Assembly (NCBI GenBank): GCA_963770415.1
Contig: CAVYPU010000005.1
Coordinates: 1,596 to 65,595, forward strand
Length of the DNA: 64,000 bases
Direction: 5' to 3'
Source: an uncultured Acidobacteriota bacterium
Lineage (GTDB): Bacteria; Acidobacteriota; Terriglobia; UBA7540
In this document: piece after piece, positions 1 through 64,000 of the stretch
Layout: every line of letters starts with the position of its first letter
How positions within the stretch are numbered: position 1 is the first letter of the stretch
Program-made: the position numbers and the translations under genes
The notes under the pieces: model-generated
Told to the model about the DNA's origin: nothing
Databases searched by the model: none
Seen by the model: the letters and a program-made list of their open reading frames with translations, nothing else

Positions 1-49
1 CAACCCTCATAGGAATTGCCTACTGTGCATCGAAGGAAGGCACCGGATC

Positions 50-1150
50 TTACGACTTTGCCAGGATGCGCGCCTTGGCGCCGTGGGGAGCGACTCTCAG
101 GTACTGAACGGGCCAAGGGACGGCATACCCGAGCTCGCGTGCTGCCCGCAATGGCCAGTAGGGATCACGCAGAAACTCTCGCGCCATGATAGCAACGTCG
201 GCCTGGCCGGTGCGGATGATATGGTCGGCCTGCGCCGGGGCCGTGATCATCCCCACCGCACCCGTCAGGATTTTCGCTTCGCGCCGAATTGCTTCGGCGA
301 AGGGTGTCTGGTATCCAGGCCCCACGGGAATCCGGGCAGGCGGCACATTCCCTCCGGAGGAGCAATCGACCAGGTCCACACCGGAATCCTTCAGGCGCTT
401 GGCCAGCGCCACGGAATCGTCGAGGGTCCACCCGCCCTCCTCCCAATCGGTCGCCGAAATGCGCACGAACAAAGGCGCACTTTCCGGCCACGTTCCGCGA
501 ACTGCGCGGGCCACCTCGATCAGCAAGCGCATGCGGTTCTCGAGCGATCCGCCGTACTCATCGGTGCGGCGGTTGGCAAGCGGTGAAAGAAACTCCGAAA
601 GCAGATACCCGTGGGCGGCGTGGATCTCGATCACCCGGAATCCTGCCTCGCGGGCGCGGCGGGCGGCGGCTACGAATGCCGCGACAACGGCTTGAATTCC
701 CTCCAGCGTCAGGGCTTGCGGCTGCACATAGTTTGGGGCAAAGGGAATCGCGCTGGGAGCTACGACATTCGTCCAGCCGCCCGACCCCTCCGGGACGGCG
801 CCGTCCCCGTCCCAAGGCCGATAGGTGCTCGCCTTCCGGCCGGCATGCGCCAACTGCATGGCGGCCACACTGCCCTGGGAATGAATGAACCGGGTGATGT
901 GGGCCAGGAACTCGACATGGTCATCGCTCCAGATTCCCAGATCTTGCGGACTGATCCGCCCTTCCGGCGTGACGGCGGCAGCTTCCGTCATCACCAAGCC
1001 GGCGCCACCCACGGCACGGCTTCCCAGGTGAACCAAGTGCCAGTCATTGGCAAACCCGCCGGTGCTGGAATACTCGCACATCGGCGAAACCACGATGCGG
1101 TTGGGAAGAGTCACGTCCCGGATCGAGAGCGGATCGAACAGATTGGGCAT
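50..1150 (-). CDS. NADH:flavin oxidoreductase, Old Yellow Enzyme (YqjM/NamA-like) family
   Basis: 366-aa ORF with OYE hallmarks: 'LFDPLSIRDVTLPNRIVVSPMCEYSS', 'WHLVHLGSRAVGGAGLVMTEA' and 'IEIHAAHGYLLSEFLSPLANRRTDEYGGSLENR'. Overlapping antisense ORFs are R/G/P-rich noise. Confidence 0.9.
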   Translation of the reverse strand: MPNLFDPLSIRDVTLPNRIVVSPMCEYSSTGGFANDWHLVHLGSRAVGGAGLVMTEAAAVTPEGRISPQDLGIWSDDHVEFLAHITRFIHSQGSVAAMQLAHAGRKASTYRPWDGDGAVPEGSGGWTNVVAPSAIPFAPNYVQPQALTLEGIQAVVAAFVAAARRAREAGFRVIEIHAAHGYLLSEFLSPLANRRTDEYGGSLENRMRLLIEVARAVRGTWPESAPLFVRISATDWEEGGWTLDDSVALAKRLKDSGVDLVDCSSGGNVPPARIPVGPGYQTPFAEAIRREAKILTGAVGMITAPAQADHIIRTGQADVAIMAREFLRDPYWPLRAARELGYAVPWPVQYLRVAPHGAKARILAKS

Positions 1151-1245
1151 AAGCTTGGCTCCTTGTGGGTCGTTATGCGGTCGAACAGGCGTCGTTCCAG
1201 CCAGACCGCAGACTTTTGGATTCCGGTGTTCCTGCCGTGCGCCGA

Positions 1246-1775
1246 TTATCGCATTCTCGACTTCAGCTTGATCATCTCGCCATCCACAGCAAACCTGCCG
1301 TATCCATGATGGTGGATGGTCTTCGGGTTCTTTTGGGCAGGGTCAATCCATGCCTTGAGCACTTCCAGGACGAACATGCAGTACTTGTTGATGAAACGAG
1401 TATCGGCCACCCTGCATTCGAGGTTTGCGAAGCACTCGGCCACCAGAGGCGGGGCCACAAGCCGGCCGGCACGGGGGTCAGGCTGAATCTCTTGAACTTG
1501 TCCACGGTCCGGCCCGAGCAGTTGCCGACCTGCACGACCTTGGGCGCCAGTTCCAGCGCCGGGATGGCGATCACGCACTCTTTCGTCGCCCGCAATGCGG
1601 CAAAGCTGTGGCTCCTGTTGCTGACGACACAGGCAACCAGCGGCGGTTCAAACTCCATCATCATATGCCAGGATAGAGTCATGACGTTGGCTCGGCCCCC
1701 GCGGGCAGTTGTCAGCATGACAACAGGGCCCGGTTCGAGCAACTGATAGGCTTTCGACAGAGTGAGATTCTTCAT
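1246..1775 (-). pseudogene. flavin reductase (FMN-binding split-barrel) family gene with one frameshift
   Basis: The N-terminal part lies in ORF 1272..1775 ('LLEPGPVVMLTTARGGRANVMTLSWHMMMEFEPPLVACVVS...DKFKRFSLTPVPAG'). The C-terminal part continues in the frame of ORF 1246..1578 ('LVAPPLVAECFANLECRVADTRFINKYCMFVLEVLKAWIDP'). The two frames meet in the run ccggccggc at about 1465-1480. Confidence 0.8.
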
Positions 1776-2107
1776 TATAGTCCCTCAGCCACGGCCGCCT
1801 TCACCTCAATCATCGCGGCAAGTTTTGGCCATTGATTTGGCCGAAAGGCTCATAATCGTTCAGAGGATTCGATTCCGCCAGGCACTCAGGGTTGCGCTTC
1901 GAGCCCCGGTGGCTTCCAGCGTGAAGGCGACGGAGATCGTGCATTTGGACTTTGCCGACGCGCCTCCTCCGCGAGGGTTCGGGGGGGAAGCAAAATCGCC
2001 GCGGTGTTTACCGGCGAATCTGCTAGGGCAATCCAACGTTCGGGCAAGCGCCGGCATGTTCAGCTTTGACTTCCAGGGTCGCGCACCAGACTCCTCGCCC
2101 CGCAACG

Positions 2108-3799
2108 TTAGAGGTTCAGGATCAGCCACATGATAAAGACGATCCCCATGACCAAAGCGCCACCCATCACCAAACCCTTCAAGTCGTCGCGATAAGCCCG
2201 GAAAAAGCCGACGCCATGCGTCCCACGCCGTGGATGCAACAGGTTGACGAAGAGCAACTGGCGGCCCGTTTCAGCAGCTCGACGGCCCACCTCTGCCAGT
2301 TCCGCGGGGTTATTTCCTTCAACCTTCGCGGTACCTGGATCAGAGGGGATTTGCAGGTTGGCGAAAAACTCATCGACTTGAGGCCCTCGCTCGGCGGGTG
2401 TAAGCAGGCTCAACACGACGAGCGTCGCAATGCCTGCGAGGAGCGCAGCGAGGAAGATATTCGGGTCCCAGTAGTCCAGCCGTTCATTCCTCAAGTGGTA
2501 CAGGAAGAAGTTGACAGCCAGGGCCACGATCACGCTGCCGGCGGCGCCCCAGCGATTGGCCCTCCGCCAGATGATGCCGGCCACAAGGCTGATGCCCATG
2601 TAGGTGGCGATCGTCTCCATGAGCAGGAAAGAATAGAGGACCTTCTGGATGAAGAAGACTGCGTAGGCCACGGCAATCAGCACAGCGGCCAGCCCGCTGA
2701 AGCGCCCCACCCAGAGGTAGTGACGGTCGGACTTGCTGGGAGCGAGCCGCGGCCGGTAAAGCCCTTGGGTGAAGAGCGCCCCGCTATCGATCATCAAAGC
2801 GGAACAACATGCCAGAGTGGCCCCCATGACGCTCGCGAAGAGCAGGCCGCGAAAGCCGCTGGTCAAGAGATGTCGGCAGGCAAAGCCAAAGGCTTCCTCG
2901 GGATCCGCGAGCGCCGTCGTACCGAACAGGGCCCGCGCGACCATCCCTGCCACCATCAGCCCGACGACAGCCCAGCCGATCGTGCACAGCCGCTTGATGA
3001 CCATGCCGTGCAGGAATCCCACTCTGCAGGTGTACTCGTCCTTTCCCGTGCCCACCGCGGCAATCATGTGCGGCTGCGCCATGACGCCGATAAGACCGTT
3101 CACGGTCAGCATGGCGATAAACCATGGACCGACCTCCCGCGGCGTGGACATCGAGAAGAAATGGGCGGGCAGCGTTTGCCTCATCCCACTCATCCCGCCC
3201 ACCAGGCCCCATCCCAGGGGAACCAGCAAGACGGAGAGGATGATGACCAGCAGCCCTTGAATGGAGCTGCTCCAGGCCGAGGCCACGAGCCCGCCCGTGA
3301 AGCTGTAGAGGATAAAGACTACCGCCAGACCTACCACCGCGTCATTGACGCTCAGGCGGCCCCCCAGCACCTCGCTCAGGATTTTCGCGCCTCCCTTCAA
3401 GACGCTGCCGAGGGCAATGACAAAGAAGATGAAGGCATACAATACGCACAGCACGCTCATCCCGACCCCGTACCGATCCTCCATCACCTCAGCCAAGGTG
3501 GTGCGCCGGACGCGGCGAAACAATGGGGCCATGAGCCAGTAGAAGGGCATGGCGAAGAGATTCTTCCACTGATACCAGATCGCCGAAATCCCCATGCTGT
3601 AGACGGCCCCCGACAGGCTTACCGGCATTTCCGCGTGCGTGCTCACCCCGAAACTCTGCGTCACCATGAGCACCTTGCCGAAACGCCGCCCTCCCAAAAA
3701 ATACTGACCCGTGGTCTTTACCCGGAGGGTGGCCGCAATGCCCACTACAGCCAGCACAGCAAGGTAGACGCCTACGATTAACCAATCCAGGATTCCCAT
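2108..3799 (-). CDS. sodium:solute symporter (SSS) family transporter
   Basis: 563-aa ORF, hydrophobic throughout, with an SSS-type N-terminus 'MGILDWLIVGVYLAVLAVVGIAATLRVKTTGQYFLGGRRFG'. It is the last gene of the minus-strand cluster 7197->2108. Confidence 0.88.
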   Translation of the reverse strand: MGILDWLIVGVYLAVLAVVGIAATLRVKTTGQYFLGGRRFGKVLMVTQSFGVSTHAEMPVSLSGAVYSMGISAIWYQWKNLFAMPFYWLMAPLFRRVRRTTLAEVMEDRYGVGMSVLCVLYAFIFFVIALGSVLKGGAKILSEVLGGRLSVNDAVVGLAVVFILYSFTGGLVASAWSSSIQGLLVIILSVLLVPLGWGLVGGMSGMRQTLPAHFFSMSTPREVGPWFIAMLTVNGLIGVMAQPHMIAAVGTGKDEYTCRVGFLHGMVIKRLCTIGWAVVGLMVAGMVARALFGTTALADPEEAFGFACRHLLTSGFRGLLFASVMGATLACCSALMIDSGALFTQGLYRPRLAPSKSDRHYLWVGRFSGLAAVLIAVAYAVFFIQKVLYSFLLMETIATYMGISLVAGIIWRRANRWGAAGSVIVALAVNFFLYHLRNERLDYWDPNIFLAALLAGIATLVVLSLLTPAERGPQVDEFFANLQIPSDPGTAKVEGNNPAELAEVGRRAAETGRQLLFVNLLHPRRGTHGVGFFRAYRDDLKGLVMGGALVMGIVFIMWLILNL

Positions 3800-3826
3800 T
3801 TGCCTTTAGGTCTCCCCCCTGGCCCT

Positions 3827-5065
3827 TTAACGAATCTCTTCAATGTTCTCGACGACTCTTCGAATTGTTGCGGCCATGGCAAGTATGTCGTCTTCCTCTG
3901 CAAGCAGAGCGTTGTGCCAAACCCATACCGCGTCTTGACAGACCTGCTCGCAGACCGGGCAGCACACCTTGGAATAGTCCATACCTTTGCCCGCAAACGG
4001 CCGCTTGATGGGGTGACGGGCACCGCCTTGACTGGCGTTTTGGAAAAGCCCGTTACTATAGATGGGTTTACTGTAGCCGCGATAGGCAAGAACGCCCTCC
4101 GCTGCGAGAGCTTCGATGAAACGTGAGACGGAGACGCCGAGCTTCCCCGTATCCACGCGAAAGATGTAAATGTGGTAGCTGCGCCGCGTCATGCGCGGAT
4201 CATTCTTGAGCGGGCAGATTCCGGGCACGCCACGAAGCTCACGGTCCAGAAGCGCGGCATTCGCTTGACGCTTGAGCGTCTGCTTTTCGAGCCGGCTGAG
4301 TTGGGAAAGGAGTAAGGCCCCTTGAAAATCCGTCATGCGTAAATTGCATCCCAGGTACTCGTGGTCATACCACTGCGAACCTCTGAGACGCCCGACATTC
4401 GTGTAGCTGCGGCAAAGCTCGGCCAGCTCTTCGTTGTCACTGAGGATGATGCCGCCTTCGGCGCTGCTGATATTCTTGGTGGCTTGAAAACTAAAGACCC
4501 CGCATTCTCCGAGTGCGCCCGCTCCTTTGCCTTTCCACTGGCTGCCCCACGCATGGCAGGCGTCTTCCAGAACGAACAGGTTGTTTCTCCTCGCGATGTC
4601 CGCAAGCCGATCCATATCCGCGACGTGTCCCGCAAAATGAACGGGCACGATGCCTTTGGTGCGCGAGGAGATTTTGCGCTCCACCTCTGCGGGGTCGAGA
4701 CAAAGCGTGTTGGGTAGGATATCCGCAAAAACGGGCACGCCACCCAAGCTGGCAACGGCATTGGCTGTGGCAATGAAGGTGTAAGGCGGAACGATAATTT
4801 CGTCCCCTTCACCCACACCCAAGGCCATGAGAGCCGTCTGCAAGGCCGTGGTTCCACTGTTGCACGTGACCCCGAACTTGGCGCCTTGAAATGCCGCGAA
4901 GGCATCCTCAAACTGCCGCACTTTCTCGCCATACCACCACTTGCCCGATTCGAGTACCTCGTTGAGCGCCTTCCGTTCGGTGTCATCCCACACGGGCCAG
5001 GCCGGCCATTTCCGGTTGCAGGCGGGCTGTCCTCCCGCCAGTGCCAATTTGCTCTTGTTCGTCAT
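3827..5065 (-). CDS. DegT/DnrJ/EryC1/StrS-family PLP aminotransferase (glutamine--scyllo-inositol transaminase-like)
   Basis: Motifs 'NSGTTALQTALMALGVGEGDEIIVPPYTFIATANAV', 'IVPVHFAGHVADMD' and 'FSFQATKNISSAEGG' (PLP-lysine region). I placed the start at ATG 5065 ('MTNKSKLALAGG'), not at the ORF-track start 5131. Confidence 0.9.
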   Translation of the reverse strand: MTNKSKLALAGGQPACNRKWPAWPVWDDTERKALNEVLESGKWWYGEKVRQFEDAFAAFQGAKFGVTCNSGTTALQTALMALGVGEGDEIIVPPYTFIATANAVASLGGVPVFADILPNTLCLDPAEVERKISSRTKGIVPVHFAGHVADMDRLADIARRNNLFVLEDACHAWGSQWKGKGAGALGECGVFSFQATKNISSAEGGIILSDNEELAELCRSYTNVGRLRGSQWYDHEYLGCNLRMTDFQGALLLSQLSRLEKQTLKRQANAALLDRELRGVPGICPLKNDPRMTRRSYHIYIFRVDTGKLGVSVSRFIEALAAEGVLAYRGYSKPIYSNGLFQNASQGGARHPIKRPFAGKGMDYSKVCCPVCEQVCQDAVWVWHNALLAEEDDILAMAATIRRVVENIEEIR

Positions 5066-5143
5066 GACCACCAGAGTTGCTCCTTGTATATTTGCGCAAG
5101 AAACGCATCGGTTCGTAGTGAAGGTCTGCACCTTTTATGCGTT

Positions 5144-6211
5144 TCAGGCGAGCGTCACTTCTTTCCCTTCACGCGCGGAACGGTAAATGGCGCCGATCAC
5201 TTCCAACGATCTGCGGCCTTCTATTCCGTTAACCTCGGGCTCGATGCCCTCGCGCACCGCATGCACCATGTTCTCGATGACGGCCCGGTGCAGACAGTAA
5301 GGATTATCGGGTTCTCCCCGCTCCTCAAAATCCTTCAAGTCGATGCTCTGCTTGCTATCCATGACGTCCCAGCGGGTGATCCTCGGCGGCAGCCCCTCAA
5401 GGATTACCGACCCTTTCTCGCCATGCAGGTCGATGCGGTCCCCGAAGTCCGGGTAGGCGCAAGTGGTGGCTTCGATCGTTCCCAGACCCCCGTCGGCAAA
5501 CCGAATGATAGCGACAGCCACATCCTCGACTTCCGCCGACGGATGGCCCAGCGTGCCCATTCTGGCCGAGACCGAGCGCGGGGTGCCCATCAAGGACAGG
5601 TAGGAATCGATGATATGGATCCCCTGGTTCATACAAGCCCCCCCGCCATCCATCCCCCACGTCCCCCGCCAACTGCTCTTGTTGTAGTAACCCTGGCCAC
5701 GGTATCGCCGGCACAGGGCATTGCTCAATAGGATCTTTCCGAACATCCCTTTCCTGATTGCCGCCTTGACCGCTTGCAAACCACGTCCAAACCGAAAGGG
5801 AAAGACCACCTGCAATTTCACTCCTGCCTCGTGGCACGCGTGCGTGATGGCATCGGCCCGCTCGAGGGTCACCTCCATGGGCTTTTCAACGATCACGTGC
5901 TTCCCGGCCTTCGCAGCGGCCATGGCGATCTCGCCGTGCGTTCCGCTTGGAGTGCATACGTTTACCACATCAACGTCCCGGCGGGCAATCAGGTCGGAGT
6001 ATTTGAGGCAAACGTCCTTGATCCCGAATTTTTTCGCCAGAGCCTGCGCGTTGCGCTCATTCGTGTCGCAAACGGCCACGAGTTCAGCCCCGGGAATCTC
6101 CCCGATGTATCGCGCGTGCCATTCGCCGATGCCGTTGTACTGGTCGGTTCCGCTGAGCGAAGCACCCACTTCCCCGCAGCCGATAATGCCGAATCGAACG
6201 CCCTCACCCAT
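5144..6211 (-). CDS. Gfo/Idh/MocA family NAD(P)-dependent oxidoreductase
   Basis: Rossmann N-terminus 'VRFGIIGCGEVG' and the family 'HVIVEKPME' motif. ATG 6211 is preceded by AGGAG. The 34 codons upstream in ORF 5144..6313 overlap the true 3' end of the upstream ADH gene read in another frame. Confidence 0.9.
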   Translation of the reverse strand: MGEGVRFGIIGCGEVGASLSGTDQYNGIGEWHARYIGEIPGAELVAVCDTNERNAQALAKKFGIKDVCLKYSDLIARRDVDVVNVCTPSGTHGEIAMAAAKAGKHVIVEKPMEVTLERADAITHACHEAGVKLQVVFPFRFGRGLQAVKAAIRKGMFGKILLSNALCRRYRGQGYYNKSSWRGTWGMDGGGACMNQGIHIIDSYLSLMGTPRSVSARMGTLGHPSAEVEDVAVAIIRFADGGLGTIEATTCAYPDFGDRIDLHGEKGSVILEGLPPRITRWDVMDSKQSIDLKDFEERGEPDNPYCLHRAVIENMVHAVREGIEPEVNGIEGRRSLEVIGAIYRSAREGKEVTLA

Positions 6212-6227
6212 GTTTCGTCCGCTCCTG

Positions 6228-7197
6228 TCAGGGTTCCAAAACGACTCGCAGCCATTCCTGGTTGTAGTTCTCCAGGATCTTCTGCAGATTCTCGAGCCGG
6301 TCTCGGTGGTCAATCAGGCTCTTCACCTCGATTTCGTTCCGGTGGAGAATCTGGGCCGCCCGGCCGCCAGTTATCTTTGCATTTGACGCCGTTCATAGGG
6401 AACTCCACCGTGGCCCCTCGGATACGCAGTTGAGTGTAATTCAGCGTCACTTTCTGGCGATAGGCGCCCATCATCACCAGAGCGCCCCCCCGACCTAGCA
6501 GCCGGCACGCCATATCCACCACTTGATCCGAACCGGAGCATTCGATGATCGCCCGAATGTCGCCATCCAACTCCCTGATCTGCTTCTCACAGTCGGGCGG
6601 TCGAGCGTCAACTGCTCGGGCCCCGAAACTTCGCGCCAGCTCGAGCCGGCGGGGTTTGATGTCCGTGGCGATCACGTTGACATGCTGGTCCCGAAGTAAT
6701 TGCGTAACGAGCAGCCCGATGAATCCCTGCCCCACCACCAATACCGTATCCCCGCTCGAAACATGGGCATGGTGGATGTGATTCAGCGCAACCGTCACCG
6801 GATCGGCAAAACAGACCACCTCCGGATACCCGCCGTTCACCAGAATGGGCCCGTCGGCCACGGCGTACTCGGCAAAGCACTTCATCTCCAGGTCGTGCGA
6901 GCCAAGAAGATTCAACCGGCACACCAGGTCACCCTCTTTGATTCCCTTTACATCCTGCCCGGCCTCCACCACCACGCCGCTTGCTTCATGGCCGTGCGAG
7001 CCCGGTGTAAATTGATCCCAGGTGTAGAGGTCGTTGAAGAAATGGTGGCCCTCCCACATCCCTTTGTCGGACCCGCAGATGCCGACCTTGAGGATCTTCA
7101 CCAAGACCTGATCTCGCCCAATCTGAGGGATATCTACGTCCACGATTTCGAACCGTCTCAACCCTTTCAACCAGGCGGCCTTCATTTTGCCTTGCAT
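6228..7197 (-). pseudogene. zinc-dependent medium-chain alcohol/polyol dehydrogenase with one frameshift near the 3' end
   Basis: Motifs 'VGICGSDKGMWEGHH', 'GHEASGVVVEAG' and 'VLVVGQGFIGLLV'. ORF 6310..7218 ends in the implausible 'NWRPGGPDSPPERNRGEEPD'. Shifting by one base within ggccgcccggccgcc (6351-6372) reads 'RAAQILHRNEIEVKSLIDHRDRLENLQKILENYNQEWLRVVLEP*' and stops at 6228, 16 nt before the next gene's ATG. ATG 7197 is preceded by GGGAGGG. Confidence 0.8.
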
Positions 7198-7568
7198 GGC
7201 GAATTCCCTCCCAACCACCGCGTATTAGACTCCCGCCGTCGTGCGGCGACTCTTCCCGACGACTTGTTTCTACGGAACTTTAGGCCCGTGCCATCGCGTC
7301 TTCAATCGAGAACGATCATCGTGGCGGGTGTTGCCTGAAAAGGCGCCGGCGCTATCGTCTGCACCCCACCCGTGGTCGGGAATATGCAATAGACCCATGC
7401 ACCACGCTTAGGCAAGTCTCGAGTCCACGTTCACGTCATTTGTAAAGGCGGGCCGCACGGGCGGGACATAAAATAGCACAAACCTTAATGACCCGGGAAA
7501 CTATCGGGTTATTACACTCCCGCTCTTGGGAGCCCGATCAAACGCCACGGCCCTCCTGGCTCGGGCGG

Positions 7569-8547
7569 CTATTCCAAGGGTACGGCATGTTGCTTGATGT
7601 AGTCTTCTGAAATCACCGGAGGCTCCGGCCCAATGTAGTGGAATGCCTCTGCATACTGAAGTCCGTATCGCCCGCCGATCTCGCGATCTTGGGCAAGCAC
7701 AAATTCTCGGATGTACTCACGGTCTGCCGTTTCGTCATCGTTGCCCAGAATTGGGAGTCGCAGCTTTCGGGCGGCCAGGCTGGCTCGAAGTTGGGAACCG
7801 GCTTCTCCCGCAATCCCCTGCGCCTTATTCAAACGGTTAATCGCCACTTTCTTATCCATGAACGGACCAATATCAACAATGCGATTCACCAGTTGCGGGC
7901 CCCTTGCAAAATAGTATTTCTCACTCACAAAATGCGGCTCCAGGCCCGCTTCAAAATGTTCCGGATAGTCCTTAACCGTCTCGGCCATCCAACAAGCCGC
8001 TTCTACCGCTTTCGCAGTCACGTAGTGATCAGGATTCTCCTCATAATGGCCCCACGGGTCATAGCAAATGACCGTGTTGACTTTCAGCAGCCGAAAAAGA
8101 AAGATCAAACGACCCCGTAACTCTACCGGCATCATCTGATCCATTCGGTGGTTGCTATAGCTCAGGTCAAATGCCTTCTTAAGGCCCAAGGCCTTGGCAA
8201 TCGCCTGGTTATCTCGCTCGTTCCCCAGCACGCGTTCGCCCACCGTGCCCCTGCCGCTCATGTCGTCGCTGGTAGTACGGATCAGGTAGCCGGTGTAGCC
8301 CTCGTCGAGAAGTTTGAGGATCGTGCCCACGGCGTAAAAAGGGAGATCGTCGGCATGCGGTTGGATGGCCGCGAGCACCTTGCCGGCATGGCGGCCGGGC
8401 GAGGGCCCGCTCGATATGTACCTTGTCCACGGTAAGGGCCGTGGGGCCTTCCGGGGGGCCCTGGTGCGCTGCTTCCATGCGACCGGAGCGGCCCCTCCCA
8501 ACTGCCGCCCCGGCCATAATGCTTCCCACGAATTCTCGTCTTTCCAT
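7569..8547 (-). pseudogene. PIG-L/LmbE-family deacetylase with a Tat signal; frameshift inside the signal peptide
   Basis: The body is 'GKVLAAIQPHADDLPFYAVGTILKLLDEGYTGYLIRTTSDD...YDPWGHYEENPDHYVTAKA'. AGGAG plus ATG at 8547 opens 'MERREFVGSIMAGAAVG' (twin-arginine motif) in a different frame. The frames meet in the G-run at 8487-8502, giving a plausible h-region 'SIMAGAAVGGAAPVAW'. Confidence 0.7.
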
Positions 8548-8601
8548 AGGGTGTGCTCCTCTTCCCGCTCTCCGATCTGCCGGCATCAAGGTCAAGCAAA
8601 G

Positions 8602-11600
8602 CTAGAAAGAGTATTTCAAGGCTAATTGAATGATGTGGGGAGTCCACAAGTTCAACTCGCCCAGCCCATTCAGCGGCACCAGGGAGCTGAACAGGCAGTT
8701 CCCGCTGGCTCCGGAAGTGCAGTTCGAAGGGCTGTTCGTCATGCGGCTGTAAGGAAAGACATTTCCCGTGTGCCAACTGGAGAGGAAATTGAAGATTTCC
8801 ACACGGAACTGGAGCGTACGCTGCTCGCCGAACAAGTGCGTGTCTTTTGTGAAGGCAATGTCGGCTTGCCTTTCGCCCGGCGCGCGCAGTGTGTCTCGAC
8901 CCACGTTGCCGTAGGTGCCCGGCGGCGGAGTCGTAAACACATTCGGGTTGAACCATTCGAGAACGCTCTTGCTGAAGTTCTTCGTCGGATCGCCATTGAC
9001 GTCCGCTCGGAGCCGCTGCTGGTACTTGTCGCCGAATTGATCGACGCCTCGATTGCAGCAGAAGACGGTGAAGGGCAAACCCGTGGCAAAGGTGAGGATC
9101 CCGCTGTGGCTCCAGCCTCCCAGCACATAGTTCGCGGGTCCGAGCGACCAGCGCCGCCCTTTCCCTACCGGCAAGGCATAGGAATAGCTGAAAACCAGGC
9201 GTTGGGCCTGATCAAGTTGAGAGAGACCATAATCGCCGTAAAGGTGATGCGGATCTTGGGGATGGTTGAAATCGCCGCTGAAATTCTCCATCTCCGATCC
9301 CTGGTCCAGGGTCTTGGACCATGTGTAGTTAATCATGAATTGAAAACCCTGCGCGAAGCGCTTGTTGAGCCTGGCCTGCAAGGCCTGGTAGCTGGAATCG
9401 AAGAAGTAATAGTCGGCGTCGCTGTGGGCTCCAACGTTCTTGTAAGGCACCCGCGCCATAATCGGCACGAAATTCGGGTCGCTCAGGCAGGGGTCTCCGG
9501 CGGGCACCAGGGAGATATCCTGGTAGTAGTTGCACGGATCGCCCGCCACCGGGGGAGGCGCAGCCTCGTTGTAACTTTGCGAATACGGCTCGTGCAGTCC
9601 TCGCGCTCCCACGTAACCGAGGTCCAGCAACAGGCTGGGTGAAAAGGCAAACTGGGTATCCAGAGACCATTGCTCCGAATACGGTGGCTTGTTTTCAGGC
9701 CAGTGGCTTACCGCACGGAAAGTCCAGGGGGATGGGAAACTGGTGTAGGGGTTGAGTGCGACGGGAGGAAGCCACAGACTTTGCAGGGCCAGCGGCGAGG
9801 TGGCTTCGAATCCCGAGGGCTGCGGATAGTTCGGATTGGCAAAGGTGGTTAAAAGTTGGTTGTCGTCATAGTAGACGCCGTCCTCGAACCGCTCCCACCG
9901 GTCGTAGAATAGGCCGTAAGCCGCCCGGACCACGAATTTGTCGGTAGGCAACGGGCGCCAAGCCAGGCCAATTCGCGGAGCGAAATTGGTCGCCTTGCCG
10001 GGAACCAGGCTGTTGGTAACACAGCACTGAAAGTAGGTCGCCTGCTGCTCGGGATTGTTGCTTCCAGGTCCGACCGTGTTGACGAAGTTCTTGTCAGCCC
10101 AGATCAATCCCATGCCGGGCGTCTTCAGATCCAGCGTGTAACCGCTATTGTTGGTGCTGTGGAACGTTCCCGGCCCGCCCGGGAATTCGTAGCGCAGCCC
10201 GAGGTTAAGGGTCAGCCGGGGGGTTACCCGGTAGTCGTCCTCGAAGAAGAAGTTCCATTCCGTGCCGCGCAGATTGAAGAGGTCCGAGCCGATGGGGCTC
10301 GGGGCAGTAGTCGAGAGGGGAGACCCGAGCAGTAAATCGGCAAACGCATTGCCCGCCGTGGGACCTGCCGTGCCGTTGCGCGCCACGGTGGGATCGGAAG
10401 CTGTGTAAGAGCCCGTAAAGTTGAGAACCCCGTCCGCCACGAAGCCATCGGCATTCCAGAGTTGCCCACGCCGAATGTCCGCGCCGAGGGTGAACGTGTG
10501 CTTGCCCTTGATCAGCTTGAGGTTGTCCCCATATTCGAAGATGTTCTCGATCTCGCTGTAGCCGTTGTTCTCGTTCCCGGGAGCGGCGTATCCGTCCGAC
10601 AGAAAAATAGTGGGGATGCCGTAATAAGCGGGAAGAAGAGTGTTATTCACGAAGCCGAGCTGGGCAGAAAGGTTAGGGCCAAAGGCCGTTGACGCGCCCT
10701 CATGGAAGTTCTCGCGGGCGTAGCCCACATGGGCCTCATTAATTGAATTTGCGCTGAACGAATGCTGCCACGATAGCCCAACTTGACGCGCGCGGGTAAA
10801 CACATTGGTGGCACTCGCAGGCAGAGGCGAGGGGTAGTCCTGGATGATGCGCGACAGGTTGAACGTGCCCGACAGCCGGTCATTGGTACTCAATTGGTGA
10901 TCCAACCGGCTGGTGACAATGTCCGTAGTCGTGGGATTGGTAACGGTGGCTACGAAATTCGCGCATGGCATCTGGCAACTGACATTGGCCGCGGGAAAAT
11001 AGGCCGCTAGTTTTTGCCCGATACCGTTCATCTCCCCGGGGAGGATGCTGTTATTCGTAAAGGGCACGCGGCCCGCCGGGTTGTCAGGAGTGGCGGGCAC
11101 TGAGCCAGACGTAACAGGATCGTAAATCAGGTCCGGCCAATCGGAAAAGTCGCCTTTGAGCTCAGCATTGGTCGGAAGCATCATGCTGGTCGGGGGCGTG
11201 CCTTCCCGCCGCCGTCCGCCTTCGTAGCTGGCAAACCAGAAGGTTCGGTCCTTGCCGTTGTACATGGGCAGCCTTACGGGTCCGCCGAGCGTGAACCCGA
11301 ACTGGTTCTGCTTGAAGGGTGTCTTGGTCGGCAGGCTGGTGCCGTTTTGCTTGTTGAGCGCCGTAGTGAGAGGATTTGTGGGATCGAAGACATCGTTTCG
11401 CAGGAAATCGTAGGCGCTGCCGTGAAGTTGGTTCGTGCCGGACTTGATCGCCACGTTGACCTGGGCTGAGGCCATTCCGTACTCGGCCGAATACATGCCA
11501 TTCATCAGCTTGAACTCCTCGATGGCATCTTCCGCAGGGATGATGATGGCCTTGTCGAAAAAGTAGTCAGTGTTGGTAACACCATCCAGCATGAAATAGA

Positions 11601-12201
11601 TCGAGGTGGGGCGCGCTCCATTGACGCTGGCCGAGCGCCAACTGTCGTCCAGCCCCTTCTGATAGAAGAGATTGCCGGTTTGATTGCCGCCTGACGGCTG
11701 GGCGACGCCGGCGTTGATGGCAATCATGGTGAGGAAGTCACGCCCGTTTAGCGGCAAGGCTTGCATGAAGTGGTCTTCGACAACCTCACCCACCGTGGCG
11801 TTGTCCGTCTGCACCATCTGCGACGTGGCGGTGACCGTCACCTCCTGATTCACTTGTCCAATTTCGAGCACAAAATCCTGCCGCAGCGTGTGATCCACTT
11901 GCAGGACGAGCCCCCTGCTCGTGGCGGCCTTGAATCCGGGCGCTTCGACCGTGATGGCGTATGATCCCGGAATCAGGTTTGGGACCACAAAATCTCCTGA
12001 TTCGCCCGTGACGTAGGTGTTCGTGATGCCGGTCCCCTCATTGGCGACCGTTACCTTGGCCGTCGGCACAGAGGCTCCGGACGAATCCTGAACGTGACCC
12101 AGGATTGTCCCTTGAGCGTTCTGCGCGCGCAACGGAGTCACTGCCAATGCCAAGGAGAAAAGGAAAATCCCTGCCAGCATCTCTACTCGTCTACCTGACA
12201 T
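8602..12201 (-). CDS. TonB-dependent receptor with N-terminal carboxypeptidase-regulatory-like domain
   Basis: Intact 1199-aa ORF. It has a signal peptide 'LFSLALAVTPLRAQ', a CarboxypepD_reg block 'GTILGHVQDSSGASVPTAKVTVANEGTGITNTYVTGESGDFVVPNLIPGSYAITVEAPGFK', the plug region 'ALPLNGRDF', and an aromatic C-terminus '...QLALKYSF'. Confidence 0.92.
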   Translation of the reverse strand: MSGRRVEMLAGIFLFSLALAVTPLRAQNAQGTILGHVQDSSGASVPTAKVTVANEGTGITNTYVTGESGDFVVPNLIPGSYAITVEAPGFKAATSRGLVLQVDHTLRQDFVLEIGQVNQEVTVTATSQMVQTDNATVGEVVEDHFMQALPLNGRDFLTMIAINAGVAQPSGGNQTGNLFYQKGLDDSWRSASVNGARPTSIYFMLDGVTNTDYFFDKAIIIPAEDAIEEFKLMNGMYSAEYGMASAQVNVAIKSGTNQLHGSAYDFLRNDVFDPTNPLTTALNKQNGTSLPTKTPFKQNQFGFTLGGPVRLPMYNGKDRTFWFASYEGGRRREGTPPTSMMLPTNAELKGDFSDWPDLIYDPVTSGSVPATPDNPAGRVPFTNNSILPGEMNGIGQKLAAYFPAANVSCQMPCANFVATVTNPTTTDIVTSRLDHQLSTNDRLSGTFNLSRIIQDYPSPLPASATNVFTRARQVGLSWQHSFSANSINEAHVGYARENFHEGASTAFGPNLSAQLGFVNNTLLPAYYGIPTIFLSDGYAAPGNENNGYSEIENIFEYGDNLKLIKGKHTFTLGADIRRGQLWNADGFVADGVLNFTGSYTASDPTVARNGTAGPTAGNAFADLLLGSPLSTTAPSPIGSDLFNLRGTEWNFFFEDDYRVTPRLTLNLGLRYEFPGGPGTFHSTNNSGYTLDLKTPGMGLIWADKNFVNTVGPGSNNPEQQATYFQCCVTNSLVPGKATNFAPRIGLAWRPLPTDKFVVRAAYGLFYDRWERFEDGVYYDDNQLLTTFANPNYPQPSGFEATSPLALQSLWLPPVALNPYTSFPSPWTFRAVSHWPENKPPYSEQWSLDTQFAFSPSLLLDLGYVGARGLHEPYSQSYNEAAPPPVAGDPCNYYQDISLVPAGDPCLSDPNFVPIMARVPYKNVGAHSDADYYFFDSSYQALQARLNKRFAQGFQFMINYTWSKTLDQGSEMENFSGDFNHPQDPHHLYGDYGLSQLDQAQRLVFSYSYALPVGKGRRWSLGPANYVLGGWSHSGILTFATGLPFTVFCCNRGVDQFGDKYQQRLRADVNGDPTKNFSKSVLEWFNPNVFTTPPPGTYGNVGRDTLRAPGERQADIAFTKDTHLFGEQRTLQFRVEIFNFLSSWHTGNVFPYSRMTNSPSNCTSGASGNCLFSSLVPLNGLGELNLWTPHIIQLALKYSF

Positions 12202-12290
12202 GCTTATTCCCCCTTGCGAAGATTTACTCGGGAGCGCACACTGCCGACTCCGCCTTCCGTTCTACTGTCCACAACGTGAATCGCCCATGG

Positions 12291-12319
12291 CTTTTACTTC
12301 AAACCATGCGAGATGTCAA
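12291..12319 (-). promoter_or_regulatory. candidate sigma70-type promoter for the TBDR gene
   Basis: On the minus strand this reads TTGACA, a 17-nt spacer, then TAAAAG. It lies about 90 nt upstream of ATG 12201. This is a pattern match only. Confidence 0.35.
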
Positions 12320-12352
12320 GCCAAATGTTCGGGCGGAAAAAACCGGACAAAA

Positions 12353-12667
12353 TCACCGTCGCGCGCAAATTCTACTAGATAGAATCAAAGGCGGGATTCC
12401 ATAATTCCACCCCCAGTTCCTGCGGCACGTTGACGCAGTCTCCTGCCTCACGGACCTCGATGGGTGTCTCGTGTGGCTTCCTTCGTCGCTGTCACTTGAG
12501 GCCACTGGGGCGAAGGGACCCACGCCATAACCCTTCAGCCTGGACGCGCTGATTCCGTAGTCTGCGGTCAGCGCCTTTACAATGGCGGTAGCGCATGCTT
12601 CGGAGAGATTCAGGTTGGAATTCAACGATTCGACGGTGCCTGTATGACCAATCACCCATGCCCGCAT
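12353..12667 (-). pseudogene. remnant of an OmpA-family C-terminal (peptidoglycan-binding) domain gene
   Basis: The sequence 'NPSMRAWVIGHTGTVESLNSNLNLSEACATAIVKALTADYGISASRLKGYGVGPFAPVASSDSDEG' follows the OmpA_C consensus (..GHTD..G....N..LS.RRA..V...L......RL...G.G...P.A.N....G). The N-terminal domains are missing. GHTD has become GHTG, SERRA has become SEACA, and the closing NRRVE block is absent. Confidence 0.6.
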
Positions 12668-12698
12668 GGAAGGATTCCTACCAAAGAACAGACCGCGC

Positions 12699-13772
12699 TC
12701 ATGCGGGCTGTTGCTGCGTCAGGCAATGGAGCGTGCCGAAACCCAGCACCAGATCAACGGCATGGACGCCCACTACGATACGATCCTTGAATAATTCGCC
12801 AAGGAGTCCAAGCGCCAAGCGGTCTTTGGGATCGTTGAAAGTGGGCACCAGCACAGCATGATTGGCGATATAGAAATTTGCATAACTCGCCGGGAGCCTG
12901 TCGCCGTCGAAAAAGATCGGGTCGGGCATGGGTAGCGCGATGACCTCCGGCTTGGAACCGTCCTCAAGCCGCAGATCCTGAATGCGCTCCCAGTTTTCGT
13001 TCAGCGGGCCATAGTTGACGTCCTTGGTATTCTCCTCTTTAATGAGAACCAGGGTCTTTCTATCGACGAAACGGCAGATGTCATCGATGTGGCCGTGCGT
13101 ATCATCCCCGGTCACGCCACCGGCAAGCCAGAAGACATTTGTCGCACCGAGGTAATCGTGGAGCGCTTTTTCAAAGCCTTTTCGGTCCAGGCCAGGATTC
13201 CTGACCTGGATTTCCGGGTGCAAATAGCACTCTTCCGTCGTCAACAATGTTCCGCGCCCGTTGACTTCGATTCCACCCCCTTCGAGGACGAATTCACGGT
13301 TGCCGATCTGCGCGTCGAAGAGGCGCTTGCGAGAGGTGTCTGGCCGCAACTTCAGGCACCTGGCGATCTTTCTTCCAGTCGGAATACTTGGCCCAGGCAT
13401 TGAAATGGAAATGGACGATGGCGGTCTCCGTCCTTCTGTTCCGGTGGCGCCGGACAAATATGGGCCCGCTGTCCCGCATCCAGCCGCGATTGGTTGGGTG
13501 CCGGATGAACTCGACGCGCGTCGGGTCAGCTCCTGCGCGCTCAGGTAGCGCCGCGCGGTCTTCTCGCCGGCCGCGGAATTGACCAGCATCCTGATGCGCT
13601 CACCGGGCGAAATTTTGCGCACGATTTCGCCGTAGACCCAGCAAATCGTATCGAGCTTGTCCGGCCAGTCGGTGGGATTGTGAGGCCACGCGAGCCACGT
13701 GGCTTCGTGCGGCTCCCACTCCGCAGGCATCGAGAAGCCCATTGAAAACGGCGTGTTTTTAGAATCTTTCAT
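12699..13772 (-). pseudogene. aguA: agmatine deiminase (PAD_porph family) with two compensating frameshifts
   Basis: Motifs 'FSMPAEWEPHEATWLAWPHNPTDW', 'EGGGIEVNGRGTLLTTEEC', 'GDDTHGHIDD' and the C-terminal 'GTLHCLTQQ'. The conserved middle 'GADPTRVEFIRHPTNRGWMRDSGPIFV...AIVHFHFNAWAKYSDWKKD' is readable only in the frame of ORF 13294..13479. The frame changes are at about 13528-13544 and 13297-13330. I placed the start at ATG 13772 ('MKDSKNTPF'). Confidence 0.8.
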
Positions 13773-13887
13773 TCCGTTCCCCTCGTGCGACAGGACTCCC
13801 CCCTCACCCTCATTCCCTCCCCGTCTTAGGGTGTCGCCACGTATGCGAAACCCACCGTCAGAAGCCAAGAACGATGTATAATAACTC

Positions 13888-14181
13888 ATGCCAAAGAATG
13901 TGATCCACATCTCGGAGGCGGACGCGGCGAGTGATTTTGCCCGGCTGCTGAAACGCGTGCGCACGGGCACGGAGGTTATTATCGAAAGCGGTAAGCGGCC
14001 TGTGGCTGTCATCCATGCTGCCGAGCCGGCACGCCGCACCATCTCCGAATCCATTGCATTGGCCAAGGCGCATGCGAAAGAACTGGGTTTCGAGCCAACC
14101 ATGGACACCGATTTTGCCGCCGACGTTCAGGAAATCATTAACGGCCGCCGCAATCCTTGGAACCCGCCCCCATGGGATTGA
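13888..14181 (+). CDS. type II antitoxin, Phd/YefM-like
   Basis: 97-aa ORF 'MPKNVIHISEADAASDFARLLKRVRTGTEVIIESGKRPVAVI', a Phd/YefM-type N-terminus. Its stop overlaps the downstream PIN toxin start by 10 nt. Confidence 0.8.
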   Translation: MPKNVIHISEADAASDFARLLKRVRTGTEVIIESGKRPVAVIHAAEPARRTISESIALAKAHAKELGFEPTMDTDFAADVQEIINGRRNPWNPPPWD

Positions 14182-14585
14182 TCCTCGATTCAAGCGTTGT
14201 TATTGCCAGCGAACGGCGTGGCCAGCGCGTGTGGGATATTCTTGAACGCGTTCAAGCCCTCCAAGGGGAAACTGAAAACGCGATCTCAGCGGTCACCGTG
14301 CTTGAATTGACCCACGGGATTTATCGCGCGAAATCAGAGACGGATGCAAGACGCCGGCAAGTGTTCGTTGAAGAGCTGTGCCAAGCTGTCCCCGTCGAAC
14401 CCATAACTCTTGAAATTGCGCAACTGGCTGGAAGAATTGAAGGCGAGGAAGCAGCAAAAGGCATCGTAATCGCTCTCCCTGATCTCTTGATCGGCGCCAC
14501 CGCCCTGCACCTCGGATATTCGGTCGCCACACTGAACGTCCGCGACTTCCGCAAGATTCCGGGTCTCTCCGTGACCGAATTGTGA
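14172..14585 (+). CDS. vapC: type II toxin, PIN-domain ribonuclease VapC
   Basis: The sequence 'MGLILDSSVVIASERR...AISAVTVLELTHGIYRA...DLLIGATALHLGYSVATLNVRDFRKIPGL' carries the PIN acidic residues in D(5), E and D contexts. ATG 14172 lies inside the antitoxin 3' end. Confidence 0.85.
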   Translation: MGLILDSSVVIASERRGQRVWDILERVQALQGETENAISAVTVLELTHGIYRAKSETDARRRQVFVEELCQAVPVEPITLEIAQLAGRIEGEEAAKGIVIALPDLLIGATALHLGYSVATLNVRDFRKIPGLSVTEL

Positions 14586-14651
14586 GGCAGCACGCTTTCC
14601 CCGCTCCACCTCGCTGTGTTAGTCTAATGGACTCAATCCCTGATTTCAATG

Positions 14652-14712
14652 CGTCGTCCCCGCGGAAGCGGGGACCCACGTACGGTGGATTCCCGCATTC
14701 GCGGGAATGACG
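14652..14712. repeat. REP doublet: two ~28-nt hairpin cores in inverted orientation
   Basis: Hairpin gtccccgc-GGAA-gcggggac at 14656-14675 and hairpin attcccgc-ATTC-gcgggaat at 14689-14708. The core resembles CGTCAYYCCCGCGAAAGCGGGRATCCA, which recurs at 35650-35708, 53241-53305 and 60345-60420. Confidence 0.85.
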
Positions 14713-14765
14713 TGATTTTCGAGAGAGCGGCGCTCATTGTGTTCAAGGAAGGATTCGATTCGACC

Positions 14766-16025
14766 ATGGCTAAAGAGCAAAAGTCACATCATCGTTATCG
14801 TGAAGACATGTCGGAGATGCCCGAGTGGATGAAAAAGAAGAAGTGCCCCGACCGCGAGCGCTACCTCGCCGGACAGCGGATTCTCCCCAAGAATCTGACC
14901 GGCAAAGAGAAGCTTGCTGATATCGTGGACGAGGTGTTTCTTGCTTACAACTCGGCCCGTCTGAAAGAGGGTTGCAAGCTTTTCGTGGAAAAGATGCTCG
15001 AGCCGGACGTAACGATCGGCATGACCCTATCCGGAGCGCTTACGCCGGCCGGCCTCGGGTGCTCCTCGATCGTTCCGCTTATCAAAGCCGGATTTGTGGA
15101 CTGGATTGTCTCGACCGGCGCCAATCTGTATCACGACATGCATTTTGCCTTGAACTATCCTGTGCGTGCGGGAAATTTCAACATGGACGACACGGAACTG
15201 CGCGATAACGATATCGTGCGCGTGTACGACGTCCTGCTCGGCTACAGCGATTGCCTGATGGCCACGGATGAATTCCTGCGCAACATGCTGATTCAACCCG
15301 AATTCCAGAAGGAGATGGGCACCGCTGAACTGCACCATTTGCTGGGCAAGTATGCCGCCGAGTGGGAGCGCAAAGCGGGCCTCAAGGACGTCTCAGTGCT
15401 GGCCGCCGCCTATCGCGCCGGCGTGCCCTGCTACACCTCATCGCCCGGCGACTCAACGATTGGAATGAACGTGGCCGGCGTGGAATTGCGCGGCAACAAG
15501 CTGCGGGTGAATCCTTCGATCGACGTGAATGAGACCACCGCTTACGTTCTCGCGGCGAAACGCTCAGGAGGCAAGAGTGGCGTGGTTCTATGGGGCGGCG
15601 GCAGCCCCAAGAATTTCATGCTCCAGACGGAACCCCAGATCCAGGAGGTGCTGCGCATCAAGGAATTTGGGCAGGATTATTTCTTCCAGGTAACCGATGC
15701 GCGTCCGGACACGGGCGGACTGAGCGGAGCCACCCCCAGCGAAGCCGTAAGCTGGGGGAAAGTGGATCCCGACCGCCTGCCCGATGCGGTGGTTTGCTAC
15801 ACGGATACGACCATCGCCATGCCGATCCTCACGCACTATGCGCTCGCCAGGCACCCCCGGCGGAAATTGCGCAGGCTTTACGACCAGCGCGGCAAAATGA
15901 TGAAGGCGCTGACCAAGGAATACTTCACCCACAACAAAGTGAAAATGATCGACGGCACGGATCCTGAAATTGAGCCGACAGCCCTCTCCCCTCGGGAGAG
16001 GGCTGTCTGTCCAGGAAAAATGTAG
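14766..16025 (+). CDS. deoxyhypusine synthase (DHS) family protein, bacterial homologue
   Basis: Motifs '[12 protein letters not shown]...[23 protein letters not shown]', 'WGGGSPKNF' and '[13 protein letters not shown]', which matches the region that carries the catalytic lysine in eukaryotic DHS. ATG 14766 is preceded by AAGGAAGGA. The upstream part of ORF 14649.. is translated REP sequence. Confidence 0.85.
15977..16007. repeat. perfect 13-bp-stem hairpin inside the 3' end of the DHS-homologue CDS
   Basis: gacagccctctcc-cctcg-ggagagggctgtc. It encodes '..[10 protein letters not shown]..' and lies 16 nt before the stop codon. It is of the same 'ccctctcc/ggagaggg' type as the intergenic palindromes. 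Confidence 0.85.
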
Positions 16026-16103
16026 GAAATCCGGGGCAGGGCTGAAGCCCCGCCCTTTCAAAGATCCTGAATAGGACGTTTACAAAGCAACCTGCCAAAT
16101 ACT

Positions 16104-16180
16104 CCTCACCCTGACTCCCCTCCCTCTCTTCCCTCTCCCTAGGAAGAAGGAAGAGGGGAAAGGAGTGAGAGGGTGAGGGG
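16104..16180. repeat. long imperfect inverted repeat: polypyrimidine arm followed by polypurine arm
   Basis: The arm ctcctcaccctgactcccctccctctcttccctctccct is followed by aggaagaaggaagaggggaaaggagtgagagggtgagggg. The outer cctcaccct/agggtgagg segments pair perfectly. Confidence 0.7.
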
Positions 16181-16225
16181 TTCTTGTACGCCCAACGCGT
16201 TGGTCTCGGAAGTGAGGAAGGGCTC

Positions 16226-17363
16226 ATGGCTACAACCCGACAGCTTCAAGCGATCGCCGCGCAGCACGGGACGCCCGTGGTGGTGATCGATCACGAGATC
16301 ATCCGCCGCAACTACGCCAAATATAAGCGGCACCTTCCTCGAGTTCAGGCGTATTACGCTGTAAAGGCGAATCCGGCGCCGGAGATTGTGCGCACTTTGT
16401 ACGCCGCGGGCGCGAGCTTCGATGTTGCCTCACTTCCGGAGTTCATGCTGGTTTATGAAAACATAAAACACCTTCCGCCCAAGGATCAGCAGGACTTTAT
16501 CTGGGACAAGATCATTTTCGCCAATCCGACCAAACCCAAGGAGACACTCCAGGCGCTTGACCGCTACAAGCCGCTCGTTACTTACGACAACCGCAACGAA
16601 CTGCTGAAAATCAAGCAATACGCCCCCCATGCCGGCGTGGTTCTTCGCTTGCGAGTTCCCAACACCGGGTCAATGGTGGAGTTGTCGTCGAAATTCGGCT
16701 GCGACCCGGGAGAAGCGGTGGATCTCGATCTGCGCTGCTTTCGATATCGGATTGGAGGTCGAGGGACTGAGCTTTCACGTGGGCAGCCAATGCGCCAACT
16801 TCGAGAACTTCGTTCAGGCTCTTAATATTGCGGCCGCGGTTTTGCGCGAGGCGGCGACCCGCGGCCATAAAATCAAAATCCTCGACATCGGCGGCGGCTT
16901 TCCTGTCGCCTATGACCGGCATGTGAAGCCTTTCAGCCTGCTCGCCAGAATGATCAACACCGAGATCGACCGGCTGTTCCCGCAAGACATGCAGATCCTC
17001 GCGGAGCCGGGCAGATTTTTCGTGGCCACGGCCGCCACCCTCGTCGCGCGGATCATCGGCAAAGCGGTGCGCGATGGAAAGCTCTGCTACTTCATTGACG
17101 ACAGCGTCTATCACACCTTCTCCGGCATCATTTTTGACCATTGCCAATATCATCTCAAGGCGTTTAAGAAAGGCGCAACCGAAGTCTGCGCGGTCTACGG
17201 GCAGACTTGTGATGGTATGGACGTCATCTCGCAATCCGAGCAGTTGCCCGACCTCCAAATCGACGATCTGGTCTATTCGGAAAACATCGGCGCTTACAGC
17301 AATGCTTCATCGACCTGGTTCAACGGATTTCCGCCTGCAACTGTCGTTCACATCAACATGTAG
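16226..17363 (+). pseudogene. alanine-racemase-fold PLP-dependent ornithine/lysine/arginine decarboxylase with one frameshift
   Basis: Motifs 'AYYAVKANPAPEIVRTLYAAGASFDVAS' (PLP lysine), then after a frame change at about 16721-16740 'AAFDIGLEVEGLSFHVGSQ', 'LDIGGGFPV', 'AEPGRFFVA', 'CDGMDV' and 'NIGAYS'. This joins ORFs 16184..16825 and 16629..17363. Confidence 0.8.
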
Positions 17364-17420
17364 AGGACCGCGCCGCGAAGACTTGGTTCCGGCCACCCCT
17401 GCCCTCTGCGATCGTGAGGA

Positions 17421-18224
17421 ATGCCCATGTCATGCTCAAAGCTGTGCCGCTCGTGCGGAAAGCTCGTTCTGCTGGTTTCGTTGTTGTTACAGTGTGTGCT
17501 GACTTCCCCGACCCCAGTCGTCGCCCAGCCTGCCGCTCCCAGGTTCAAGGTTGTCGCCATTGCGGAAGCCGGCGGAATTCACAAGCCCTTTGTGGATGCC
17601 GCGAAACTGTGGCTCGACAAGCTCGCGGCCGCAGAGAACTTCTCCGTGGATTACATCCAGAACACGGATCGAATTGACGACCAGTTTCTTTCGCAATACC
17701 AGGTGTTCATCCAACTGAATTATCCTCCCTATATGTGGACTCCCAAGGCCGAGGCGGCGTTCATCAAGTATATTGACGGGGGCGGCGGGTGGATCGGATT
17801 CCATCATGCCACCTTGCTTGGCGAATTCGACGGATATCCAATGTGGAATTGGTTTTCACAATTCATGGGCGGAATTCGGTTCACCGCCTACATCGCGAAA
17901 TTCGCTACCGCGAAGGTCTATGTCGAGGATCCGAAACATCCGGTGATGAAAGGCGTGCCCGAATCGTTCCTGGTCGAGAATGAGGAATGGTACACCTACG
18001 ACAAGTCGCCACGGCCGAGCGTGCATGTGCTGGCCCGCGTAGACGAATCCACCTACACACCGGATAGGAACATCAAGATGGGCGATCATCCCGTCATTTG
18101 GATAAACCTGCACCACAAGAGCCGGAACATTTACATCTTCATGGGGCACCACCCGGATCTATTCCAGAACTCTGCCTTCACCACGATCTTCCGCAATTCC
18201 ATCTTTTGGGCGGCCCGCCAATGA
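17421..18224 (+). CDS. ThuA-domain (class-I glutamine-amidotransferase-like) protein, secreted
   Basis: Signal peptide, then 'FKVVAIAEAGGIH...YQVFIQLNYPP...GGGGWIGFHHATLL...EEWYTYD...GDHPVIWINLH...FMGHHPDLF'. Confidence 0.75.
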   Translation: MPMSCSKLCRSCGKLVLLVSLLLQCVLTSPTPVVAQPAAPRFKVVAIAEAGGIHKPFVDAAKLWLDKLAAAENFSVDYIQNTDRIDDQFLSQYQVFIQLNYPPYMWTPKAEAAFIKYIDGGGGWIGFHHATLLGEFDGYPMWNWFSQFMGGIRFTAYIAKFATAKVYVEDPKHPVMKGVPESFLVENEEWYTYDKSPRPSVHVLARVDESTYTPDRNIKMGDHPVIWINLHHKSRNIYIFMGHHPDLFQNSAFTTIFRNSIFWAARQ

Positions 18225-18336
18225 AGTACTATTCCCTCGTCCGCCCCGGCACTCCTAAGGCGGGCCAGGACGTTTGGCGCGCCTGGCGTCTTCCATATAC
18301 TAAAGCGTGCTGTTGAACCTGACATAGGAGACGACG

Positions 18337-19599
18337 ATGAAACGAAGGACCACATGGCCCCTCTGTGCGTGTCTGATTGCGACGCTGTGGTCTATCGAGG
18401 CGAAGTCGCAGACTGGACCTGATCCTCTCTTTGAGAAACCGGTACCGGTAAGTATGGCCGAGATCGCGAAGCGATCCACGGGTGGCGTTTCAGCCCTGGA
18501 GGTGAACGACTATGCGCCGGGTCATTATACTGGAGCGTTGACCCCTAGTCCTCCGCACGCCGACATGAATGCCCGGAAAGCCATCGTAGTGTTCTGGAAG
18601 AACCATTCCCAGCGCTTTGTCTTCAGTCACGAAGCCAGCTACTGCCCTCTCGTCGAGTTGACCAGCGGCGCCGCCATGTGCGACCAGTTCTTTGAAGGCA
18701 ATTTGGGTGACGCCGAACTGTTCAACAAAATGGGACGGAAAGAACGGAACAGTTTCGTGGACATCATTCACAGCGGACCACGCGATGTCTGGGTTCGATG
18801 GACGTATTTCTGCGTCAACATGAAGGATGACACGAAGCCCCGATTGCGCGGGACGGAGGACTACTTCGCCTATCCCAACGGACTGGTCTTGCGCCGGATG
18901 ACGTACGAGAGCCTGATGCCGAATGACATCATCGGTTACAGCACGCAACCCGTGGAACTGTTTGGCGTGGCGCCGGTTGGCAGTACCATCAAAGACCTGT
19001 TCCCGCGTGACCGGGAACACGGAGACTACCTCACCCACACCGTGCTGGACCTGTACAGCGATCGACAATACGACATCTACTGGGATGAACAGGGCCACGT
19101 TAGGCGTGATGGTGATGACGTTGCGCTGGCGGCCATTACCCGGTCATCAGGATTTGCCCTGGTCCTGCCCTTCCGCGAGAAACTGCTTTTCGCGGTACTG
19201 GGCAAGGCCAGCGGCTTTCCGCCGGAGAAGAACCAGATCGTCGACCACTGCACCAAGGGCGCCGAAGGCGGCTGTGGCTGGGGCACCGGACTCTGGGACC
19301 ACTGGCCCATTGGTTGGTTGAATTCGCAGACGTCCTACTGGAAGCCAGGATCGCCCTACGCCTACAGCTTCGGATCGGTCGGGCAGTTTTTTGTTCCAGA
19401 GAAGAAACGGATCGAGTCTTTCGCGACGGATTACCCGGAGACTTGCAAGGACATGGAATTGAACCGATGGACGGAACGCCGGGTCTTCTATGTGCTTGCT
19501 GGGCACGGCGCGGGACTGGGACGACGATACGCCGCATCGGACGAGGTTGGCTCAACCAGGGTGCCGACTGCGCACGTCCGGAGAGCATCTCCAATTTAA
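18337..19599 (+). CDS. secreted protein of unknown function
   Basis: Signal peptide 'MKRRTTWPLCACLIATLWSIEAKSQ' and a W/C-rich block 'CTKGAEGGCGWGTGLWDHWPIGWLNSQTSYWKPGSPYAYSFG'. I recognise no family. The last ~35 codons look out of frame; another frame reads '...IRRIGRGWLNQGADCARPESISNLK*' and ends at 19604. Confidence 0.6.
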   Translation: MKRRTTWPLCACLIATLWSIEAKSQTGPDPLFEKPVPVSMAEIAKRSTGGVSALEVNDYAPGHYTGALTPSPPHADMNARKAIVVFWKNHSQRFVFSHEASYCPLVELTSGAAMCDQFFEGNLGDAELFNKMGRKERNSFVDIIHSGPRDVWVRWTYFCVNMKDDTKPRLRGTEDYFAYPNGLVLRRMTYESLMPNDIIGYSTQPVELFGVAPVGSTIKDLFPRDREHGDYLTHTVLDLYSDRQYDIYWDEQGHVRRDGDDVALAAITRSSGFALVLPFREKLLFAVLGKASGFPPEKNQIVDHCTKGAEGGCGWGTGLWDHWPIGWLNSQTSYWKPGSPYAYSFGSVGQFFVPEKKRIESFATDYPETCKDMELNRWTERRVFYVLAGHGAGLGRRYAASDEVGSTRVPTAHVRRASPI

Positions 19600-19664
19600 A
19601 ATGATTTCCTGCCCACTGCACAATACAGTTACCTACACGCTGAGGATTGCCCGGAAGGCCCATG

Positions 19665-22136
19665 TCACTCTACTCGCAAGGCCTCGATGGGATCCACCGC
19701 CGCCACGCGGCGGGAAGGCAAGTAACTGGCCAGCGCTGCCGTTGCGATAAGCCCGAGGGTTGCTACGACATAAGTGACAGGATCGACCGGTGTTACCTTG
19801 AATAGCAGTGACGACAACAGGCGCATCAGGGCATATGCTGTACCCAACCCGAAGACCACCCCCACTCCGGCCAGCAACAATCCATGACCGACGAACATGC
19901 CGGTGAGTTCCTTCTGCTGTGCCCCCAGCGCCATGCGAATGCCGATTTCCCGCCGTCGCTGCGAGACCGAATAAGCGATGACGCCGTAGAGCCCCACGAT
20001 TCCGAGCATTAATGCCATAGCCCCTGCAATCCCCAACATCACGAGTGTGAACGAAGCACGCGCCAACGAATTGTTATAGTAGTATTCAAGGCTCCGCACA
20101 TCCGCCAGCGGAAGATTTGCATCGACCGACCACACGGCTTGCCTCAGTTCTTTCATAAAGCTCTCTGAGCCGACGCGGGGGCTGCGGACGGCGACCGCCA
20201 GGGATCGGACGACCAGGGGCGACTGATCAAAGAAATGCTTCATCAGGAAAGGCCAACTCACCGTGGCCGGCGCATCCTGGCTCAGCCCATCGTCATGAAC
20301 ATTCGCCACGACGCCTACGATCTCAAACCAATCGTCTTTGGGGCTACTCCGAATGCGCTTGCCCAGGGCGTTGGCTGGGGTGCCCCAGTATTCGCGCGCC
20401 AGGTTTTCAGAAACGAGGACCACCGGCCTCATGCCGTAGGTATCGGTCCAGGTGAGATCGCGGCCGGCAACCAGCGGGACACCCAGGGTCATGAAGTAGC
20501 CCGGGGCTACGAACCTGAAATGACGGAGCGGTGGGAGGGCACCGTCGGTGTACGTCCGGCCCTCCGCGTAAATGGGATTGATGCTGCCGTTCCCATCCAT
20601 AGGAATGCTGGTGCCGAGCCCCACTGAGGACACACCGGGAATCGCCCCGATTTTTCTGACAATCTCCTCCTCCATGCGAACTACACGTTCAGGCGTGGGG
20701 ACCTCCGCGTCGGGGATGGTGATCCGGAAGGTTTGGACCTCGTCGGTCTGGTGGAATCCGGGCTGGACGTGCGTCAAGGCGCGAAAGGTTCGAATCATGA
20801 GGCCGGAAGAGATCATCAATACCAGCGCCAGCGCCACCTGGACGATGACCAGCGTGCTGCGCGCGCGGCGCCGTTCACGGCTTTCGCTGAGAGTGCGTCC
20901 TCCTTCACGGAGACCCGTTCCCAGAGCCGCGCCCGCATACTTGAAAACCGGAATTGAACCGAACAGGAGGCTGGCCACGAGTGCAACACCCAGGGTGAAT
21001 AACAACACCGGAGCGTCAATGCCGATCTCAGCGAGGCGCGGCAGCCCGGCGGGTGCAAGTGCCACGAGGACGCGCAAGGCGCCATAAGCCAGGCCCAAAC
21101 CCAGCACACTGCCTGCCAAGCCCAGGACGAGGCTCTCAAACAGCAACTCTGCGGTAATTCGACCTCGCGTGGCGCCCAACGCGGCTCGGATGGCCAACTC
21201 CTGTTGACGCCCTTCTGCCCTCACCAAAAGCAGGTTTGCCACATTGGCGCAAGCGATGAGCAACACCAACCCGATGCTGCCCATCAAAACCCACAGGAGT
21301 TTATCCACATCGCCCACTATATCGCGCTTCAGCGGCCGCACGTTGGGGCCGATCCGCGCTTCTTCAAACACCTTGGGGCTGAAGCCCGGCGGGGCCGGAA
21401 AGGTGCTGTTGACGATGGGGTACATACGCGCCACGTCCGCATTGGCCGAGGCCACCGTGGCTCCCGGTTTGAGCCTGGCCACCGACTGGTAGCTGAAATT
21501 CCCAACGAACGCCTTGTTGCGGTCCAGCCCAAAGGGCAGGAACAGCGCAGGTTCGCCCTGATCCAGAAAGTGAAATCCTCCGGGCATCACACCAATGATC
21601 TGCCGCAGCTTTCCGTCCACCCTGAGGCTTCGTCCGATAATCGAGCGGTCGCCGCCAAATCTGCGGTGCCAGTATCCGTAGGACAGCATCACCGTGTCTG
21701 GGCCGCTCGGGGAATCGTCCGAACTGCTGAACCACCGTCCCAGCATGGGTGGTACGCCCAGTGCCGGGAGCGTCCCATACGTGACCAGGAGAGCGTCCAC
21801 TTTTTCCGGATCGCCCACTCCGGTTACGTTTGCGGAGTTGCCGGTGTAAAGCCCGAGATTCTCGAAGCTGCGATTCTGCTCGCGAAAGATGAAGTAGTAT
21901 GCCGGGCCTAACGGGACATCCTTGATATTCAGGCCTGGGGCAGTGAGCCAGACACCTACCAGTCTTTCGGCGTGGGGATAGGGCAGAGGTTTTAACAGAA
22001 CGCCTTCGATGACGCTGAAAACCGCGGTGTTTGCTCCCACGCCCACCGCGATCGTAGCCAGCGTAATGGCAGTGAAAACCGACGCATTTCGGAGCCTGCG
22101 CAAAACCTGTCTGAGTTGATTAATGAATGCTCCCAT
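19665..22136 (-). CDS. ADOP-family duplicated MacB/FtsX-like permease
   Basis: Intact 823-aa ORF with N-terminus 'LRRLRNASVFTAITLATIAVGVGANTAVFSVIEGVLLKPLPYPHAERLV' and two FtsX-type modules ('ANVANLLLVRAEGRQQELAIRAALGA', 'VSQRRREIGIRMALGA'). Confidence 0.9.
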   Translation of the reverse strand: MGAFINQLRQVLRRLRNASVFTAITLATIAVGVGANTAVFSVIEGVLLKPLPYPHAERLVGVWLTAPGLNIKDVPLGPAYYFIFREQNRSFENLGLYTGNSANVTGVGDPEKVDALLVTYGTLPALGVPPMLGRWFSSSDDSPSGPDTVMLSYGYWHRRFGGDRSIIGRSLRVDGKLRQIIGVMPGGFHFLDQGEPALFLPFGLDRNKAFVGNFSYQSVARLKPGATVASANADVARMYPIVNSTFPAPPGFSPKVFEEARIGPNVRPLKRDIVGDVDKLLWVLMGSIGLVLLIACANVANLLLVRAEGRQQELAIRAALGATRGRITAELLFESLVLGLAGSVLGLGLAYGALRVLVALAPAGLPRLAEIGIDAPVLLFTLGVALVASLLFGSIPVFKYAGAALGTGLREGGRTLSESRERRRARSTLVIVQVALALVLMISSGLMIRTFRALTHVQPGFHQTDEVQTFRITIPDAEVPTPERVVRMEEEIVRKIGAIPGVSSVGLGTSIPMDGNGSINPIYAEGRTYTDGALPPLRHFRFVAPGYFMTLGVPLVAGRDLTWTDTYGMRPVVLVSENLAREYWGTPANALGKRIRSSPKDDWFEIVGVVANVHDDGLSQDAPATVSWPFLMKHFFDQSPLVVRSLAVAVRSPRVGSESFMKELRQAVWSVDANLPLADVRSLEYYYNNSLARASFTLVMLGIAGAMALMLGIVGLYGVIAYSVSQRRREIGIRMALGAQQKELTGMFVGHGLLLAGVGVVFGLGTAYALMRLLSSLLFKVTPVDPVTYVVATLGLIATAALASYLPSRRVAAVDPIEALRVE

Positions 22137-22448
22137 GAAACTACCTCCTCCGGCGTCTGCCTCTGCGATAACCGCCCGTCGATCCGAACGCTCAAATGCT
22201 CATACGATGCCATGGCGGGGGAAGTTCCGTCCCTGGCTTACCTTCTGGGGAGAGATTGCAACCAGTTCCGAGGCGTAAACGGGGCGCGACCAGAATCGTT
22301 TGTCCACAAGGTCGTGATGGATTCAGGGTGTATAACTACTGAGCCGCGTATGATAGGATACCAATGGGCAATCACATCAATGGGACGGTGCTGTAGCGCA
22401 GTATGATCACCCTGACGCGGGGCAATTATGCAATTCGGGAGGTTTCAA

Positions 22449-22853
22449 ATGGCAAGTATCCCCAAGCATGTGCAGGAGTTTTTCCCTGGTAAGATGGGCT
22501 GGGTCGCCACTGCGACACGGGAAGGCGTGCCTAACGTCACGCCCAAAGGTACGGTAAAAGTTCTCGACGACCAGCACGTCGTATTCGCGGACCTATTCTC
22601 CCTGAAGACTCGGCGTAACCTGGAACAAAACCCCCAGGTCGCTGTAACGGTGGTCGATCCCACCACTCACAAGGGTTACCAAATCAAAGGTACCGCAGAA
22701 CTGATCTCCTCAGGTCCGCTCTACGAACGGATGGCTGCAGAGTTGAAGGCAGCATCGGCGACGCTTCCGGCGCCCAAGTATGTGGTGAAGATCAGCGTCG
22801 AGTCGGTCTACGATCAGTCCGTAGGACCCGACGCCGGCAAACAGATTGTCTGA
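22449..22853 (+). CDS. pyridoxamine-5'-phosphate-oxidase-like FMN-binding protein
   Basis: The sequence 'MASIPKHVQEFFPGKMGWVATATREGVPNVTPKGTVKVLDDQHVVFADLFSLKTRRNLEQNPQVAVTVVD' is a split-barrel pattern. GGGAGG lies 7 nt upstream of ATG 22449. Confidence 0.75.
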   Translation: MASIPKHVQEFFPGKMGWVATATREGVPNVTPKGTVKVLDDQHVVFADLFSLKTRRNLEQNPQVAVTVVDPTTHKGYQIKGTAELISSGPLYERMAAELKAASATLPAPKYVVKISVESVYDQSVGPDAGKQIV

Positions 22854-23036
22854 AGCGCGGGGGATCGAAACCACCGCCGAAACCTCTCGGCACCATGAGG
22901 CGGTGCAAGAAGAGCATGCCGAGGTCAGAAATGAGACGAGCGACGATAGTTCTTTGCCTGTTTATCATTCTGGCGGGCGGGATCGCGCAAGAGAAGAGGT
23001 CTACCGTCGCTACACCAAGTCAGTGAAAATTTACAA

Positions 23037-25460
23037 TCATTCGTATCTCAGCGCCACAATAGGGTCGACCTTTAACGCACGGCGCGCGGGAATATAGCAA
23101 GCAGCAAGCGACACGACGCAAAGCAAGAATGTCACTGCCGCATAGGTCCATGGATCGCTTGCGGTGACGCCGAAGAGTACGCTCTTTAGGTAGCGTGTGA
23201 GCGCGAGCGACATGACGATCCCCACGGCCAGGCCCGCGACGGTCAAAAACAGTCCCTGGCCCAGCACCAACCGCAAGACCTCAGCCTTTTGTGCTCCAAG
23301 CGCCATGCGAATGGCAATCTCATGTGTCCGTTGGCGCGTCGTGTAGCCGATCACCCCGTAGATGCCCACGGCGGCGAGGGCCAGCGCCAACAGTCCAAAG
23401 GCGCTTGCGAAGGTCCCGGCGAGCCGTTCAAAAATACTTGCGAACTGCATACTGGCCTTGAGCGTGGTCACACCAAAGACGGGCAAATCGGCATTGAGTT
23501 CGTGAACGGTCTTTACCACCGCTTCGGCGTAACTCCGCGGATCACCAGACACGCGCGTGTGAATCATCACCAGACCCTGATAACGCTGGTAAAGGGGCCG
23601 GAAGAAGACCGGCTCCGGGGGATAAACCAAGCGGCGGTACTTGCCATTTCGGGCCACACCCACGACATTAAACGACTGCCCGTTTTGGCTGAACCGTTTT
23701 CCAATGGCGTCCTGCCCGGGCCAGTATCGGTTCACAAATTCCTCGTTCACGATGGCCACGAGCTGCGTCCCCGCCGTATCCTGCTCAGCGAAGTCGCGCC
23801 CGGCAATAATGGTAGTGCGCATCGTGCGGAGGTAATTCGGGCTGACGATAGCGGACAAGACGAGCATGGATTCGCCGCTCCGCGGCAGGTAACCTTCGGG
23901 CTGGATATTTTCGGAATGGATGGTGAAACTGAGAGGTGAAAAATCCGCCAAGGTCGCTGACTCAACCCCGTGCAGGGCCGAGAGCTTCGAGAGCAATTGC
24001 CGGTGAAAGGCGATGCCTTGATCTTGCGAATAGCCGAGAGCTCCAAGATCATAGGAAGCCACCAGCACGTGGTTAGGGTCAAAGCCAGGATCCAATCGCT
24101 GGGCGTTCTCGAGGCTGCGAATGAAGAGACCGGCCGAGATCAGCAAAAGCAGCGAAAGGGAGATCTGCGCCACCACCAAGGCGCGGGAAAGCCGCGATTT
24201 GTGAACTCCGCCCGACATACTTCCCGCCTCTTCTTTCAGGACGGTGATGGGAGCCAGGTTGGAAGACCGTAGTGCCGGCAAAATCCCGAAGACCACGGCG
24301 GTGAGGACCGAGACGACGACGGTCAAGCCGAGCACCACGTGGTCAACTCGACCATTGATGGCGAGCGGAAGGTTAGTGGGCGGATAGAAGGCGGTCATCG
24401 CCCCGGCGGTCCAGCCCGTAAGCAGCATGGCGACTCCGCCTCCCCCGAGCGCAAGCACCAAGCTTTCCGCCAGGAGTTGGCGCACCAGCCTCGAGCGCCG
24501 GGCGCCCATCGACAAGCGCAGCGCCATCTCGCGCCGGCGGGCCACGGAGCGAACCAGCAACAGATTAGCAACGTTGGCGCAACCCAACAACAGCAGCACT
24601 GCCGCCAGCGCCAGTAGCATGGGCAGCGTCTTGTACAAGAAGACGTTGGTGCCGAAAGGGGAACGATAGAGCGGATCGAGCGTGATCTGGTTCGGACCGC
24701 GGTGCGAATCGGGATACTGCTTGACGATCCGTTGCATTTGAAGGTCCAGCTCCGACTCTGCCTGCCGGCGCGCGACCCCCGGCTTGAGCCTCCCGAGCAC
24801 GTCGAGCCAGAAGGTGCCACGCTGGCGGAACTGATCGTTACCATAAACCAGGGGAGCCCAAAGATCCGAACGGGTCCCCGTCGCAGCTCCTACAAACCCC
24901 GGCGGGGCTACACCCACAATCGTGCATAGGCGCTTGGCGATCTCAATTGACTTGCCGATTACGGATCGGTCTCCTCCGTAATGGCTCTGCCACAGGGCGT
25001 AGCTGATTATCACGTCCGGCGTGGTCCCGGTCTTTTCTTTTTCCGTCAGCGAGAAGCTGCGTCCCAGGATGGGATGCACGCCGAGCACATCGAAATAATT
25101 CGCCGAAACGAACGTTCCGAATAATCGCTCCGGGCTGCCATTGCCTGTGAGGGACATGAAATCCTGCTGGTACGCAATGAGGCCGGAGAAGCTCTCGGTC
25201 CTCGAGCGCAGGTCCACGTAGTCAGGATAAGAGAACGGCGGCATGGGATTCTCGCTCCACTCTCCCCTCATGACCGAGACCAGCTTGCTTGTATCCGCCG
25301 CTCCCGGAATAGGGTCCAGCAGGGTGGCGTTAATCCAACTGAAAATAGTGCTATTCGCACCAATCCCCAGCGCCAGGATGATCACCGCTACCGCAGTGAA
25401 GCCGGGGTTTTTGGCCAGCATCCGAAAACCGAACCGCACATCCTGGAGTAGAGCGTTCAT
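23037..25460 (-). CDS. ADOP-family duplicated MacB/FtsX-like permease (second copy)
   Basis: Intact 807-aa ORF with 'LLQDVRFGFRMLAKNPGFTAVAVIILALGIGANSTIFSWINATLL' and two FtsX-type modules ('ANVANLLLVRSVARRREMALRLSMGA', 'TTRQRTHEIAIRMALGA'). Confidence 0.9.
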   Translation of the reverse strand: MNALLQDVRFGFRMLAKNPGFTAVAVIILALGIGANSTIFSWINATLLDPIPGAADTSKLVSVMRGEWSENPMPPFSYPDYVDLRSRTESFSGLIAYQQDFMSLTGNGSPERLFGTFVSANYFDVLGVHPILGRSFSLTEKEKTGTTPDVIISYALWQSHYGGDRSVIGKSIEIAKRLCTIVGVAPPGFVGAATGTRSDLWAPLVYGNDQFRQRGTFWLDVLGRLKPGVARRQAESELDLQMQRIVKQYPDSHRGPNQITLDPLYRSPFGTNVFLYKTLPMLLALAAVLLLLGCANVANLLLVRSVARRREMALRLSMGARRSRLVRQLLAESLVLALGGGGVAMLLTGWTAGAMTAFYPPTNLPLAINGRVDHVVLGLTVVVSVLTAVVFGILPALRSSNLAPITVLKEEAGSMSGGVHKSRLSRALVVAQISLSLLLLISAGLFIRSLENAQRLDPGFDPNHVLVASYDLGALGYSQDQGIAFHRQLLSKLSALHGVESATLADFSPLSFTIHSENIQPEGYLPRSGESMLVLSAIVSPNYLRTMRTTIIAGRDFAEQDTAGTQLVAIVNEEFVNRYWPGQDAIGKRFSQNGQSFNVVGVARNGKYRRLVYPPEPVFFRPLYQRYQGLVMIHTRVSGDPRSYAEAVVKTVHELNADLPVFGVTTLKASMQFASIFERLAGTFASAFGLLALALAAVGIYGVIGYTTRQRTHEIAIRMALGAQKAEVLRLVLGQGLFLTVAGLAVGIVMSLALTRYLKSVLFGVTASDPWTYAAVTFLLCVVSLAACYIPARRALKVDPIVALRYE

Positions 25461-25816
25461 CGTATTGCCTCATTACAACCGTGTGGACAGTAGCTGGAAG
25501 GATTGCGATCCCGCCGGCCCCTACCCACTTTTTAGCAAGAAGTGGACCAATCGCAGAGCGGTCGAAGTAACTCTACAGGAAGGAGTTACAAGACCTGCCA
25601 GAACAATTACAATGTGCAGAGTGTCCGATTCTGGGATTCGGCTGTCCATTTTCGGACAGGAAAGGAATCTGTCGTATTCAAGAGTGGCTCAGGACGGAGG
25701 CCGATCCGTCAACGGCAGTCTGTCCGACTAAGTCTAACATCAAAAACGACTCGCTTGGCCCCCAATGACGCAAGATTGGCCTCTCTCGTGCCGACCGTTC
25801 GCGCTGTACTCGAGAG

Positions 25817-28549
25817 TTAGGAGAGCCTCCAGCTTGCTTCGGTAGGTTGCGGCTCGTCGGGAGTACCGGGTTGCAACACGCAAATTCCGCGACGCTTCAG
25901 ATGCGCCTGAAATTGCGGCATGGCCGGCTCGGGACACGCAATTGAAACCGGCACTGACTGCCGATCGAGATCCCAATCGGTCCAAACCCACAACCCCATC
26001 TTGGAGCTCCGGTAAGGGCACTTTCCGCTGAATACCACTTTTGATGATCCGCTCTCCAAATCGCAAGTGTACCAGGTCCACTGGCTTTGGAAGGGGACGA
26101 GTGCCCTCCAAGGAGTCTCGGGCCCGGCCATGTCGTAGCCGATGTGGCCCGCCGAAGAACTCTCCTTCAGCGCCACGGCGCGGCCGTTCACCGTGCACGA
26201 GCAACTGCCGGGCAGGTGCACCTTGCCAGGAAATTGCGTAAGAAAGAGGGCCTTACCCTTGGCGGCTCCTTCGGGAATCGAAATCTCGCTCTCCAGCTCG
26301 AAAGACGCCGTGGGCATCGGCTTGTTATCCTGGCGAAGCCACTCCGACTCAGCCAACCGGTCCAGCTTTTGGGTTATGATCTCGCCGCGCGGATCGCGCT
26401 CTGCAAGAGGTTTGGCGCTCACGACCTGCTCGCCGCCGTGCGCAAGCAATACCCGCACACTGTTCGTGCCCTCCGACGCGAGCCTCATGCTGCCGCTTGA
26501 ATCCCGCTCCCAACGCGCTCCCATGGCCACCGGCTCAGAAAGTTCCGCGCGCGGCACGATCTCGAGGAAAACCAGCTCCCAGGGGGCGAGGTCCAGCGTG
26601 ATCTCAGACCTGCCCGTAATCCCTTCCTGAATTCCTTTCCGGTACGGATACTGGGCGTAGCACACGCCATCCGCAAGCCCTTTCGGTGCTCCGGCCTTTG
26701 CCAATTCCAGGGTGTACTTCTGCGACTCGTTGCTGGGGTTCCGAACTGCCACGATGCCGCGCTTGCCGCTCCAATGGGCATAAGCGTAAGGCTCGCCAAG
26801 CTCCACCCGCGAGGTCAGAACCACCGTGTTCTGAAGCAGTTCCTGGTTGCGCCGCGCCCACTTCAGCAGCCCGGCGTAGACTCCCCAATCAGAATCCGTC
26901 ATGAACTTCGGATTGATGTAAGTTGAGATAAAGAACCTTCCGCGGCCAAACGTCATAGCGGCGTGATTCGGAAAGCCGGCGGATTCGTCACAGTGAACGA
27001 TGTCGAAATACTGAAGTGCATTTTGCGGCAGCCAGACTTCCTGCAAGGACGCAAAGATGAAGTACTCCCGCGCCGTGGTGTGGGATTCCCTGTAGTCGGG
27101 TGCCGGCCCCAGGCCAAGGGGACAATCGCCCCCCGAATTCCCCCAAACCGAGTCGGCGTATTTAATGATCCAGGGGCTGATGTAGTTTGCCCAGGAATTA
27201 ACATACGTGGGCTCGGTAAAAACATTCGGGTTCCCTTCCTTGGTGGCTTTGATCAATTCCAGGGAACACTCCGCTAGTGGCTCGACCGAGTCCTCTCCTG
27301 GCAGTAAATTGTCGTGGCCCAGGTTCTCCTTGGCGATGAAACCGTCGAACTTGATGTGGCCTAGCTGATACTGCTGGACAAGCGACCGCAATGCATCCTT
27401 CGCCGCCTTAAGGTACTTGGGATCTGCCAGGGAAATTCCCTCGGCGTGAGATTCAATGGGATCACTGCTGGCCGCAACTACGGTGTAGCCGTTCGTTTTG
27501 GCCCATTCATAATCGATCACGGGTTTGTATACTTCGCTGGGCGACATCCAGAGGCCCAACTTTGCGTGGGCGGAGTTGAGCGTCTCGACGATACTCTGCA
27601 AACCGTCCGGGAACTCTGCCGTCTTCACGGCCCAAATGCTGTGAGGATCGCTCCAACCCATGTCGCCCGTAAAGGCATCGAAGAACACCCCGTGCTTCTC
27701 GTACAGCTCCTTCACCACCGTCTGCACCAAAGCCAGGCATTCTTTTTCGTTGAAGAGTTCGGGCAAAGTCCACCAGGCGTTATAATCGGCCACCAGGCGC
27801 GGAGGCGATAGCCGCACATCGTCGATGTAGCGAAGGAAGGACTCTCTTGCGCGGCCCGGCTCGGCGATTCCCGTAACCGTAGAATGCAATTTCAGCCAGT
27901 CGGAGGTGAGCGTTTTGCCCCCCGGCCGGCTGCGCAGAATGAAACCCTCGCGGCCGTACTCATTATGCGCGGCCACGAACTCCACCCCCGCCCAAAGCGT
28001 GTCGCAATAGATCGGATGGCTGCCACGGCGCATCCGGTCCGCTGTCGCCGACTTCCAATCCCGCTTTACCCCGTTCCAAACGTCCAGGTCCGCCCTCATC
28101 AACCGGCGCGGCTGGCCTTTCCCCGCTTGGCGTACCGAGACCTGCTTGCGCAGATAATGTTTCGAGGAAAGCAGCGAGTACTCGACCCGCACTTCGAGAT
28201 CGGCCACAGCCTCCGCGGCGCCGGAATAGAGGATCTCGATGGACTCCGCGTCTTTGCGCACCACCTTGGCGGTGAACTCGGAAGGGTCTGCTGCCTTCTT
28301 CCCATCGAACTCAAGGGAGAAGTCCGAGTCGGGCAACTCCACGGTTTCGTTGGCAAGCTTGTTCTTGATACGGCGGGACGTAATCCTGCCCTTGCTGGCC
28401 ACAAAACGAAAATCCAATCCGTCGTTTCCGAGCGTCTGTTCCTGGCGCGCTTCTTTCACTTCACCGGCATCAAGCGCAGCGGGCGCCGACAAAGCTATCA
28501 ACCCGCCCAACCATTCTCGTCGATTAATTTGAAGCTTATTGGATCTCAT
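25817..28549 (-). CDS. Tat-signal large protein, tentatively glycoside-hydrolase-like (alpha-galactosidase/GH36-like TIM barrel)
   Basis: Tat motif 'INRREWLGGLIALSAPAALDA'. The central blocks 'AKLGLWMSPSE' and 'LGHIKFDGF' resemble GH27/GH36 barrel motifs, so the function call is weak. GGAGAA plus ATG 28549 lies 14 nt after the MFS stop codon. Confidence 0.55.
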   Translation of the reverse strand: MRSNKLQINRREWLGGLIALSAPAALDAGEVKEARQEQTLGNDGLDFRFVASKGRITSRRIKNKLANETVELPDSDFSLEFDGKKAADPSEFTAKVVRKDAESIEILYSGAAEAVADLEVRVEYSLLSSKHYLRKQVSVRQAGKGQPRRLMRADLDVWNGVKRDWKSATADRMRRGSHPIYCDTLWAGVEFVAAHNEYGREGFILRSRPGGKTLTSDWLKLHSTVTGIAEPGRARESFLRYIDDVRLSPPRLVADYNAWWTLPELFNEKECLALVQTVVKELYEKHGVFFDAFTGDMGWSDPHSIWAVKTAEFPDGLQSIVETLNSAHAKLGLWMSPSEVYKPVIDYEWAKTNGYTVVAASSDPIESHAEGISLADPKYLKAAKDALRSLVQQYQLGHIKFDGFIAKENLGHDNLLPGEDSVEPLAECSLELIKATKEGNPNVFTEPTYVNSWANYISPWIIKYADSVWGNSGGDCPLGLGPAPDYRESHTTAREYFIFASLQEVWLPQNALQYFDIVHCDESAGFPNHAAMTFGRGRFFISTYINPKFMTDSDWGVYAGLLKWARRNQELLQNTVVLTSRVELGEPYAYAHWSGKRGIVAVRNPSNESQKYTLELAKAGAPKGLADGVCYAQYPYRKGIQEGITGRSEITLDLAPWELVFLEIVPRAELSEPVAMGARWERDSSGSMRLASEGTNSVRVLLAHGGEQVVSAKPLAERDPRGEIITQKLDRLAESEWLRQDNKPMPTASFELESEISIPEGAAKGKALFLTQFPGKVHLPGSCSCTVNGRAVALKESSSAGHIGYDMAGPETPWRALVPFQSQWTWYTCDLESGSSKVVFSGKCPYRSSKMGLWVWTDWDLDRQSVPVSIACPEPAMPQFQAHLKRRGICVLQPGTPDEPQPTEASWRLS

Positions 28550-28563
28550 TGAAGTTCTCCAGA

Positions 28564-30228
28564 TCAAGTCTCCTGGTGGTACGCGTATAGGAAGCGCGAG
28601 ACGGCAGGAGGGCCGCCGGGAAGGTGGAAGGAGTTAGCGCGTTCCCAGATTTGGCGGTCGGCCTCGGTCGAGCGCTCGTGCTGGCGGAGGTGTTCGCCCC
28701 ACGACTCGACTACAAAGGTTTCGAGGAAGCGGCCCTGGTCGGCGACGTCCTCGTAGAGGCCCCAATCGACGGCGCCGTCTCGCCGGCGGACGCGACCGAG
28801 TTCGAGCATAGCCACGTTAAAGTCGGCTGCCCATTGCGGGTCGATGCGGTACTCGACGGTGACCAGCACTGGTCCGTGCTCCACTCCCGGGGCATTCACA
28901 AAAACCGGCATGGGCCGGGAAGAGGGAGCCAAGTTAAGCCCCTCAGCCAAGCCAACCGGATAGCGGGCCGCCACAAGCAGGCCCAGCGCAAGCGACAAGG
29001 CGGCGGCGAGGAGCGCTTGAGGGATGCCCACGTGCTCCGCGACCGCTCCCCAGAAAACGCTGCCCGCGCCCAGCGCCACCGCAAAGGTAAGTTGATAAAA
29101 TGCCAGAGCGCGGCCCCGCACCCAGGCTGCGGTGTTGAGCTGAACGCTGGTGTTAAAGGTTGAGAAGGCGCTGGTCCATGCGAACCCGGCGGCGAAAGCG
29201 GCCACGCAGGCCACCGGGTATAGCTGCAACACCGCCATCAGCACAAGCGCCCCCGCATTGAGCAGTGTAATCGCGCGCAGCAGACGCACGATGCCCATCT
29301 GCCGCTGCAGGCGAGGAAGAATCGAACCGGCGAGCACCGCACCCGTTCCGAAAAAACCCAGCAGCACGCCGTATCCCGCCGCTCCGCGCCCCAGTTCCTG
29401 GCGCGCGAACAGGGGGACCAGGCTCCAGAAGGCGCTCGCCCCAAGTGAAAATACGCAGGTGCCGATCAGCGTGGAACGAATGGAGGGAGTGTGGGCTACG
29501 TAGCGCCAGCCCGCCCTCATGGCTCCGGCCACGCGTTCCGCCGGCAACACGCTCTTGCGCGGCTTGCGGTGCCAGCGGTAGAACACCACGATAACGCCCA
29601 GGAACGAAGCGGCGTTAAGTAGAAAGACCGGGCCGGAACCGGCTGCGGCAACCACCAACCCGCCTAGTGCGGGCCCCGCGGCCCGCGCCACGTTGTAGCT
29701 TACAGAGTTGATCGAGACGGCGGCCCCCACCTCGGCGCGTGGCACCAGTTCCGGCACGATCGCCGACCATGCCGGCCCATTCAAGGCGTTGCCCAGGCCG
29801 AGCAGAAAGGTGAAGGTCAACAACAGGAGCGGCGAGGTCAGGTGAAGGACGGTCAGAATTCCCAGCCCGGCGGCCGCCCCTAGCATCCAGCTTTGGCTGA
29901 AAATAAGCACCCGGCGGCGGTCCAGGATATCCGCCAACGCTCCGGCAGCAAAAGAAAGCAGGAGCATCGGCAGGGCGCCTGCCGTCTGGATCAGCGAGAC
30001 CATCAGCGGCGACGGCGCAAGCTGGGTCATAAGCCAGCTTGCTCCCACCTCTTGCATCATGGTGCCGATGTTCGAAACGACGGAAGCGATCCAGAGAATG
30101 CGGAAGAGTTCGTGCTGGAGCGTGACCCAGGCGGAAGAGATGGCTTTGCGTGGCTCAGCGCCCGTCTCGATCTCGAGGCTCGTCCCGGCGGCCTTCTTCT
30201 CCGCTCCGATGTTCAGGTCAGCCATCAC
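28564..30228 (-). CDS. MFS transporter (EntS/MFS_3-like) with C-terminal ABM-like domain
   Basis: The sequence 'FRILWIASVVSNIGTMMQEVGASWLMTQL...ALADILDRRRVLIF' is followed by many hydrophobic helices. The soluble tail 'VLVTVEYRIDPQWAADF...FLETFVVESWGEHLRQHERST' is antibiotic-biosynthesis-monooxygenase-like. Confidence 0.85.
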   Translation of the reverse strand: MMADLNIGAEKKAAGTSLEIETGAEPRKAISSAWVTLQHELFRILWIASVVSNIGTMMQEVGASWLMTQLAPSPLMVSLIQTAGALPMLLLSFAAGALADILDRRRVLIFSQSWMLGAAAGLGILTVLHLTSPLLLLTFTFLLGLGNALNGPAWSAIVPELVPRAEVGAAVSINSVSYNVARAAGPALGGLVVAAAGSGPVFLLNAASFLGVIVVFYRWHRKPRKSVLPAERVAGAMRAGWRYVAHTPSIRSTLIGTCVFSLGASAFWSLVPLFARQELGRGAAGYGVLLGFFGTGAVLAGSILPRLQRQMGIVRLLRAITLLNAGALVLMAVLQLYPVACVAAFAAGFAWTSAFSTFNTSVQLNTAAWVRGRALAFYQLTFAVALGAGSVFWGAVAEHVGIPQALLAAALSLALGLLVAARYPVGLAEGLNLAPSSRPMPVFVNAPGVEHGPVLVTVEYRIDPQWAADFNVAMLELGRVRRRDGAVDWGLYEDVADQGRFLETFVVESWGEHLRQHERSTEADRQIWERANSFHLPGGPPAVSRFLYAYHQET

Positions 30229-30237
30229 AGTTCCAAT

Positions 30238-30726
30238 TCAATTTGCACTCGCGCCAAGGTCCACGGTTGCTTCTTTCACGATCTCATCAATGGCCGCAAT
30301 CTGTTCGGCGGTTAAGACCGGCGGGCTTTCGATGGCGAGCAGCTCACGCACTTTGGCGGCGGCGCGTTTCTCGAAGCGTTCCCGATCCAGGCTATCACCG
30401 GCGTCCCACGACGGACTCTCGAAGAACGGCGAGAGCAGTTCTTCGCCGCGATAGTGCGCGGCCGTGTGTTCATGGTCGAAGGTGTGGCCGTTCGTCCCCA
30501 CCTCTTCCACCAGGCGAAACCGCACGATGCGGCGATCCGTATCCACACGGCAGCCTGCCGTGCGGAGACATTCCAGCGCCTTCGCGTGATCCACCCACAT
30601 CCCGGTGCGTTCCAGAATCTCGAGCGCTGCTTGATGGATTGCTTTCATTTCGCCTTGGCTGAGATAGCGGATTGGCTCGATCGATGATGTTCTGATGTTG
30701 CATCTCCCCGCAACCGCGATGCCGAA
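30238..30726 (-). pseudogene. MttB (trimethylamine methyltransferase) superfamily remnant with a large internal deletion
   Basis: The open frame reads '..IEPIRYLSQGEMKAIHQAALEILERTGMWVDHAKALECLRTAGCRVD..RIVRFRLVEEV' (MttB N-terminus). This is joined directly to 'GTNGHTFDHEHTAAHYRGEELLSPFF...PPVLTAEQIAAIDEIVKEA' (MttB C-terminus). Only about 160 codons are present, whereas the family is normally about 480-520 aa. Confidence 0.7.
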
Positions 30727-30825
30727 TTAAATTACCAATACTACCATGAGCGGTTGTTGACTTATGTGCGGGAGGCTTGTATCGTCTGGCCAGGGGACGA
30801 CAAAGCAAGCTTATAGGGAGGGAAT

Positions 30826-31826
30826 ATGGCCAGGGACTCATCCAGCAACCCACATGAGAATGATCATTCCTCGAAGCCTGAACCCAGCCGCCGGGATTTC
30901 CTGAAGGGGGCCACAACGGTTGCCGCCGGGCTGATGGCCCCAGGGTTGGTCCGCGGCGAAGCCAGCTGAACTATTGCCGCTGGTGAGCCTGGGGCCCCAT
31001 CGCGTCTCGCGGCGTGATCGTGGGAAGCAACCCCATCTACGGCTATTCGCATGTAAACCGGCTGTACGATATGCACATGCGGGAGTGGTTCACGGACGAA
31101 CGCATCGTCAAGCTGCTGGTGGACTGCGAGAAGGCTGGCATCAACACCTGGCAGGCCAGCTTCAATTGGGACATGAAGCGGCAATTCCCGAAGATTCGCG
31201 GGGCGGGATGCAACATCCAATTCATATGCCTGGCCGCCTCGTGGCACTACGACGAGAAGATGGGGCGCACGCCGGAAGAGATCCTGGACGGAACCATCAA
31301 ATGCGCGCAGGCCGCGGCGGAGTTCAAGCCCATCGGCATCGCTTTCCACGGCGGGGCTACCGACATTCTTTTCGCGCGGGGAAGATCGATCTGCTCAAAA
31401 CCTATATCGACAAGGTTCACGACATGGGGATCGCGGCCGGCATCTCCACGCATAATCCCAAAATCCTGGCCACGCTTCATGAGAAGGGATTTGCGAACGA
31501 TTTTTACATGACGGGGCTGCACTATCTCACCCGCCACCCCGAGGATTGGATGAAGGAGATTGGAACGCGTCCCAATCGATGAGGGCTGGATCGCCTCCGA
31601 CCCCCCGAAAATGGCCGAAGCCGTCCGCAAGGTGGATAAGCCTGCGTTGGTCTATAAGGTTCTGGGGGCAGGCCGCAAATGCAATTCCGAAGAACAAAAG
31701 CGCCAGGCAATTGCGTGGGCTTACAAGAACATCAAGCCTATTGATGCGACGATCATCGGGCTCTACCCGCGCTATTCGGACCAGGTCACGGAAACTGTCA
31801 AGCTGGTGCGCGAAGCTCTGACCTGA
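30826..31826 (+). pseudogene. Tat-signal protein of unknown family, broken by about four frameshifts
   Basis: The gene opens with 'MARDSSSNPHENDHSSKPEPSRRDFLKGATTVAAGLMAPGLVRGEA' (30826-). It continues as 'LLPLVSLGPHRVSR', then 'VIVGSNPIYGYSHVNRLYDMHMREWF...GIAFHGGATDILFARG', then 'KIDLLKTYIDKVHDMGIAAGISTHNPKILATLHEKGF...EDWMKEI', then 'ERVPIDEGWIASDPPKMAEAVRKVDKPALVYKVLGAG...'. These pieces lie in frames 1, 2, 0, 2 and 0. The breaks are at about 30940-30970, 31004-31016, 31375-31384 and 31550-31562. Confidence 0.65.
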
Positions 31827-32010
31827 AGACTGAGAGAGTCCTGGATCTATGCATGATCACCTCAACCCGCCCTACGGCGGCGAACTGATGAAAAAGGCAA
31901 TTTTTCTCACTCTAGGCTTTCTTTCCGTCATGGCGTTAACGTCATGCCAACCCGGGGCGTTCCGGGATCGTTGACTGACGGCTGATCGCTGAGATCTGAT
32001 AACTTCTGAG

Positions 32011-34338
32011 ATGACCAGTGCCTACTCCATTCGCGTGCGCGGCGTTGTGCAGGGCGTTGGCTTCCGGCCGTTCGTATACCGCCTGGCGTGCGCCCACGGC
32101 CTGAGCGGTTGGGTGATAAACGCTGAGTCGGGCGTCGAGATTCATGTCGAGGGATCTCACGAGGCGCTCCAGGCCTTCGTTCACGAAATCGAAACCAATC
32201 CTCCCCCTGCCGCGCAGATCGCCTCCCTGAATGTGCGTCCGGAAAACCCGATTGGCTTACGCGGCTTCAGCATCCGCGAGAGCGTCCGGCGGGAGCAGCC
32301 AACTGTCCGCATCTCTCCGGATTTGCCGGTGTGCGAATCGTGCCTTGCGGAGCTGTTCGACCCCGGCGACCGGCGGTTCCTTTATCCCTACATCAATTGC
32401 ACAAACTGCGGGCCTCGCTACACGGTGATTTTGGGCTTGCCGTATGACCGGCCGCGCACCACGATGCGGCAATGGGCGTTGGATGACTATTGTGCCTCGG
32501 AATACCACGATCCCGCCAATCGGCGTTTTCACGCGCAACCCGTAGCCTGCCCTGCCTGCGGGCCGCACTACGAGTTGCGGGCTGGCGGCGAAACCGTGCA
32601 CGGCGATCAGGCGAGCGTGGAGCGCACCGCGGAGCTACTGAGGGCGGGAAGAATCGTGGCCATCAAAGGACTGGGCGGCTACCACTTGGCATGCGATGCG
32701 CGAAACCCTGACGCGGTGTCGGCGCTGCGTGAGCGGAAATACCGCAAGGAAAAACCCTTCGCGTTGATGGCCGCGAGCTTCGCAATAGCGCGCACTCTGA
32801 TCGAGCTCTCGCTGGAAGCCGAACATATGCTCACCTCAGTGGCGCGGCCCATAGTGCTTGCTCCGGCGAGGGTTGAGATTTTCGGCGTAGCGCCGGCGAG
32901 CGACGAGCTCGGTGTGATGCTCCCCTACACACCGCTTCATCACCTGCTCTTTGCCGCAGGGGCTCCTGAGGTGCTGGTTATGACCAGCGCCAACCGCTCG
33001 AGCGAGCCCATTTGTTATGAAGATAACGACGCCCTGGAACGCCTTGCTGAGTTGGCCGATGCGTTCCTGATCGGCGAACGTCCCATCGCTCGACGGGTGG
33101 ATGACTCCGTAGCTCGTGCCGGCGCCTTCGGTCCCATGATCCTGCGCCGCGCGCGCGGCTACGCACCCGGCGCTGTCGCCGCCTTGCCGGCGCGGGGTCC
33201 TTTGCTGGCCTTGGGCGCTGACTTGAAGAATTCGATCACGCTCGTCGTCGACGGCCAGGCCTTCATGAGCCAGCATATCGGCGATCTTGACCATTACGAA
33301 TCTTTCCGCGCCTTCCAGGAGACGATTCAGGACCTGGTTTCAATGTATGGCGTTCGCTGGGACGACCTCACCGTGACGTATGACGCGCACCCGCAGTACG
33401 CTTCCAGCCAATACGCGCAACAGATGACTGCGCGAAGGAAGGTCGCCGTGCAGCACCACCGGGCCCACGTGGCATCCGTGCTCGCGGAGCACGGCGACCT
33501 TGAGCGCCAAGTCCTGGGAGTGAGTTTTGACGGCACAGGCTACGGCGATGACGAGAGCATCTGGGGCGGCGAAATATTCGCGGGCAGCGCCGCCCAGGGC
33601 TTTGAGCGGGTGGCTCATCTGCGACCCGCCGCGCTCGCCGGAGGCGATGCCGCGGCGCGCCTTCCTGTGCAAGCTGCCGCGGGTTTCCTCACCCAGGTAG
33701 GTGACGCTTACGGTATGCCCGATCTCAGCGCACCGCCATTCGAGTTCCCGCCGCGGTATCGCCAGGCGGTCGAACTGGTTCGAAAGGGCGTGCGGACGTT
33801 CACCACAACGTCTGTCGGGCGCTTGTTCGACGCGGCTGCGGCGCTCCTTGGTTTCACTCGCGAGGTCACTTTCGAAGGCCAGGCCGCGATGTGGCTCGAG
33901 CACCTTGCCCGCTCCGCCACGACCAATGCCGTCCCGTATCCGTTTCCATTCGAGAACGGCGAACTGGATTTTCGCGGATTGCTGTTCGCACTCGCTGCGG
34001 ATCGCCTGCGGGGACGTGATCGGCGCGAAATCGCGCGCGCCTTTCAATTGGGCGTCGCCCAGGGTACTGCCGACGCTGTGAAAAGCCTCAGCCAAACGAG
34101 GAAGATCGGGGCAGTAGTGTTTTCCGGCGGAGTCTTTCAAAATGAACTTCTCCTGCGCGATCTCAAAGGGATCCTCACCGGCACGGGCATCGAGGTGCTG
34201 ACCAATTGCGTAGTACCACCTAACGACGGCGGCATCAGCTTGGGCCAAGCCGCGCTGGCAGCATTTCAGGACGCACGCCCAGATCAAGATTCGACAGCCT
34301 CTGCAATTCCCACCTTAGACCGTAGCGCCGAACCTTAG
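32011..34338 (+). CDS. hypF: [NiFe]-hydrogenase maturation carbamoyltransferase HypF
   Basis: Intact 775-aa ORF with an acylphosphatase domain 'IRVRGVVQGVGFRPFVYRLA'. It has two zinc-finger pairs ('CESCLAELFDPGDRRFLYPYINCTNCGPRYT', 'CASEYHDPANRRFHAQPVACPACGPHY'), YrdC-like 'VAIKGLGGYHLACDA' and a Kae1-like C-terminal half. Confidence 0.93.
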   Translation: MTSAYSIRVRGVVQGVGFRPFVYRLACAHGLSGWVINAESGVEIHVEGSHEALQAFVHEIETNPPPAAQIASLNVRPENPIGLRGFSIRESVRREQPTVRISPDLPVCESCLAELFDPGDRRFLYPYINCTNCGPRYTVILGLPYDRPRTTMRQWALDDYCASEYHDPANRRFHAQPVACPACGPHYELRAGGETVHGDQASVERTAELLRAGRIVAIKGLGGYHLACDARNPDAVSALRERKYRKEKPFALMAASFAIARTLIELSLEAEHMLTSVARPIVLAPARVEIFGVAPASDELGVMLPYTPLHHLLFAAGAPEVLVMTSANRSSEPICYEDNDALERLAELADAFLIGERPIARRVDDSVARAGAFGPMILRRARGYAPGAVAALPARGPLLALGADLKNSITLVVDGQAFMSQHIGDLDHYESFRAFQETIQDLVSMYGVRWDDLTVTYDAHPQYASSQYAQQMTARRKVAVQHHRAHVASVLAEHGDLERQVLGVSFDGTGYGDDESIWGGEIFAGSAAQGFERVAHLRPAALAGGDAAARLPVQAAAGFLTQVGDAYGMPDLSAPPFEFPPRYRQAVELVRKGVRTFTTTSVGRLFDAAAALLGFTREVTFEGQAAMWLEHLARSATTNAVPYPFPFENGELDFRGLLFALAADRLRGRDRREIARAFQLGVAQGTADAVKSLSQTRKIGAVVFSGGVFQNELLLRDLKGILTGTGIEVLTNCVVPPNDGGISLGQAALAAFQDARPDQDSTASAIPTLDRSAEP

Positions 34339-34405
34339 ATCGGCCAGTATTGATCGGCAAACGCAGGCTTAAACTTCAATGCTACGAGTCAATTCAGGAC
34401 ACGTT

Positions 34406-34435
34406 CCCTAATCCGTCGTTATCGACGGATTAGGG
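34406..34435 (+). terminator. strong hairpin downstream of hypF (no U-tract)
   Basis: ccctaatccgtcg-ttat-cgacggattaggg, a perfect 13-bp stem 68 nt after the hypF stop. It is followed by G/C-rich sequence, so it is not a canonical intrinsic terminator. Confidence 0.4.
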
Positions 34436-34450
34436 GGCCGCGCGCGTCCC

Positions 34451-34480
34451 TTGACTTGCCAAGCGAACCTGTTCTAGATT
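34451..34480 (+). promoter_or_regulatory. candidate promoter abutting the epimerase start codon (possible leaderless mRNA)
   Basis: TTGACT (34451-34456), an 18-nt spacer, then TAGATT (34475-34480). ATG 34488 follows 7 nt later with no Shine-Dalgarno sequence in between. Confidence 0.35.
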
Positions 34481-34487
34481 GCAGGGC

Positions 34488-35516
34488 ATGCCAAAACTGA
34501 TTCAGACGGACGCAGAGCTGGAAGATTTTCTCACTACACCGAGCGCCGAGGACATCGAGTTCTTCCGCAAGGTGGACGGGGACCTTATTGTTGTGGGTGT
34601 GGGCGGCAAGATCGGTCCCACGCTGGCCTGTCGTGCGGGGCGCGCTGCCCAGGCCGCCGGCGCGAAAATCCGCGTCATCGGGACGGACGTCCACTGCGAG
34701 GACCTCGATGCCGACCGCTTCGAAGCGGCAGGGGTTGAGATCCTGTGCGTGGATTTGCTGGACGCCAAATCCTTCACGCAGTTGCCCGACGCTGCGAACG
34801 TCATCTTCATGGCGGGACGCAAGTTCGGCTCGACGGGCGCGGAGAGCCTGACCTGGGCGATGAATGTTTACGTGCCGGCGCTCATTGCGGAGCGGTATCG
34901 CTCCTCGCGCATCGTGGTCTTTTCGAGCGGCAACATCTACCCCTTTTCGCCCGTAATCAGCGGCGGAGCCACGGAGGAAACGCCCATCGCGCCCATCGGC
35001 GACTACGCGCAATCGGTGCTCGGGCGCGAGCGCATGTTTGAGTACTTCGCATCGCGCTACGGGACCAAGGTCACGCTGCTGCGCTTGAATTACGCCGTCG
35101 ATCTTCGCTACGGCGTGCTGGTCGATATCGGCACGAAGGTTTTCGAAGGCCGCCCCGTTGACGTCGGCGCGGGCGCCGCCAACGTGATCTGGCAGGGCGA
35201 CGTCAACTCCGTCGCGGTGCGAAGTCTTGCCTATTGCCAGTCTCCACCCTTCATCTTGAATCTGACCGGGCCGGAGACGCTTTCCATTCGCGCCGTCGCC
35301 AAACGTTACGGGGAGATCTTCGGCAAGGAGCCGCTCTTCGAGGGCCAGGAAGCGCCGACCTCGTTGCTCAACAACGCCGCGCGCTGCTTCCGCCTTTTCG
35401 GCTATCCCTCCGTCAGCGCCGGTCAGATGATCGAGTGGTCCGCGCATTGGATCAAGTCAGGCGGAAAGAACCTAGGCAAGCCAACGCATTTCGAAGCGCG
35501 CGACGGAAAATTCTAA
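34488..35516 (+). CDS. NAD-dependent epimerase/dehydratase family protein
   Basis: Motifs 'GDLIVVGVGGKIGPTLA' (Rossmann-type) and 'IVVFSSGNIYP...PIGDYAQSVLGRERMFEY' (SDR Y-x3-K-like region). The ORF-track start 34479 is a TTG three codons upstream. Confidence 0.8.
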   Translation: MPKLIQTDAELEDFLTTPSAEDIEFFRKVDGDLIVVGVGGKIGPTLACRAGRAAQAAGAKIRVIGTDVHCEDLDADRFEAAGVEILCVDLLDAKSFTQLPDAANVIFMAGRKFGSTGAESLTWAMNVYVPALIAERYRSSRIVVFSSGNIYPFSPVISGGATEETPIAPIGDYAQSVLGRERMFEYFASRYGTKVTLLRLNYAVDLRYGVLVDIGTKVFEGRPVDVGAGAANVIWQGDVNSVAVRSLAYCQSPPFILNLTGPETLSIRAVAKRYGEIFGKEPLFEGQEAPTSLLNNAARCFRLFGYPSVSAGQMIEWSAHWIKSGGKNLGKPTHFEARDGKF

Positions 35517-35629
35517 GGTCGAGGGCGATCGCTTCGCGCAACTTTCCTTTTGCCCTTTGGGGCGAGAAGGTGTGAAAGAATCGCGCGCTGTCACCCTGAA
35601 CAAAGATGCCATGATCCTTCGGCCCACCA

Positions 35630-35757
35630 CTGTGCATGAAAAAGGCCTGGATCCCCGCTTTCGCGGGAATGATAACAACTGCGTCATTCCCGCGAAAGCG
35701 GGGATCCACCGTTGATGCGTTGGCCTATTTTCATGGCAGCGAAGGATCCCGGCAGTT
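35630..35757. repeat. composite REP-bearing element (copy A)
   Basis: The ends ctgtgcatgaaaaaggcc (35630-35647) and ggcctattttcatggcag (35722-35739) are imperfect inverted repeats. They flank two inverted REP cores (35650-35708). Most of the unit recurs at 60317-60470. Confidence 0.75.
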
Positions 35758-35870
35758 GGTAGCGCAGACCGCCGGGTTTGCGGTCTGCGGCTTTCCGTGA
35801 AATAGCGCGAGTCCTGATACGGGTAGTGGCCGAAAAGACGCGGACCGCAAAGTCGGCGGTCCGCGCTACC
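35758..35870 (-). repeat. ~112-nt MITE-like foldback element, copy 1
   Basis: ggtagcgcagaccgccgggtttgcggtctgc...gcggaccgcaaagtcggcggtccgcgctacc. The ~31-nt terminal inverted repeats each contain a 9-10-bp hairpin. It matches the copies at 37913, 46016 and 57675 in the opposite orientation. Confidence 0.85.
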
Positions 35871-36033
35871 ACTCTGCTGCAGAGGCACAGGGTCGAGTGT
35901 ATTTCGCCCCTACAGGGCTATGAATTTGAAGGCGCGACGTTGACCCAGGCCTTCAGCCTGGGCTTCGTTATTTCGCCCCGTTGGGGCTGAAGGCATGCTT
36001 GCATCCGCAAACGTAAAATCCGACAGGACACCA

Positions 36034-37092
36034 ATGGCGCAACAACTCTCGATAGGCATTCTGGGCCTCTGCCACCTGCATCCGCGCAGTTACATGACCC
36101 TCTTCCAGGCCATCCCCGGAACGGCGGTGGTCGCCGCCGCAGACGCCGACCCCGCCGTGCGCGAAAGCTTCGCCAAAGATTATCACTTGCGCGGCTATGC
36201 CGGCTGGCGCGACCTGCTCGAAAAAGAGCGCCTCGACCTGGCCTTGATTTTCCTTCCCCACGCAGACTGCCCCGAAGCCGCCGTGGCGTGCGCGGAGCGC
36301 GGGGTAAACGTGGTTGTCGAGAAGCCCATGGCCGCCAATGCCGCCGGGGCGCGCCGCATGATCGCCGCCGCCGAACGTGCCGGCGTGACGCTCTCGACAC
36401 CTTACGTCTGGCGCTGCCATCCCGTCGTTCAGGAGATGAAGCGCTTCGTTGACCAGGGCGTCACGGGCCGCGTGGTGGGCTGCGAAGGCCGCTGCGCCGC
36501 GGGCCGCCTCTCGCGCTACATCGAGGGCCACGCCGGCTGGATGCTCGAGCGAGCGCGCAGCGGCGGCGGCCCCATGTTCAACCTGGGAGTCCACTGGGTC
36601 GACCTTTACCGGTGGCTGCTGGCGGACGAGGTGGCGGAAGTGACGGGCAAGAACGTGCGCGTCAACCAGCAGTACGACATCGAAGACAATTCTTTCGCGC
36701 TGCTGACGTTCTCGCGCGGCACGGTGCTCGCCCTCGACATCAGCTACACCGTGCCGGATTCCTACCCTTTTGGCCGCGACTTGTATCTCGCCCTGCGCGG
36801 CACGACGGGCGTGCTCTCCTGGAGCCCTTCGTTCGAAGGCACCAAAGAACGCCTGTTCGTATGCAGCGACTCCGGCGAGTACTCGCAAGCCGACCACCAG
36901 CACCTCGACTTCGACCTCCCGCCACAGCCCGGCTACGCCGGCCTGATGGGCTTGCGCTTCCTTTCAGATCTTGTGGAATCCATCCGCCAGGGCAAGCCCC
37001 CAGCCATCACCGGCCACGACGGCTTGAAAGCCCTCGAAGTCGTCGAAGCCATCTACCAATCCGCCGAGTCCGGCCGGAGCGTAAAGCTCTAG
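36034..37092 (+). CDS. Gfo/Idh/MocA family oxidoreductase
   Basis: Motifs 'LSIGILGLCHLHPRSY...GTAVVAAADADP' and 'NVVVEKPMAANAAGARRM'. I placed the start at ATG 36034. Confidence 0.85.
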   Translation: MAQQLSIGILGLCHLHPRSYMTLFQAIPGTAVVAAADADPAVRESFAKDYHLRGYAGWRDLLEKERLDLALIFLPHADCPEAAVACAERGVNVVVEKPMAANAAGARRMIAAAERAGVTLSTPYVWRCHPVVQEMKRFVDQGVTGRVVGCEGRCAAGRLSRYIEGHAGWMLERARSGGGPMFNLGVHWVDLYRWLLADEVAEVTGKNVRVNQQYDIEDNSFALLTFSRGTVLALDISYTVPDSYPFGRDLYLALRGTTGVLSWSPSFEGTKERLFVCSDSGEYSQADHQHLDFDLPPQPGYAGLMGLRFLSDLVESIRQGKPPAITGHDGLKALEVVEAIYQSAESGRSVKL

Positions 37093-38323
37093 GGTAGCGG
37101 CGGGCCACCCTTCCCCCCGGGGAGAAGGCCTGGAGGTTCTACATGTGTGTCCCATGGGTAGAGTGCGGCTCTGCCGCCCCAGGGGATGTAGGGGTAGGGC
37201 TTGCCCTACCCTTGGAGTTTCTATATTTGTGTCCCATGGGCAGAGTGCGGCTCTGCCGCCGTGACTTGCGGAAAGGCTTGCCTTTCCCTGGAGTTTACAC
37301 ATTTCACATGGAGGTCAACCGGTTGCTAACGCTCCCACCACTTTCGGCTTCGCCATTGGCTAACGCTCTCACCTCTTTCGGCTTCGCCGCCTGCTCCGTG
37401 GAAAGGCTCGGCCTTTCCATCGGCCTCCCACCGTCTTCTATTTTTCACCCGGCGAGGCTGTGCCTCGCCGGGCCCTCATCGTTGTCTGCGCCACACGATC
37501 TCGTCCAGGTCCCACGGAGTGTCCCGGGAAATCGTAAGCATGAAAGGATGGGAGGCGCAGCCTCCTCGAAAGAAATAAGTACGGAGAACGCTATGGAAAG
37601 GCCGAGCCTTTCCACGGAGCAGCGGGCGGAGCCCTTCCCGCGGCAGATAAACACGACCCAACAAATGCTTCACCCGAAATGTAGAAACTCCAGGGAAAGG
37701 CTTGCCTTTAGGGCGAAGGGAGGGGAAGGCGCAGCCTTCCCCCATAAGAAAGTAGGGTGCTGGTTTGCGGAAAGGCAAGCCTTTCCGCAAGTCAGGGCGG
37801 CAGAGCCGCAAGTCGACCGGCTGGCGCAGAGCGAAGCTGTGCGGATCGGCAAGTGTCGAATCCAGGAAAATCGCAGAGCTTCGCTCTGCGCCAGCCAAAT
37901 TCGATAAGTGGCGTAGCGCGGACCGCCGACTTTGCGGTCCGCGTCTTTTCGGCCACCACCCTTTCAGGACTCGCGCGATATGACGGAAAGCCGCAGACCG
38001 CAAACCCGGCGGTCTGCGCTACCGACTCGGCGCCAGCCAATTTCGATAAGTAAAGAACTTTGGGACGCACTACCGAAAGCCGCAGACCGCAAACCCGGCG
38101 GTCTGCGCTACCAACCAGTCAGGCAGGAAGCTATCCGCCAGGACATGGACAAAGTTACCCTGCATCCTGTTAAGAATTGAATCCCCCAACCAAATGATCT
38201 ATAAATGTTAGCCCGCGTGGAAGGCCCACGCGATGGTAGTCGGACCTGTGGACGCCGGCGAGCACGTGCATGCCGTAGTGGCAACGGTGGGCGTCCCGGG
38301 CACTCGCGAGAGAGGTTTCTAAA
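37093..38323. repeat. 1.2-kb gene-free array of direct, inverted and nested palindromic repeats
   Basis: Tandem ~78-nt units lie at 37131-37313 (tggagKttctacat..gtgtcccatgggYagagtgcggctctgccgcc + hairpin) and recur inverted at 37681-37815. There is an inverted pair at 37391-37422 / 37591-37622. Hairpins occur at 37449-37473, 37550-37565 and 37724-37741. A 16-bp inverted repeat lies at 37823-37838 / 37877-37892. MITE copies lie at 37913-38023 and 38073-38112. Confidence 0.85.
37913..38023 (+). repeat. ~112-nt MITE-like foldback element, copy 2 (plus right-half copy at 38073-38112)
   Basis: gtagcgcggaccgccgactttgcggtccgcgtcttttcggccacc...ggaaagccgcagaccgcaaacccggcggtctgcgctacc. It is flanked by a 22-nt direct repeat, gcgccagccaaWttcgataagt, at 37888-37909 and 38030-38051. 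Confidence 0.85.
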
Positions 38324-39583
38324 TTGATGAACATAGGTCTTGTATTTTTCCGCCGGCCGCAACAGGCGAAACCTCCCGTGTTGCCGCCGGTTGCTTGTGC
38401 AGGCATCCCCAAGACCTACGGTGGTTCGTCCGCCAGGGTGCGCGCCGTGCTGATCCTGGCTGCGGCGGTTGGTGTAATGGCAGGCGCGAGTTGCAACAGT
38501 CCGAAACCCCAGGCTGCTGCTCCGGCGAAGCCCATTTCGGTGGCCGTGGTGAAGGCAATCCAAATGAACGTGCCCGTCCACGCCGAATGGGTAGGAAGTC
38601 TGGACGGCTACGTCAATGCGCAGATTCAGGCACAGGTCAGCGGGTACCTCATCAGCCAGAATTACAAGGAAGGCTCCTACGTCCATAAGGACGATGTGCT
38701 GTTTGAAATCGACCCACGGCCGTTCCAGGCTGTGCTCGACCAGGCAAAAGGGCAACTGGCTCAGGCGCGGGCGCAGCTCTATTTGGCCGATGTCAACGTG
38801 AAGCGGGATACGCCGCTGGTCAAGGAGCGGGCCATCGCGCAGAGCCAACTTGACACCGAAACCGCCGCGCAGATGCTGGCTCAAGCCTCTATTCAGGCGG
38901 CTGAGGCCGCCGTCGAGCAGGCGCAACTCAACCTCGGCTTCACCAAGGTTCGCTCCCTCGTGGACGGGATCGCGGGAATCGCCACGACCCAAATGGGCAA
39001 CCTGGTATCGCCCGCGGCCGTTCTGACCACCGTGTCCAAGATCGATCCGATTAAGGCTTATTTCCCCATCAGCGAGCGGGAATACCTCCAATTCACTTCC
39101 AAGCTGCTGAAGAAGACCTCGGCCAGCGGTTTGCTGCGCGACTCGGATGCGAGGGCTCTTGAACTGATCCTTTCCGATGGTTCAGCTTATCCGCACAAGG
39201 GTCAGGTGATCTTCACCGACAGGCAAGTGGATATGCAGACCGGAACCATTCGGGTGGTCGGAGCGTTTCCCAATCCCGGGAATATCCTGCGCCCTGGCCA
39301 GTTCGGGCGCATTCGCGCGCTGCTTGGCGAACTCCACGGAGCGGTTGTCATTCCGCAACGCTCCATAACGGAGCTTCAGGGAACCTACGAAGTGGCCGTC
39401 GTCGCCGCCCAGAACACCATCTCAGTCCGAAAGGTGAAAGTCGGAGACCGCGTGGGTTTATTGTGGGTCATCGAGGAAGGCTTGGCTCCAGGCGAAGAAG
39501 TGGTTTCGGACGGCACCTCGAAAGTGCGCGAAGGCATGCAGGTCAATCCCATCCTCGAGCCCCGGCCAGAAGGAAACCGATGA
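38324..39583 (+). CDS. RND efflux periplasmic adaptor (membrane fusion protein)
   Basis: The sequence 'VNAQIQAQVSGYLISQNYKEGSYVHKDDVLFEIDPRPFQAVLDQAKGQLAQARAQL' covers the lipoyl and hairpin regions. Its stop overlaps the next gene's start (ATGA at 39580-39583). The true start may lie downstream of 38324. Confidence 0.85.
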   Translation: MMNIGLVFFRRPQQAKPPVLPPVACAGIPKTYGGSSARVRAVLILAAAVGVMAGASCNSPKPQAAAPAKPISVAVVKAIQMNVPVHAEWVGSLDGYVNAQIQAQVSGYLISQNYKEGSYVHKDDVLFEIDPRPFQAVLDQAKGQLAQARAQLYLADVNVKRDTPLVKERAIAQSQLDTETAAQMLAQASIQAAEAAVEQAQLNLGFTKVRSLVDGIAGIATTQMGNLVSPAAVLTTVSKIDPIKAYFPISEREYLQFTSKLLKKTSASGLLRDSDARALELILSDGSAYPHKGQVIFTDRQVDMQTGTIRVVGAFPNPGNILRPGQFGRIRALLGELHGAVVIPQRSITELQGTYEVAVVAAQNTISVRKVKVGDRVGLLWVIEEGLAPGEEVVSDGTSKVREGMQVNPILEPRPEGNR

Positions 39584-42500
39584 TTTCCAAGTTTTTCATC
39601 AACCGTCCCATTGTGGCGATGGTGATCTCTATCGTGATGGTGATCGTGGGAGCGGTGGCCATGGTCACCCTTCCGATTGCGCAGTTCCCCGATATTATCC
39701 CGCCTGAGATTCAGGTGCGCGCCTCGTTCCCGGGAGCGGACGCGAAAACCATGCAGGAGTCGGTCGCCACTCCCATCGAAAGCCTCATGACCGGCGTGGA
39801 CTACATGAACTACATGTATTCCACCAACGACAACGGCGGAAACACCAGTTTGACTGTGAATTTCGACGTCGCGACCAGTCCCAATATCGATCAGGTTTTG
39901 ACCCAACTTCGCGTTACGCAGGCCACTCCGCAGTTGCCGGCCATGGTGAATACCACCGGGGTCGTGGTGCAGAAGTCCCGCTCGGCGGCCATGATGGTGA
40001 TCTCGTTCTATTCGCCCCACGCCACTTACGACCGGAATTTTCTGACCAATTACGCTCTACATCAACTACGTCGATGAACTTTCGCGCGTGCCGGGCGTGG
40101 GCCGGGTGCAGGTGTTCGGCGGCCAGTACGCGATGCGAATCTGGGTGAAGCCTGACAAGTTGGCCAAGCTCGGTGTGACGGTGCCGCAGATTGTCGCCGC
40201 GCTTCAGGCGCAGAACACCGTCAACCCCTCGGGCCAGGTCGGCGCGGAACCGGTGCCCCAGGGCCAGGAGTTCACTTACACGGTACGTTCGCAAGGGCGG
40301 CTGGTGATGCCCGAGGAATTTGACCAAATCGTGGTGCGCGCCAATCCGGACGGATCAACCCTGCGTCTCAAGGATGTGGCGCGCACGGAACTGGGAGCGC
40401 AGAGCTACGGCTTCGATGGACGATTCAATGGCATGCCCGCGTCAAACATGGGCATCTATCAACTGCCCGGTTCGAACGCGATTACGGCCGCCGCCGGAGT
40501 TCGCGCCAAGCTCGATGAGTTGGCGAAGCGGCTTCCGAAAGACATGGATTACGCCGTCGGCGTGGACACCACGAAGGCAGTCAGCGCAGGCATTCATGAC
40601 ATTCTGGTGACGCTGTTTGAGGCCCTTTTGCTGGTCATCCTCGTCGTTTACATTTTTCTGCAGGGCTGGCGTCCGACGTTGATTCCCTTGCTCGCGGTGC
40701 CGGTTTCCCTGATCGGAACTTTCGTGGTTTTCCCGATGCTGGGGTTTTCGATCAATACTCTCTCCTTGTTCGGGCTGGTGCTGGCTATTGGCTTGGTGGT
40801 GGACGACGCCATTGTGGTGGTGGAAGCGGTCGAGCACCATATCGAAGAAGGAATGACTCCGCGTGACGCTACGATTCTGGCGATGCAGCAGGTCTCGGGG
40901 CCGGTCATCGCCATTGCGCTGATCCTCGCGGCGGTTTTTATCCCCACGGCCTTCATTCCGGGAATCACCGGCAGGCTATACCAGCAGTTTGCGGTCACCA
41001 TCGCAATTTCCGTAATTTTCTCAGCTTTCAATGCGCTCACGCTGAGCCCCGCACTGTGCGCGTTGCTTCTCAAACCGCGGAAACGCGTCCGCGGCCCGCT
41101 GGGCTGGTTCTTCCGGGGATTCAACCGGGCGTTCGGCACCTCGAGGGATGGGTACATCAGTTCCTGCCGCTTGCTCATCCACAAGTCCGGTCTCAGCCTG
41201 ATTTTCCTGGCGCTTGTCGCCGTCCTGGGCGTGGGCATGGGAAAGAAGCTGCCTACATCCTTCCTTCCCGAAGAAGACCAAGGCTACATGATGATCTCGC
41301 TGAAGCTGCCCATCAGCGCCTCGTTGCAAAGGACGAGAGAGGCCACGCGCAAGGTGGAAGCGATCGCGAGCAAAATACCCGGAGTGGAATCCGTGACTAC
41401 GATCATGGGGTGGAGCGTGCTGAGCGGTACCCAGAGTTCGTATGACGCGCTATTTTACGTCCGCTTCGTGGACTGGGACCTGCGCCAGTCGCCGGAACAA
41501 CATGCGCAGGCCATCCAGGAACGCCTCAATCGGGAACTCCCGGAGGTTAAGGAAGGGATCTGCTTTGCGTTCTCGCCGCCCGCGATCCCCGGCATTGGGG
41601 CTGCGGGTGGCGTGAACTTTGTGCTCGAGGACCGGTCAGGGACAGGCGGGGATTTCTTTGCCAACAACCTTGACCGCTTTGTGGCTGCGGCGCAGCAGCG
41701 GCCGGAACTGGGGCGAGTCATCGTCACCTACGCCGCGCATGTTCCGCAAATCTATGTGGACGTGGATCGTGAAAAAGTGATTCGCCAGAACGTGGACCTT
41801 GCGGGAGTGTACCAGACACTCGAGACGTTCATGGGCGGGTATCTCGTGAACTACTTCAACCGCTTCGGACGCCAGTGGCAGGTTTACCTCGAAGCCGAGG
41901 GTGAGTACCGCACCAACCCGAACAACATCGGCCAGTTTTATGTGACCAATCCCAAGGGCAACATGGTGCCGCTCAGCACCCTGGCCAATATTCGAAGCAT
42001 CAGCGGTCCCGAGTTCCTGATGCGCTACAACGAATACAACGCGGCGCAGGTGAACGCCACGGCCGCTCCCGGCATCAGCTCGGGACAGGCCATGAAGGTT
42101 ATGGAGGAAGTGTTCGCACCAAACCATGCCGCGCGAGATGGGCTTTGACTACATGGGCATGTCGTTTCAGGAACAGAAAGCCGCCCAGGGCGTTCCGGCC
42201 GGCGGCGGTTTTCGGGCTCTCGCTCCTGTTTGTCTTTCTGATCCTGGCCGCCCTTTACGAAAGCTGGTCCCTGCCTTTCAGCGTCTTGCTGGGTACGCCG
42301 ATTGCCGTCGCCGGAGCGTTCCTGGCGCTCATGTCCGGCACTTTGAAAACGATGTTTACACGCAGATCGGCATGGTCATGTTGATTGGCCTCGCCGCCAA
42401 GAATGCCATCCTGATCGTGGAGTTCGCCAAGAACGAGCACGAGCGCGGAAAGAGCGTAGTCCAGGCCGCGCTCGACGGCGCCCGACTCCGCCTGCGTCCC

Positions 42501-42746
42501 ATTCTGATGACGTCTTTCGCCTTCATCCTGGGTTGCGTCCCGCTCTGGACGGCACACGGGTCCGGGGCAGCCGGGCGCCGCATATTGGGGACGGTTGTGA
42601 TCGGTGGCATGGCTGCCGCCTCTTTGATTGCGATTTTCCTGATTCCGGTTACCTTTGCCGTCGTCGAGGGCGCTTCTTCATGGCTGCGCCGCCGCTCCAA
42701 ACTGCAGCCTGAGGTCGCTGAGCCAAAGGGGGAGCAGCCAGCATGA
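39580..42746 (+). pseudogene. RND (AcrB-like) efflux permease with about four frameshifts
   Basis: 'MISKFFINRPIVAMVISIVMVIVG' (frame 1) reads to about 40055. '..YINYVDELSRVPGVGRVQVFGGQYAMRIWV' (frame 2) reads to about 42130. Then come '[23 protein letters not shown]' (frame 0), '[43 protein letters not shown]' (frame 1) and '[28 protein letters not shown]...' (frame 0). The breaks are at about 40051-40062, 42124-42135, 42188-42208 and 42331-42346. Confidence 0.85.
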
Positions 42747-44143
42747 TGCGCGTGACCAGGGGATTCTCAATCCTGCTTCTGCTTCTCTTGTCCGCCTGCA
42801 CGGTCGGGCCGAACTACCAGCGCCCCAAGACCAACGCTCCGGGCCAATATCGCGGAGCGCCGTCCGCCGTTCCGGTGGCGGCTTCCTCCGAATCGCTGGG
42901 AGACGCCAAATGGTGGAAAGTTTTCCAGGATGAGCAGCTTCAGGCGCTTATTCGCACCGCCCTCGAACAGAATTACGACGTGCACATTGCTGCGGAACGT
43001 GTCCTAGCGGCTCAGGCAGAGATTCGAATCGCACGTTCGAATCAATACCCATCTGCAGGGGTGGGGGTTGGCGGCACGACTGAGCGCGAGTCCTCCAGCC
43101 CCGCTTCCGCCGCTTTTCGGTGGGATTATTTGCAGGTGGGGGGCGCCGCGTCGTGGGACATCGACTTCTGGGGGAAATACCGGAGGGCGACCGAAGCTGC
43201 GCGCGCCAATTTGTCCGAAACCGAGTGGGGAAGGCGCGCCGTGGTGAGCACTTTAGTGGCGAATGTAGCCGGCGCCTATTTCCAGCTCAGGTCGCTTGAT
43301 TTGAACCTCGAAATCACGCAGCGAACCTTGACCTCCCGGCAGGAATCCTTGCGGCTCACGAAGCTCCTTGCGGATCACGGAGCGGTTTCGATGGTGGACG
43401 TGCGGCAGGCGGAACAGCTTGTCTATACAGCCTCTGCCACCCTCCCCGACCTCGAGCGGCAAATCGAACAGGAGGAGAACTACATCAAGCTCCTGCTTGC
43501 TCAAAACCCAGGGCCGATCACTCGGGGACACAGCCTGACCGAACAAGCGCGGCCGCCCGTGGTTCCCGCAGGGCTGCCCTCCCAACTGCTCGAACGGCGT
43601 CCCGACATTCACGAGGCTGAGCAGCAATTGATTGCAGCCAATGCCCAGATCGGTGTGGCGCGGGCCGCCTACTTCCCATCGATCTCGCTGACAGGGACCG
43701 CCGGGTTCATGAGCTCTGCCCTGACTAACCTGTTCACGAAACCATCAGCCGCTTGGGATGTCGCCGTTGCCGCCGCCCAGCCGGTCTTTACCGCCGGTCT
43801 GTTACAGGCCAATGTCCGGCTAGCGGAAGCTCAACAGCGACAAGCCCTGCTGGCATACCAGCAGACGATTCAGAATTCGTTCCGGGACGTCTCCGACGCT
43901 TTGGTGGCCTACCAGAAGACCCGTGAGGTGAGGGAACAACAAGAGCTCTTGACCGCCGCCTCGCAGGACTCCGCTCGCCTCGCGCATGTGCGCTACGACG
44001 GTGGCCGCGCCACTTACCTCGAGGTCTTGACCAACGAAACCAATTATCTCGCCGCCGCGTTGAACCTCTCCCAGGCGAGGCTCAATGAGATGCTCTCCCT
44101 CGTGCAGATTTACAGTGCGTTGGGCGGCGGCTGGCAGCAATAG
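42743..44143 (+). CDS. RND efflux outer-membrane factor lipoprotein (NodT/OprM family)
   Basis: Lipobox 'LLLLLSAC' followed by '[10 protein letters not shown]'. The protein has two repeated halves. Its ATG overlaps the permease stop (ATGA). Confidence 0.88.
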
Positions 44144-44214
44144 CCTCCTTTATCGGGCGATTGGACGCCACCCTGCCGTAGCTGGCTTGTGGATAAACCG
44201 TGTGGTAGATTGAT

Positions 44215-44486
44215 GTGGTGATGCCGGTAATAACAACCAGCGATACGCACCCCACGGCTGAAAACTTACAGATTGAAATCCTGCGTTCGATGCCGGCGGC
44301 CGAGAAATTTCGGCTGTTGAACGGACTCATCGTTACCGGCCGGATGCTGAGTCTCGAGTGTCTCCGGGACCGTTTTCCGACCGCCGGCCCGAGGAATTTT
44401 ACCGCCGGCTCGCCACGCTGCTTCTCGGCTCCGAACTTGCCGCCAAGGTGTATGGACCCGAACCGCAGCCTCCGACGATAGGGTAG
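44215..44486 (+). pseudogene. small conserved hypothetical protein with one frameshift
   Basis: 'TAENLQIEILRSMPAAEKFRLLNGLIVTGRMLSLECLRDRFPTAG' continues in another frame as 'PEEFYRRLATLLLGSELAAKVYGPEPQPPTIG*'. The break lies in the run ggccc at 44383-44392. Confidence 0.55.
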
Positions 44487-44498
44487 TTTCCAGCTAAA

Positions 44499-45911
44499 TT
44501 ACTCGCCTCCGCCTTTCGTCACCTTCACTTCTCCCAGAGTACCGCGGTCCACTCCGCGCTCATCGATGAGGTGCAGGGCCACTCGATCAGTCTCAGGAGG
44601 CGCGGGAATGGTCGAGTCCAATGAAACGGCTTCGAGCGGATCGGCCTTCGCTACATCTACGGCTTTGAGCGCCACGCCCCGAGCGTCGTAGAGGCGTGCC
44701 ACCAGGCGGCCGGAATAGAACACCCCGAAGAAACCTGTGAGCCGCACGCCGCCGGCAGCGGGGAGAGCAACTAGCTCGCGTCCGATCGGCCCGGCATCGG
44801 TAACATCAACCAGGTGCGGCGTCATGCGAGTGGGAAACCACTCTGTGTCAAAGGGGTAGGTCTCGCCGGGAGCCAGGGTCACGAGCGGGCTATTGAGCTC
44901 AGCTTCCATGTAGTACGGCACGTCCTCGAGCTTCGTCCGCGACACCTCCGGCATTCCGTCCTTGTTAAGGTGCAGGCTGGGCCCGTTGACATAGAAGATC
45001 ACGGAGGCTCGCTCCGGGTAATCCGCGCCGTGGAAGAAAGGAAAACGTTCCACCATGGCGTAACTCGACGTCCCATCGACGACCGTAACCCAACCTGCGG
45101 TCGAGTCTACGCCGACCTCGCCCTCCATATATTTCCAATGCAGCGCAAACAGGTTGTTGTCCAGGACACCGTAAGAAGGGTGGTCGATCGGCCCCGCATG
45201 CGCGTCGAATCGGCGATTAAATACGCTCGCGGGATTGGCCAGCGTGAAGGCCCAGAAATCGCGGTTGTAGTTCGTCGCATCCTTGGGCGATGCGGTGTTG
45301 TACTGCGACACGGATTGCACCGACCAGCGGATACTGTGCCCCGTGATGTTCTTCATTACCGCGTGGAAGGCGATTCTGGGCGAGTCGGCGGCGATGCTGA
45401 TCTCGCGCGAGTACTCGAGGCCCGTTTTCTCGTCCGGCGGGCCTTCCATTCGTATCGTGCAGGTCTTGCCGGTGGAGAGAACTCGAAACTGATAAATCCC
45501 GTCATCCAAAATATCCGAGCCGACGATCCAGTGTTGCTCGTCCTGCTCGCCCTCGGGAAGCGGCCAGATCTTGTCGCCTCCGTAGTTGAACCATTTTCCT
45601 TGGCCCGCACCCTGTTCGGGAGGGAAGTACTTACCAAGATAAACGGGATTTACGAACAAGTACGAGTGGGAACCGAGGGTAACTTGCATCAGCCGCCCGC
45701 CGAGCTTGGGTACGAAGATCAGCGTCACCCAGCGATTGGCCATGCGCTCGGCGTCCCAGCCTTGGAAGTGGGTCGGCTCGACAACGCAAGCGGAGGGAGT
45801 TTGGTCGGCTTGCGCTACGGCCTTGGCGGGAATGACAGCGGATATAAAGCATGCGGCAACGGCAAGCGCCGCGCGGACGTGACGTGGCATGTTATGTAGT
45901 CCCCTTATCAC
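44499..45911 (-). CDS. secreted DUF4380-like (galactose-mutarotase-like) protein, function unknown
   Basis: Signal peptide 'AALAVAACFISAVIPAKAVAQ', then 'VTLIFVPKLGGRLMQVTLGSHSYLFVNP...GGDKIWPLPEG...'. The family call is from memory and is tentative. Confidence 0.6.
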   Translation of the reverse strand: MIRGLHNMPRHVRAALAVAACFISAVIPAKAVAQADQTPSACVVEPTHFQGWDAERMANRWVTLIFVPKLGGRLMQVTLGSHSYLFVNPVYLGKYFPPEQGAGQGKWFNYGGDKIWPLPEGEQDEQHWIVGSDILDDGIYQFRVLSTGKTCTIRMEGPPDEKTGLEYSREISIAADSPRIAFHAVMKNITGHSIRWSVQSVSQYNTASPKDATNYNRDFWAFTLANPASVFNRRFDAHAGPIDHPSYGVLDNNLFALHWKYMEGEVGVDSTAGWVTVVDGTSSYAMVERFPFFHGADYPERASVIFYVNGPSLHLNKDGMPEVSRTKLEDVPYYMEAELNSPLVTLAPGETYPFDTEWFPTRMTPHLVDVTDAGPIGRELVALPAAGGVRLTGFFGVFYSGRLVARLYDARGVALKAVDVAKADPLEAVSLDSTIPAPPETDRVALHLIDERGVDRGTLGEVKVTKGGGE

Positions 45912-46015
45912 TGTGGCACCCGTTCTTTCGGCGTGGACCCCTGCTTGCGCCGGGCGACGAAGGCTTGACTTCCATTGCTCTGATTGGGCCGGGGGCCTAC
46001 GTCCACTAAGAGGTG

Positions 46016-46127
46016 GGTAGCGTGGACCGCCGATTTTGCGGTCCGCGTCTTTTCGGCCACTACCCTTTTAGGAGTCGCGCCGTACCACGGAAAGCCGCAG
46101 ACCGCAAGCCCGGCGGTCTGCGCTACC
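46016..46127 (+). repeat. ~112-nt MITE-like foldback element, copy 3
   Basis: ggtagcgtggaccgccgattttgcggtccgcgtcttttcggccactaccc...ggaaagccgcagaccgcaagcccggcggtctgcgctacc. Confidence 0.85.
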
Positions 46128-46196
46128 AAACTGTGGCGAGCGAAAGCTCAAGGGATCGCCGCTCAGTCTGCCGGCGAATCGGCTCGGAATGCCCCG

Positions 46197-47042
46197 TTAT
46201 TCTTCCCGGTGCCGGCGGCGTTCGCCCGAGGGGCTACCTGGCACTTCCACATGGCGGCCGCTATGCGAAATGTAGCTGACCACGTCATCCAACTCGGCGG
46301 GACTAAGCCGCGTGCCGTAGTCCGCAGGCATCAGCGAGCGCCCGGTGCGTTCCAGCTTGGCGATTTCAGTTTTCATGAGCATGTGAAAGGCACCGTCGGT
46401 CCCCTGTAGTTGCAATGAAAAGTTGTCTTCGTTGCGGACCAAGCCTGACCACCGTTGTCCGCCGATGGTTTCGACGTTGACCACCTCTTCGCCCGGCGAC
46501 AACTTACGGTCTGAGCGGACGATCGACTCACGGATCTCCTGAGGTGAATGCGCCACGGCAAAGTCCGAAAGGTCGGGTCCGATAAACCCGCCTTTTCCCG
46601 CCATCATATGGCAGTCGCCGCATCGTGCTTTGCCGAGGAATAGCTGCTCGCCGTGGGCGGGGTCGCCTTTCACAGGTTCGACGCTGGCCGTCCCACTCAA
46701 GGAGCGCAGATACTTCACCACGGCGCCGAGATCGCTCTCGGGAAGGTAGCTGAAGGAAGGCATCCCTCCGGCGGGAATCCCTGTGTGCAGGGTTTGCAAT
46801 AGTGCTTTATCCGATTCTTGCTGGACAGTTTTGGAGTTTGCAATCCCTGGCGCGTGCTCTCCGCCACGCGCGTCGAGTCCGTGGCACAAGGCGCAGTGGG
46901 ATTGGAAGCTCTTCCGGCCGGCGGCGAGAGCCGCGGAATCCTGCCCGCCGGGCCGCGAGGCGGAATGGGCCGGGGCTTGCTGCGCCCACCCTGTAAAGGC
47001 GATAGCCAGACAGAACGGAAACAGCCACACTCTCAGGACCAT
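46197..47042 (-). CDS. dihaem c-type cytochrome with C-terminal planctomycete/verrucomicrobial-type haem-binding domain
   Basis: Two CxxCH motifs ('HCALCHGLD', 'RCGDCHMMAGKGG') after the signal peptide 'MVLRVWLFPFCLAIAFTGWAQQ'. The start at ATG 47042 is derived from ORF-track arithmetic. Confidence 0.8.
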   Translation of the reverse strand: MVLRVWLFPFCLAIAFTGWAQQAPAHSASRPGGQDSAALAAGRKSFQSHCALCHGLDARGGEHAPGIANSKTVQQESDKALLQTLHTGIPAGGMPSFSYLPESDLGAVVKYLRSLSGTASVEPVKGDPAHGEQLFLGKARCGDCHMMAGKGGFIGPDLSDFAVAHSPQEIRESIVRSDRKLSPGEEVVNVETIGGQRWSGLVRNEDNFSLQLQGTDGAFHMLMKTEIAKLERTGRSLMPADYGTRLSPAELDDVVSYISHSGRHVEVPGSPSGERRRHREE

Positions 47043-47322
47043 TTTGGACGCACCGGTCATACCGTTTGAGATCCCCATCCCGCCTATGTGCGGGCGGTGC
47101 TTACCCAGGGCCGAAGGCCCTTCGGCCCTATGCCAGGCAGACTTTATCTCTTGTCGATGGGGGCGCCATTTGCAGCCTAACTTACGGTTGTTAATCCTAA
47201 CATTCGCGGTGGACCGTGTCCAGCGTCCGACTGGCGTACTGGCAGACTGGGTCGAGCTCGCCCCCATAAGCGTTTACATAAAGGTTTCTCCATTGTTCGA
47301 AGCTGCGTTAGCAGCGCCATAA

Positions 47323-47494
47323 TGTGGCCCACGGCGAGCCAGCCGTGGGATCCGAGGTGCGCGGTCACTCTTGAGCCACGGTAGTGGCGACAGAAGAATC
47401 TTCCCCGATCCCTCGGGATTATGTCGCCCCTGCCGGGGCTTAAGAGATATTCTCACTTTCCCCTGTTCCCACGGCTGGCTCGCCGTGGGCCACA
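47323..47494. repeat. 172-nt foldback element with perfect 28-bp terminal inverted repeats
   Basis: tgtggcccacggcgagccagccgtggga (47323-47350) is the exact reverse complement of 47467-47494. The interior carries smaller palindromes (atccctcgggat, gcccctgccggggc). Confidence 0.85.
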
Positions 47495-47832
47495 CTATAT
47501 CGCCCGCCAAGGCGGGCTTTTGGGCACGTCTGGCAGTCAAGTAAACGCTTATGGGGCTCGCCCCCCAACCTCCGCAGTGAATCACCCCTGCCCATGGAAC
47601 GATGCTCTCCCTCTCCTCGAGGGAAAGGGCCGTCAACGATGATTGATTTCAGTCCTCTCCCAGGGGGAGAGGGCGAGAGTAGCGAGCCGGGTGCGGGGTT
47701 TCTTCCCATAGAGCATCGCAACTTCGGAATTCGGGTTTATGCCACATGCGCTACGAGTAATGCTAAGGCACTATTTCCTTCCTGTTAAAAGCATTGACGA
47801 GGCAACCCCGGTTGTACTAATTTCATCTACAG

Positions 47833-47851
47833 GTTCAAGTTAGACTTGAAC
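47833..47851. promoter_or_regulatory. perfect 8-3-8 palindrome, candidate operator upstream of the second TBDR
   Basis: gttcaagt-tag-acttgaac lies in an AT-richer stretch about 100 nt upstream of ATG 47953. It sits just downstream of a TTGACG (47794-47799) ... TACTAA/TAATTT promoter-like pair. Confidence 0.35.
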
Positions 47852-47952
47852 AGCAAGCTAGGGTTCTTGCGTTCTGCTAGACTTCAGGCGTCGGCTTTGG
47901 TAAGTGTCCAAAAGCAGTTCCATATAAACTGTAATTTCAAGGGGGGCCTAGA

Positions 47953-50900
47953 ATGCGCTTGAGATACAAGTTCGGTCTGGGGATAGCTCTCTTCTTGATG
48001 TTTGGGACGCTGGCGGCGTGGGCCAGCATTACGGGCAGCATTTCCGGGGTGGTTGCGGACCCCAGCGGGGCCGTAGTTCCCGGAGTGACAGTGACCGCGG
48101 TGGACACGAACACCGGGGTGAAGCAGACTGTAGTCACGGACCAAAAAGGCTTCTACGAATTTCCGGCTCTGGCCATTGGCACCTACGAATTGGACATTCA
48201 GCAGACCGGGTTCAGGCCTTATCGCCAGACCGGCTTGGTGATCGACGCCAACTCCGCCCTGGTTGCGGACGTTAAGCTGACCTTGGGCACCTCGCAACAG
48301 GAAGTTACGGTTTCGACCACGGCCGCCCATGTGGAGACCAGCAGTACGCAAATGGGCGAGGTGATCGAAGACAAGAAGATCGAATCGGTGCCGCTCAACG
48401 GGCGCAGCTACACGGATTTGCTGGCGCTTCAGCCCGGCGTCTCGCCTTACTCGAACGTGGCTGTGGGAAGCGACCGGCCTACCTCCGGCGACATCTCGAA
48501 CTCCGGCAATGAAGCCATGAACGGCCAGCGTGAAACTTCCAACGGCTTCATGGTGAATGGCGCGAACGTCGAAGAAGGGCGAAACAACGGCGCGGCCATC
48601 ATTCCCAACCTTGACTCCATCGCGGAGTTCCGTATTCTTACCAATAACTTCGACGCCGAGTACGGTAACTACAGCGGCGGCCAAGTGAACGTGGTGACCA
48701 AGTCCGGCGCCAACACAATTCATGGCGACGCCTTTGATTTCGTTCGCAACACCAAATTTGACGCGCGGAATTTCTATTCCTACGACCAGACGAATGCCAC
48801 GACAGGGGCCGATATTCCCGGAACGGCCATTGGAACCTTCCAGCAGAATCAGTTTGGAGCCACCTTCGGTGGACCTATCAAGCGCAATAAGGCGTTCTTC
48901 TTCGTCGACTACCAGGGAACCCGCATGGTTCAAGGCCAATCGACGGGGCTGATTCCCGTCCCTTCGCCGGCGGAGCGGAATGGAGATTTCTCGGCTAACA
49001 CAGACGCTTTGACGGGATCGGTGGTTGGTCCTAATTGGGCCAGCGCACTCACGAATCAACTCGGCTACCCGGTTCAAGCCAGTGAGGCCTATTACACTCC
49101 GGGATGCACCACGACGGCGCAGTGCGTGTTCCCCAACGCGTACATACCGCCAACCTCCTGGGCGTCCCCAACACCGAACTTACTGCCTTATATCAAGTCG
49201 CCCAATATCATCACACCAGCGGGCGACTACTTCACAACGTCTGCAATCGACGAGCGCTTGCGGGACGATAAAGGTGGTGTTCGCGTTGACGGGAATTCCC
49301 GTTTCGGCATGCTCTCCGCCTACTATTTCATGGACGACTACCTGCTGAACAACCCCTATCATAACGCGCCCGAATTTCCCGGCTTCAACGCCATAACACC
49401 CGGCCGGGCCCAATTGCTCAACCTTTCGGATACGAAGAGCTTCGGTTCCGCGTCTGTGAACCAATTCCACTTCAGTTACATGCGCGATGCCAATATCTTT
49501 AACGAGCCCTCCGGCGGCCTGGGGCCCTCAATGACTTCTCTGGGTTTCAACGGGACCTTCAACGCCCAGGGAGGCATCGGCTCGGTGGTTCCTGCGGATG
49601 CGGGCGTCCCCCTGATGCAATTCAATAGCTACAATTTCGGGCTACCGGACGGTTCCACGGGGCAATACAACAACACCTACCAATTTCTGGATAACTTCGC
49701 CCATATTATTGGGACACACAGCTTGAAATTCGGGGCCGAGTTCCATTACGCCGAGATCAACGAGCGCAACACCTACGCGGAGAATGGCGTCTTCGCTTTC
49801 AACGGCAGCGAAACCGGCATCGATTTTGCCGATTTTCTGATCGGCGCTCCCGGTCAACTAATCCAGTCCAGCCGGCAGTTTCTCGACTCGCGCACCAAGT
49901 ACATCAGCGGGTTCGTGCAGGATAGCTGGCGCGCCAAGCCCAGCCTGACGCTCAACTACGGCTTGCGCTGGGAAGTCAGCCAGCCCTGGTACGACACGCA
50001 GGGCAAGACCGAGACCATTATTCCGGGCGTGCAGTCCGTAGTCTTCCCCGGCGCGCCCAAAGGTTGGCTGGTTCCGGGTGATCCGGGCGTGCCTTCCACC
50101 CTTGCACCTACCAAGTTATGACGGAATTGCTCCCCGAGTGGGAATCGCATATTCGCCCAAGTGGGACAGCGGTTTGCTTGGCAAGCTGTCAGGCGGTCCC
50201 GGTAGGACCAGTTTCCGAGCGGGCTGGGGACTCTTCTATACCTCGGTCGAAGACTTGACCCAGTTCGTGGAAGTCGGCGACTCTCCGTACGGCCTGTTTT
50301 ATGTCAGCCCCTCTCCACCCGAGTTCGCGACTCCTTACATCGATCGGGCGACCGGGCACAATGAAGGGCAGCGATTCCCCTTCCACTTCCCGCCCACCAA
50401 TTCATCGGCCAAGAACCCCGATACCACCTTCAATTGGCAGGCGGTGGAGCCGATCTCCGGCGCGCCGGTGTTCTTCCACACCAACCGCATGCCCTACGCC
50501 GAGGATTATGAAGCGTCGTTGCAGCGTCAATTCGGAGCTAATACGACACTGGGTATCAGCTTCGTTGGAACGCAGGGACACGATTTGATCTCCTTCCTCG
50601 AGTCCAACCCCGGCGACCAGTCCCTATGCCTGTCGCTCAACGCCGCTACGCTTGCGCCCGGACAGACGCCCTGCGGCCCGTTCCTCGAAAGCAATACTTA
50701 TGTGACCAACTCCGGACAGACCGTCCTTGGAACTCGTCCCATCCTGGGCAATCTCTTTATCAGCAATGCCTACATGGATGAGATGGCGAACTCCAACTAC
50801 AACTCGCTTCAGGTGAACCTGCGCCACACGAGCAAGAATTCCTCGTTCCTTATCGGCTACACGTACGCCAAGTGCATGGATAACGCCTCCGCCCTTGAAC

Positions 50901-51493
50901 AGGCGGTCAATCCCCTGAACTACAAGGCGAGCAAGGCGCTCTGCTCTTTTGACGTCACGAACGATTTTGTAGCCAGTTACAGCGTCCGGCCCTTCGATAG
51001 CTTGTCTTTCGCCAATGGCAGGGTTGGGAAATATGCCATTAAGGGCTGGGAACTTTCCGGCATCACCACTTTCGCCGCCGGACTGCCCGTGGGGCTCTCC
51101 GAGAATGACGACCGCTCCTTGCTTGGAACCAGCGGCGTCGACGAACCGGAGCGCGCACCCGGCAAGATCCTCAGTAACACCAACCCGCGCAACGGCCAGG
51201 AATACTTCAATACTTCGCTGTTCAGCGCCGAGCTTTTGGGCTTTGTCGGCGATTCCGGCCGGAACTTCTTCCACGGCCCCGGCATCAACAACTTCGATCT
51301 GGCCCTGTTGAAGAACTTCAACATCACCGAGTCCAAAACACTCGAGTACCGGTGCGAGTTTTTCAACGCCTTCAACCACGCTCAGTTCAATAACCCGAAC
51401 GGGAATTTCACCGCCGGTCCCGGCGCCTTCGGCTATGTTACCAGCGCCCGAGATCCTCGCATCGTTCAGATGGCGCTGAAATTTATCTTCTAA
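47953..51493 (+). pseudogene. TonB-dependent receptor with CarboxypepD_reg domain; one frameshift
   Basis: 'SITGSISGVVADPSGAVVPGVTVTAVDTNTGVKQTVVTDQKGFYEFPALAIGTYELDIQQTGF', plug 'VPLNGRSY', C-terminus 'QMALKFIF'. ORFs 47953..50121 and 50078..51493 join at '..STLAPT|SYDGIAPRVGIAYSP', at about 50100-50115. Confidence 0.85.
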
Positions 51494-51502
51494 ACTGCGA
51501 AG

Positions 51503-51540
51503 CGCGGACCTCCGCTTTTGGAGGTCCGCGGCTTTTCTCT
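51503..51540 (+). terminator. intrinsic terminator after the TBDR gene
   Basis: cgcggacctcc-gctttt-ggaggtccgcg is an 11-bp perfect stem followed by gcttttctct, starting 10 nt after the stop codon. A second hairpin, gggggacgg-cttg-ccgtccccc, follows at 51558-51579. Confidence 0.8.
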
Positions 51541-51713
51541 CGCTCCCACGACCTGTAGGGGGACGGCTTGCCGTCCCCCTTACCGCTGCTATGCCAAGTC
51601 AATGTTGCCTTCCTGAAAGCACGATGACTTATCTATTTCTCTGAGAATGTTATTGAAAACATAGGTTGTTAGCTTTAGCCTGTGTTCTTGATTGAAAACG
51701 CCGCGACTTTGAG

Positions 51714-53201
51714 ATGGGCCAGAAGCCACATTTAAGACCTGCCGTCCTGGTTGCCGCACTTCTGCTGGCGACCTGCCCAATCTTGACGGCTGGGCCGCCG
51801 CAGGCAAGTGGTAACCAGTCGGCTCAGCACCGCGCCGGTGACTCGCTCGAAGCGAAGGCGGATGCCGCCTACCGCGAGGGACGGCTCGACGACGCTCGCC
51901 GCTGGCTCGAGCAGGCGATCCGGCAGGACCCACGCTCCGCGCCTGCGCAGGGTCTATTAGGTCTGGTCCTCGCGCGGCAGAACGACTCGCAGGAGGCGCT
52001 TCGCCATCTGCGGCAAGCCCATGAGATCGAGCCTCAGAATCCCAACTACGCTTACAACTACGCGGTGCTGCTGCTCCAGGAGGGCCGGTTCACCGCTGCT
52101 GCTCCCATGCTCGAAGGCCTGCACGAGAAGTCGCCCGGGGCTGACGACATCCTGGTGAATCTTGCCCGAGCCTATGCCGGGGCGGGGGATTCTGAAAAGC
52201 TCGCCGCCACGGTAAGCCATCTGCCCGCTTCGGACTATGGCAATCAGGCGCTGCTGAAAACGTTGGCTACGATACTGGCGGACGCGGGACAGGCCGCAGC
52301 CGGGCTGTGGAAAGCGGCAATTCGCCACGACCCGAATCAGTCGTTGCCCTACGCTGCGCTCGCGGAGCTTTGGAATGGCCAAGGGCAATCGAAGCAAGCC
52401 CTGGCGCTGCTTGATGGCGCGCCTGCCGCCGCGCGCGACCCTCTGTATCTCTACGCCTACGGTGACACGCAAATGGCATTGCGGAACTACGCGAAGGCGA
52501 TTCCCGCGTTTCTCGAGCTGACCCGCAAGTCGCCATCAGATCGGGGCCCCTGGCAAAAGCTTGTGCGGTGTAACCTGCTCGCAGGGCATCTGAACGATGC
52601 GGAGCAGGCGGCCGAGCAGGCCGCCCGGCGGTTCCCTGATGCCGTGGAATTCGAGTACCAGCAGGCTGTGGCGGATTACATGCTGGGCCGTAGCGGTCCG
52701 GCCATCAAAATTCTGGCGCCGCTAGTCGAAAAGCCGGGCGAGAAGGACCTGCGCCCGGTCCTGCTGATGGCGGTTTTGAAGTCACAGAGTGGAGACTACC
52801 AGGAGGCTTCGAGCTACTTCGAGCGCGTCGAGCAGATGCAGGCGGGGTGCAATGCCCTGGCTTCCTACTTCTACGGCGCCGCACTGCTGCGCATGCACCG
52901 GCCGTCCGATGCCCAGGCCAAGCTCGAGGCGGCCGTTCGCTGTCATCCCCACTTCGCGCTGGCCGAGTATCGCTTGGGCGAGGCCTTATCCCAGGACGGT
53001 AAGTTGCCGCAAGCCGTCGAAGCGCTCGAGCAGGCGACCCGTGACGACCCCAAGCTGGCCGAGCCCTACTATGCGCTGGCCCAGATTCGGCGGCGGCAGG
53101 GCGACGAGGCCGGCGCCCGCCAAGCGCTGGCGCGATTCACAAGCCTTCAGAAGCGCGGAGCGAACTCGGATCGAGATCTGCTCACGAAGGGCCTGCCATG
53201 A
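51714..53201 (+). CDS. tetratricopeptide-repeat protein with signal peptide
   Basis: 'LVAALLLATCPILTAG' is followed by repeated TPR-like units ('AYREGRLDDARRWLEQAIRQDP', 'ALRHLRQAHEIEPQNPNYAYNYAVLL', 'AVEALEQATRDDPKLAEPYYALAQI'). Confidence 0.8.
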   Translation: MGQKPHLRPAVLVAALLLATCPILTAGPPQASGNQSAQHRAGDSLEAKADAAYREGRLDDARRWLEQAIRQDPRSAPAQGLLGLVLARQNDSQEALRHLRQAHEIEPQNPNYAYNYAVLLLQEGRFTAAAPMLEGLHEKSPGADDILVNLARAYAGAGDSEKLAATVSHLPASDYGNQALLKTLATILADAGQAAAGLWKAAIRHDPNQSLPYAALAELWNGQGQSKQALALLDGAPAAARDPLYLYAYGDTQMALRNYAKAIPAFLELTRKSPSDRGPWQKLVRCNLLAGHLNDAEQAAEQAARRFPDAVEFEYQQAVADYMLGRSGPAIKILAPLVEKPGEKDLRPVLLMAVLKSQSGDYQEASSYFERVEQMQAGCNALASYFYGAALLRMHRPSDAQAKLEAAVRCHPHFALAEYRLGEALSQDGKLPQAVEALEQATRDDPKLAEPYYALAQIRRRQGDEAGARQALARFTSLQKRGANSDRDLLTKGLP

Positions 53202-53240
53202 CTTGCCTGGACTTGTCATCTCGGTTGCGAAGTAAAGCCA

Positions 53241-53305
53241 CGTCATTCCCGCGAAAGCGGGAATCCATTGGGGTGAGGTGGACCCCCGCCTTCGCGAGGG
53301 TGACG
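53241..53305. repeat. REP doublet (inverted cores)
   Basis: cgtcattcccgcgaaagcgggaatcca (53241-53267) and ggacccccgccttcgcgagggtgacg (53280-53305). Confidence 0.85.
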
Positions 53306-53332
53306 AAGTCCCAGCTTTGGATTCTGTTGGAC

Positions 53333-54691
53333 CTATATTTCAGAAAAATCCATCTTGGGAGGCTGGGCGCGAAAGCCGCGAGTGCGGATGGCGGCGTAGA
53401 CGATACCGGCTGCGAACCAGATTCCGCCTGCCCATCGCGCGGGCGTGGGCAAGCTCCACCAGATCCCGGCGCAGAACAAGAACGCGAAGCCGGGCGCGAC
53501 GAGGTCAGTCAAAAGGTTGCGGCGCCGGCCGGTCTGCGGGCGCAGGCAGAACTGTCGAATGCAGGTGATGTTGACTCCCATGAAAGCCAGGAAAGCGCCG
53601 AAGTTGAGCATCTCCGCCGAGCGTTCGTAGCTTATGAGCAGCGAGCCCGCGAGCGTTAGCAAGCCGATCAGGATTACGTTAAAGGCGGGAATGTTGCGCT
53701 TCGCATCCAGGCGCGCGAAAAACTTTCGCGGCAGCACGTCGTCGCGCCCCATCCCGTAAAGCAAGCGCGCCGCCCCGGCGATTCCGGCCAGACCCGTACC
53801 GAAGCAGGCCACGATCAGGATCACGGACAGCGCCTGAAAGAGCGCCATCCCTCCCACCCGGGCGCACACATCCAGAAAAGCTGTTTCGATATTACTAAAA
53901 CTGCTATAATCAGGCCATACAAGGTGCCCCAGGTAGACTTCCAGAACGCTGAGCAATCCACAGATGACGCAGACCAGGACCGTGGCGATGGGAACCGTGC
54001 GTTTGGGATTCTCCACCTCTTCGGCGAGGGTCGTCACGCCGTCGAAGCCGATGTAAGTCAGCGCGGCGAGCGAAGTCGCGGTGCGCAGGGCGCCAAAGTC
54101 GAAGGTCTTCGGGTTGTAGAAGGGTGCGGTCGAAACCATCCCTCCGATTCCATGCAGGTGAAGCAGGTAGCGGACCGCCGCGTATACAAAGGCCACCACC
54201 ACCACCGATTCCACGAACAGTAGAATCTCGTTGGCGCGCATCGTGAAGCGGATGCCGACCAGGTTCAGGAAGATGATGATGCCCACAATCAGCACCACCC
54301 AGAGGGCGTAAGGCACTTGCGGAAAGAGGCGCTTGAAGGTCAGAGCGGGATAGATGACGTTGATGATGGGGATGAGCAAGTAGTCGAGCACCATCGCCCA
54401 ACCGATCAGCGAACCGACGTAGCTGTTCAGGCCGCGGCCGACGTAGGTGTAAGCGGAACCGGCGGAAGGATAAATGCCGGCCATGCGTCCATAGCTGACG
54501 GCCGTGAGCACCATGGCCGCCATCGCCACGAGAATCGCGGTTGAGATGTGGCCGCGCGAGAGCCTCTGGCCGATACCGAAGATGCCGATGGGGGCAATGG
54601 GCTGGATCAGGATGATCCCGTAGAAAACCAGGTCCCAAAGTTTCAAGACACGGCGCAGTTGGGGCGGATTAGCGACAGCGGTGGTTGCCAT
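53333..54691 (-). CDS. APC-superfamily amino acid/polyamine permease, PuuP-like
   Basis: 'LRRVLKLWDLVFYGIILIQPIAPIGIFG...AVSYGRMAGIYPSAGSAYTYVGRGLNSYVGSLIGWAMVLDYLLIP...ARLLYGMGRDDVLPRKFF' tracks the E. coli putrescine importer PuuP as I recall it. Confidence 0.8.
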   Translation of the reverse strand: MATTAVANPPQLRRVLKLWDLVFYGIILIQPIAPIGIFGIGQRLSRGHISTAILVAMAAMVLTAVSYGRMAGIYPSAGSAYTYVGRGLNSYVGSLIGWAMVLDYLLIPIINVIYPALTFKRLFPQVPYALWVVLIVGIIIFLNLVGIRFTMRANEILLFVESVVVVAFVYAAVRYLLHLHGIGGMVSTAPFYNPKTFDFGALRTATSLAALTYIGFDGVTTLAEEVENPKRTVPIATVLVCVICGLLSVLEVYLGHLVWPDYSSFSNIETAFLDVCARVGGMALFQALSVILIVACFGTGLAGIAGAARLLYGMGRDDVLPRKFFARLDAKRNIPAFNVILIGLLTLAGSLLISYERSAEMLNFGAFLAFMGVNITCIRQFCLRPQTGRRRNLLTDLVAPGFAFLFCAGIWWSLPTPARWAGGIWFAAGIVYAAIRTRGFRAQPPKMDFSEI

Positions 54692-54741
54692 AATCGTTCG
54701 TTTCCGGAATTGGTTGTTTGCCCACTCGCACGGGGAGACGC

Positions 54742-54820
54742 GACCCCCTCACCCGTCCCACACCGGCTGATGAAAGCGCCGGTGCGGGGCACCCTCACCC
54801 CCCAAGGGGGAGAGGGCCAG
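54742..54820 (+). repeat. ~78-nt intercistronic palindromic element, copy A
   Basis: gaccccctcacccgtccca-caccggc-tgatgaaagc-gccggtg-cggggcaccctcaccccccaagggggagagggccag. Copies in the same orientation lie at 57556-57633 and 60503-60580. Confidence 0.85.
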
Positions 54821-54860
54821 CTTCCCGACGGGGGGCGGGACTTGCGGCGCGATACCAAGC

Positions 54861-56201
54861 TTACGACAACTGCTCGAGCGGGGTGAGGTCGAGTCCTTCG
54901 AGTTCGGGGTCGTAGTATTGGTCCGAGGCCAGCAGCTCATCCCAGGTGACTTCGCGGCCGGTATAAGCCGCCATGCGTCCCAGGAGCGCGCTCAGCGTGG
55001 ACTCCGCGCCCTGCGCCGCCTGGTTGTGGTACTTGCCGGTGAGGATGCTGTCGATGAAGGCCTTGGTCTTCTCGTTGTCCGCCTCATCGAGCGCGCCGTG
55101 GAAGGTGCCCGCGTTCTGCTCTTCCGTGCCGCCGCGTCCGATGGCGTAGAAGTTGGTGCTGGGAGAGATCTTGCCATCCCCCCCGCCTTCCCACTTCCAA
55201 GGCTCTTCGCCATAGATGCCCACCACGCCCGAGTAGTGCGACTCGGAAACGCCGCGCGAGCCGAAGAAGCGCTCCGCCACGTCCCACAGCCAAGTGCCCC
55301 ACTGCACGTGGTTCAGGCTGACGCGCACGTTATTCGGGTAAGTGAAGATAACATCGAAGTGGTCCCAGGTGTTGCCCCAATCTTCGCGCACCTTGCGCCC
55401 ACCCGTGCCGATAGCCTTGAGGGGGTGATCCTTGAGCACCCAGTTGCAGATGTCGATCACGTGCAGGCTCTGGTCCACGATGATGTCGCCGGAAAGGACT
55501 CGGTCCCAGTAGAAGTTGCGCACCCGCAGCTCGAGCGGGCTCGCGTCCGGCCGGCGGGGCGGATAGGTAAGCGTCGTAGCGTGGTAATACACCGAGGCCT
55601 GAGCGATCTTGCCGATGGCCCCGTCGTGAATGCGTTTCACCATCTCAACATAGGGCGGGGCGTAGCGAATCTGGAAGCCGATTTCGAGACTCATGCGGCC
55701 TTCGGCCTTCTTACCCAGTTCCTTGATCTTTTTCGCGCTGCGCACATCCACCCCGGTGGGCTTCTCGCAATAGCAATGCTTGCCCGCGGCGACGACCGCC
55801 TCGAGATGGATTGGGTGGAAGAAGTCCGGCGTGGCGATGTGGATTACGTCGAACTGGTTTGACTCCGCCATGGCCTGGTAAGCCTTCGGCCCTCTGAACA
55901 TGAGCTTGGGGTCGATGGCCGGGTGGCCTTTGGCGGCATTGATGGAGTCGAATTGCTGCTTGGCTTTATCAAGCTGGTCGCTGAAGAGGTCGCCCAGCCC
56001 CACGTAACAGGCCTTAGGGTGCCTGGAAAGGGCCGTCGCTACACCCTTGCCGCGCCCTCCGCAACCGAGCAAGCCCACACGCAGCGACGAGTTTATGGCT
56101 GTGCCCCGCACATGTTGCGGTTTGATGATCATGAATCCCGCCGCAGCCGCTGCCGTGCCGATGAAATCCCTGCGTCCAACTTTCTTTGGATCTTCGCTCA
56201 T
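54861..56201 (-). CDS. Tat-signal (periplasmic) Gfo/Idh/MocA oxidoreductase
   Basis: 'KKVGRRDFIGTAAAAAGFMII' (twin-arginine motif), 'LRVGLLGCGGRGKGV' (Rossmann) and 'HCYCEKP'. Confidence 0.88.
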   Translation of the reverse strand: MSEDPKKVGRRDFIGTAAAAAGFMIIKPQHVRGTAINSSLRVGLLGCGGRGKGVATALSRHPKACYVGLGDLFSDQLDKAKQQFDSINAAKGHPAIDPKLMFRGPKAYQAMAESNQFDVIHIATPDFFHPIHLEAVVAAGKHCYCEKPTGVDVRSAKKIKELGKKAEGRMSLEIGFQIRYAPPYVEMVKRIHDGAIGKIAQASVYYHATTLTYPPRRPDASPLELRVRNFYWDRVLSGDIIVDQSLHVIDICNWVLKDHPLKAIGTGGRKVREDWGNTWDHFDVIFTYPNNVRVSLNHVQWGTWLWDVAERFFGSRGVSESHYSGVVGIYGEEPWKWEGGGDGKISPSTNFYAIGRGGTEEQNAGTFHGALDEADNEKTKAFIDSILTGKYHNQAAQGAESTLSALLGRMAAYTGREVTWDELLASDQYYDPELEGLDLTPLEQLS

Positions 56202-56316
56202 GGTCGATCCTCCTTCTAAGAAATAATCAATAACGGTCTATGCGCAGCCAGTGCTCCGGCCGTCGCGATAGGCGCGTGGCGGCATAGAGAGGCAGTGTGA
56301 AAATCTCTTTTGGAGT

Positions 56317-56403
56317 GTCATTCCGAGCGATGCGAGGAATCTCGCTCTGAGTATTTTCCAGGCACTGCGAGATTCCTCGTCGCCTGGGGCTCCTCGGAAT
56401 GAC
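56317..56403. repeat. inverted pair of a second REP type
   Basis: gtcattccgagcgatgcgaggaatctcg ... cgagattcctcgtcgcctggggctcctcggaatgac. The outer gtcattccgag/ctcggaatgac and inner cgaggaatctcg/cgagattcctcg segments pair. Confidence 0.8.
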
Positions 56404-56470
56404 AGCAAACACGAGTTCTCACACAGACTCATAAAGCCGCCGCTACACCCATCACGGTTGGCTGCCAGCT

Positions 56471-57511
56471 TCAAATCCTCACGGTGCGCGAAGTCCTCGC
56501 CGATTCGTAGCAGGCCTCGAGAATCCGCTGGTTGCGCAGGCCCTCGGCGCAGTCGAGCTTCGATTTCCTGCCCTCGAGTATTGCCTGGCTGAATTCCTCG
56601 ATCTCGGCGCGGTAAGTGTTGACCGGGGCCGGCTTGAGCGCAATCCCCTGGCCCGCGTCGCGGGCCTGTTGGGCTTCGTATCCCTTGCCCTGCGGGCGCG
56701 GATAGAACACCATCTCCCCTTGGCTCCCCTGGCCGACAGTCCCTTTGGCAAGAATACTGCCGTCCGACCCGTACAGCTCGAGGACGTTCTGGCTGCTCTC
56801 GTCCGGTATGCAGAAGAACGTGTCGACGGTCCCTAGCGCCCCGTTTTGAAACACCAGCATGGCAAGGGCGCTATCTTCCGAGCGGTAAGGGTGCACCAGG
56901 TTGCCGATGCAGCAACTGACCGAGGCCACGGGACCAAAGAACATCTCGAGCAGGTCGATGCAATGGACTCCCATGTCCGCGAGCGAACCGCCACCGCCTT
57001 GGCTCGGGTCCTGCCGCCAAGCGCCTTCGATCGGCGGATACCAGCAGGAAAGCTGCGCCCGGCCGAAGACGGGCTTTCCCAGTTTTCCTGACTGGACGAT
57101 CTTGAGCGCTTCCTGGTGCTGCGACTGAAAGCGCATCATGAACGCCGCGCCGAGCTGTACCTTCGAGCGCTCGGCGAGCGCCGCCATTTCCTTCCCCTCC
57201 GCGACGCTCGAGGCCAGGGGCTTCTCGCAAAGCACGTGCTTACCCGCTTTGAGGCATTGCGCCGTGTGCTCGCTGTGCAGATTAACCGGCGTGGCGATGT
57301 AGACGGCATCGATCTCCGCCGCCAGCAACTCTTCCAGGCTCTTGAACGCCTGCGTCCCAAACGTGCGTGCGGCCTCCGCGTTGCCTTCCTGATTGCAGTC
57401 GTACAAACCCACCAGCTTGGCATTCGCAGCCGGAACGATTCCTTCTGGAATGGTGCGCCGGCGCGCAATTCCGCACGAACCTACAACTCCCCAAGCGACT
57501 TTGTCTTTCAT
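56471..57511 (-). CDS. Gfo/Idh/MocA family oxidoreductase (cytoplasmic)
   Basis: Motifs 'VAWGVVGSCGIARRRTIP' and 'HVLCEKPLASSVAEGKEM'. Confidence 0.88.
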   Translation of the reverse strand: MKDKVAWGVVGSCGIARRRTIPEGIVPAANAKLVGLYDCNQEGNAEAARTFGTQAFKSLEELLAAEIDAVYIATPVNLHSEHTAQCLKAGKHVLCEKPLASSVAEGKEMAALAERSKVQLGAAFMMRFQSQHQEALKIVQSGKLGKPVFGRAQLSCWYPPIEGAWRQDPSQGGGGSLADMGVHCIDLLEMFFGPVASVSCCIGNLVHPYRSEDSALAMLVFQNGALGTVDTFFCIPDESSQNVLELYGSDGSILAKGTVGQGSQGEMVFYPRPQGKGYEAQQARDAGQGIALKPAPVNTYRAEIEEFSQAILEGRKSKLDCAEGLRNQRILEACYESARTSRTVRI

Positions 57512-57555
57512 GATCCTCCAATGGTTGCCGAATTCAGATTCTCGAGTGCGCCTGC

Positions 57556-57633
57556 GACCCCCTCACCCGGTCCGTACCGGCTGATGAAAGCGCCTGCGCG
57601 GGTCAGCCTCTCCCCCAAGGGGGCGAGGGCTGG
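57556..57633 (+). repeat. ~78-nt intercistronic palindromic element, copy B
   Basis: gaccccctcacccggtccgtaccggctgatgaaagcgcctgcgcgggtcagcctctcccccaagggggcgagggctgg. Confidence 0.85.
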
Positions 57634-57674
57634 TATGTGGACGGGCGGGTACGTCTTGCACAAATCTAATGCGA

Positions 57675-57755
57675 GGTAGCGCGGACCGCCGACTTTGCGG
57701 TCCGCGTCCTTTCGGCCACCACACTTTCAGGACTCGCGCCATACCACGGAAAGCC
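57675..57755 (+). repeat. MITE-like element, copy 4, truncated (right arm missing)
   Basis: ggtagcgcggaccgccgactttgcggtccgcgtcctttcggccaccacactttcaggactcgcgccataccacggaaagcc, after which the sequence diverges. Confidence 0.8.
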
Positions 57756-57818
57756 TATGTCGGCGACACAGGGCGCAGACATACAGGGCAATGTCTGCAC
57801 CACCCCAGCCTCGTTCCA

Positions 57819-59096
57819 TTATCCCTTCTTTGAATACGCCTTGATCACTTTCACTATTGCATGCGCGATCTGCTTCGTGTCTTCTTCCGAGAAGGTGGGG
57901 AAGGGGAACACCGTGAACGTGTGCGTCTCGTGCCAGAGCGCATTCGGGACCTTGACCTGCGAGTAGTCCACGCTTGCGGGGTTGGCGTATTCCTTGGAGC
58001 GGAAGGGGAATCCCGACCGGCCGAAGGAGTTGAACTCGCGGAAGGCGCGCTCGGTGTGGCATTGCGGCCAGAACACTTTCCAGCACGGTGCGCCCTCTGC
58101 GCCCGCCGCTTCGACGAATTGCTGAATCGTACAATTCATGTTCTCGATATCGAGCGAGAACGCCATGGTGTACCAGCCGTTCTGGCGCTCCGGCGTATCG
58201 ATGGGGCCATACTTGATCTCCGGCCTCGCGCACAGCGCCTCCATTATGATGTGGGCGTTCCTGCGGCGCGCCGGCATGTTCCAGTTGTCAATGCGATCGA
58301 GTTCTGCAAGCCCGATCGCCGACTGCATTTCCGTCATGCGGTAGTTCCATCCCACCATGTTGTGGATGTAGGGGAGTTTCTGCTCGAGCTCCATAAGCGC
58401 CAGGCGCTCCTTCACGTCGTAGCCGTGGTCGCGGAAGCTGCGCGCGCGCCACGCCAGGTCCTCGTCGTCAGTCGTGACCATTCCGCCTTCGCCGCCGGTC
58501 GTGAACGTCTTGTTCTGGCAGAAACTGCAGGCCGACATTTCTCCCATGGTGCCTGTCTTCTTGCCTTTGTACTTCCCGCCAAAGGCTTCCGCGTTGTCTT
58601 CGATCAGGAAAAGGTTGTGGCGCTTGGCAAAGGCCAGCAGCTTGTCCATGTCGCACACGTTGCCATATAGGTGCACGGGTATGATGGCTTTGGTACGCTC
58701 GTTCACCAGCTTCTCAGCCGATTCAACGCTGATGCAGTGGTCCTCGATGTTCACGTCCGCGAAGCGCGGGATCGCGCCCGCCTGCACCACGGAGAAACTG
58801 GTGGCGATGAACGTGTAGCTCGGGACGATCACCTCGTCGCCCGGGCCAATGCCCAAGGCGGTCAGGGCCACATGCAGCGCCGCCGTGCCCGTCGCCACGC
58901 TGATGGCGTACTTGCTGCCTTGCCATTCCGCAAACTTGCTCTCGAATTCCATGCCGCGCTTTCCGGTCCAGTAGTTGACCTTCCCGGACCTCAGCACGTC
59001 CGTGACGGCTGCGATTGCCTTCTCGTCGAAGTGCGGCCAGCCTTGCAATTTGTTTGTTACCGCCTTCGGGCCACCTTCGATGGCTAGTCTTTCCAT
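57819..59096 (-). CDS. DegT/DnrJ/EryC1/StrS-family PLP aminotransferase (second copy)
   Basis: 'MERLAIEGGPKAV', 'ATGTAALHVALTALGIGPGDEVIVPSYTFIATSFSV', 'IIPVHLYGNVCDMD' and 'CSFCQNKTFTTGGEGG'. GAGGAGG lies upstream of ATG 59096. Confidence 0.9.
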   Translation of the reverse strand: MERLAIEGGPKAVTNKLQGWPHFDEKAIAAVTDVLRSGKVNYWTGKRGMEFESKFAEWQGSKYAISVATGTAALHVALTALGIGPGDEVIVPSYTFIATSFSVVQAGAIPRFADVNIEDHCISVESAEKLVNERTKAIIPVHLYGNVCDMDKLLAFAKRHNLFLIEDNAEAFGGKYKGKKTGTMGEMSACSFCQNKTFTTGGEGGMVTTDDEDLAWRARSFRDHGYDVKERLALMELEQKLPYIHNMVGWNYRMTEMQSAIGLAELDRIDNWNMPARRRNAHIIMEALCARPEIKYGPIDTPERQNGWYTMAFSLDIENMNCTIQQFVEAAGAEGAPCWKVFWPQCHTERAFREFNSFGRSGFPFRSKEYANPASVDYSQVKVPNALWHETHTFTVFPFPTFSEEDTKQIAHAIVKVIKAYSKKG

Positions 59097-59215
59097 TTCA
59101 AATCCTCCTCTTGTAAGTTCAGTATCAACCAAGTACAGTATCGCCCCCCAAAAGCCACACCTATCAGCCTTGGGGTTCTTATCACCTTTAACGGAAGGAT
59201 GTCAAGGATAGCGGA

Positions 59216-60157
59216 TCACACCTTGGTCGGCGCAACCTTCTTGATCCACTCGCGAGTCCAATCCACCGCCTCGAAGCCCAGGTCGAAGGTGGTTCCGCCG
59301 TACACGCAGATGCCCTCGATGCGGCCGCTGCGCAGCCAACTCAGAGCCTGTTCGCACTGTTTCTGCATGAGCGGAACCGGCATGCCCGTCCACGCCGGAG
59401 TCTTGCCTTCGTTCAGTGCAGTTGTATAGAGGCCCACCATCTTGCGGCACCGGGGGACGAGCTTGTCAAGCTGGGCGATATAAGAATCCACGTTGGCCAA
59501 CTCTTCGGGCTTCCACATCCAAAGCGTGATCACGTCGATCTGCTTCAGATGTTCGGCGATAGGCAGTTTCAACTGGTGGGCGTAGAACGTCAGGTAAATG
59601 TCCATCTTCTTTGTCGGGCCTTTGAGCTGCCGCTGGACGTCGCGTAATTGGTCCACCGAGAGGCTTCCGACCCCTTCGCCGGTTTTGGGTTTGTCATGGA
59701 AGAAGTCGTCCAGGTAGACGCCGACCATGTTGGGAAACTTCTGAAGCATGCTCAGAACTTGCTTTCTTTCCCAATCATGGGTAACGCCGCCGGCGCCCGT
59801 CAGCGACCATGCGACGCGCTTGAGCATCGTGAGCGGCACCATGTACTGCTCGAAGGGCGGCTCGAACGGTTTGTACTGGCCCTCCTCGCCCTTGCCCGGA
59901 TACTGTTGCACCATGAAGATGTTCGGAATCCCCATGTAAACGGCCGCCTCGAATGGCGACATCACCGAGCGCTTGCGGAGAATACCCCAGTCGGCGTTGG
60001 TGGGGTTGCTGAACAGCCACAGCTTGTCGCGGACTGTGCCCTCCTTGGGCGCGGCAAGCTGCCCCCAGGCGGGCAGTGAAAGTCCGCAGCTTGCCGCCGC
60101 GGCAGTTTGGAGGAATTGCCGCCGGTGTATCTTCAAGCCTGATTGATTGCTGTTCAT
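59216..60157 (-). CDS. Tat-signal protein of unassigned family, paralogue 1
   Basis: 'IHRRQFLQTAAAASCGLSLPAWGQ', then 'GTVRDKLWLFSNPTNADWGILRKRSVMSPFEAAVYMGIPN', 'AGGVTHDWERKQV', 'VGVYLDDFFHD', 'MQKQCEQALSWLRSGRIEGICVYGG' and 'WTREWIKKV'. GGAGG lies 9 nt upstream of the ATG. Confidence 0.85.
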   Translation of the reverse strand: MNSNQSGLKIHRRQFLQTAAAASCGLSLPAWGQLAAPKEGTVRDKLWLFSNPTNADWGILRKRSVMSPFEAAVYMGIPNIFMVQQYPGKGEEGQYKPFEPPFEQYMVPLTMLKRVAWSLTGAGGVTHDWERKQVLSMLQKFPNMVGVYLDDFFHDKPKTGEGVGSLSVDQLRDVQRQLKGPTKKMDIYLTFYAHQLKLPIAEHLKQIDVITLWMWKPEELANVDSYIAQLDKLVPRCRKMVGLYTTALNEGKTPAWTGMPVPLMQKQCEQALSWLRSGRIEGICVYGGTTFDLGFEAVDWTREWIKKVAPTKV

Positions 60158-60316
60158 TGAACGTGCCTCCAGGTGATTGAGAGTTTCAGATTAGGATGTT
60201 ACGGACGGCGTTCCTGCGATTCCGTCACTGTCAACGTGAGCGACTATTCCATGAAGGTGTGAAAAAATCAAGCGGTGTCATGCTGGGCGAAGACGCTATA
60301 ATCCCTCTGCTCACCA

Positions 60317-60470
60317 CTGTGCATGAAAAAAGGCTGGATTTTCGCTCCCCCGCTTTCGCGGAGGACAAGTTTCGCGGGAATGACAGACTAGGCGTCAACC
60401 CCGCGAAAGCGGGGGATCCATTGATGATGTCTCGGCCTATTTTTCATAGCAGCGAAGAATCTCTGCAGTT
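60317..60470. repeat. composite REP-bearing element (copy B)
   Basis: The ends ctgtgcatgaaaaaaggc (60317-60334) and ggcctatttttcatagcag (60434-60452) flank REP cores at 60345-60420. The trailing cgaagaatctctgcagtt matches copy A. Confidence 0.75.
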
Positions 60471-60502
60471 CCGATGATTAACGACGTAATTGGTCCGGAT
60501 TG

Positions 60503-60580
60503 GACCCCCTCACCCGTCCCGCGACGGCTGGTGAAAACGCTGTCGCGCGCCACCCTCTCCCCCAAGGGGGAGAGGGCTGG
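60503..60580 (+). repeat. ~78-nt intercistronic palindromic element, copy C
   Basis: gaccccctcacccgtcccgcgacggctggtgaaaacgctgtcgcgcgccaccctctcccccaagggggagagggctgg. The terminal hairpin ccctctccccc/gggggagaggg is perfect. Confidence 0.85.
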
Positions 60581-60606
60581 GATTTCACGCTCGGAGGAGG
60601 GAATGA

Positions 60607-61530
60607 TCAGAGCCTAGTCTCCCCGACTTTTTGAATCCACTCGCGAGCCCACTTGATGGAATCCCAGCCAAAGTCAAAGAAGTTTCCGTAAATAATGATC
60701 CCTTCGATCTTGCCTTGCCGGAGCCATTCGAGACCCACTTCGCACTGATGCTGCATCTTGGCAACTGGGAGTGGCAGCCACTTGGGAGTTCGCTTTCCAT
60801 CGTAGTCGGCGGTATAACACCCGAGGAGGATTCGCGACCCGGGCGCCAATTTCTTCAGGCTGTCAAGATTCTCGTCGAGGTGGTCGATATCAGCGGTCTC
60901 GCCCGTCCAGAAAGTAATCACATCAATCAGCTTCAAGTACTCGGCGACCGGGCGCTTCAACATCTGGGTATAGAACGTGACGTACAGATCAAGCTTCTTG
61001 CTGCCTCCCTTGAGTTCATGCTGAACAGCGCGCAACTCCTCAAGCGACAGACTCGCCACCTTCGCTCCCTCCTCGGTGAAGAAGTCGTCCATAAAGACGC
61101 CAACGAAGTTGGGCGTGCGGCGGGCCATTGCCAGCACTTGCTTCCGCTCCCAGTCCATGGTGACCCCGCCTGCATCCACAATGGACCAGACCACCCGCTT
61201 CTCGACTTGCAAGGGAAAAGCATACAGCTCAAACGGAGGCACCCAGGGCATGTACCATCCATCCTGGCCTGGTTTCAAAGGAGCCCTGCCGTTTCGCTCG
61301 GGATACTGATTGACCATGATCATGTTGGGAACGCCGAGGTAGACTGCGCCCTCGAGAGGCGTAATTACCGACCGCTTGCGCACATACTCATAGTCGCCAT
61401 TCACGGGATTGCAGAACACCCACAACCGGTCGCGGACCGTGCCCGGCTTGGGCGGGATGAGCTGTCCAAAAGCGCACAGTGAGAATCCGCAGCTTGCCGC
61501 CGCAGTTTGGAGAAATTGACGACGGTGCAT
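60607..61530 (-). CDS. Tat-signal protein of unassigned family, paralogue 2
   Basis: 'MHRRQFLQTAAASCGFSLCAFGQ', 'GTVRDRLWVFCNPVNGDYEYVRKRSVITPLEGAVYLGVPN', 'AGGVTMDWERKQV', 'VGVFMDDFFTE', 'MQHQCEVGLEWLRQGKIEGIIIYGN' and 'WAREWIQKV'. The 108 upstream codons of ORF 60607..61854 are translated repeats. Confidence 0.85.
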   Translation of the reverse strand: MHRRQFLQTAAASCGFSLCAFGQLIPPKPGTVRDRLWVFCNPVNGDYEYVRKRSVITPLEGAVYLGVPNMIMVNQYPERNGRAPLKPGQDGWYMPWVPPFELYAFPLQVEKRVVWSIVDAGGVTMDWERKQVLAMARRTPNFVGVFMDDFFTEEGAKVASLSLEELRAVQHELKGGSKKLDLYVTFYTQMLKRPVAEYLKLIDVITFWTGETADIDHLDENLDSLKKLAPGSRILLGCYTADYDGKRTPKWLPLPVAKMQHQCEVGLEWLRQGKIEGIIIYGNFFDFGWDSIKWAREWIQKVGETRL

Positions 61531-61586
61531 CGCTCGTGTCCTGTTACCCAAATTCGTTGCATAAATATCCGGCTGTGAGGATGTCT

Positions 61587-61769
61587 CCGCAGCCCCGTCA
61601 GGGGCGGCAGCATGTAGCCTACGGCGCGAGCCGTGGGTCAGGATGGGCTCCCTCACCCCCGTCCCCTCTCCCGCCGACGCGGGAGAGGGGTGCCGAAGGC
61701 GGGGTGAGGGCTGTCCAACCCAGGGCTTTCGCCCTGGGCCGCATGCTGTCGCCCCTGACGGGGCTGCGG
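61587..61769. repeat. 183-nt foldback element with 28-bp terminal inverted repeats (27/28)
   Basis: The arms are ccgcagccccgtcaggggcggcagcatg (61587-61614) and catgctgtcgcccctgacggggctgcgg (61742-61769). The interior holds the nested hairpins cccctctcccgc-cgac-gcgggagagggg and cccagggc-tttc-gccctggg. Confidence 0.85.
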
Positions 61770-61866
61770 TAACGCTTGACTTAGTCAACGAATTTACGTT
61801 ACAGGACACTTGGCCCGCACGATGGTTTGACATGTCACAAGCCTCCACGTTCAAGAAAATACCGGA

Positions 61867-62820
61867 TCAGAGCTGGGTGTCCCCGACCTTCCGGATCCAC
61901 TCGCGTGCCCAGCGCATGCATTCCCAGTCGAAGTCGAGGAAGTTGCCATAGATGCATATGCCATCGATTCGGCGCTGGAGGAGCCATCGCAAACCCACCT
62001 CACACTGGTGTTGCATGGCGGGAACCGGCAGGGCCGTCCAATGGGGAACTTGCTTGCCGTCAAAGGCGGCAGTATAGCAGGAGAGGATTATTCGGGATTG
62101 GGGAGCGAGTTTCTCGAGCTTGGCCAGGTTCGCTTCCAGATTCGCGAGCTCCGCCGGCTCCCAGGTCGCTATCGAGATCACGTCGCACAGCGCCAGATAC
62201 TCGCCGATGGGCCGATCCAACTGGTTTGTGTAGAGGGTCACGTACAAATCCAGTTTCTTTCCGGGGCCTTTGAGCTGCCGCCGAATGCCGCGAAGTTGAT
62301 CGAGTGTCAGGCTGGCGGGCGCGGGATCCGACTTGTCATGGAAGAAGTCGTCCATGTAGATCCCCACAATATTGGGTTCCTTGAAAGCCATGGCCATGAC
62401 TTCTTTTCTCTCGGAGTCATGGGTGACACCACCCGCGCCCACAATAGACCAAACCACCCGTTTAAGCATTCTCAAGGGGAACGCGTATTGCTCGATAGGC
62501 GATTCCCAGGGCTTATACTCTATCTTCCGGTACATCTCTTCCTCGCCGGCCCCGGGGTATTGGTTGGTCATGATGATGTTCGGCGCACCCATGTATACCG
62601 CGCTTTCGAACGGCGACATCACAGTCCGCCGGCGGACGATATCGTAGTCGGCGTTAATGGGATTGCAGAATACCCACAACCTGTCCCGAACCGTGCCCGG
62701 CTGCACGGGGCATAGTTGGCCGGCGGCGGAATGAGGCAATGCCAAGCCCGCAGAGATGGCTGCTAGGGACTCGAGAAAGCGGCGACGAGAGGCCACGATA
62801 CCGGCTTCCGTCCTTTTCAT
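61867..62820 (-). CDS. Tat-signal protein of unassigned family, paralogue 3
   Basis: 'SRRRFLESLAAISAGLALPHSAAGQ', 'GTVRDRLWVFCNPINADYDIVRRRTVMSPFESAVYMGAPN', 'AGGVTHDSERKEV', 'VGIYMDDFFHD', 'MQHQCEVGLRWLLQRRIDGICIYGN' and 'WAREWIRKV'. Confidence 0.85.
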   Translation of the reverse strand: MKRTEAGIVASRRRFLESLAAISAGLALPHSAAGQLCPVQPGTVRDRLWVFCNPINADYDIVRRRTVMSPFESAVYMGAPNIIMTNQYPGAGEEEMYRKIEYKPWESPIEQYAFPLRMLKRVVWSIVGAGGVTHDSERKEVMAMAFKEPNIVGIYMDDFFHDKSDPAPASLTLDQLRGIRRQLKGPGKKLDLYVTLYTNQLDRPIGEYLALCDVISIATWEPAELANLEANLAKLEKLAPQSRIILSCYTAAFDGKQVPHWTALPVPAMQHQCEVGLRWLLQRRIDGICIYGNFLDFDWECMRWAREWIRKVGDTQL

Positions 62821-62871
62821 TGGACGCCTCCATCACTCAGGGTGGTCCGGCAGCTTCCGGGTTGGAACTCG

Positions 62872-64000
62872 CTAAAAGTGAAGCTTCACGGCGACCTGTC
62901 CGATGCGCGGGCTATTGGCCGAGGTGATATCGCCAAAGTTGCCCGCCGTGATGTTGCCCACGGGCGTCGTGAACTGAGCGTGGTTGAACACGTTAAAGAA
63001 CTCCGCCCGAAAATCAAGGGACGTATGCTCGGTGATGCGGACGTTTTTGAAAAGCGACATATCCCAGTTGTTCAGGCCGGGGCCATGAAAGAAGCGGCGA
63101 TTCGCGGTGCCCTGCTGGCCGAGCGCCTCGGAGGTAAAGGGGTCCGTCGAAAACTGTTGGAAGCCATTCGAGTTCCGCGGGTTGAAATGCTGGATCGGCT
63201 GGTTGTTATAGTCGGGGAAATCCACCGCGGAGTTGCCCAGGATCTCGCAACCACAGAGTGAATTGTCATCCGTCTCGGAGAGCGAAACCGGGACACCGGT
63301 GGTAAAGCGAGTGACGCCTGCGATCTCCCAGCCCGAGAGCGCTCTGAATAAAATGCCGTTTTTGCTGTGCGTGAGGTGGTGGAACGGCAAATCATAAGAG
63401 TAGCTGAACACAAAGTTGTGCGTCATGTCGAAGACCGAAAGCGATTTGCTGAGCCTGTAGTTGAACGGGTTGATCAGGTCCAGAAATTGCGAGGCGTCGT
63501 CGAGTGCTTTCGAATAGGTGTAGGCGCCGAGGAGACGGAACGCTCCCACTTGCTTGTTGACGGAAAGTTGCAGGGCGTTGTAGTTCGAGTTGCCCATGGT
63601 CGCTTCCCAGGTGCTATCCAGGAAGTCCAGCAACCCTTGGCTGAGGTAGCGCCCCGAAGTGACCGAGTAGGGGCGCGTGCCATTGAAGGTTTGCCCGCCG
63701 ATCGAGTAAATGCCGTCTTCGCCGCCTGGGCCGCATCCCTGGCCCGCCAGCCCTGCGGCATTGTACAGGCTGGCGATTTGAAGGCATTCCGCCGCGTTGG
63801 CGGGGTTGTAATCCACCTCGGAGAAGAGGTGGTGGCCGCGCGTCCCCACATACCCGATGGTGAAAACCGTCGATTTGGCAAGTTCCCGTTGAATGGTGAT
63901 GTTGAAGTCCTCCGAGTAGGGAGTGACATTGGTGGTTTGATAACCCACGCCATTGATGGGCAGGAACGAGGCGAAACTCACATCGGGCGACAAGGGTGGA
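62872..64000 (-). CDS. TonB-dependent receptor, C-terminal barrel portion (5' end beyond the window)
   Basis: The barrel tail 'FFHGPGLNNWDMSLFKNVRITEHTSLDFRAEFFNVFNHAQFTTPVGN...IGQVAVKLHF' parallels the C-termini of the other two TBDRs. The frame is open to the window edge. Confidence 0.85.
   Translation of the reverse strand, partial: PPLSPDVSFASFLPINGVGYQTTNVTPYSEDFNITIQRELAKSTVFTIGYVGTRGHHLFSEVDYNPANAAECLQIASLYNAAGLAGQGCGPGGEDGIYSIGGQTFNGTRPYSVTSGRYLSQGLLDFLDSTWEATMGNSNYNALQLSVNKQVGAFRLLGAYTYSKALDDASQFLDLINPFNYRLSKSLSVFDMTHNFVFSYSYDLPFHHLTHSKNGILFRALSGWEIAGVTRFTTGVPVSLSETDDNSLCGCEILGNSAVDFPDYNNQPIQHFNPRNSNGFQQFSTDPFTSEALGQQGTANRRFFHGPGLNNWDMSLFKNVRITEHTSLDFRAEFFNVFNHAQFTTPVGNITAGNFGDITSANSPRIGQVAVKLHF

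Follow-up and report, generated by a model that had tools for sequence, protein, structure and literature searches.

Three consecutive minus-strand genes in the window (the whole 64,000-nucleotide stretch of DNA analysed here, from a soil Acidobacteriota genome) belong to a previously unannotated (beta/alpha)8-barrel family. We tentatively favor the reading that they encode periplasmic enzymes exported by the twin-arginine (Tat) route, most likely a new glycoside-cleaving group of carbohydrate-active enzymes (CAZymes) that would feed the salvage of amino sugars or aminocyclitols.

Three intact paralogues of an unannotated family

The open reading frame listing revealed three neighboring, intact genes, all on the minus strand. 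Paralogue C (61867..62820; 317 aa) starts at an ATG and carries its TIM-barrel core behind the Tat-type leader SRRRFLESLAA...AAG/Q, whereas paralogue B (60607..61530; 307 aa) starts at the ATG at 61530, with an alternative TTG start at 61551, and has the leader MHRRQFLQTAAA...AFG/Q. Paralogue A (59216..60157; 313 aa), the copy modelled with AlphaFold2, also starts at an ATG and joins the leader ..HRRQFLQTAAA...AWG/Q to a barrel core of approximately residues 40-313. A shared DDFF motif is encoded at 62341-62352 in C, at 61078-61089 in B and, as D150-D151-F-F, at 59699-59710 in A. The open reading frame of B spans 60607-61854, its internal ATG at 61530 yielding the 307-aa protein beginning MHRRQFLQ; the 5' stretch is noncoding and crosses a palindromic repeat element. 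The C-B spacer is filled by a 274-bp nested inverted-repeat (MITE-like) element (61536..61809, unstranded) with inverted repeats I1 and I2 and an RNA fold of -195 kcal/mol (z=-14.9). The B-A spacer holds a REP-like 81-nt palindromic repeat (family D3; 60503..60583, unstranded), further copies of which lie between other locus genes (57556-57636 and 54742-54822) and the core palindrome of which had 0 matches in shuffled sequence.

Pairwise identity among the paralogues was 55-59% (our own count), and in a three-way alignment B and C were each 55% identical to A, with 124 invariant columns. This agreed with the initial annotation, which had described three homologous genes of these lengths, and all of the motifs it had listed were found in the alignment: GTVRD(K/R)LW.., AGGVT.D.ERK.V, VG.(Y/F)(L/M)DDFF, LKG..KK.D.Y.T.Y, MQ.QCE..L.WL...(R/K)I(E/D)GI..YG, and W.REWI.KV. 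Indels among the mature proteins occurred only in two loops of the catalytic face, beta2-alpha2 and beta4-alpha4. The twin-arginine leaders proposed in the initial annotation were likewise recovered, as RR-x-F-L in all three copies, with Pfam TAT_signal scores (13-16.5 bits) below the cut-off of 22.7. Orthologues specific to each copy were recovered, with identities of up to 95% for C (dN/dS 0.21, against the L007 orthologue), 87% for B (0.09), and 90% for A (0.12), and every paralogue is under purifying selection (dN/dS 0.09-0.21), as expected from the suggested triplication with divergence.

Sequence and profile searches of Pfam, NCBIfam, and PDB returned no match for the three paralogues beyond the sub-threshold Tat signal, and the same held for 59 diverse relatives, so the description of the family as unassigned stands; its members are named at source only as "hypothetical protein" or "Tat signal domain-containing protein". 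A family profile recovered 740 relatives (clusters at 50% identity, E<=1e-3) among 1.84 billion representatives, an observation far beyond chance; the family is real and sizeable. The retrieved loci all came from MAGs, spanning Acidobacteriota, Planctomycetota, Verrucomicrobiota/Kiritimatiellia, Latescibacterota, and others, and no cultured or experimentally studied organism was found among the members seen. Some members carry a discoidin/CBM32-like domain inserted within the barrel: an F5/8-type-C match fell mid-protein in 4 of 10 long or extended members scanned (437-483 aa), scoring 28.6 bits against a cut-off of 28.2 in P0146.

Barrel fold and conserved residues

AlphaFold2 predicted a confident (beta/alpha)8 barrel of eight beta/alpha repeats (two models, pLDDT 86.2 and 91.8), bearing out the fold that the initial annotation had proposed from the sequence pattern. 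Foldseek returned only weak barrel matches (TM 0.45-0.52). The list for the better model was headed by the GH20 hexosaminidases GcnA (2epn) and GH20C (5a6k/5ac4), with E about 1e-6, TM 0.45-0.48, and 10-12% identity; GH29, GH2, GH51, GH99, and GH18 enzymes also appeared, and the non-glycosidase barrels MTHFR, Kce, and SsuD scored about equally to the glycosidases.

Across 83 diverse members, W47, N79, W117, N143, D150, D151, Y192, D208, W213, G242, Y244, Q267, and W304 were at least 90% conserved, and no His, Ser, or Cys was conserved. In the model, D150-D151 directly follows beta4 and Y192, W213, and Y244 end beta5, beta6, and beta7, placing them at the C-terminal strand ends that form the catalytic face of a TIM barrel. 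Of the conserved acidic blocks noted previously, DDFF is family-wide, whereas ERK is kept only in the close subfamily, in which E130 and R131 reach about 90% conservation (43-sequence alignment); both are missing from the family-wide set. Because the DD pair is the single acidic site conserved throughout, a classical glycosidase mechanism with two carboxylates is not apparent.

GH20 and GH84 enzymes are retaining glycosidases that use substrate-assisted catalysis and carry two neighboring acidic residues, D-E or D-D, after beta4. The family resembles these N-acetylhexosaminidases in its barrel, in the predicted position of its acidic pair, and in the Tyr and Trp residues ending the following strands, an arrangement that we take to match their active sites. 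It differs in lacking any sequence or profile tie to a glycoside hydrolase family, Pfam GH models included, and in its much smaller size (a core of ~270 aa without accessory domains). The "hydrolase" label of the initial annotation is kept here as a putative one.

The presence of MTHFR, SsuD, and BdsA among the top Foldseek matches, together with Tat leaders on all three window copies and most of their close relatives, could instead point to redox barrels of the MTHFR or luciferase type that depend on flavin or another cofactor and whose cytoplasmic folding around it would account for Tat export. We consider this very unlikely: the TM scores are only 0.46-0.50 with no sequence match, and the surrounding genes point to carbohydrates, not to C1 or sulfonate metabolism. 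Moreover, leaders among the representatives vary between Tat, Sec or lipoprotein-like, and none, with ~14 having a leader that lacks the twin-arginine motif (in several cases a Sec- or lipoprotein-like one, which would export an unfolded chain) and 17 more leaderless, which makes an obligatory pre-loaded cofactor unlikely. The single acidic site, the many conserved aromatic residues, and the location of the genes directly after an outer-membrane transporter gene would also suit non-catalytic carbohydrate-binding barrels, which, by analogy with chitinase-like lectins, might pass substrate from the transporter to other enzymes. However, the DD pair is strictly kept at the catalytic end of beta4 in cytoplasmic and periplasmic members from many phyla, a pattern more typical of catalysis, and dehydrogenases adjoin the cytoplasmic members, leaving little probability for a purely binding role.

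Genomic context in the window and in sister loci

The gene neighbors proposed initially were all present. Upstream lies the C-terminal part of a TonB-dependent-transporter-like outer-membrane beta-barrel (62872..64000, minus strand, listed as 62872-63993; Pfam OMP_b-brl_4, E=5e-76) that runs past the window end and whose full-length syntenic homologue (L002/L012) combines CarboxypepD_reg with OMP_b-brl_4. Downstream, on the same strand, follow a DegT/DnrJ/EryC1-family PLP aminotransferase (57819..59132; Pfam E=7e-95), cytoplasmic because it lacks a signal peptide; a cytoplasmic Gfo/Idh/MocA oxidoreductase (56471..57511) that is IolG-like yet below cut-off; a second Gfo/Idh/MocA oxidoreductase (54861..56201), predicted to be periplasmic from its Tat-type leader KKVGRRDFIGTAAAAAG; and an APC-superfamily permease (AA_permease; 53333..54691). 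DegT fell under every NCBIfam equivalog cut-off, its nearest PDB entries being uncharacterised DegT proteins, perosamine synthases, and 2-deoxy-scyllo-inosose aminotransferases, with NtdA among its solved relatives.

In Acidobacteriota the locus recurs as an outer-membrane barrel, one to three family genes, in some cases a Tat-leader AP_endonuc_2 protein, a Tat-leader Gfo/Idh/MocA, an APC permease, DegT, and a cytoplasmic Gfo/Idh/MocA, with AA_permease as the commonest immediate neighbor. The comparison with a polysaccharide-utilisation locus (PUL) made in the initial annotation therefore holds for the recurring gene set and for the general order, in which a TonB-dependent-like barrel comes first, secreted enzymes in tandem come next, and an inner-membrane transporter and cytoplasmic enzymes that modify sugars come last. 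It fails as a canonical SusC/SusD PUL: unlike the Bacteroidota loci with SusC/SusD and glycoside hydrolases, the window locus has no SusD-like gene, its enzymes are Tat-exported, and its barrel is of the Acidobacteriota CarboxypepD_reg + OMP_b-brl_4 type. Outside Acidobacteriota, the immediate neighbors were heterogeneous. Of 78 immediate neighbors from 44 dereplicated loci, AA_permease made up 5, DegT 2, and Gfo 2. Contexts in other phyla are glycan-related: a Kiritimatiellae locus combines Tat-DegT, the family member, a Tat-GH29-like protein, GNAT, Zn-ADH, SDR, and a GDSL esterase, a further context holds five GH29 genes with GH20b and AXE1, and BNR_2, Laminin_G_3, GH116, and SASA also occur as immediate neighbors.

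The Tat-leader Gfo/Idh/MocA raises an oxidative alternative; the closest proteins of solved structure to it are inositol 2-dehydrogenase and DgpA, a C-glycoside 3-oxidase. In Bacteroides thetaiotaomicron, BT2156-BT2159 form a documented periplasmic 3-keto-glycoside pathway with a Tat-exported Gfo-like dehydrogenase, an IolE-like AP_endonuc_2 protein, and a DUF1080 3-keto-disaccharide hydrolase (PMC8121099). By analogy, the family proteins might be lyases, hydratases, or isomerases that act downstream of the Tat-Gfo in non-hydrolytic cleavage, given that a Tat-Gfo gene shares the locus with the family genes both here and in sister loci, where a Tat-leader AP_endonuc_2 frequently accompanies it, and that one distant member sits between AP_endonuc_2 and 3keto-disac_hyd (DUF1080) genes. 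Such a role seems unlikely, although it is the least improbable of the alternatives: the family shows no profile similarity to AP_endonuc_2 and lacks conserved His/Glu metal ligands of that kind. The two systems differ in that the family is a barrel and DUF1080 a beta-sandwich, and in that the window locus has neither AP_endonuc_2 nor DUF1080 but contains DegT and an APC permease, both absent from the Bacteroides operon. Among the 78 neighbors, AP_endonuc_2 accounts for at most 1 and Gfo/Idh/MocA for the 2 given above. In these phyla, genes of both kinds are very common, making chance proximity likely.

A second window locus (2108-12201) has the same layout of outer-membrane barrel, processing enzyme, dehydrogenases, DegT, and transporter, and the position of the family genes is held there by a PIG-L deacetylase with an apparent amine-exposing (PIG-L/LmbE) role. 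Since the family locus encodes no other deacetylase, its three genes could be de-N-acetylases or other C-N hydrolases exposing the free amine needed by the APC permease and DegT. This is improbable; known sugar de-N-acetylases are metal-dependent (His/Asp ligands) or serine hydrolases, which the absence of conserved His, Ser, or Cys argues against, and no signal peptide is evident in the PIG-L protein, which would therefore act in a different compartment.

A predicted route for amino-compound salvage

Pairs of Gfo/Idh/MocA and DegT enzymes, such as NtdC/NtdA in kanosamine synthesis or inositol dehydrogenase with inosose aminotransferase, convert sugars and cyclitols between their hydroxyl, keto, and amino forms. 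The cytoplasmic pair in the window resembles them, but the known pairs are biosynthetic, whereas this one adjoins uptake genes and does not reach the equivalog threshold; this company suggests that it runs in the reverse, catabolic direction. Under the favored glycoside-cleaving reading, a glycan or glycoconjugate bearing an amine-containing sugar or cyclitol would enter through the adjacent TonB-dependent-like barrel. In the periplasm, the three diverged paralogues would trim it, each acting on a different linkage or decoration from a predicted catalytic center of Asp150-Asp151 flanked by Tyr192, Trp213, and Tyr244, possibly assisted by the Tat-exported Gfo/Idh/MocA and, in sister loci, by the Tat-exported AP_endonuc_2 protein. 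The APC permease would then take up the freed amino compound. In the cytoplasm, DegT may turn its C-NH2 into C=O, which the second Gfo/Idh/MocA enzyme may reduce to C-OH.

Three paralogous genes and their leaders

Three tandem minus-strand genes encode the proteins considered here: paralogue A (59216-60157, 313 aa) and paralogue C (61867-62820, 317 aa), both as given in the ORF table, and paralogue B (60607-61530), which is 307 aa long when read from its ATG and has an alternative TTG start at 61551. The mechanical ORF of paralogue B reaches 61854; the extra part crosses a palindromic repeat element and is non-coding. The three proteins align over their full length (124 invariant columns, 55-59% identity between pairs), and every motif block quoted in the initial annotation recurs in this three-way alignment. 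Each starts with a twin-arginine leader (RRQFLQ in paralogues A and B, RRRFLE in paralogue C), followed by an Ala-rich hydrophobic h-region and an A-x-G cleavage site before Q, which we read against a Tat criterion of an N-terminal S/T-R-R-x-F-L-K-like motif, a hydrophobic stretch and an A-x-A-type cleavage site. The twin-arginine motif is kept in 97 close homologues. Because the Tat HMM scores lie under their cut-offs (Pfam, 13.3-16.5 bits versus 22.7; TIGR01409, 13.8 versus 16.7), export of the three paralogues by this system is a prediction from their leaders rather than a formal database match. A lipoprotein reading was dropped, as the leader of paralogue C contains no Cys.

Each paralogue has its own orthologues, with best identities of 90% (A), 87% (B) and 95% (C), indicating that the duplications are older than the divergence of these lineages. 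The dN/dS values of orthologue pairs, between 0.09 and 0.21, indicate that all three copies have been kept by selection. The triplication with divergence proposed in the initial annotation is thus borne out by three copies at this level of identity, each with separate orthologues.

The spacer separating paralogues C and B is occupied by a nested inverted repeat of 274 bp (61536-61809), which resembles a MITE-type insertion into the array and, in the computed RNA fold, forms a single long hairpin (dG -195 kcal/mol, z=-14.9). An 81-nt REP-like repeat occurs in the same orientation in three intergenic spacers of the locus (54742-54822, 57556-57636 and 60503-60583), with copies 74-81% identical and a GC-rich palindromic core, CCTCTCCCCCAAGGGGGAGAGG, that had 0 matches in shuffled sequence; a palindrome related to this core lies at 61663-61692. 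Across 53-64 kb, neither the scans for promoters and terminators nor an Rfam search gave a signal above background.

Size, distribution and annotation of the family

Scans of the three proteins and 59 diverse relatives against Pfam and NCBIfam were empty except for the sub-threshold Tat signal, and PDB sequence searches with the 43-sequence and 59-sequence profiles gave chance matches only (E 0.5-2). The earlier description of the family as unassigned therefore holds, as profile searches of Pfam-A, NCBIfam and the PDB match none of the three proteins. A word-indexed search of 5.8 billion proteins retrieved 177 relatives, mostly from Terriglobia MAGs, all of them named "hypothetical protein" or "Tat signal domain-containing protein" and all without a Pfam domain. 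Our HMMER profile search of 1.84 billion 50%-identity representatives recovered 740 clusters at E<=1e-3 (493 at E<=1e-10), which shows the family to be real and sizeable. Neither the cluster members nor a second homologue search yielded an informative name or a cultured organism, and in the literature on the gene combination we found neither the family nor the locus described.

With one genome scanned per GTDB species, 121 loci were obtained, of which 80 were kept, all 80 from MAGs; the scan patterns came from the close-subfamily alignment, and these loci are accordingly biased towards the Acidobacteriota-like subfamily. They include Acidobacteriota (Terriglobia, Bryobacterales), Planctomycetota and Verrucomicrobiota with Kiritimatiellia, the three phyla in which a survey had been proposed, together with Latescibacterota, Gemmatimonadota, Hydrogenedentota, Armatimonadota and Lentisphaerota. 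In one set of loci (L068-L082), cytoplasmic members at least 80% identical occur across Latescibacterota and Gemmatimonadota MAGs, with shared flanking genes, among them one for a BNR/sialidase-like protein immediately downstream of the family gene, a likeness indicating either recent horizontal transfer or an error of binning or taxonomy.

Where N-termini could be classified, RR leaders were present in most close relatives and in 27 representatives, approximately 14 representatives carried non-twin-arginine leaders, several of them Sec- or lipoprotein-like, and 17 began directly at the barrel without a leader and, judging from this, would be cytoplasmic. A match to the F5/8-type-C domain (discoidin, CBM32-like), at or just under the Pfam threshold, was located mid-protein in 4 members of 437-483 aa, out of the 10 long or extended ones scanned. 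In the profile search, these long members aligned as two separate segments, consistent with insertion of a domain into the predicted barrel. Modules resembling F5/8-type-C are typical of glycan-active enzymes.

Predicted barrel, conserved residues and known enzyme families

AlphaFold2 models of paralogue A built from 43 aligned sequences (pLDDT 86.2, pTM 0.84) and from 83 aligned sequences (pLDDT 91.8, pTM 0.87) both place eight beta-alpha units and flanking helices after a disordered leader, so that the predicted fold is a (beta/alpha)8 TIM barrel, as had been guessed from the sequence. All Foldseek matches in the PDB are TIM barrels at TM 0.37-0.52 and 8-14% identity, indicating that there is no close solved relative. 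With the better model, the first six matches are GH20 N-acetylhexosaminidases (E 8e-7 to 1e-5), the best of which reach a TMq of 0.43-0.48 at an rmsd of 7-8 A against a criterion of TM > 0.5 over the catalytic domain. Next come MTHFR, the beta-keto-acid cleavage enzyme Kce, the putative fucosidase BT_0435, and GH29, GH2, GH51, GH99 and GH18 enzymes.

Among 83 diverse members, W47, N79, W117, N143, D150, D151, Y192, D208, W213, G242, Y244, Q267 and W304 (numbered as in paralogue A) are at least 90% conserved. In the predicted secondary structure, D150-D151 directly follows strand beta4 (residues 144-149), and Y192, W213 and Y244 stand at the ends of beta5, beta6 and beta7, respectively. The active site of TIM-barrel enzymes is formed at such strand-end positions. 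N79, N143 and D208 mark strand starts and are probably structural in this model. His, Ser, Cys, Lys and Glu are all absent from the positions conserved across the same 83 members. As to the acidic blocks noted in the initial annotation, the D150-D151 pair is thus conserved family-wide, whereas ERK is conserved in the close subfamily only. A class I aldolase was dropped for lack of a conserved Lys, and a CE4 deacetylase, despite the "DD" motif, for lack of the conserved His motifs.

An acidic pair after beta4 combined with aromatic strand ends is an arrangement that we take to resemble the substrate-assisted glycosidases of GH20 (D-E) and GH84 (D-D). The three paralogues fall outside GH20, GH84 and GH18 (clan GH-K-like) by sequence and profile: Glyco_hydro_20, NAGidase and Glyco_hydro_18 gave 0 matches at E<=1 for the three proteins and at E<=0.1 for the 59 relatives. 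For the adjacent catalytic acidic pair that these glycosidases have at the C-terminal end of beta4, D150-D151 would be the candidate counterpart by its position in the predicted model. The GH29 profile Alpha_L_fucos had no Pfam matches, and hhalign of the family alignment with four GH29-like neighbours gave a probability of 0.7%; for AP_endonuc_2/xylose-isomerase-like barrels (IolE, 3-keto-glycoside lyases), Pfam matches were likewise 0 and the hhalign probability was 0.5%, both hhalign negatives being weak since the partner alignments were small and shallow. AP_endonuc_2 proteins use Glu/Asp/His/Glu metal ligands, whereas this family has no conserved His or Glu.

A cofactor-dependent redox barrel has some support as a rival; MTHFR-like flavin barrels, for which FAD binding is obligatory, are matched at TM 0.46-0.50, with no sequence match to MTHFR in the Pfam and PDB searches. 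The family includes variants that are leaderless or carry a Sec-type leader, and the Sec- or lipoprotein-like leaders argue against a flavoenzyme, since export by Sec makes a need for cofactor loading in the cytoplasm unlikely. A non-catalytic binding protein also has some support, but, like the redox barrel, it agrees less well with the conservation pattern or the distribution than a glycan-cleaving enzyme does. Indels between the mature paralogues are confined to two loops of the catalytic face, beta2-alpha2 and beta4-alpha4, where three-way identity is 35% as against 48% in the strands; this loop divergence fits, and does not prove, diverged specificity. Unmatched in the Pfam, NCBIfam and PDB searches, the proteins are solid candidates for a CAZyme family of their own. 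The TIM-barrel fold and the recognizable type of catabolic locus are known; what is new is the unannotated family, with no mechanistic surprise yet.

Genomic context and a proposed salvage route

In line with the initial annotation, the paralogues lie downstream of a TonB-dependent-like outer-membrane barrel gene (OMP_b-brl_4), which runs past the window end, and are followed by genes for a DegT aminotransferase, a cytoplasmic Gfo/Idh/MocA oxidoreductase (Gfo) and a Gfo with a Tat leader (Tat-Gfo); an APC-family permease (AA_permease, 53333-54691) had been absent from that list. The set of barrel, one to three family genes, Tat-Gfo, AA_permease, DegT and cytoplasmic Gfo recurs in Acidobacteriota in varying order, with a Tat-exported AP_endonuc_2 protein added in some loci, and a related Terriglobia MAG (L007) likewise has the barrel followed by three tandem family copies. 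A canonical PUL has an adjacent SusC-like and SusD-like pair, whereas only a CarboxypepD_reg/OMP_b-brl_4 barrel is present here and the SusD family had 0 matches among the genes of this and the syntenic loci; by gene content, the locus is PUL-like with SusD absent. Elsewhere in the window, two overlapping plus-strand ORFs of 722 and 471 aa (47953-51493) cover the first and the second half of the OMP_b-brl_4 model, respectively, and represent a single TonB-dependent-like barrel gene interrupted by a frameshift, through pseudogenization or through an error in sequencing.

After loci with family proteins at least 80% identical had been merged into 44 groups, the 78 immediate neighbours were heterogeneous but carbohydrate-flavoured, with AA_permease (5), Laminin_G_3 (5), BNR_2 (2), DegT (2), Gfo/Idh/MocA (2), outer-membrane barrel (2), GH116 (2) and SASA (1). 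One Kiritimatiellae operon combines a Tat-DegT, a family member, a Tat-GH29-like protein, GNAT, a Zn-ADH, an SDR and a GDSL esterase, another member stands amid five GH29 genes, a GH20b-domain protein and three AXE1 esterases, and cytoplasmic members adjoin Zn-dependent alcohol dehydrogenases. In the Kiritimatiellae locus L031, the DegT PLP aminotransferase directly upstream of the family member (8627-9970) has a clear Tat leader (ATRRTFIKSAGATATGLL) and is a predicted periplasmic sugar aminotransferase, which would be unusual for the DegT family.

One member is flanked by genes for AP_endonuc_2 and a 3-keto-disaccharide hydrolase (DUF1080). Combined with a Tat-Gfo, these make up the periplasmic route for 3-keto-glycosides known from Bacteroides (PMC8121099), and the Tat-Gfo of the window is nearest to inositol dehydrogenases and the C-glycoside 3-oxidase DgpA, which lends some support to the paralogues being 3-keto-glycoside-processing partners of the Tat-Gfo. 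A de-N-acetylase has some support from a second minus-strand locus of the same layout (2108-12201), in which a PIG-L/LmbE de-N-acetylase without an obvious signal peptide (7569-8501) occupies the corresponding position. Both alternatives nonetheless fit the conservation pattern or the distribution more poorly than glycan cleavage. The other genes of the second locus, all on the minus strand, encode a CarboxypepD_reg/OMP_b-brl_4 barrel (8602-12201), a Zn-ADH (6310-7218), a Gfo/Idh/MocA protein (5144-6313), a DegT (3827-5131) and a sodium:solute symporter (2108-3799), suggesting that DegT/Gfo-based amino-sugar catabolic loci form a family in this genome. Adjoining it are a PAD_porph (agmatine-deiminase-like) gene (12699-14108) and a deoxyhypusine-synthase-like gene (14649-16025), which may belong to polyamine-related metabolism.

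The results above show the family, its predicted fold, its leaders, the conserved residues, the synteny and the selection; for the favoured glycan-cleaving reading, we infer the following chemistry, substrate and pathway direction. The outer-membrane barrel would import the substrate, on which the paralogues would act as predicted periplasmic glycan-cleaving enzymes to release an amine-bearing sugar or cyclitol for uptake by the APC permease; DegT with the cytoplasmic Gfo would then convert the amine to a ketone and the ketone to an alcohol. The paralogues are proposed to work like PUL periplasmic glycosidases, yet in the sequence-based tests they match no known GH family, nor AP_endonuc_2 or MTHFR. 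The locus possibly encodes an undescribed amino-sugar salvage route. The full proposal, which we put forward tentatively and consider rather unlikely, is of a new GH family or class of glycan-cleaving barrels with a single Asp-Asp site that, with the Tat-Gfo, APC permease, DegT and cytoplasmic Gfo, forms an undescribed transamination route by which uncultured Acidobacteriota and PVC bacteria of soils recover polymer-derived amino sugars or aminocyclitols, bypassing the usual kinase/deaminase (NagB-type) pathway.

In many soils and peatlands, Acidobacteriota and PVC-group bacteria are dominant, and much of their carbohydrate-degrading capacity lies in unannotated genes. The family, found here in MAG and metagenome sequences only, is conserved and under purifying selection, yet is missed by current annotation (Pfam, NCBIfam). 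A compact (~270 aa), cofactor-free barrel would interest biotechnology. Assigning its activity would give carbon- and nitrogen-cycling models a new enzyme family and could reveal DegT/Gfo mobilization of organic nitrogen locked in amino-sugar polymers.
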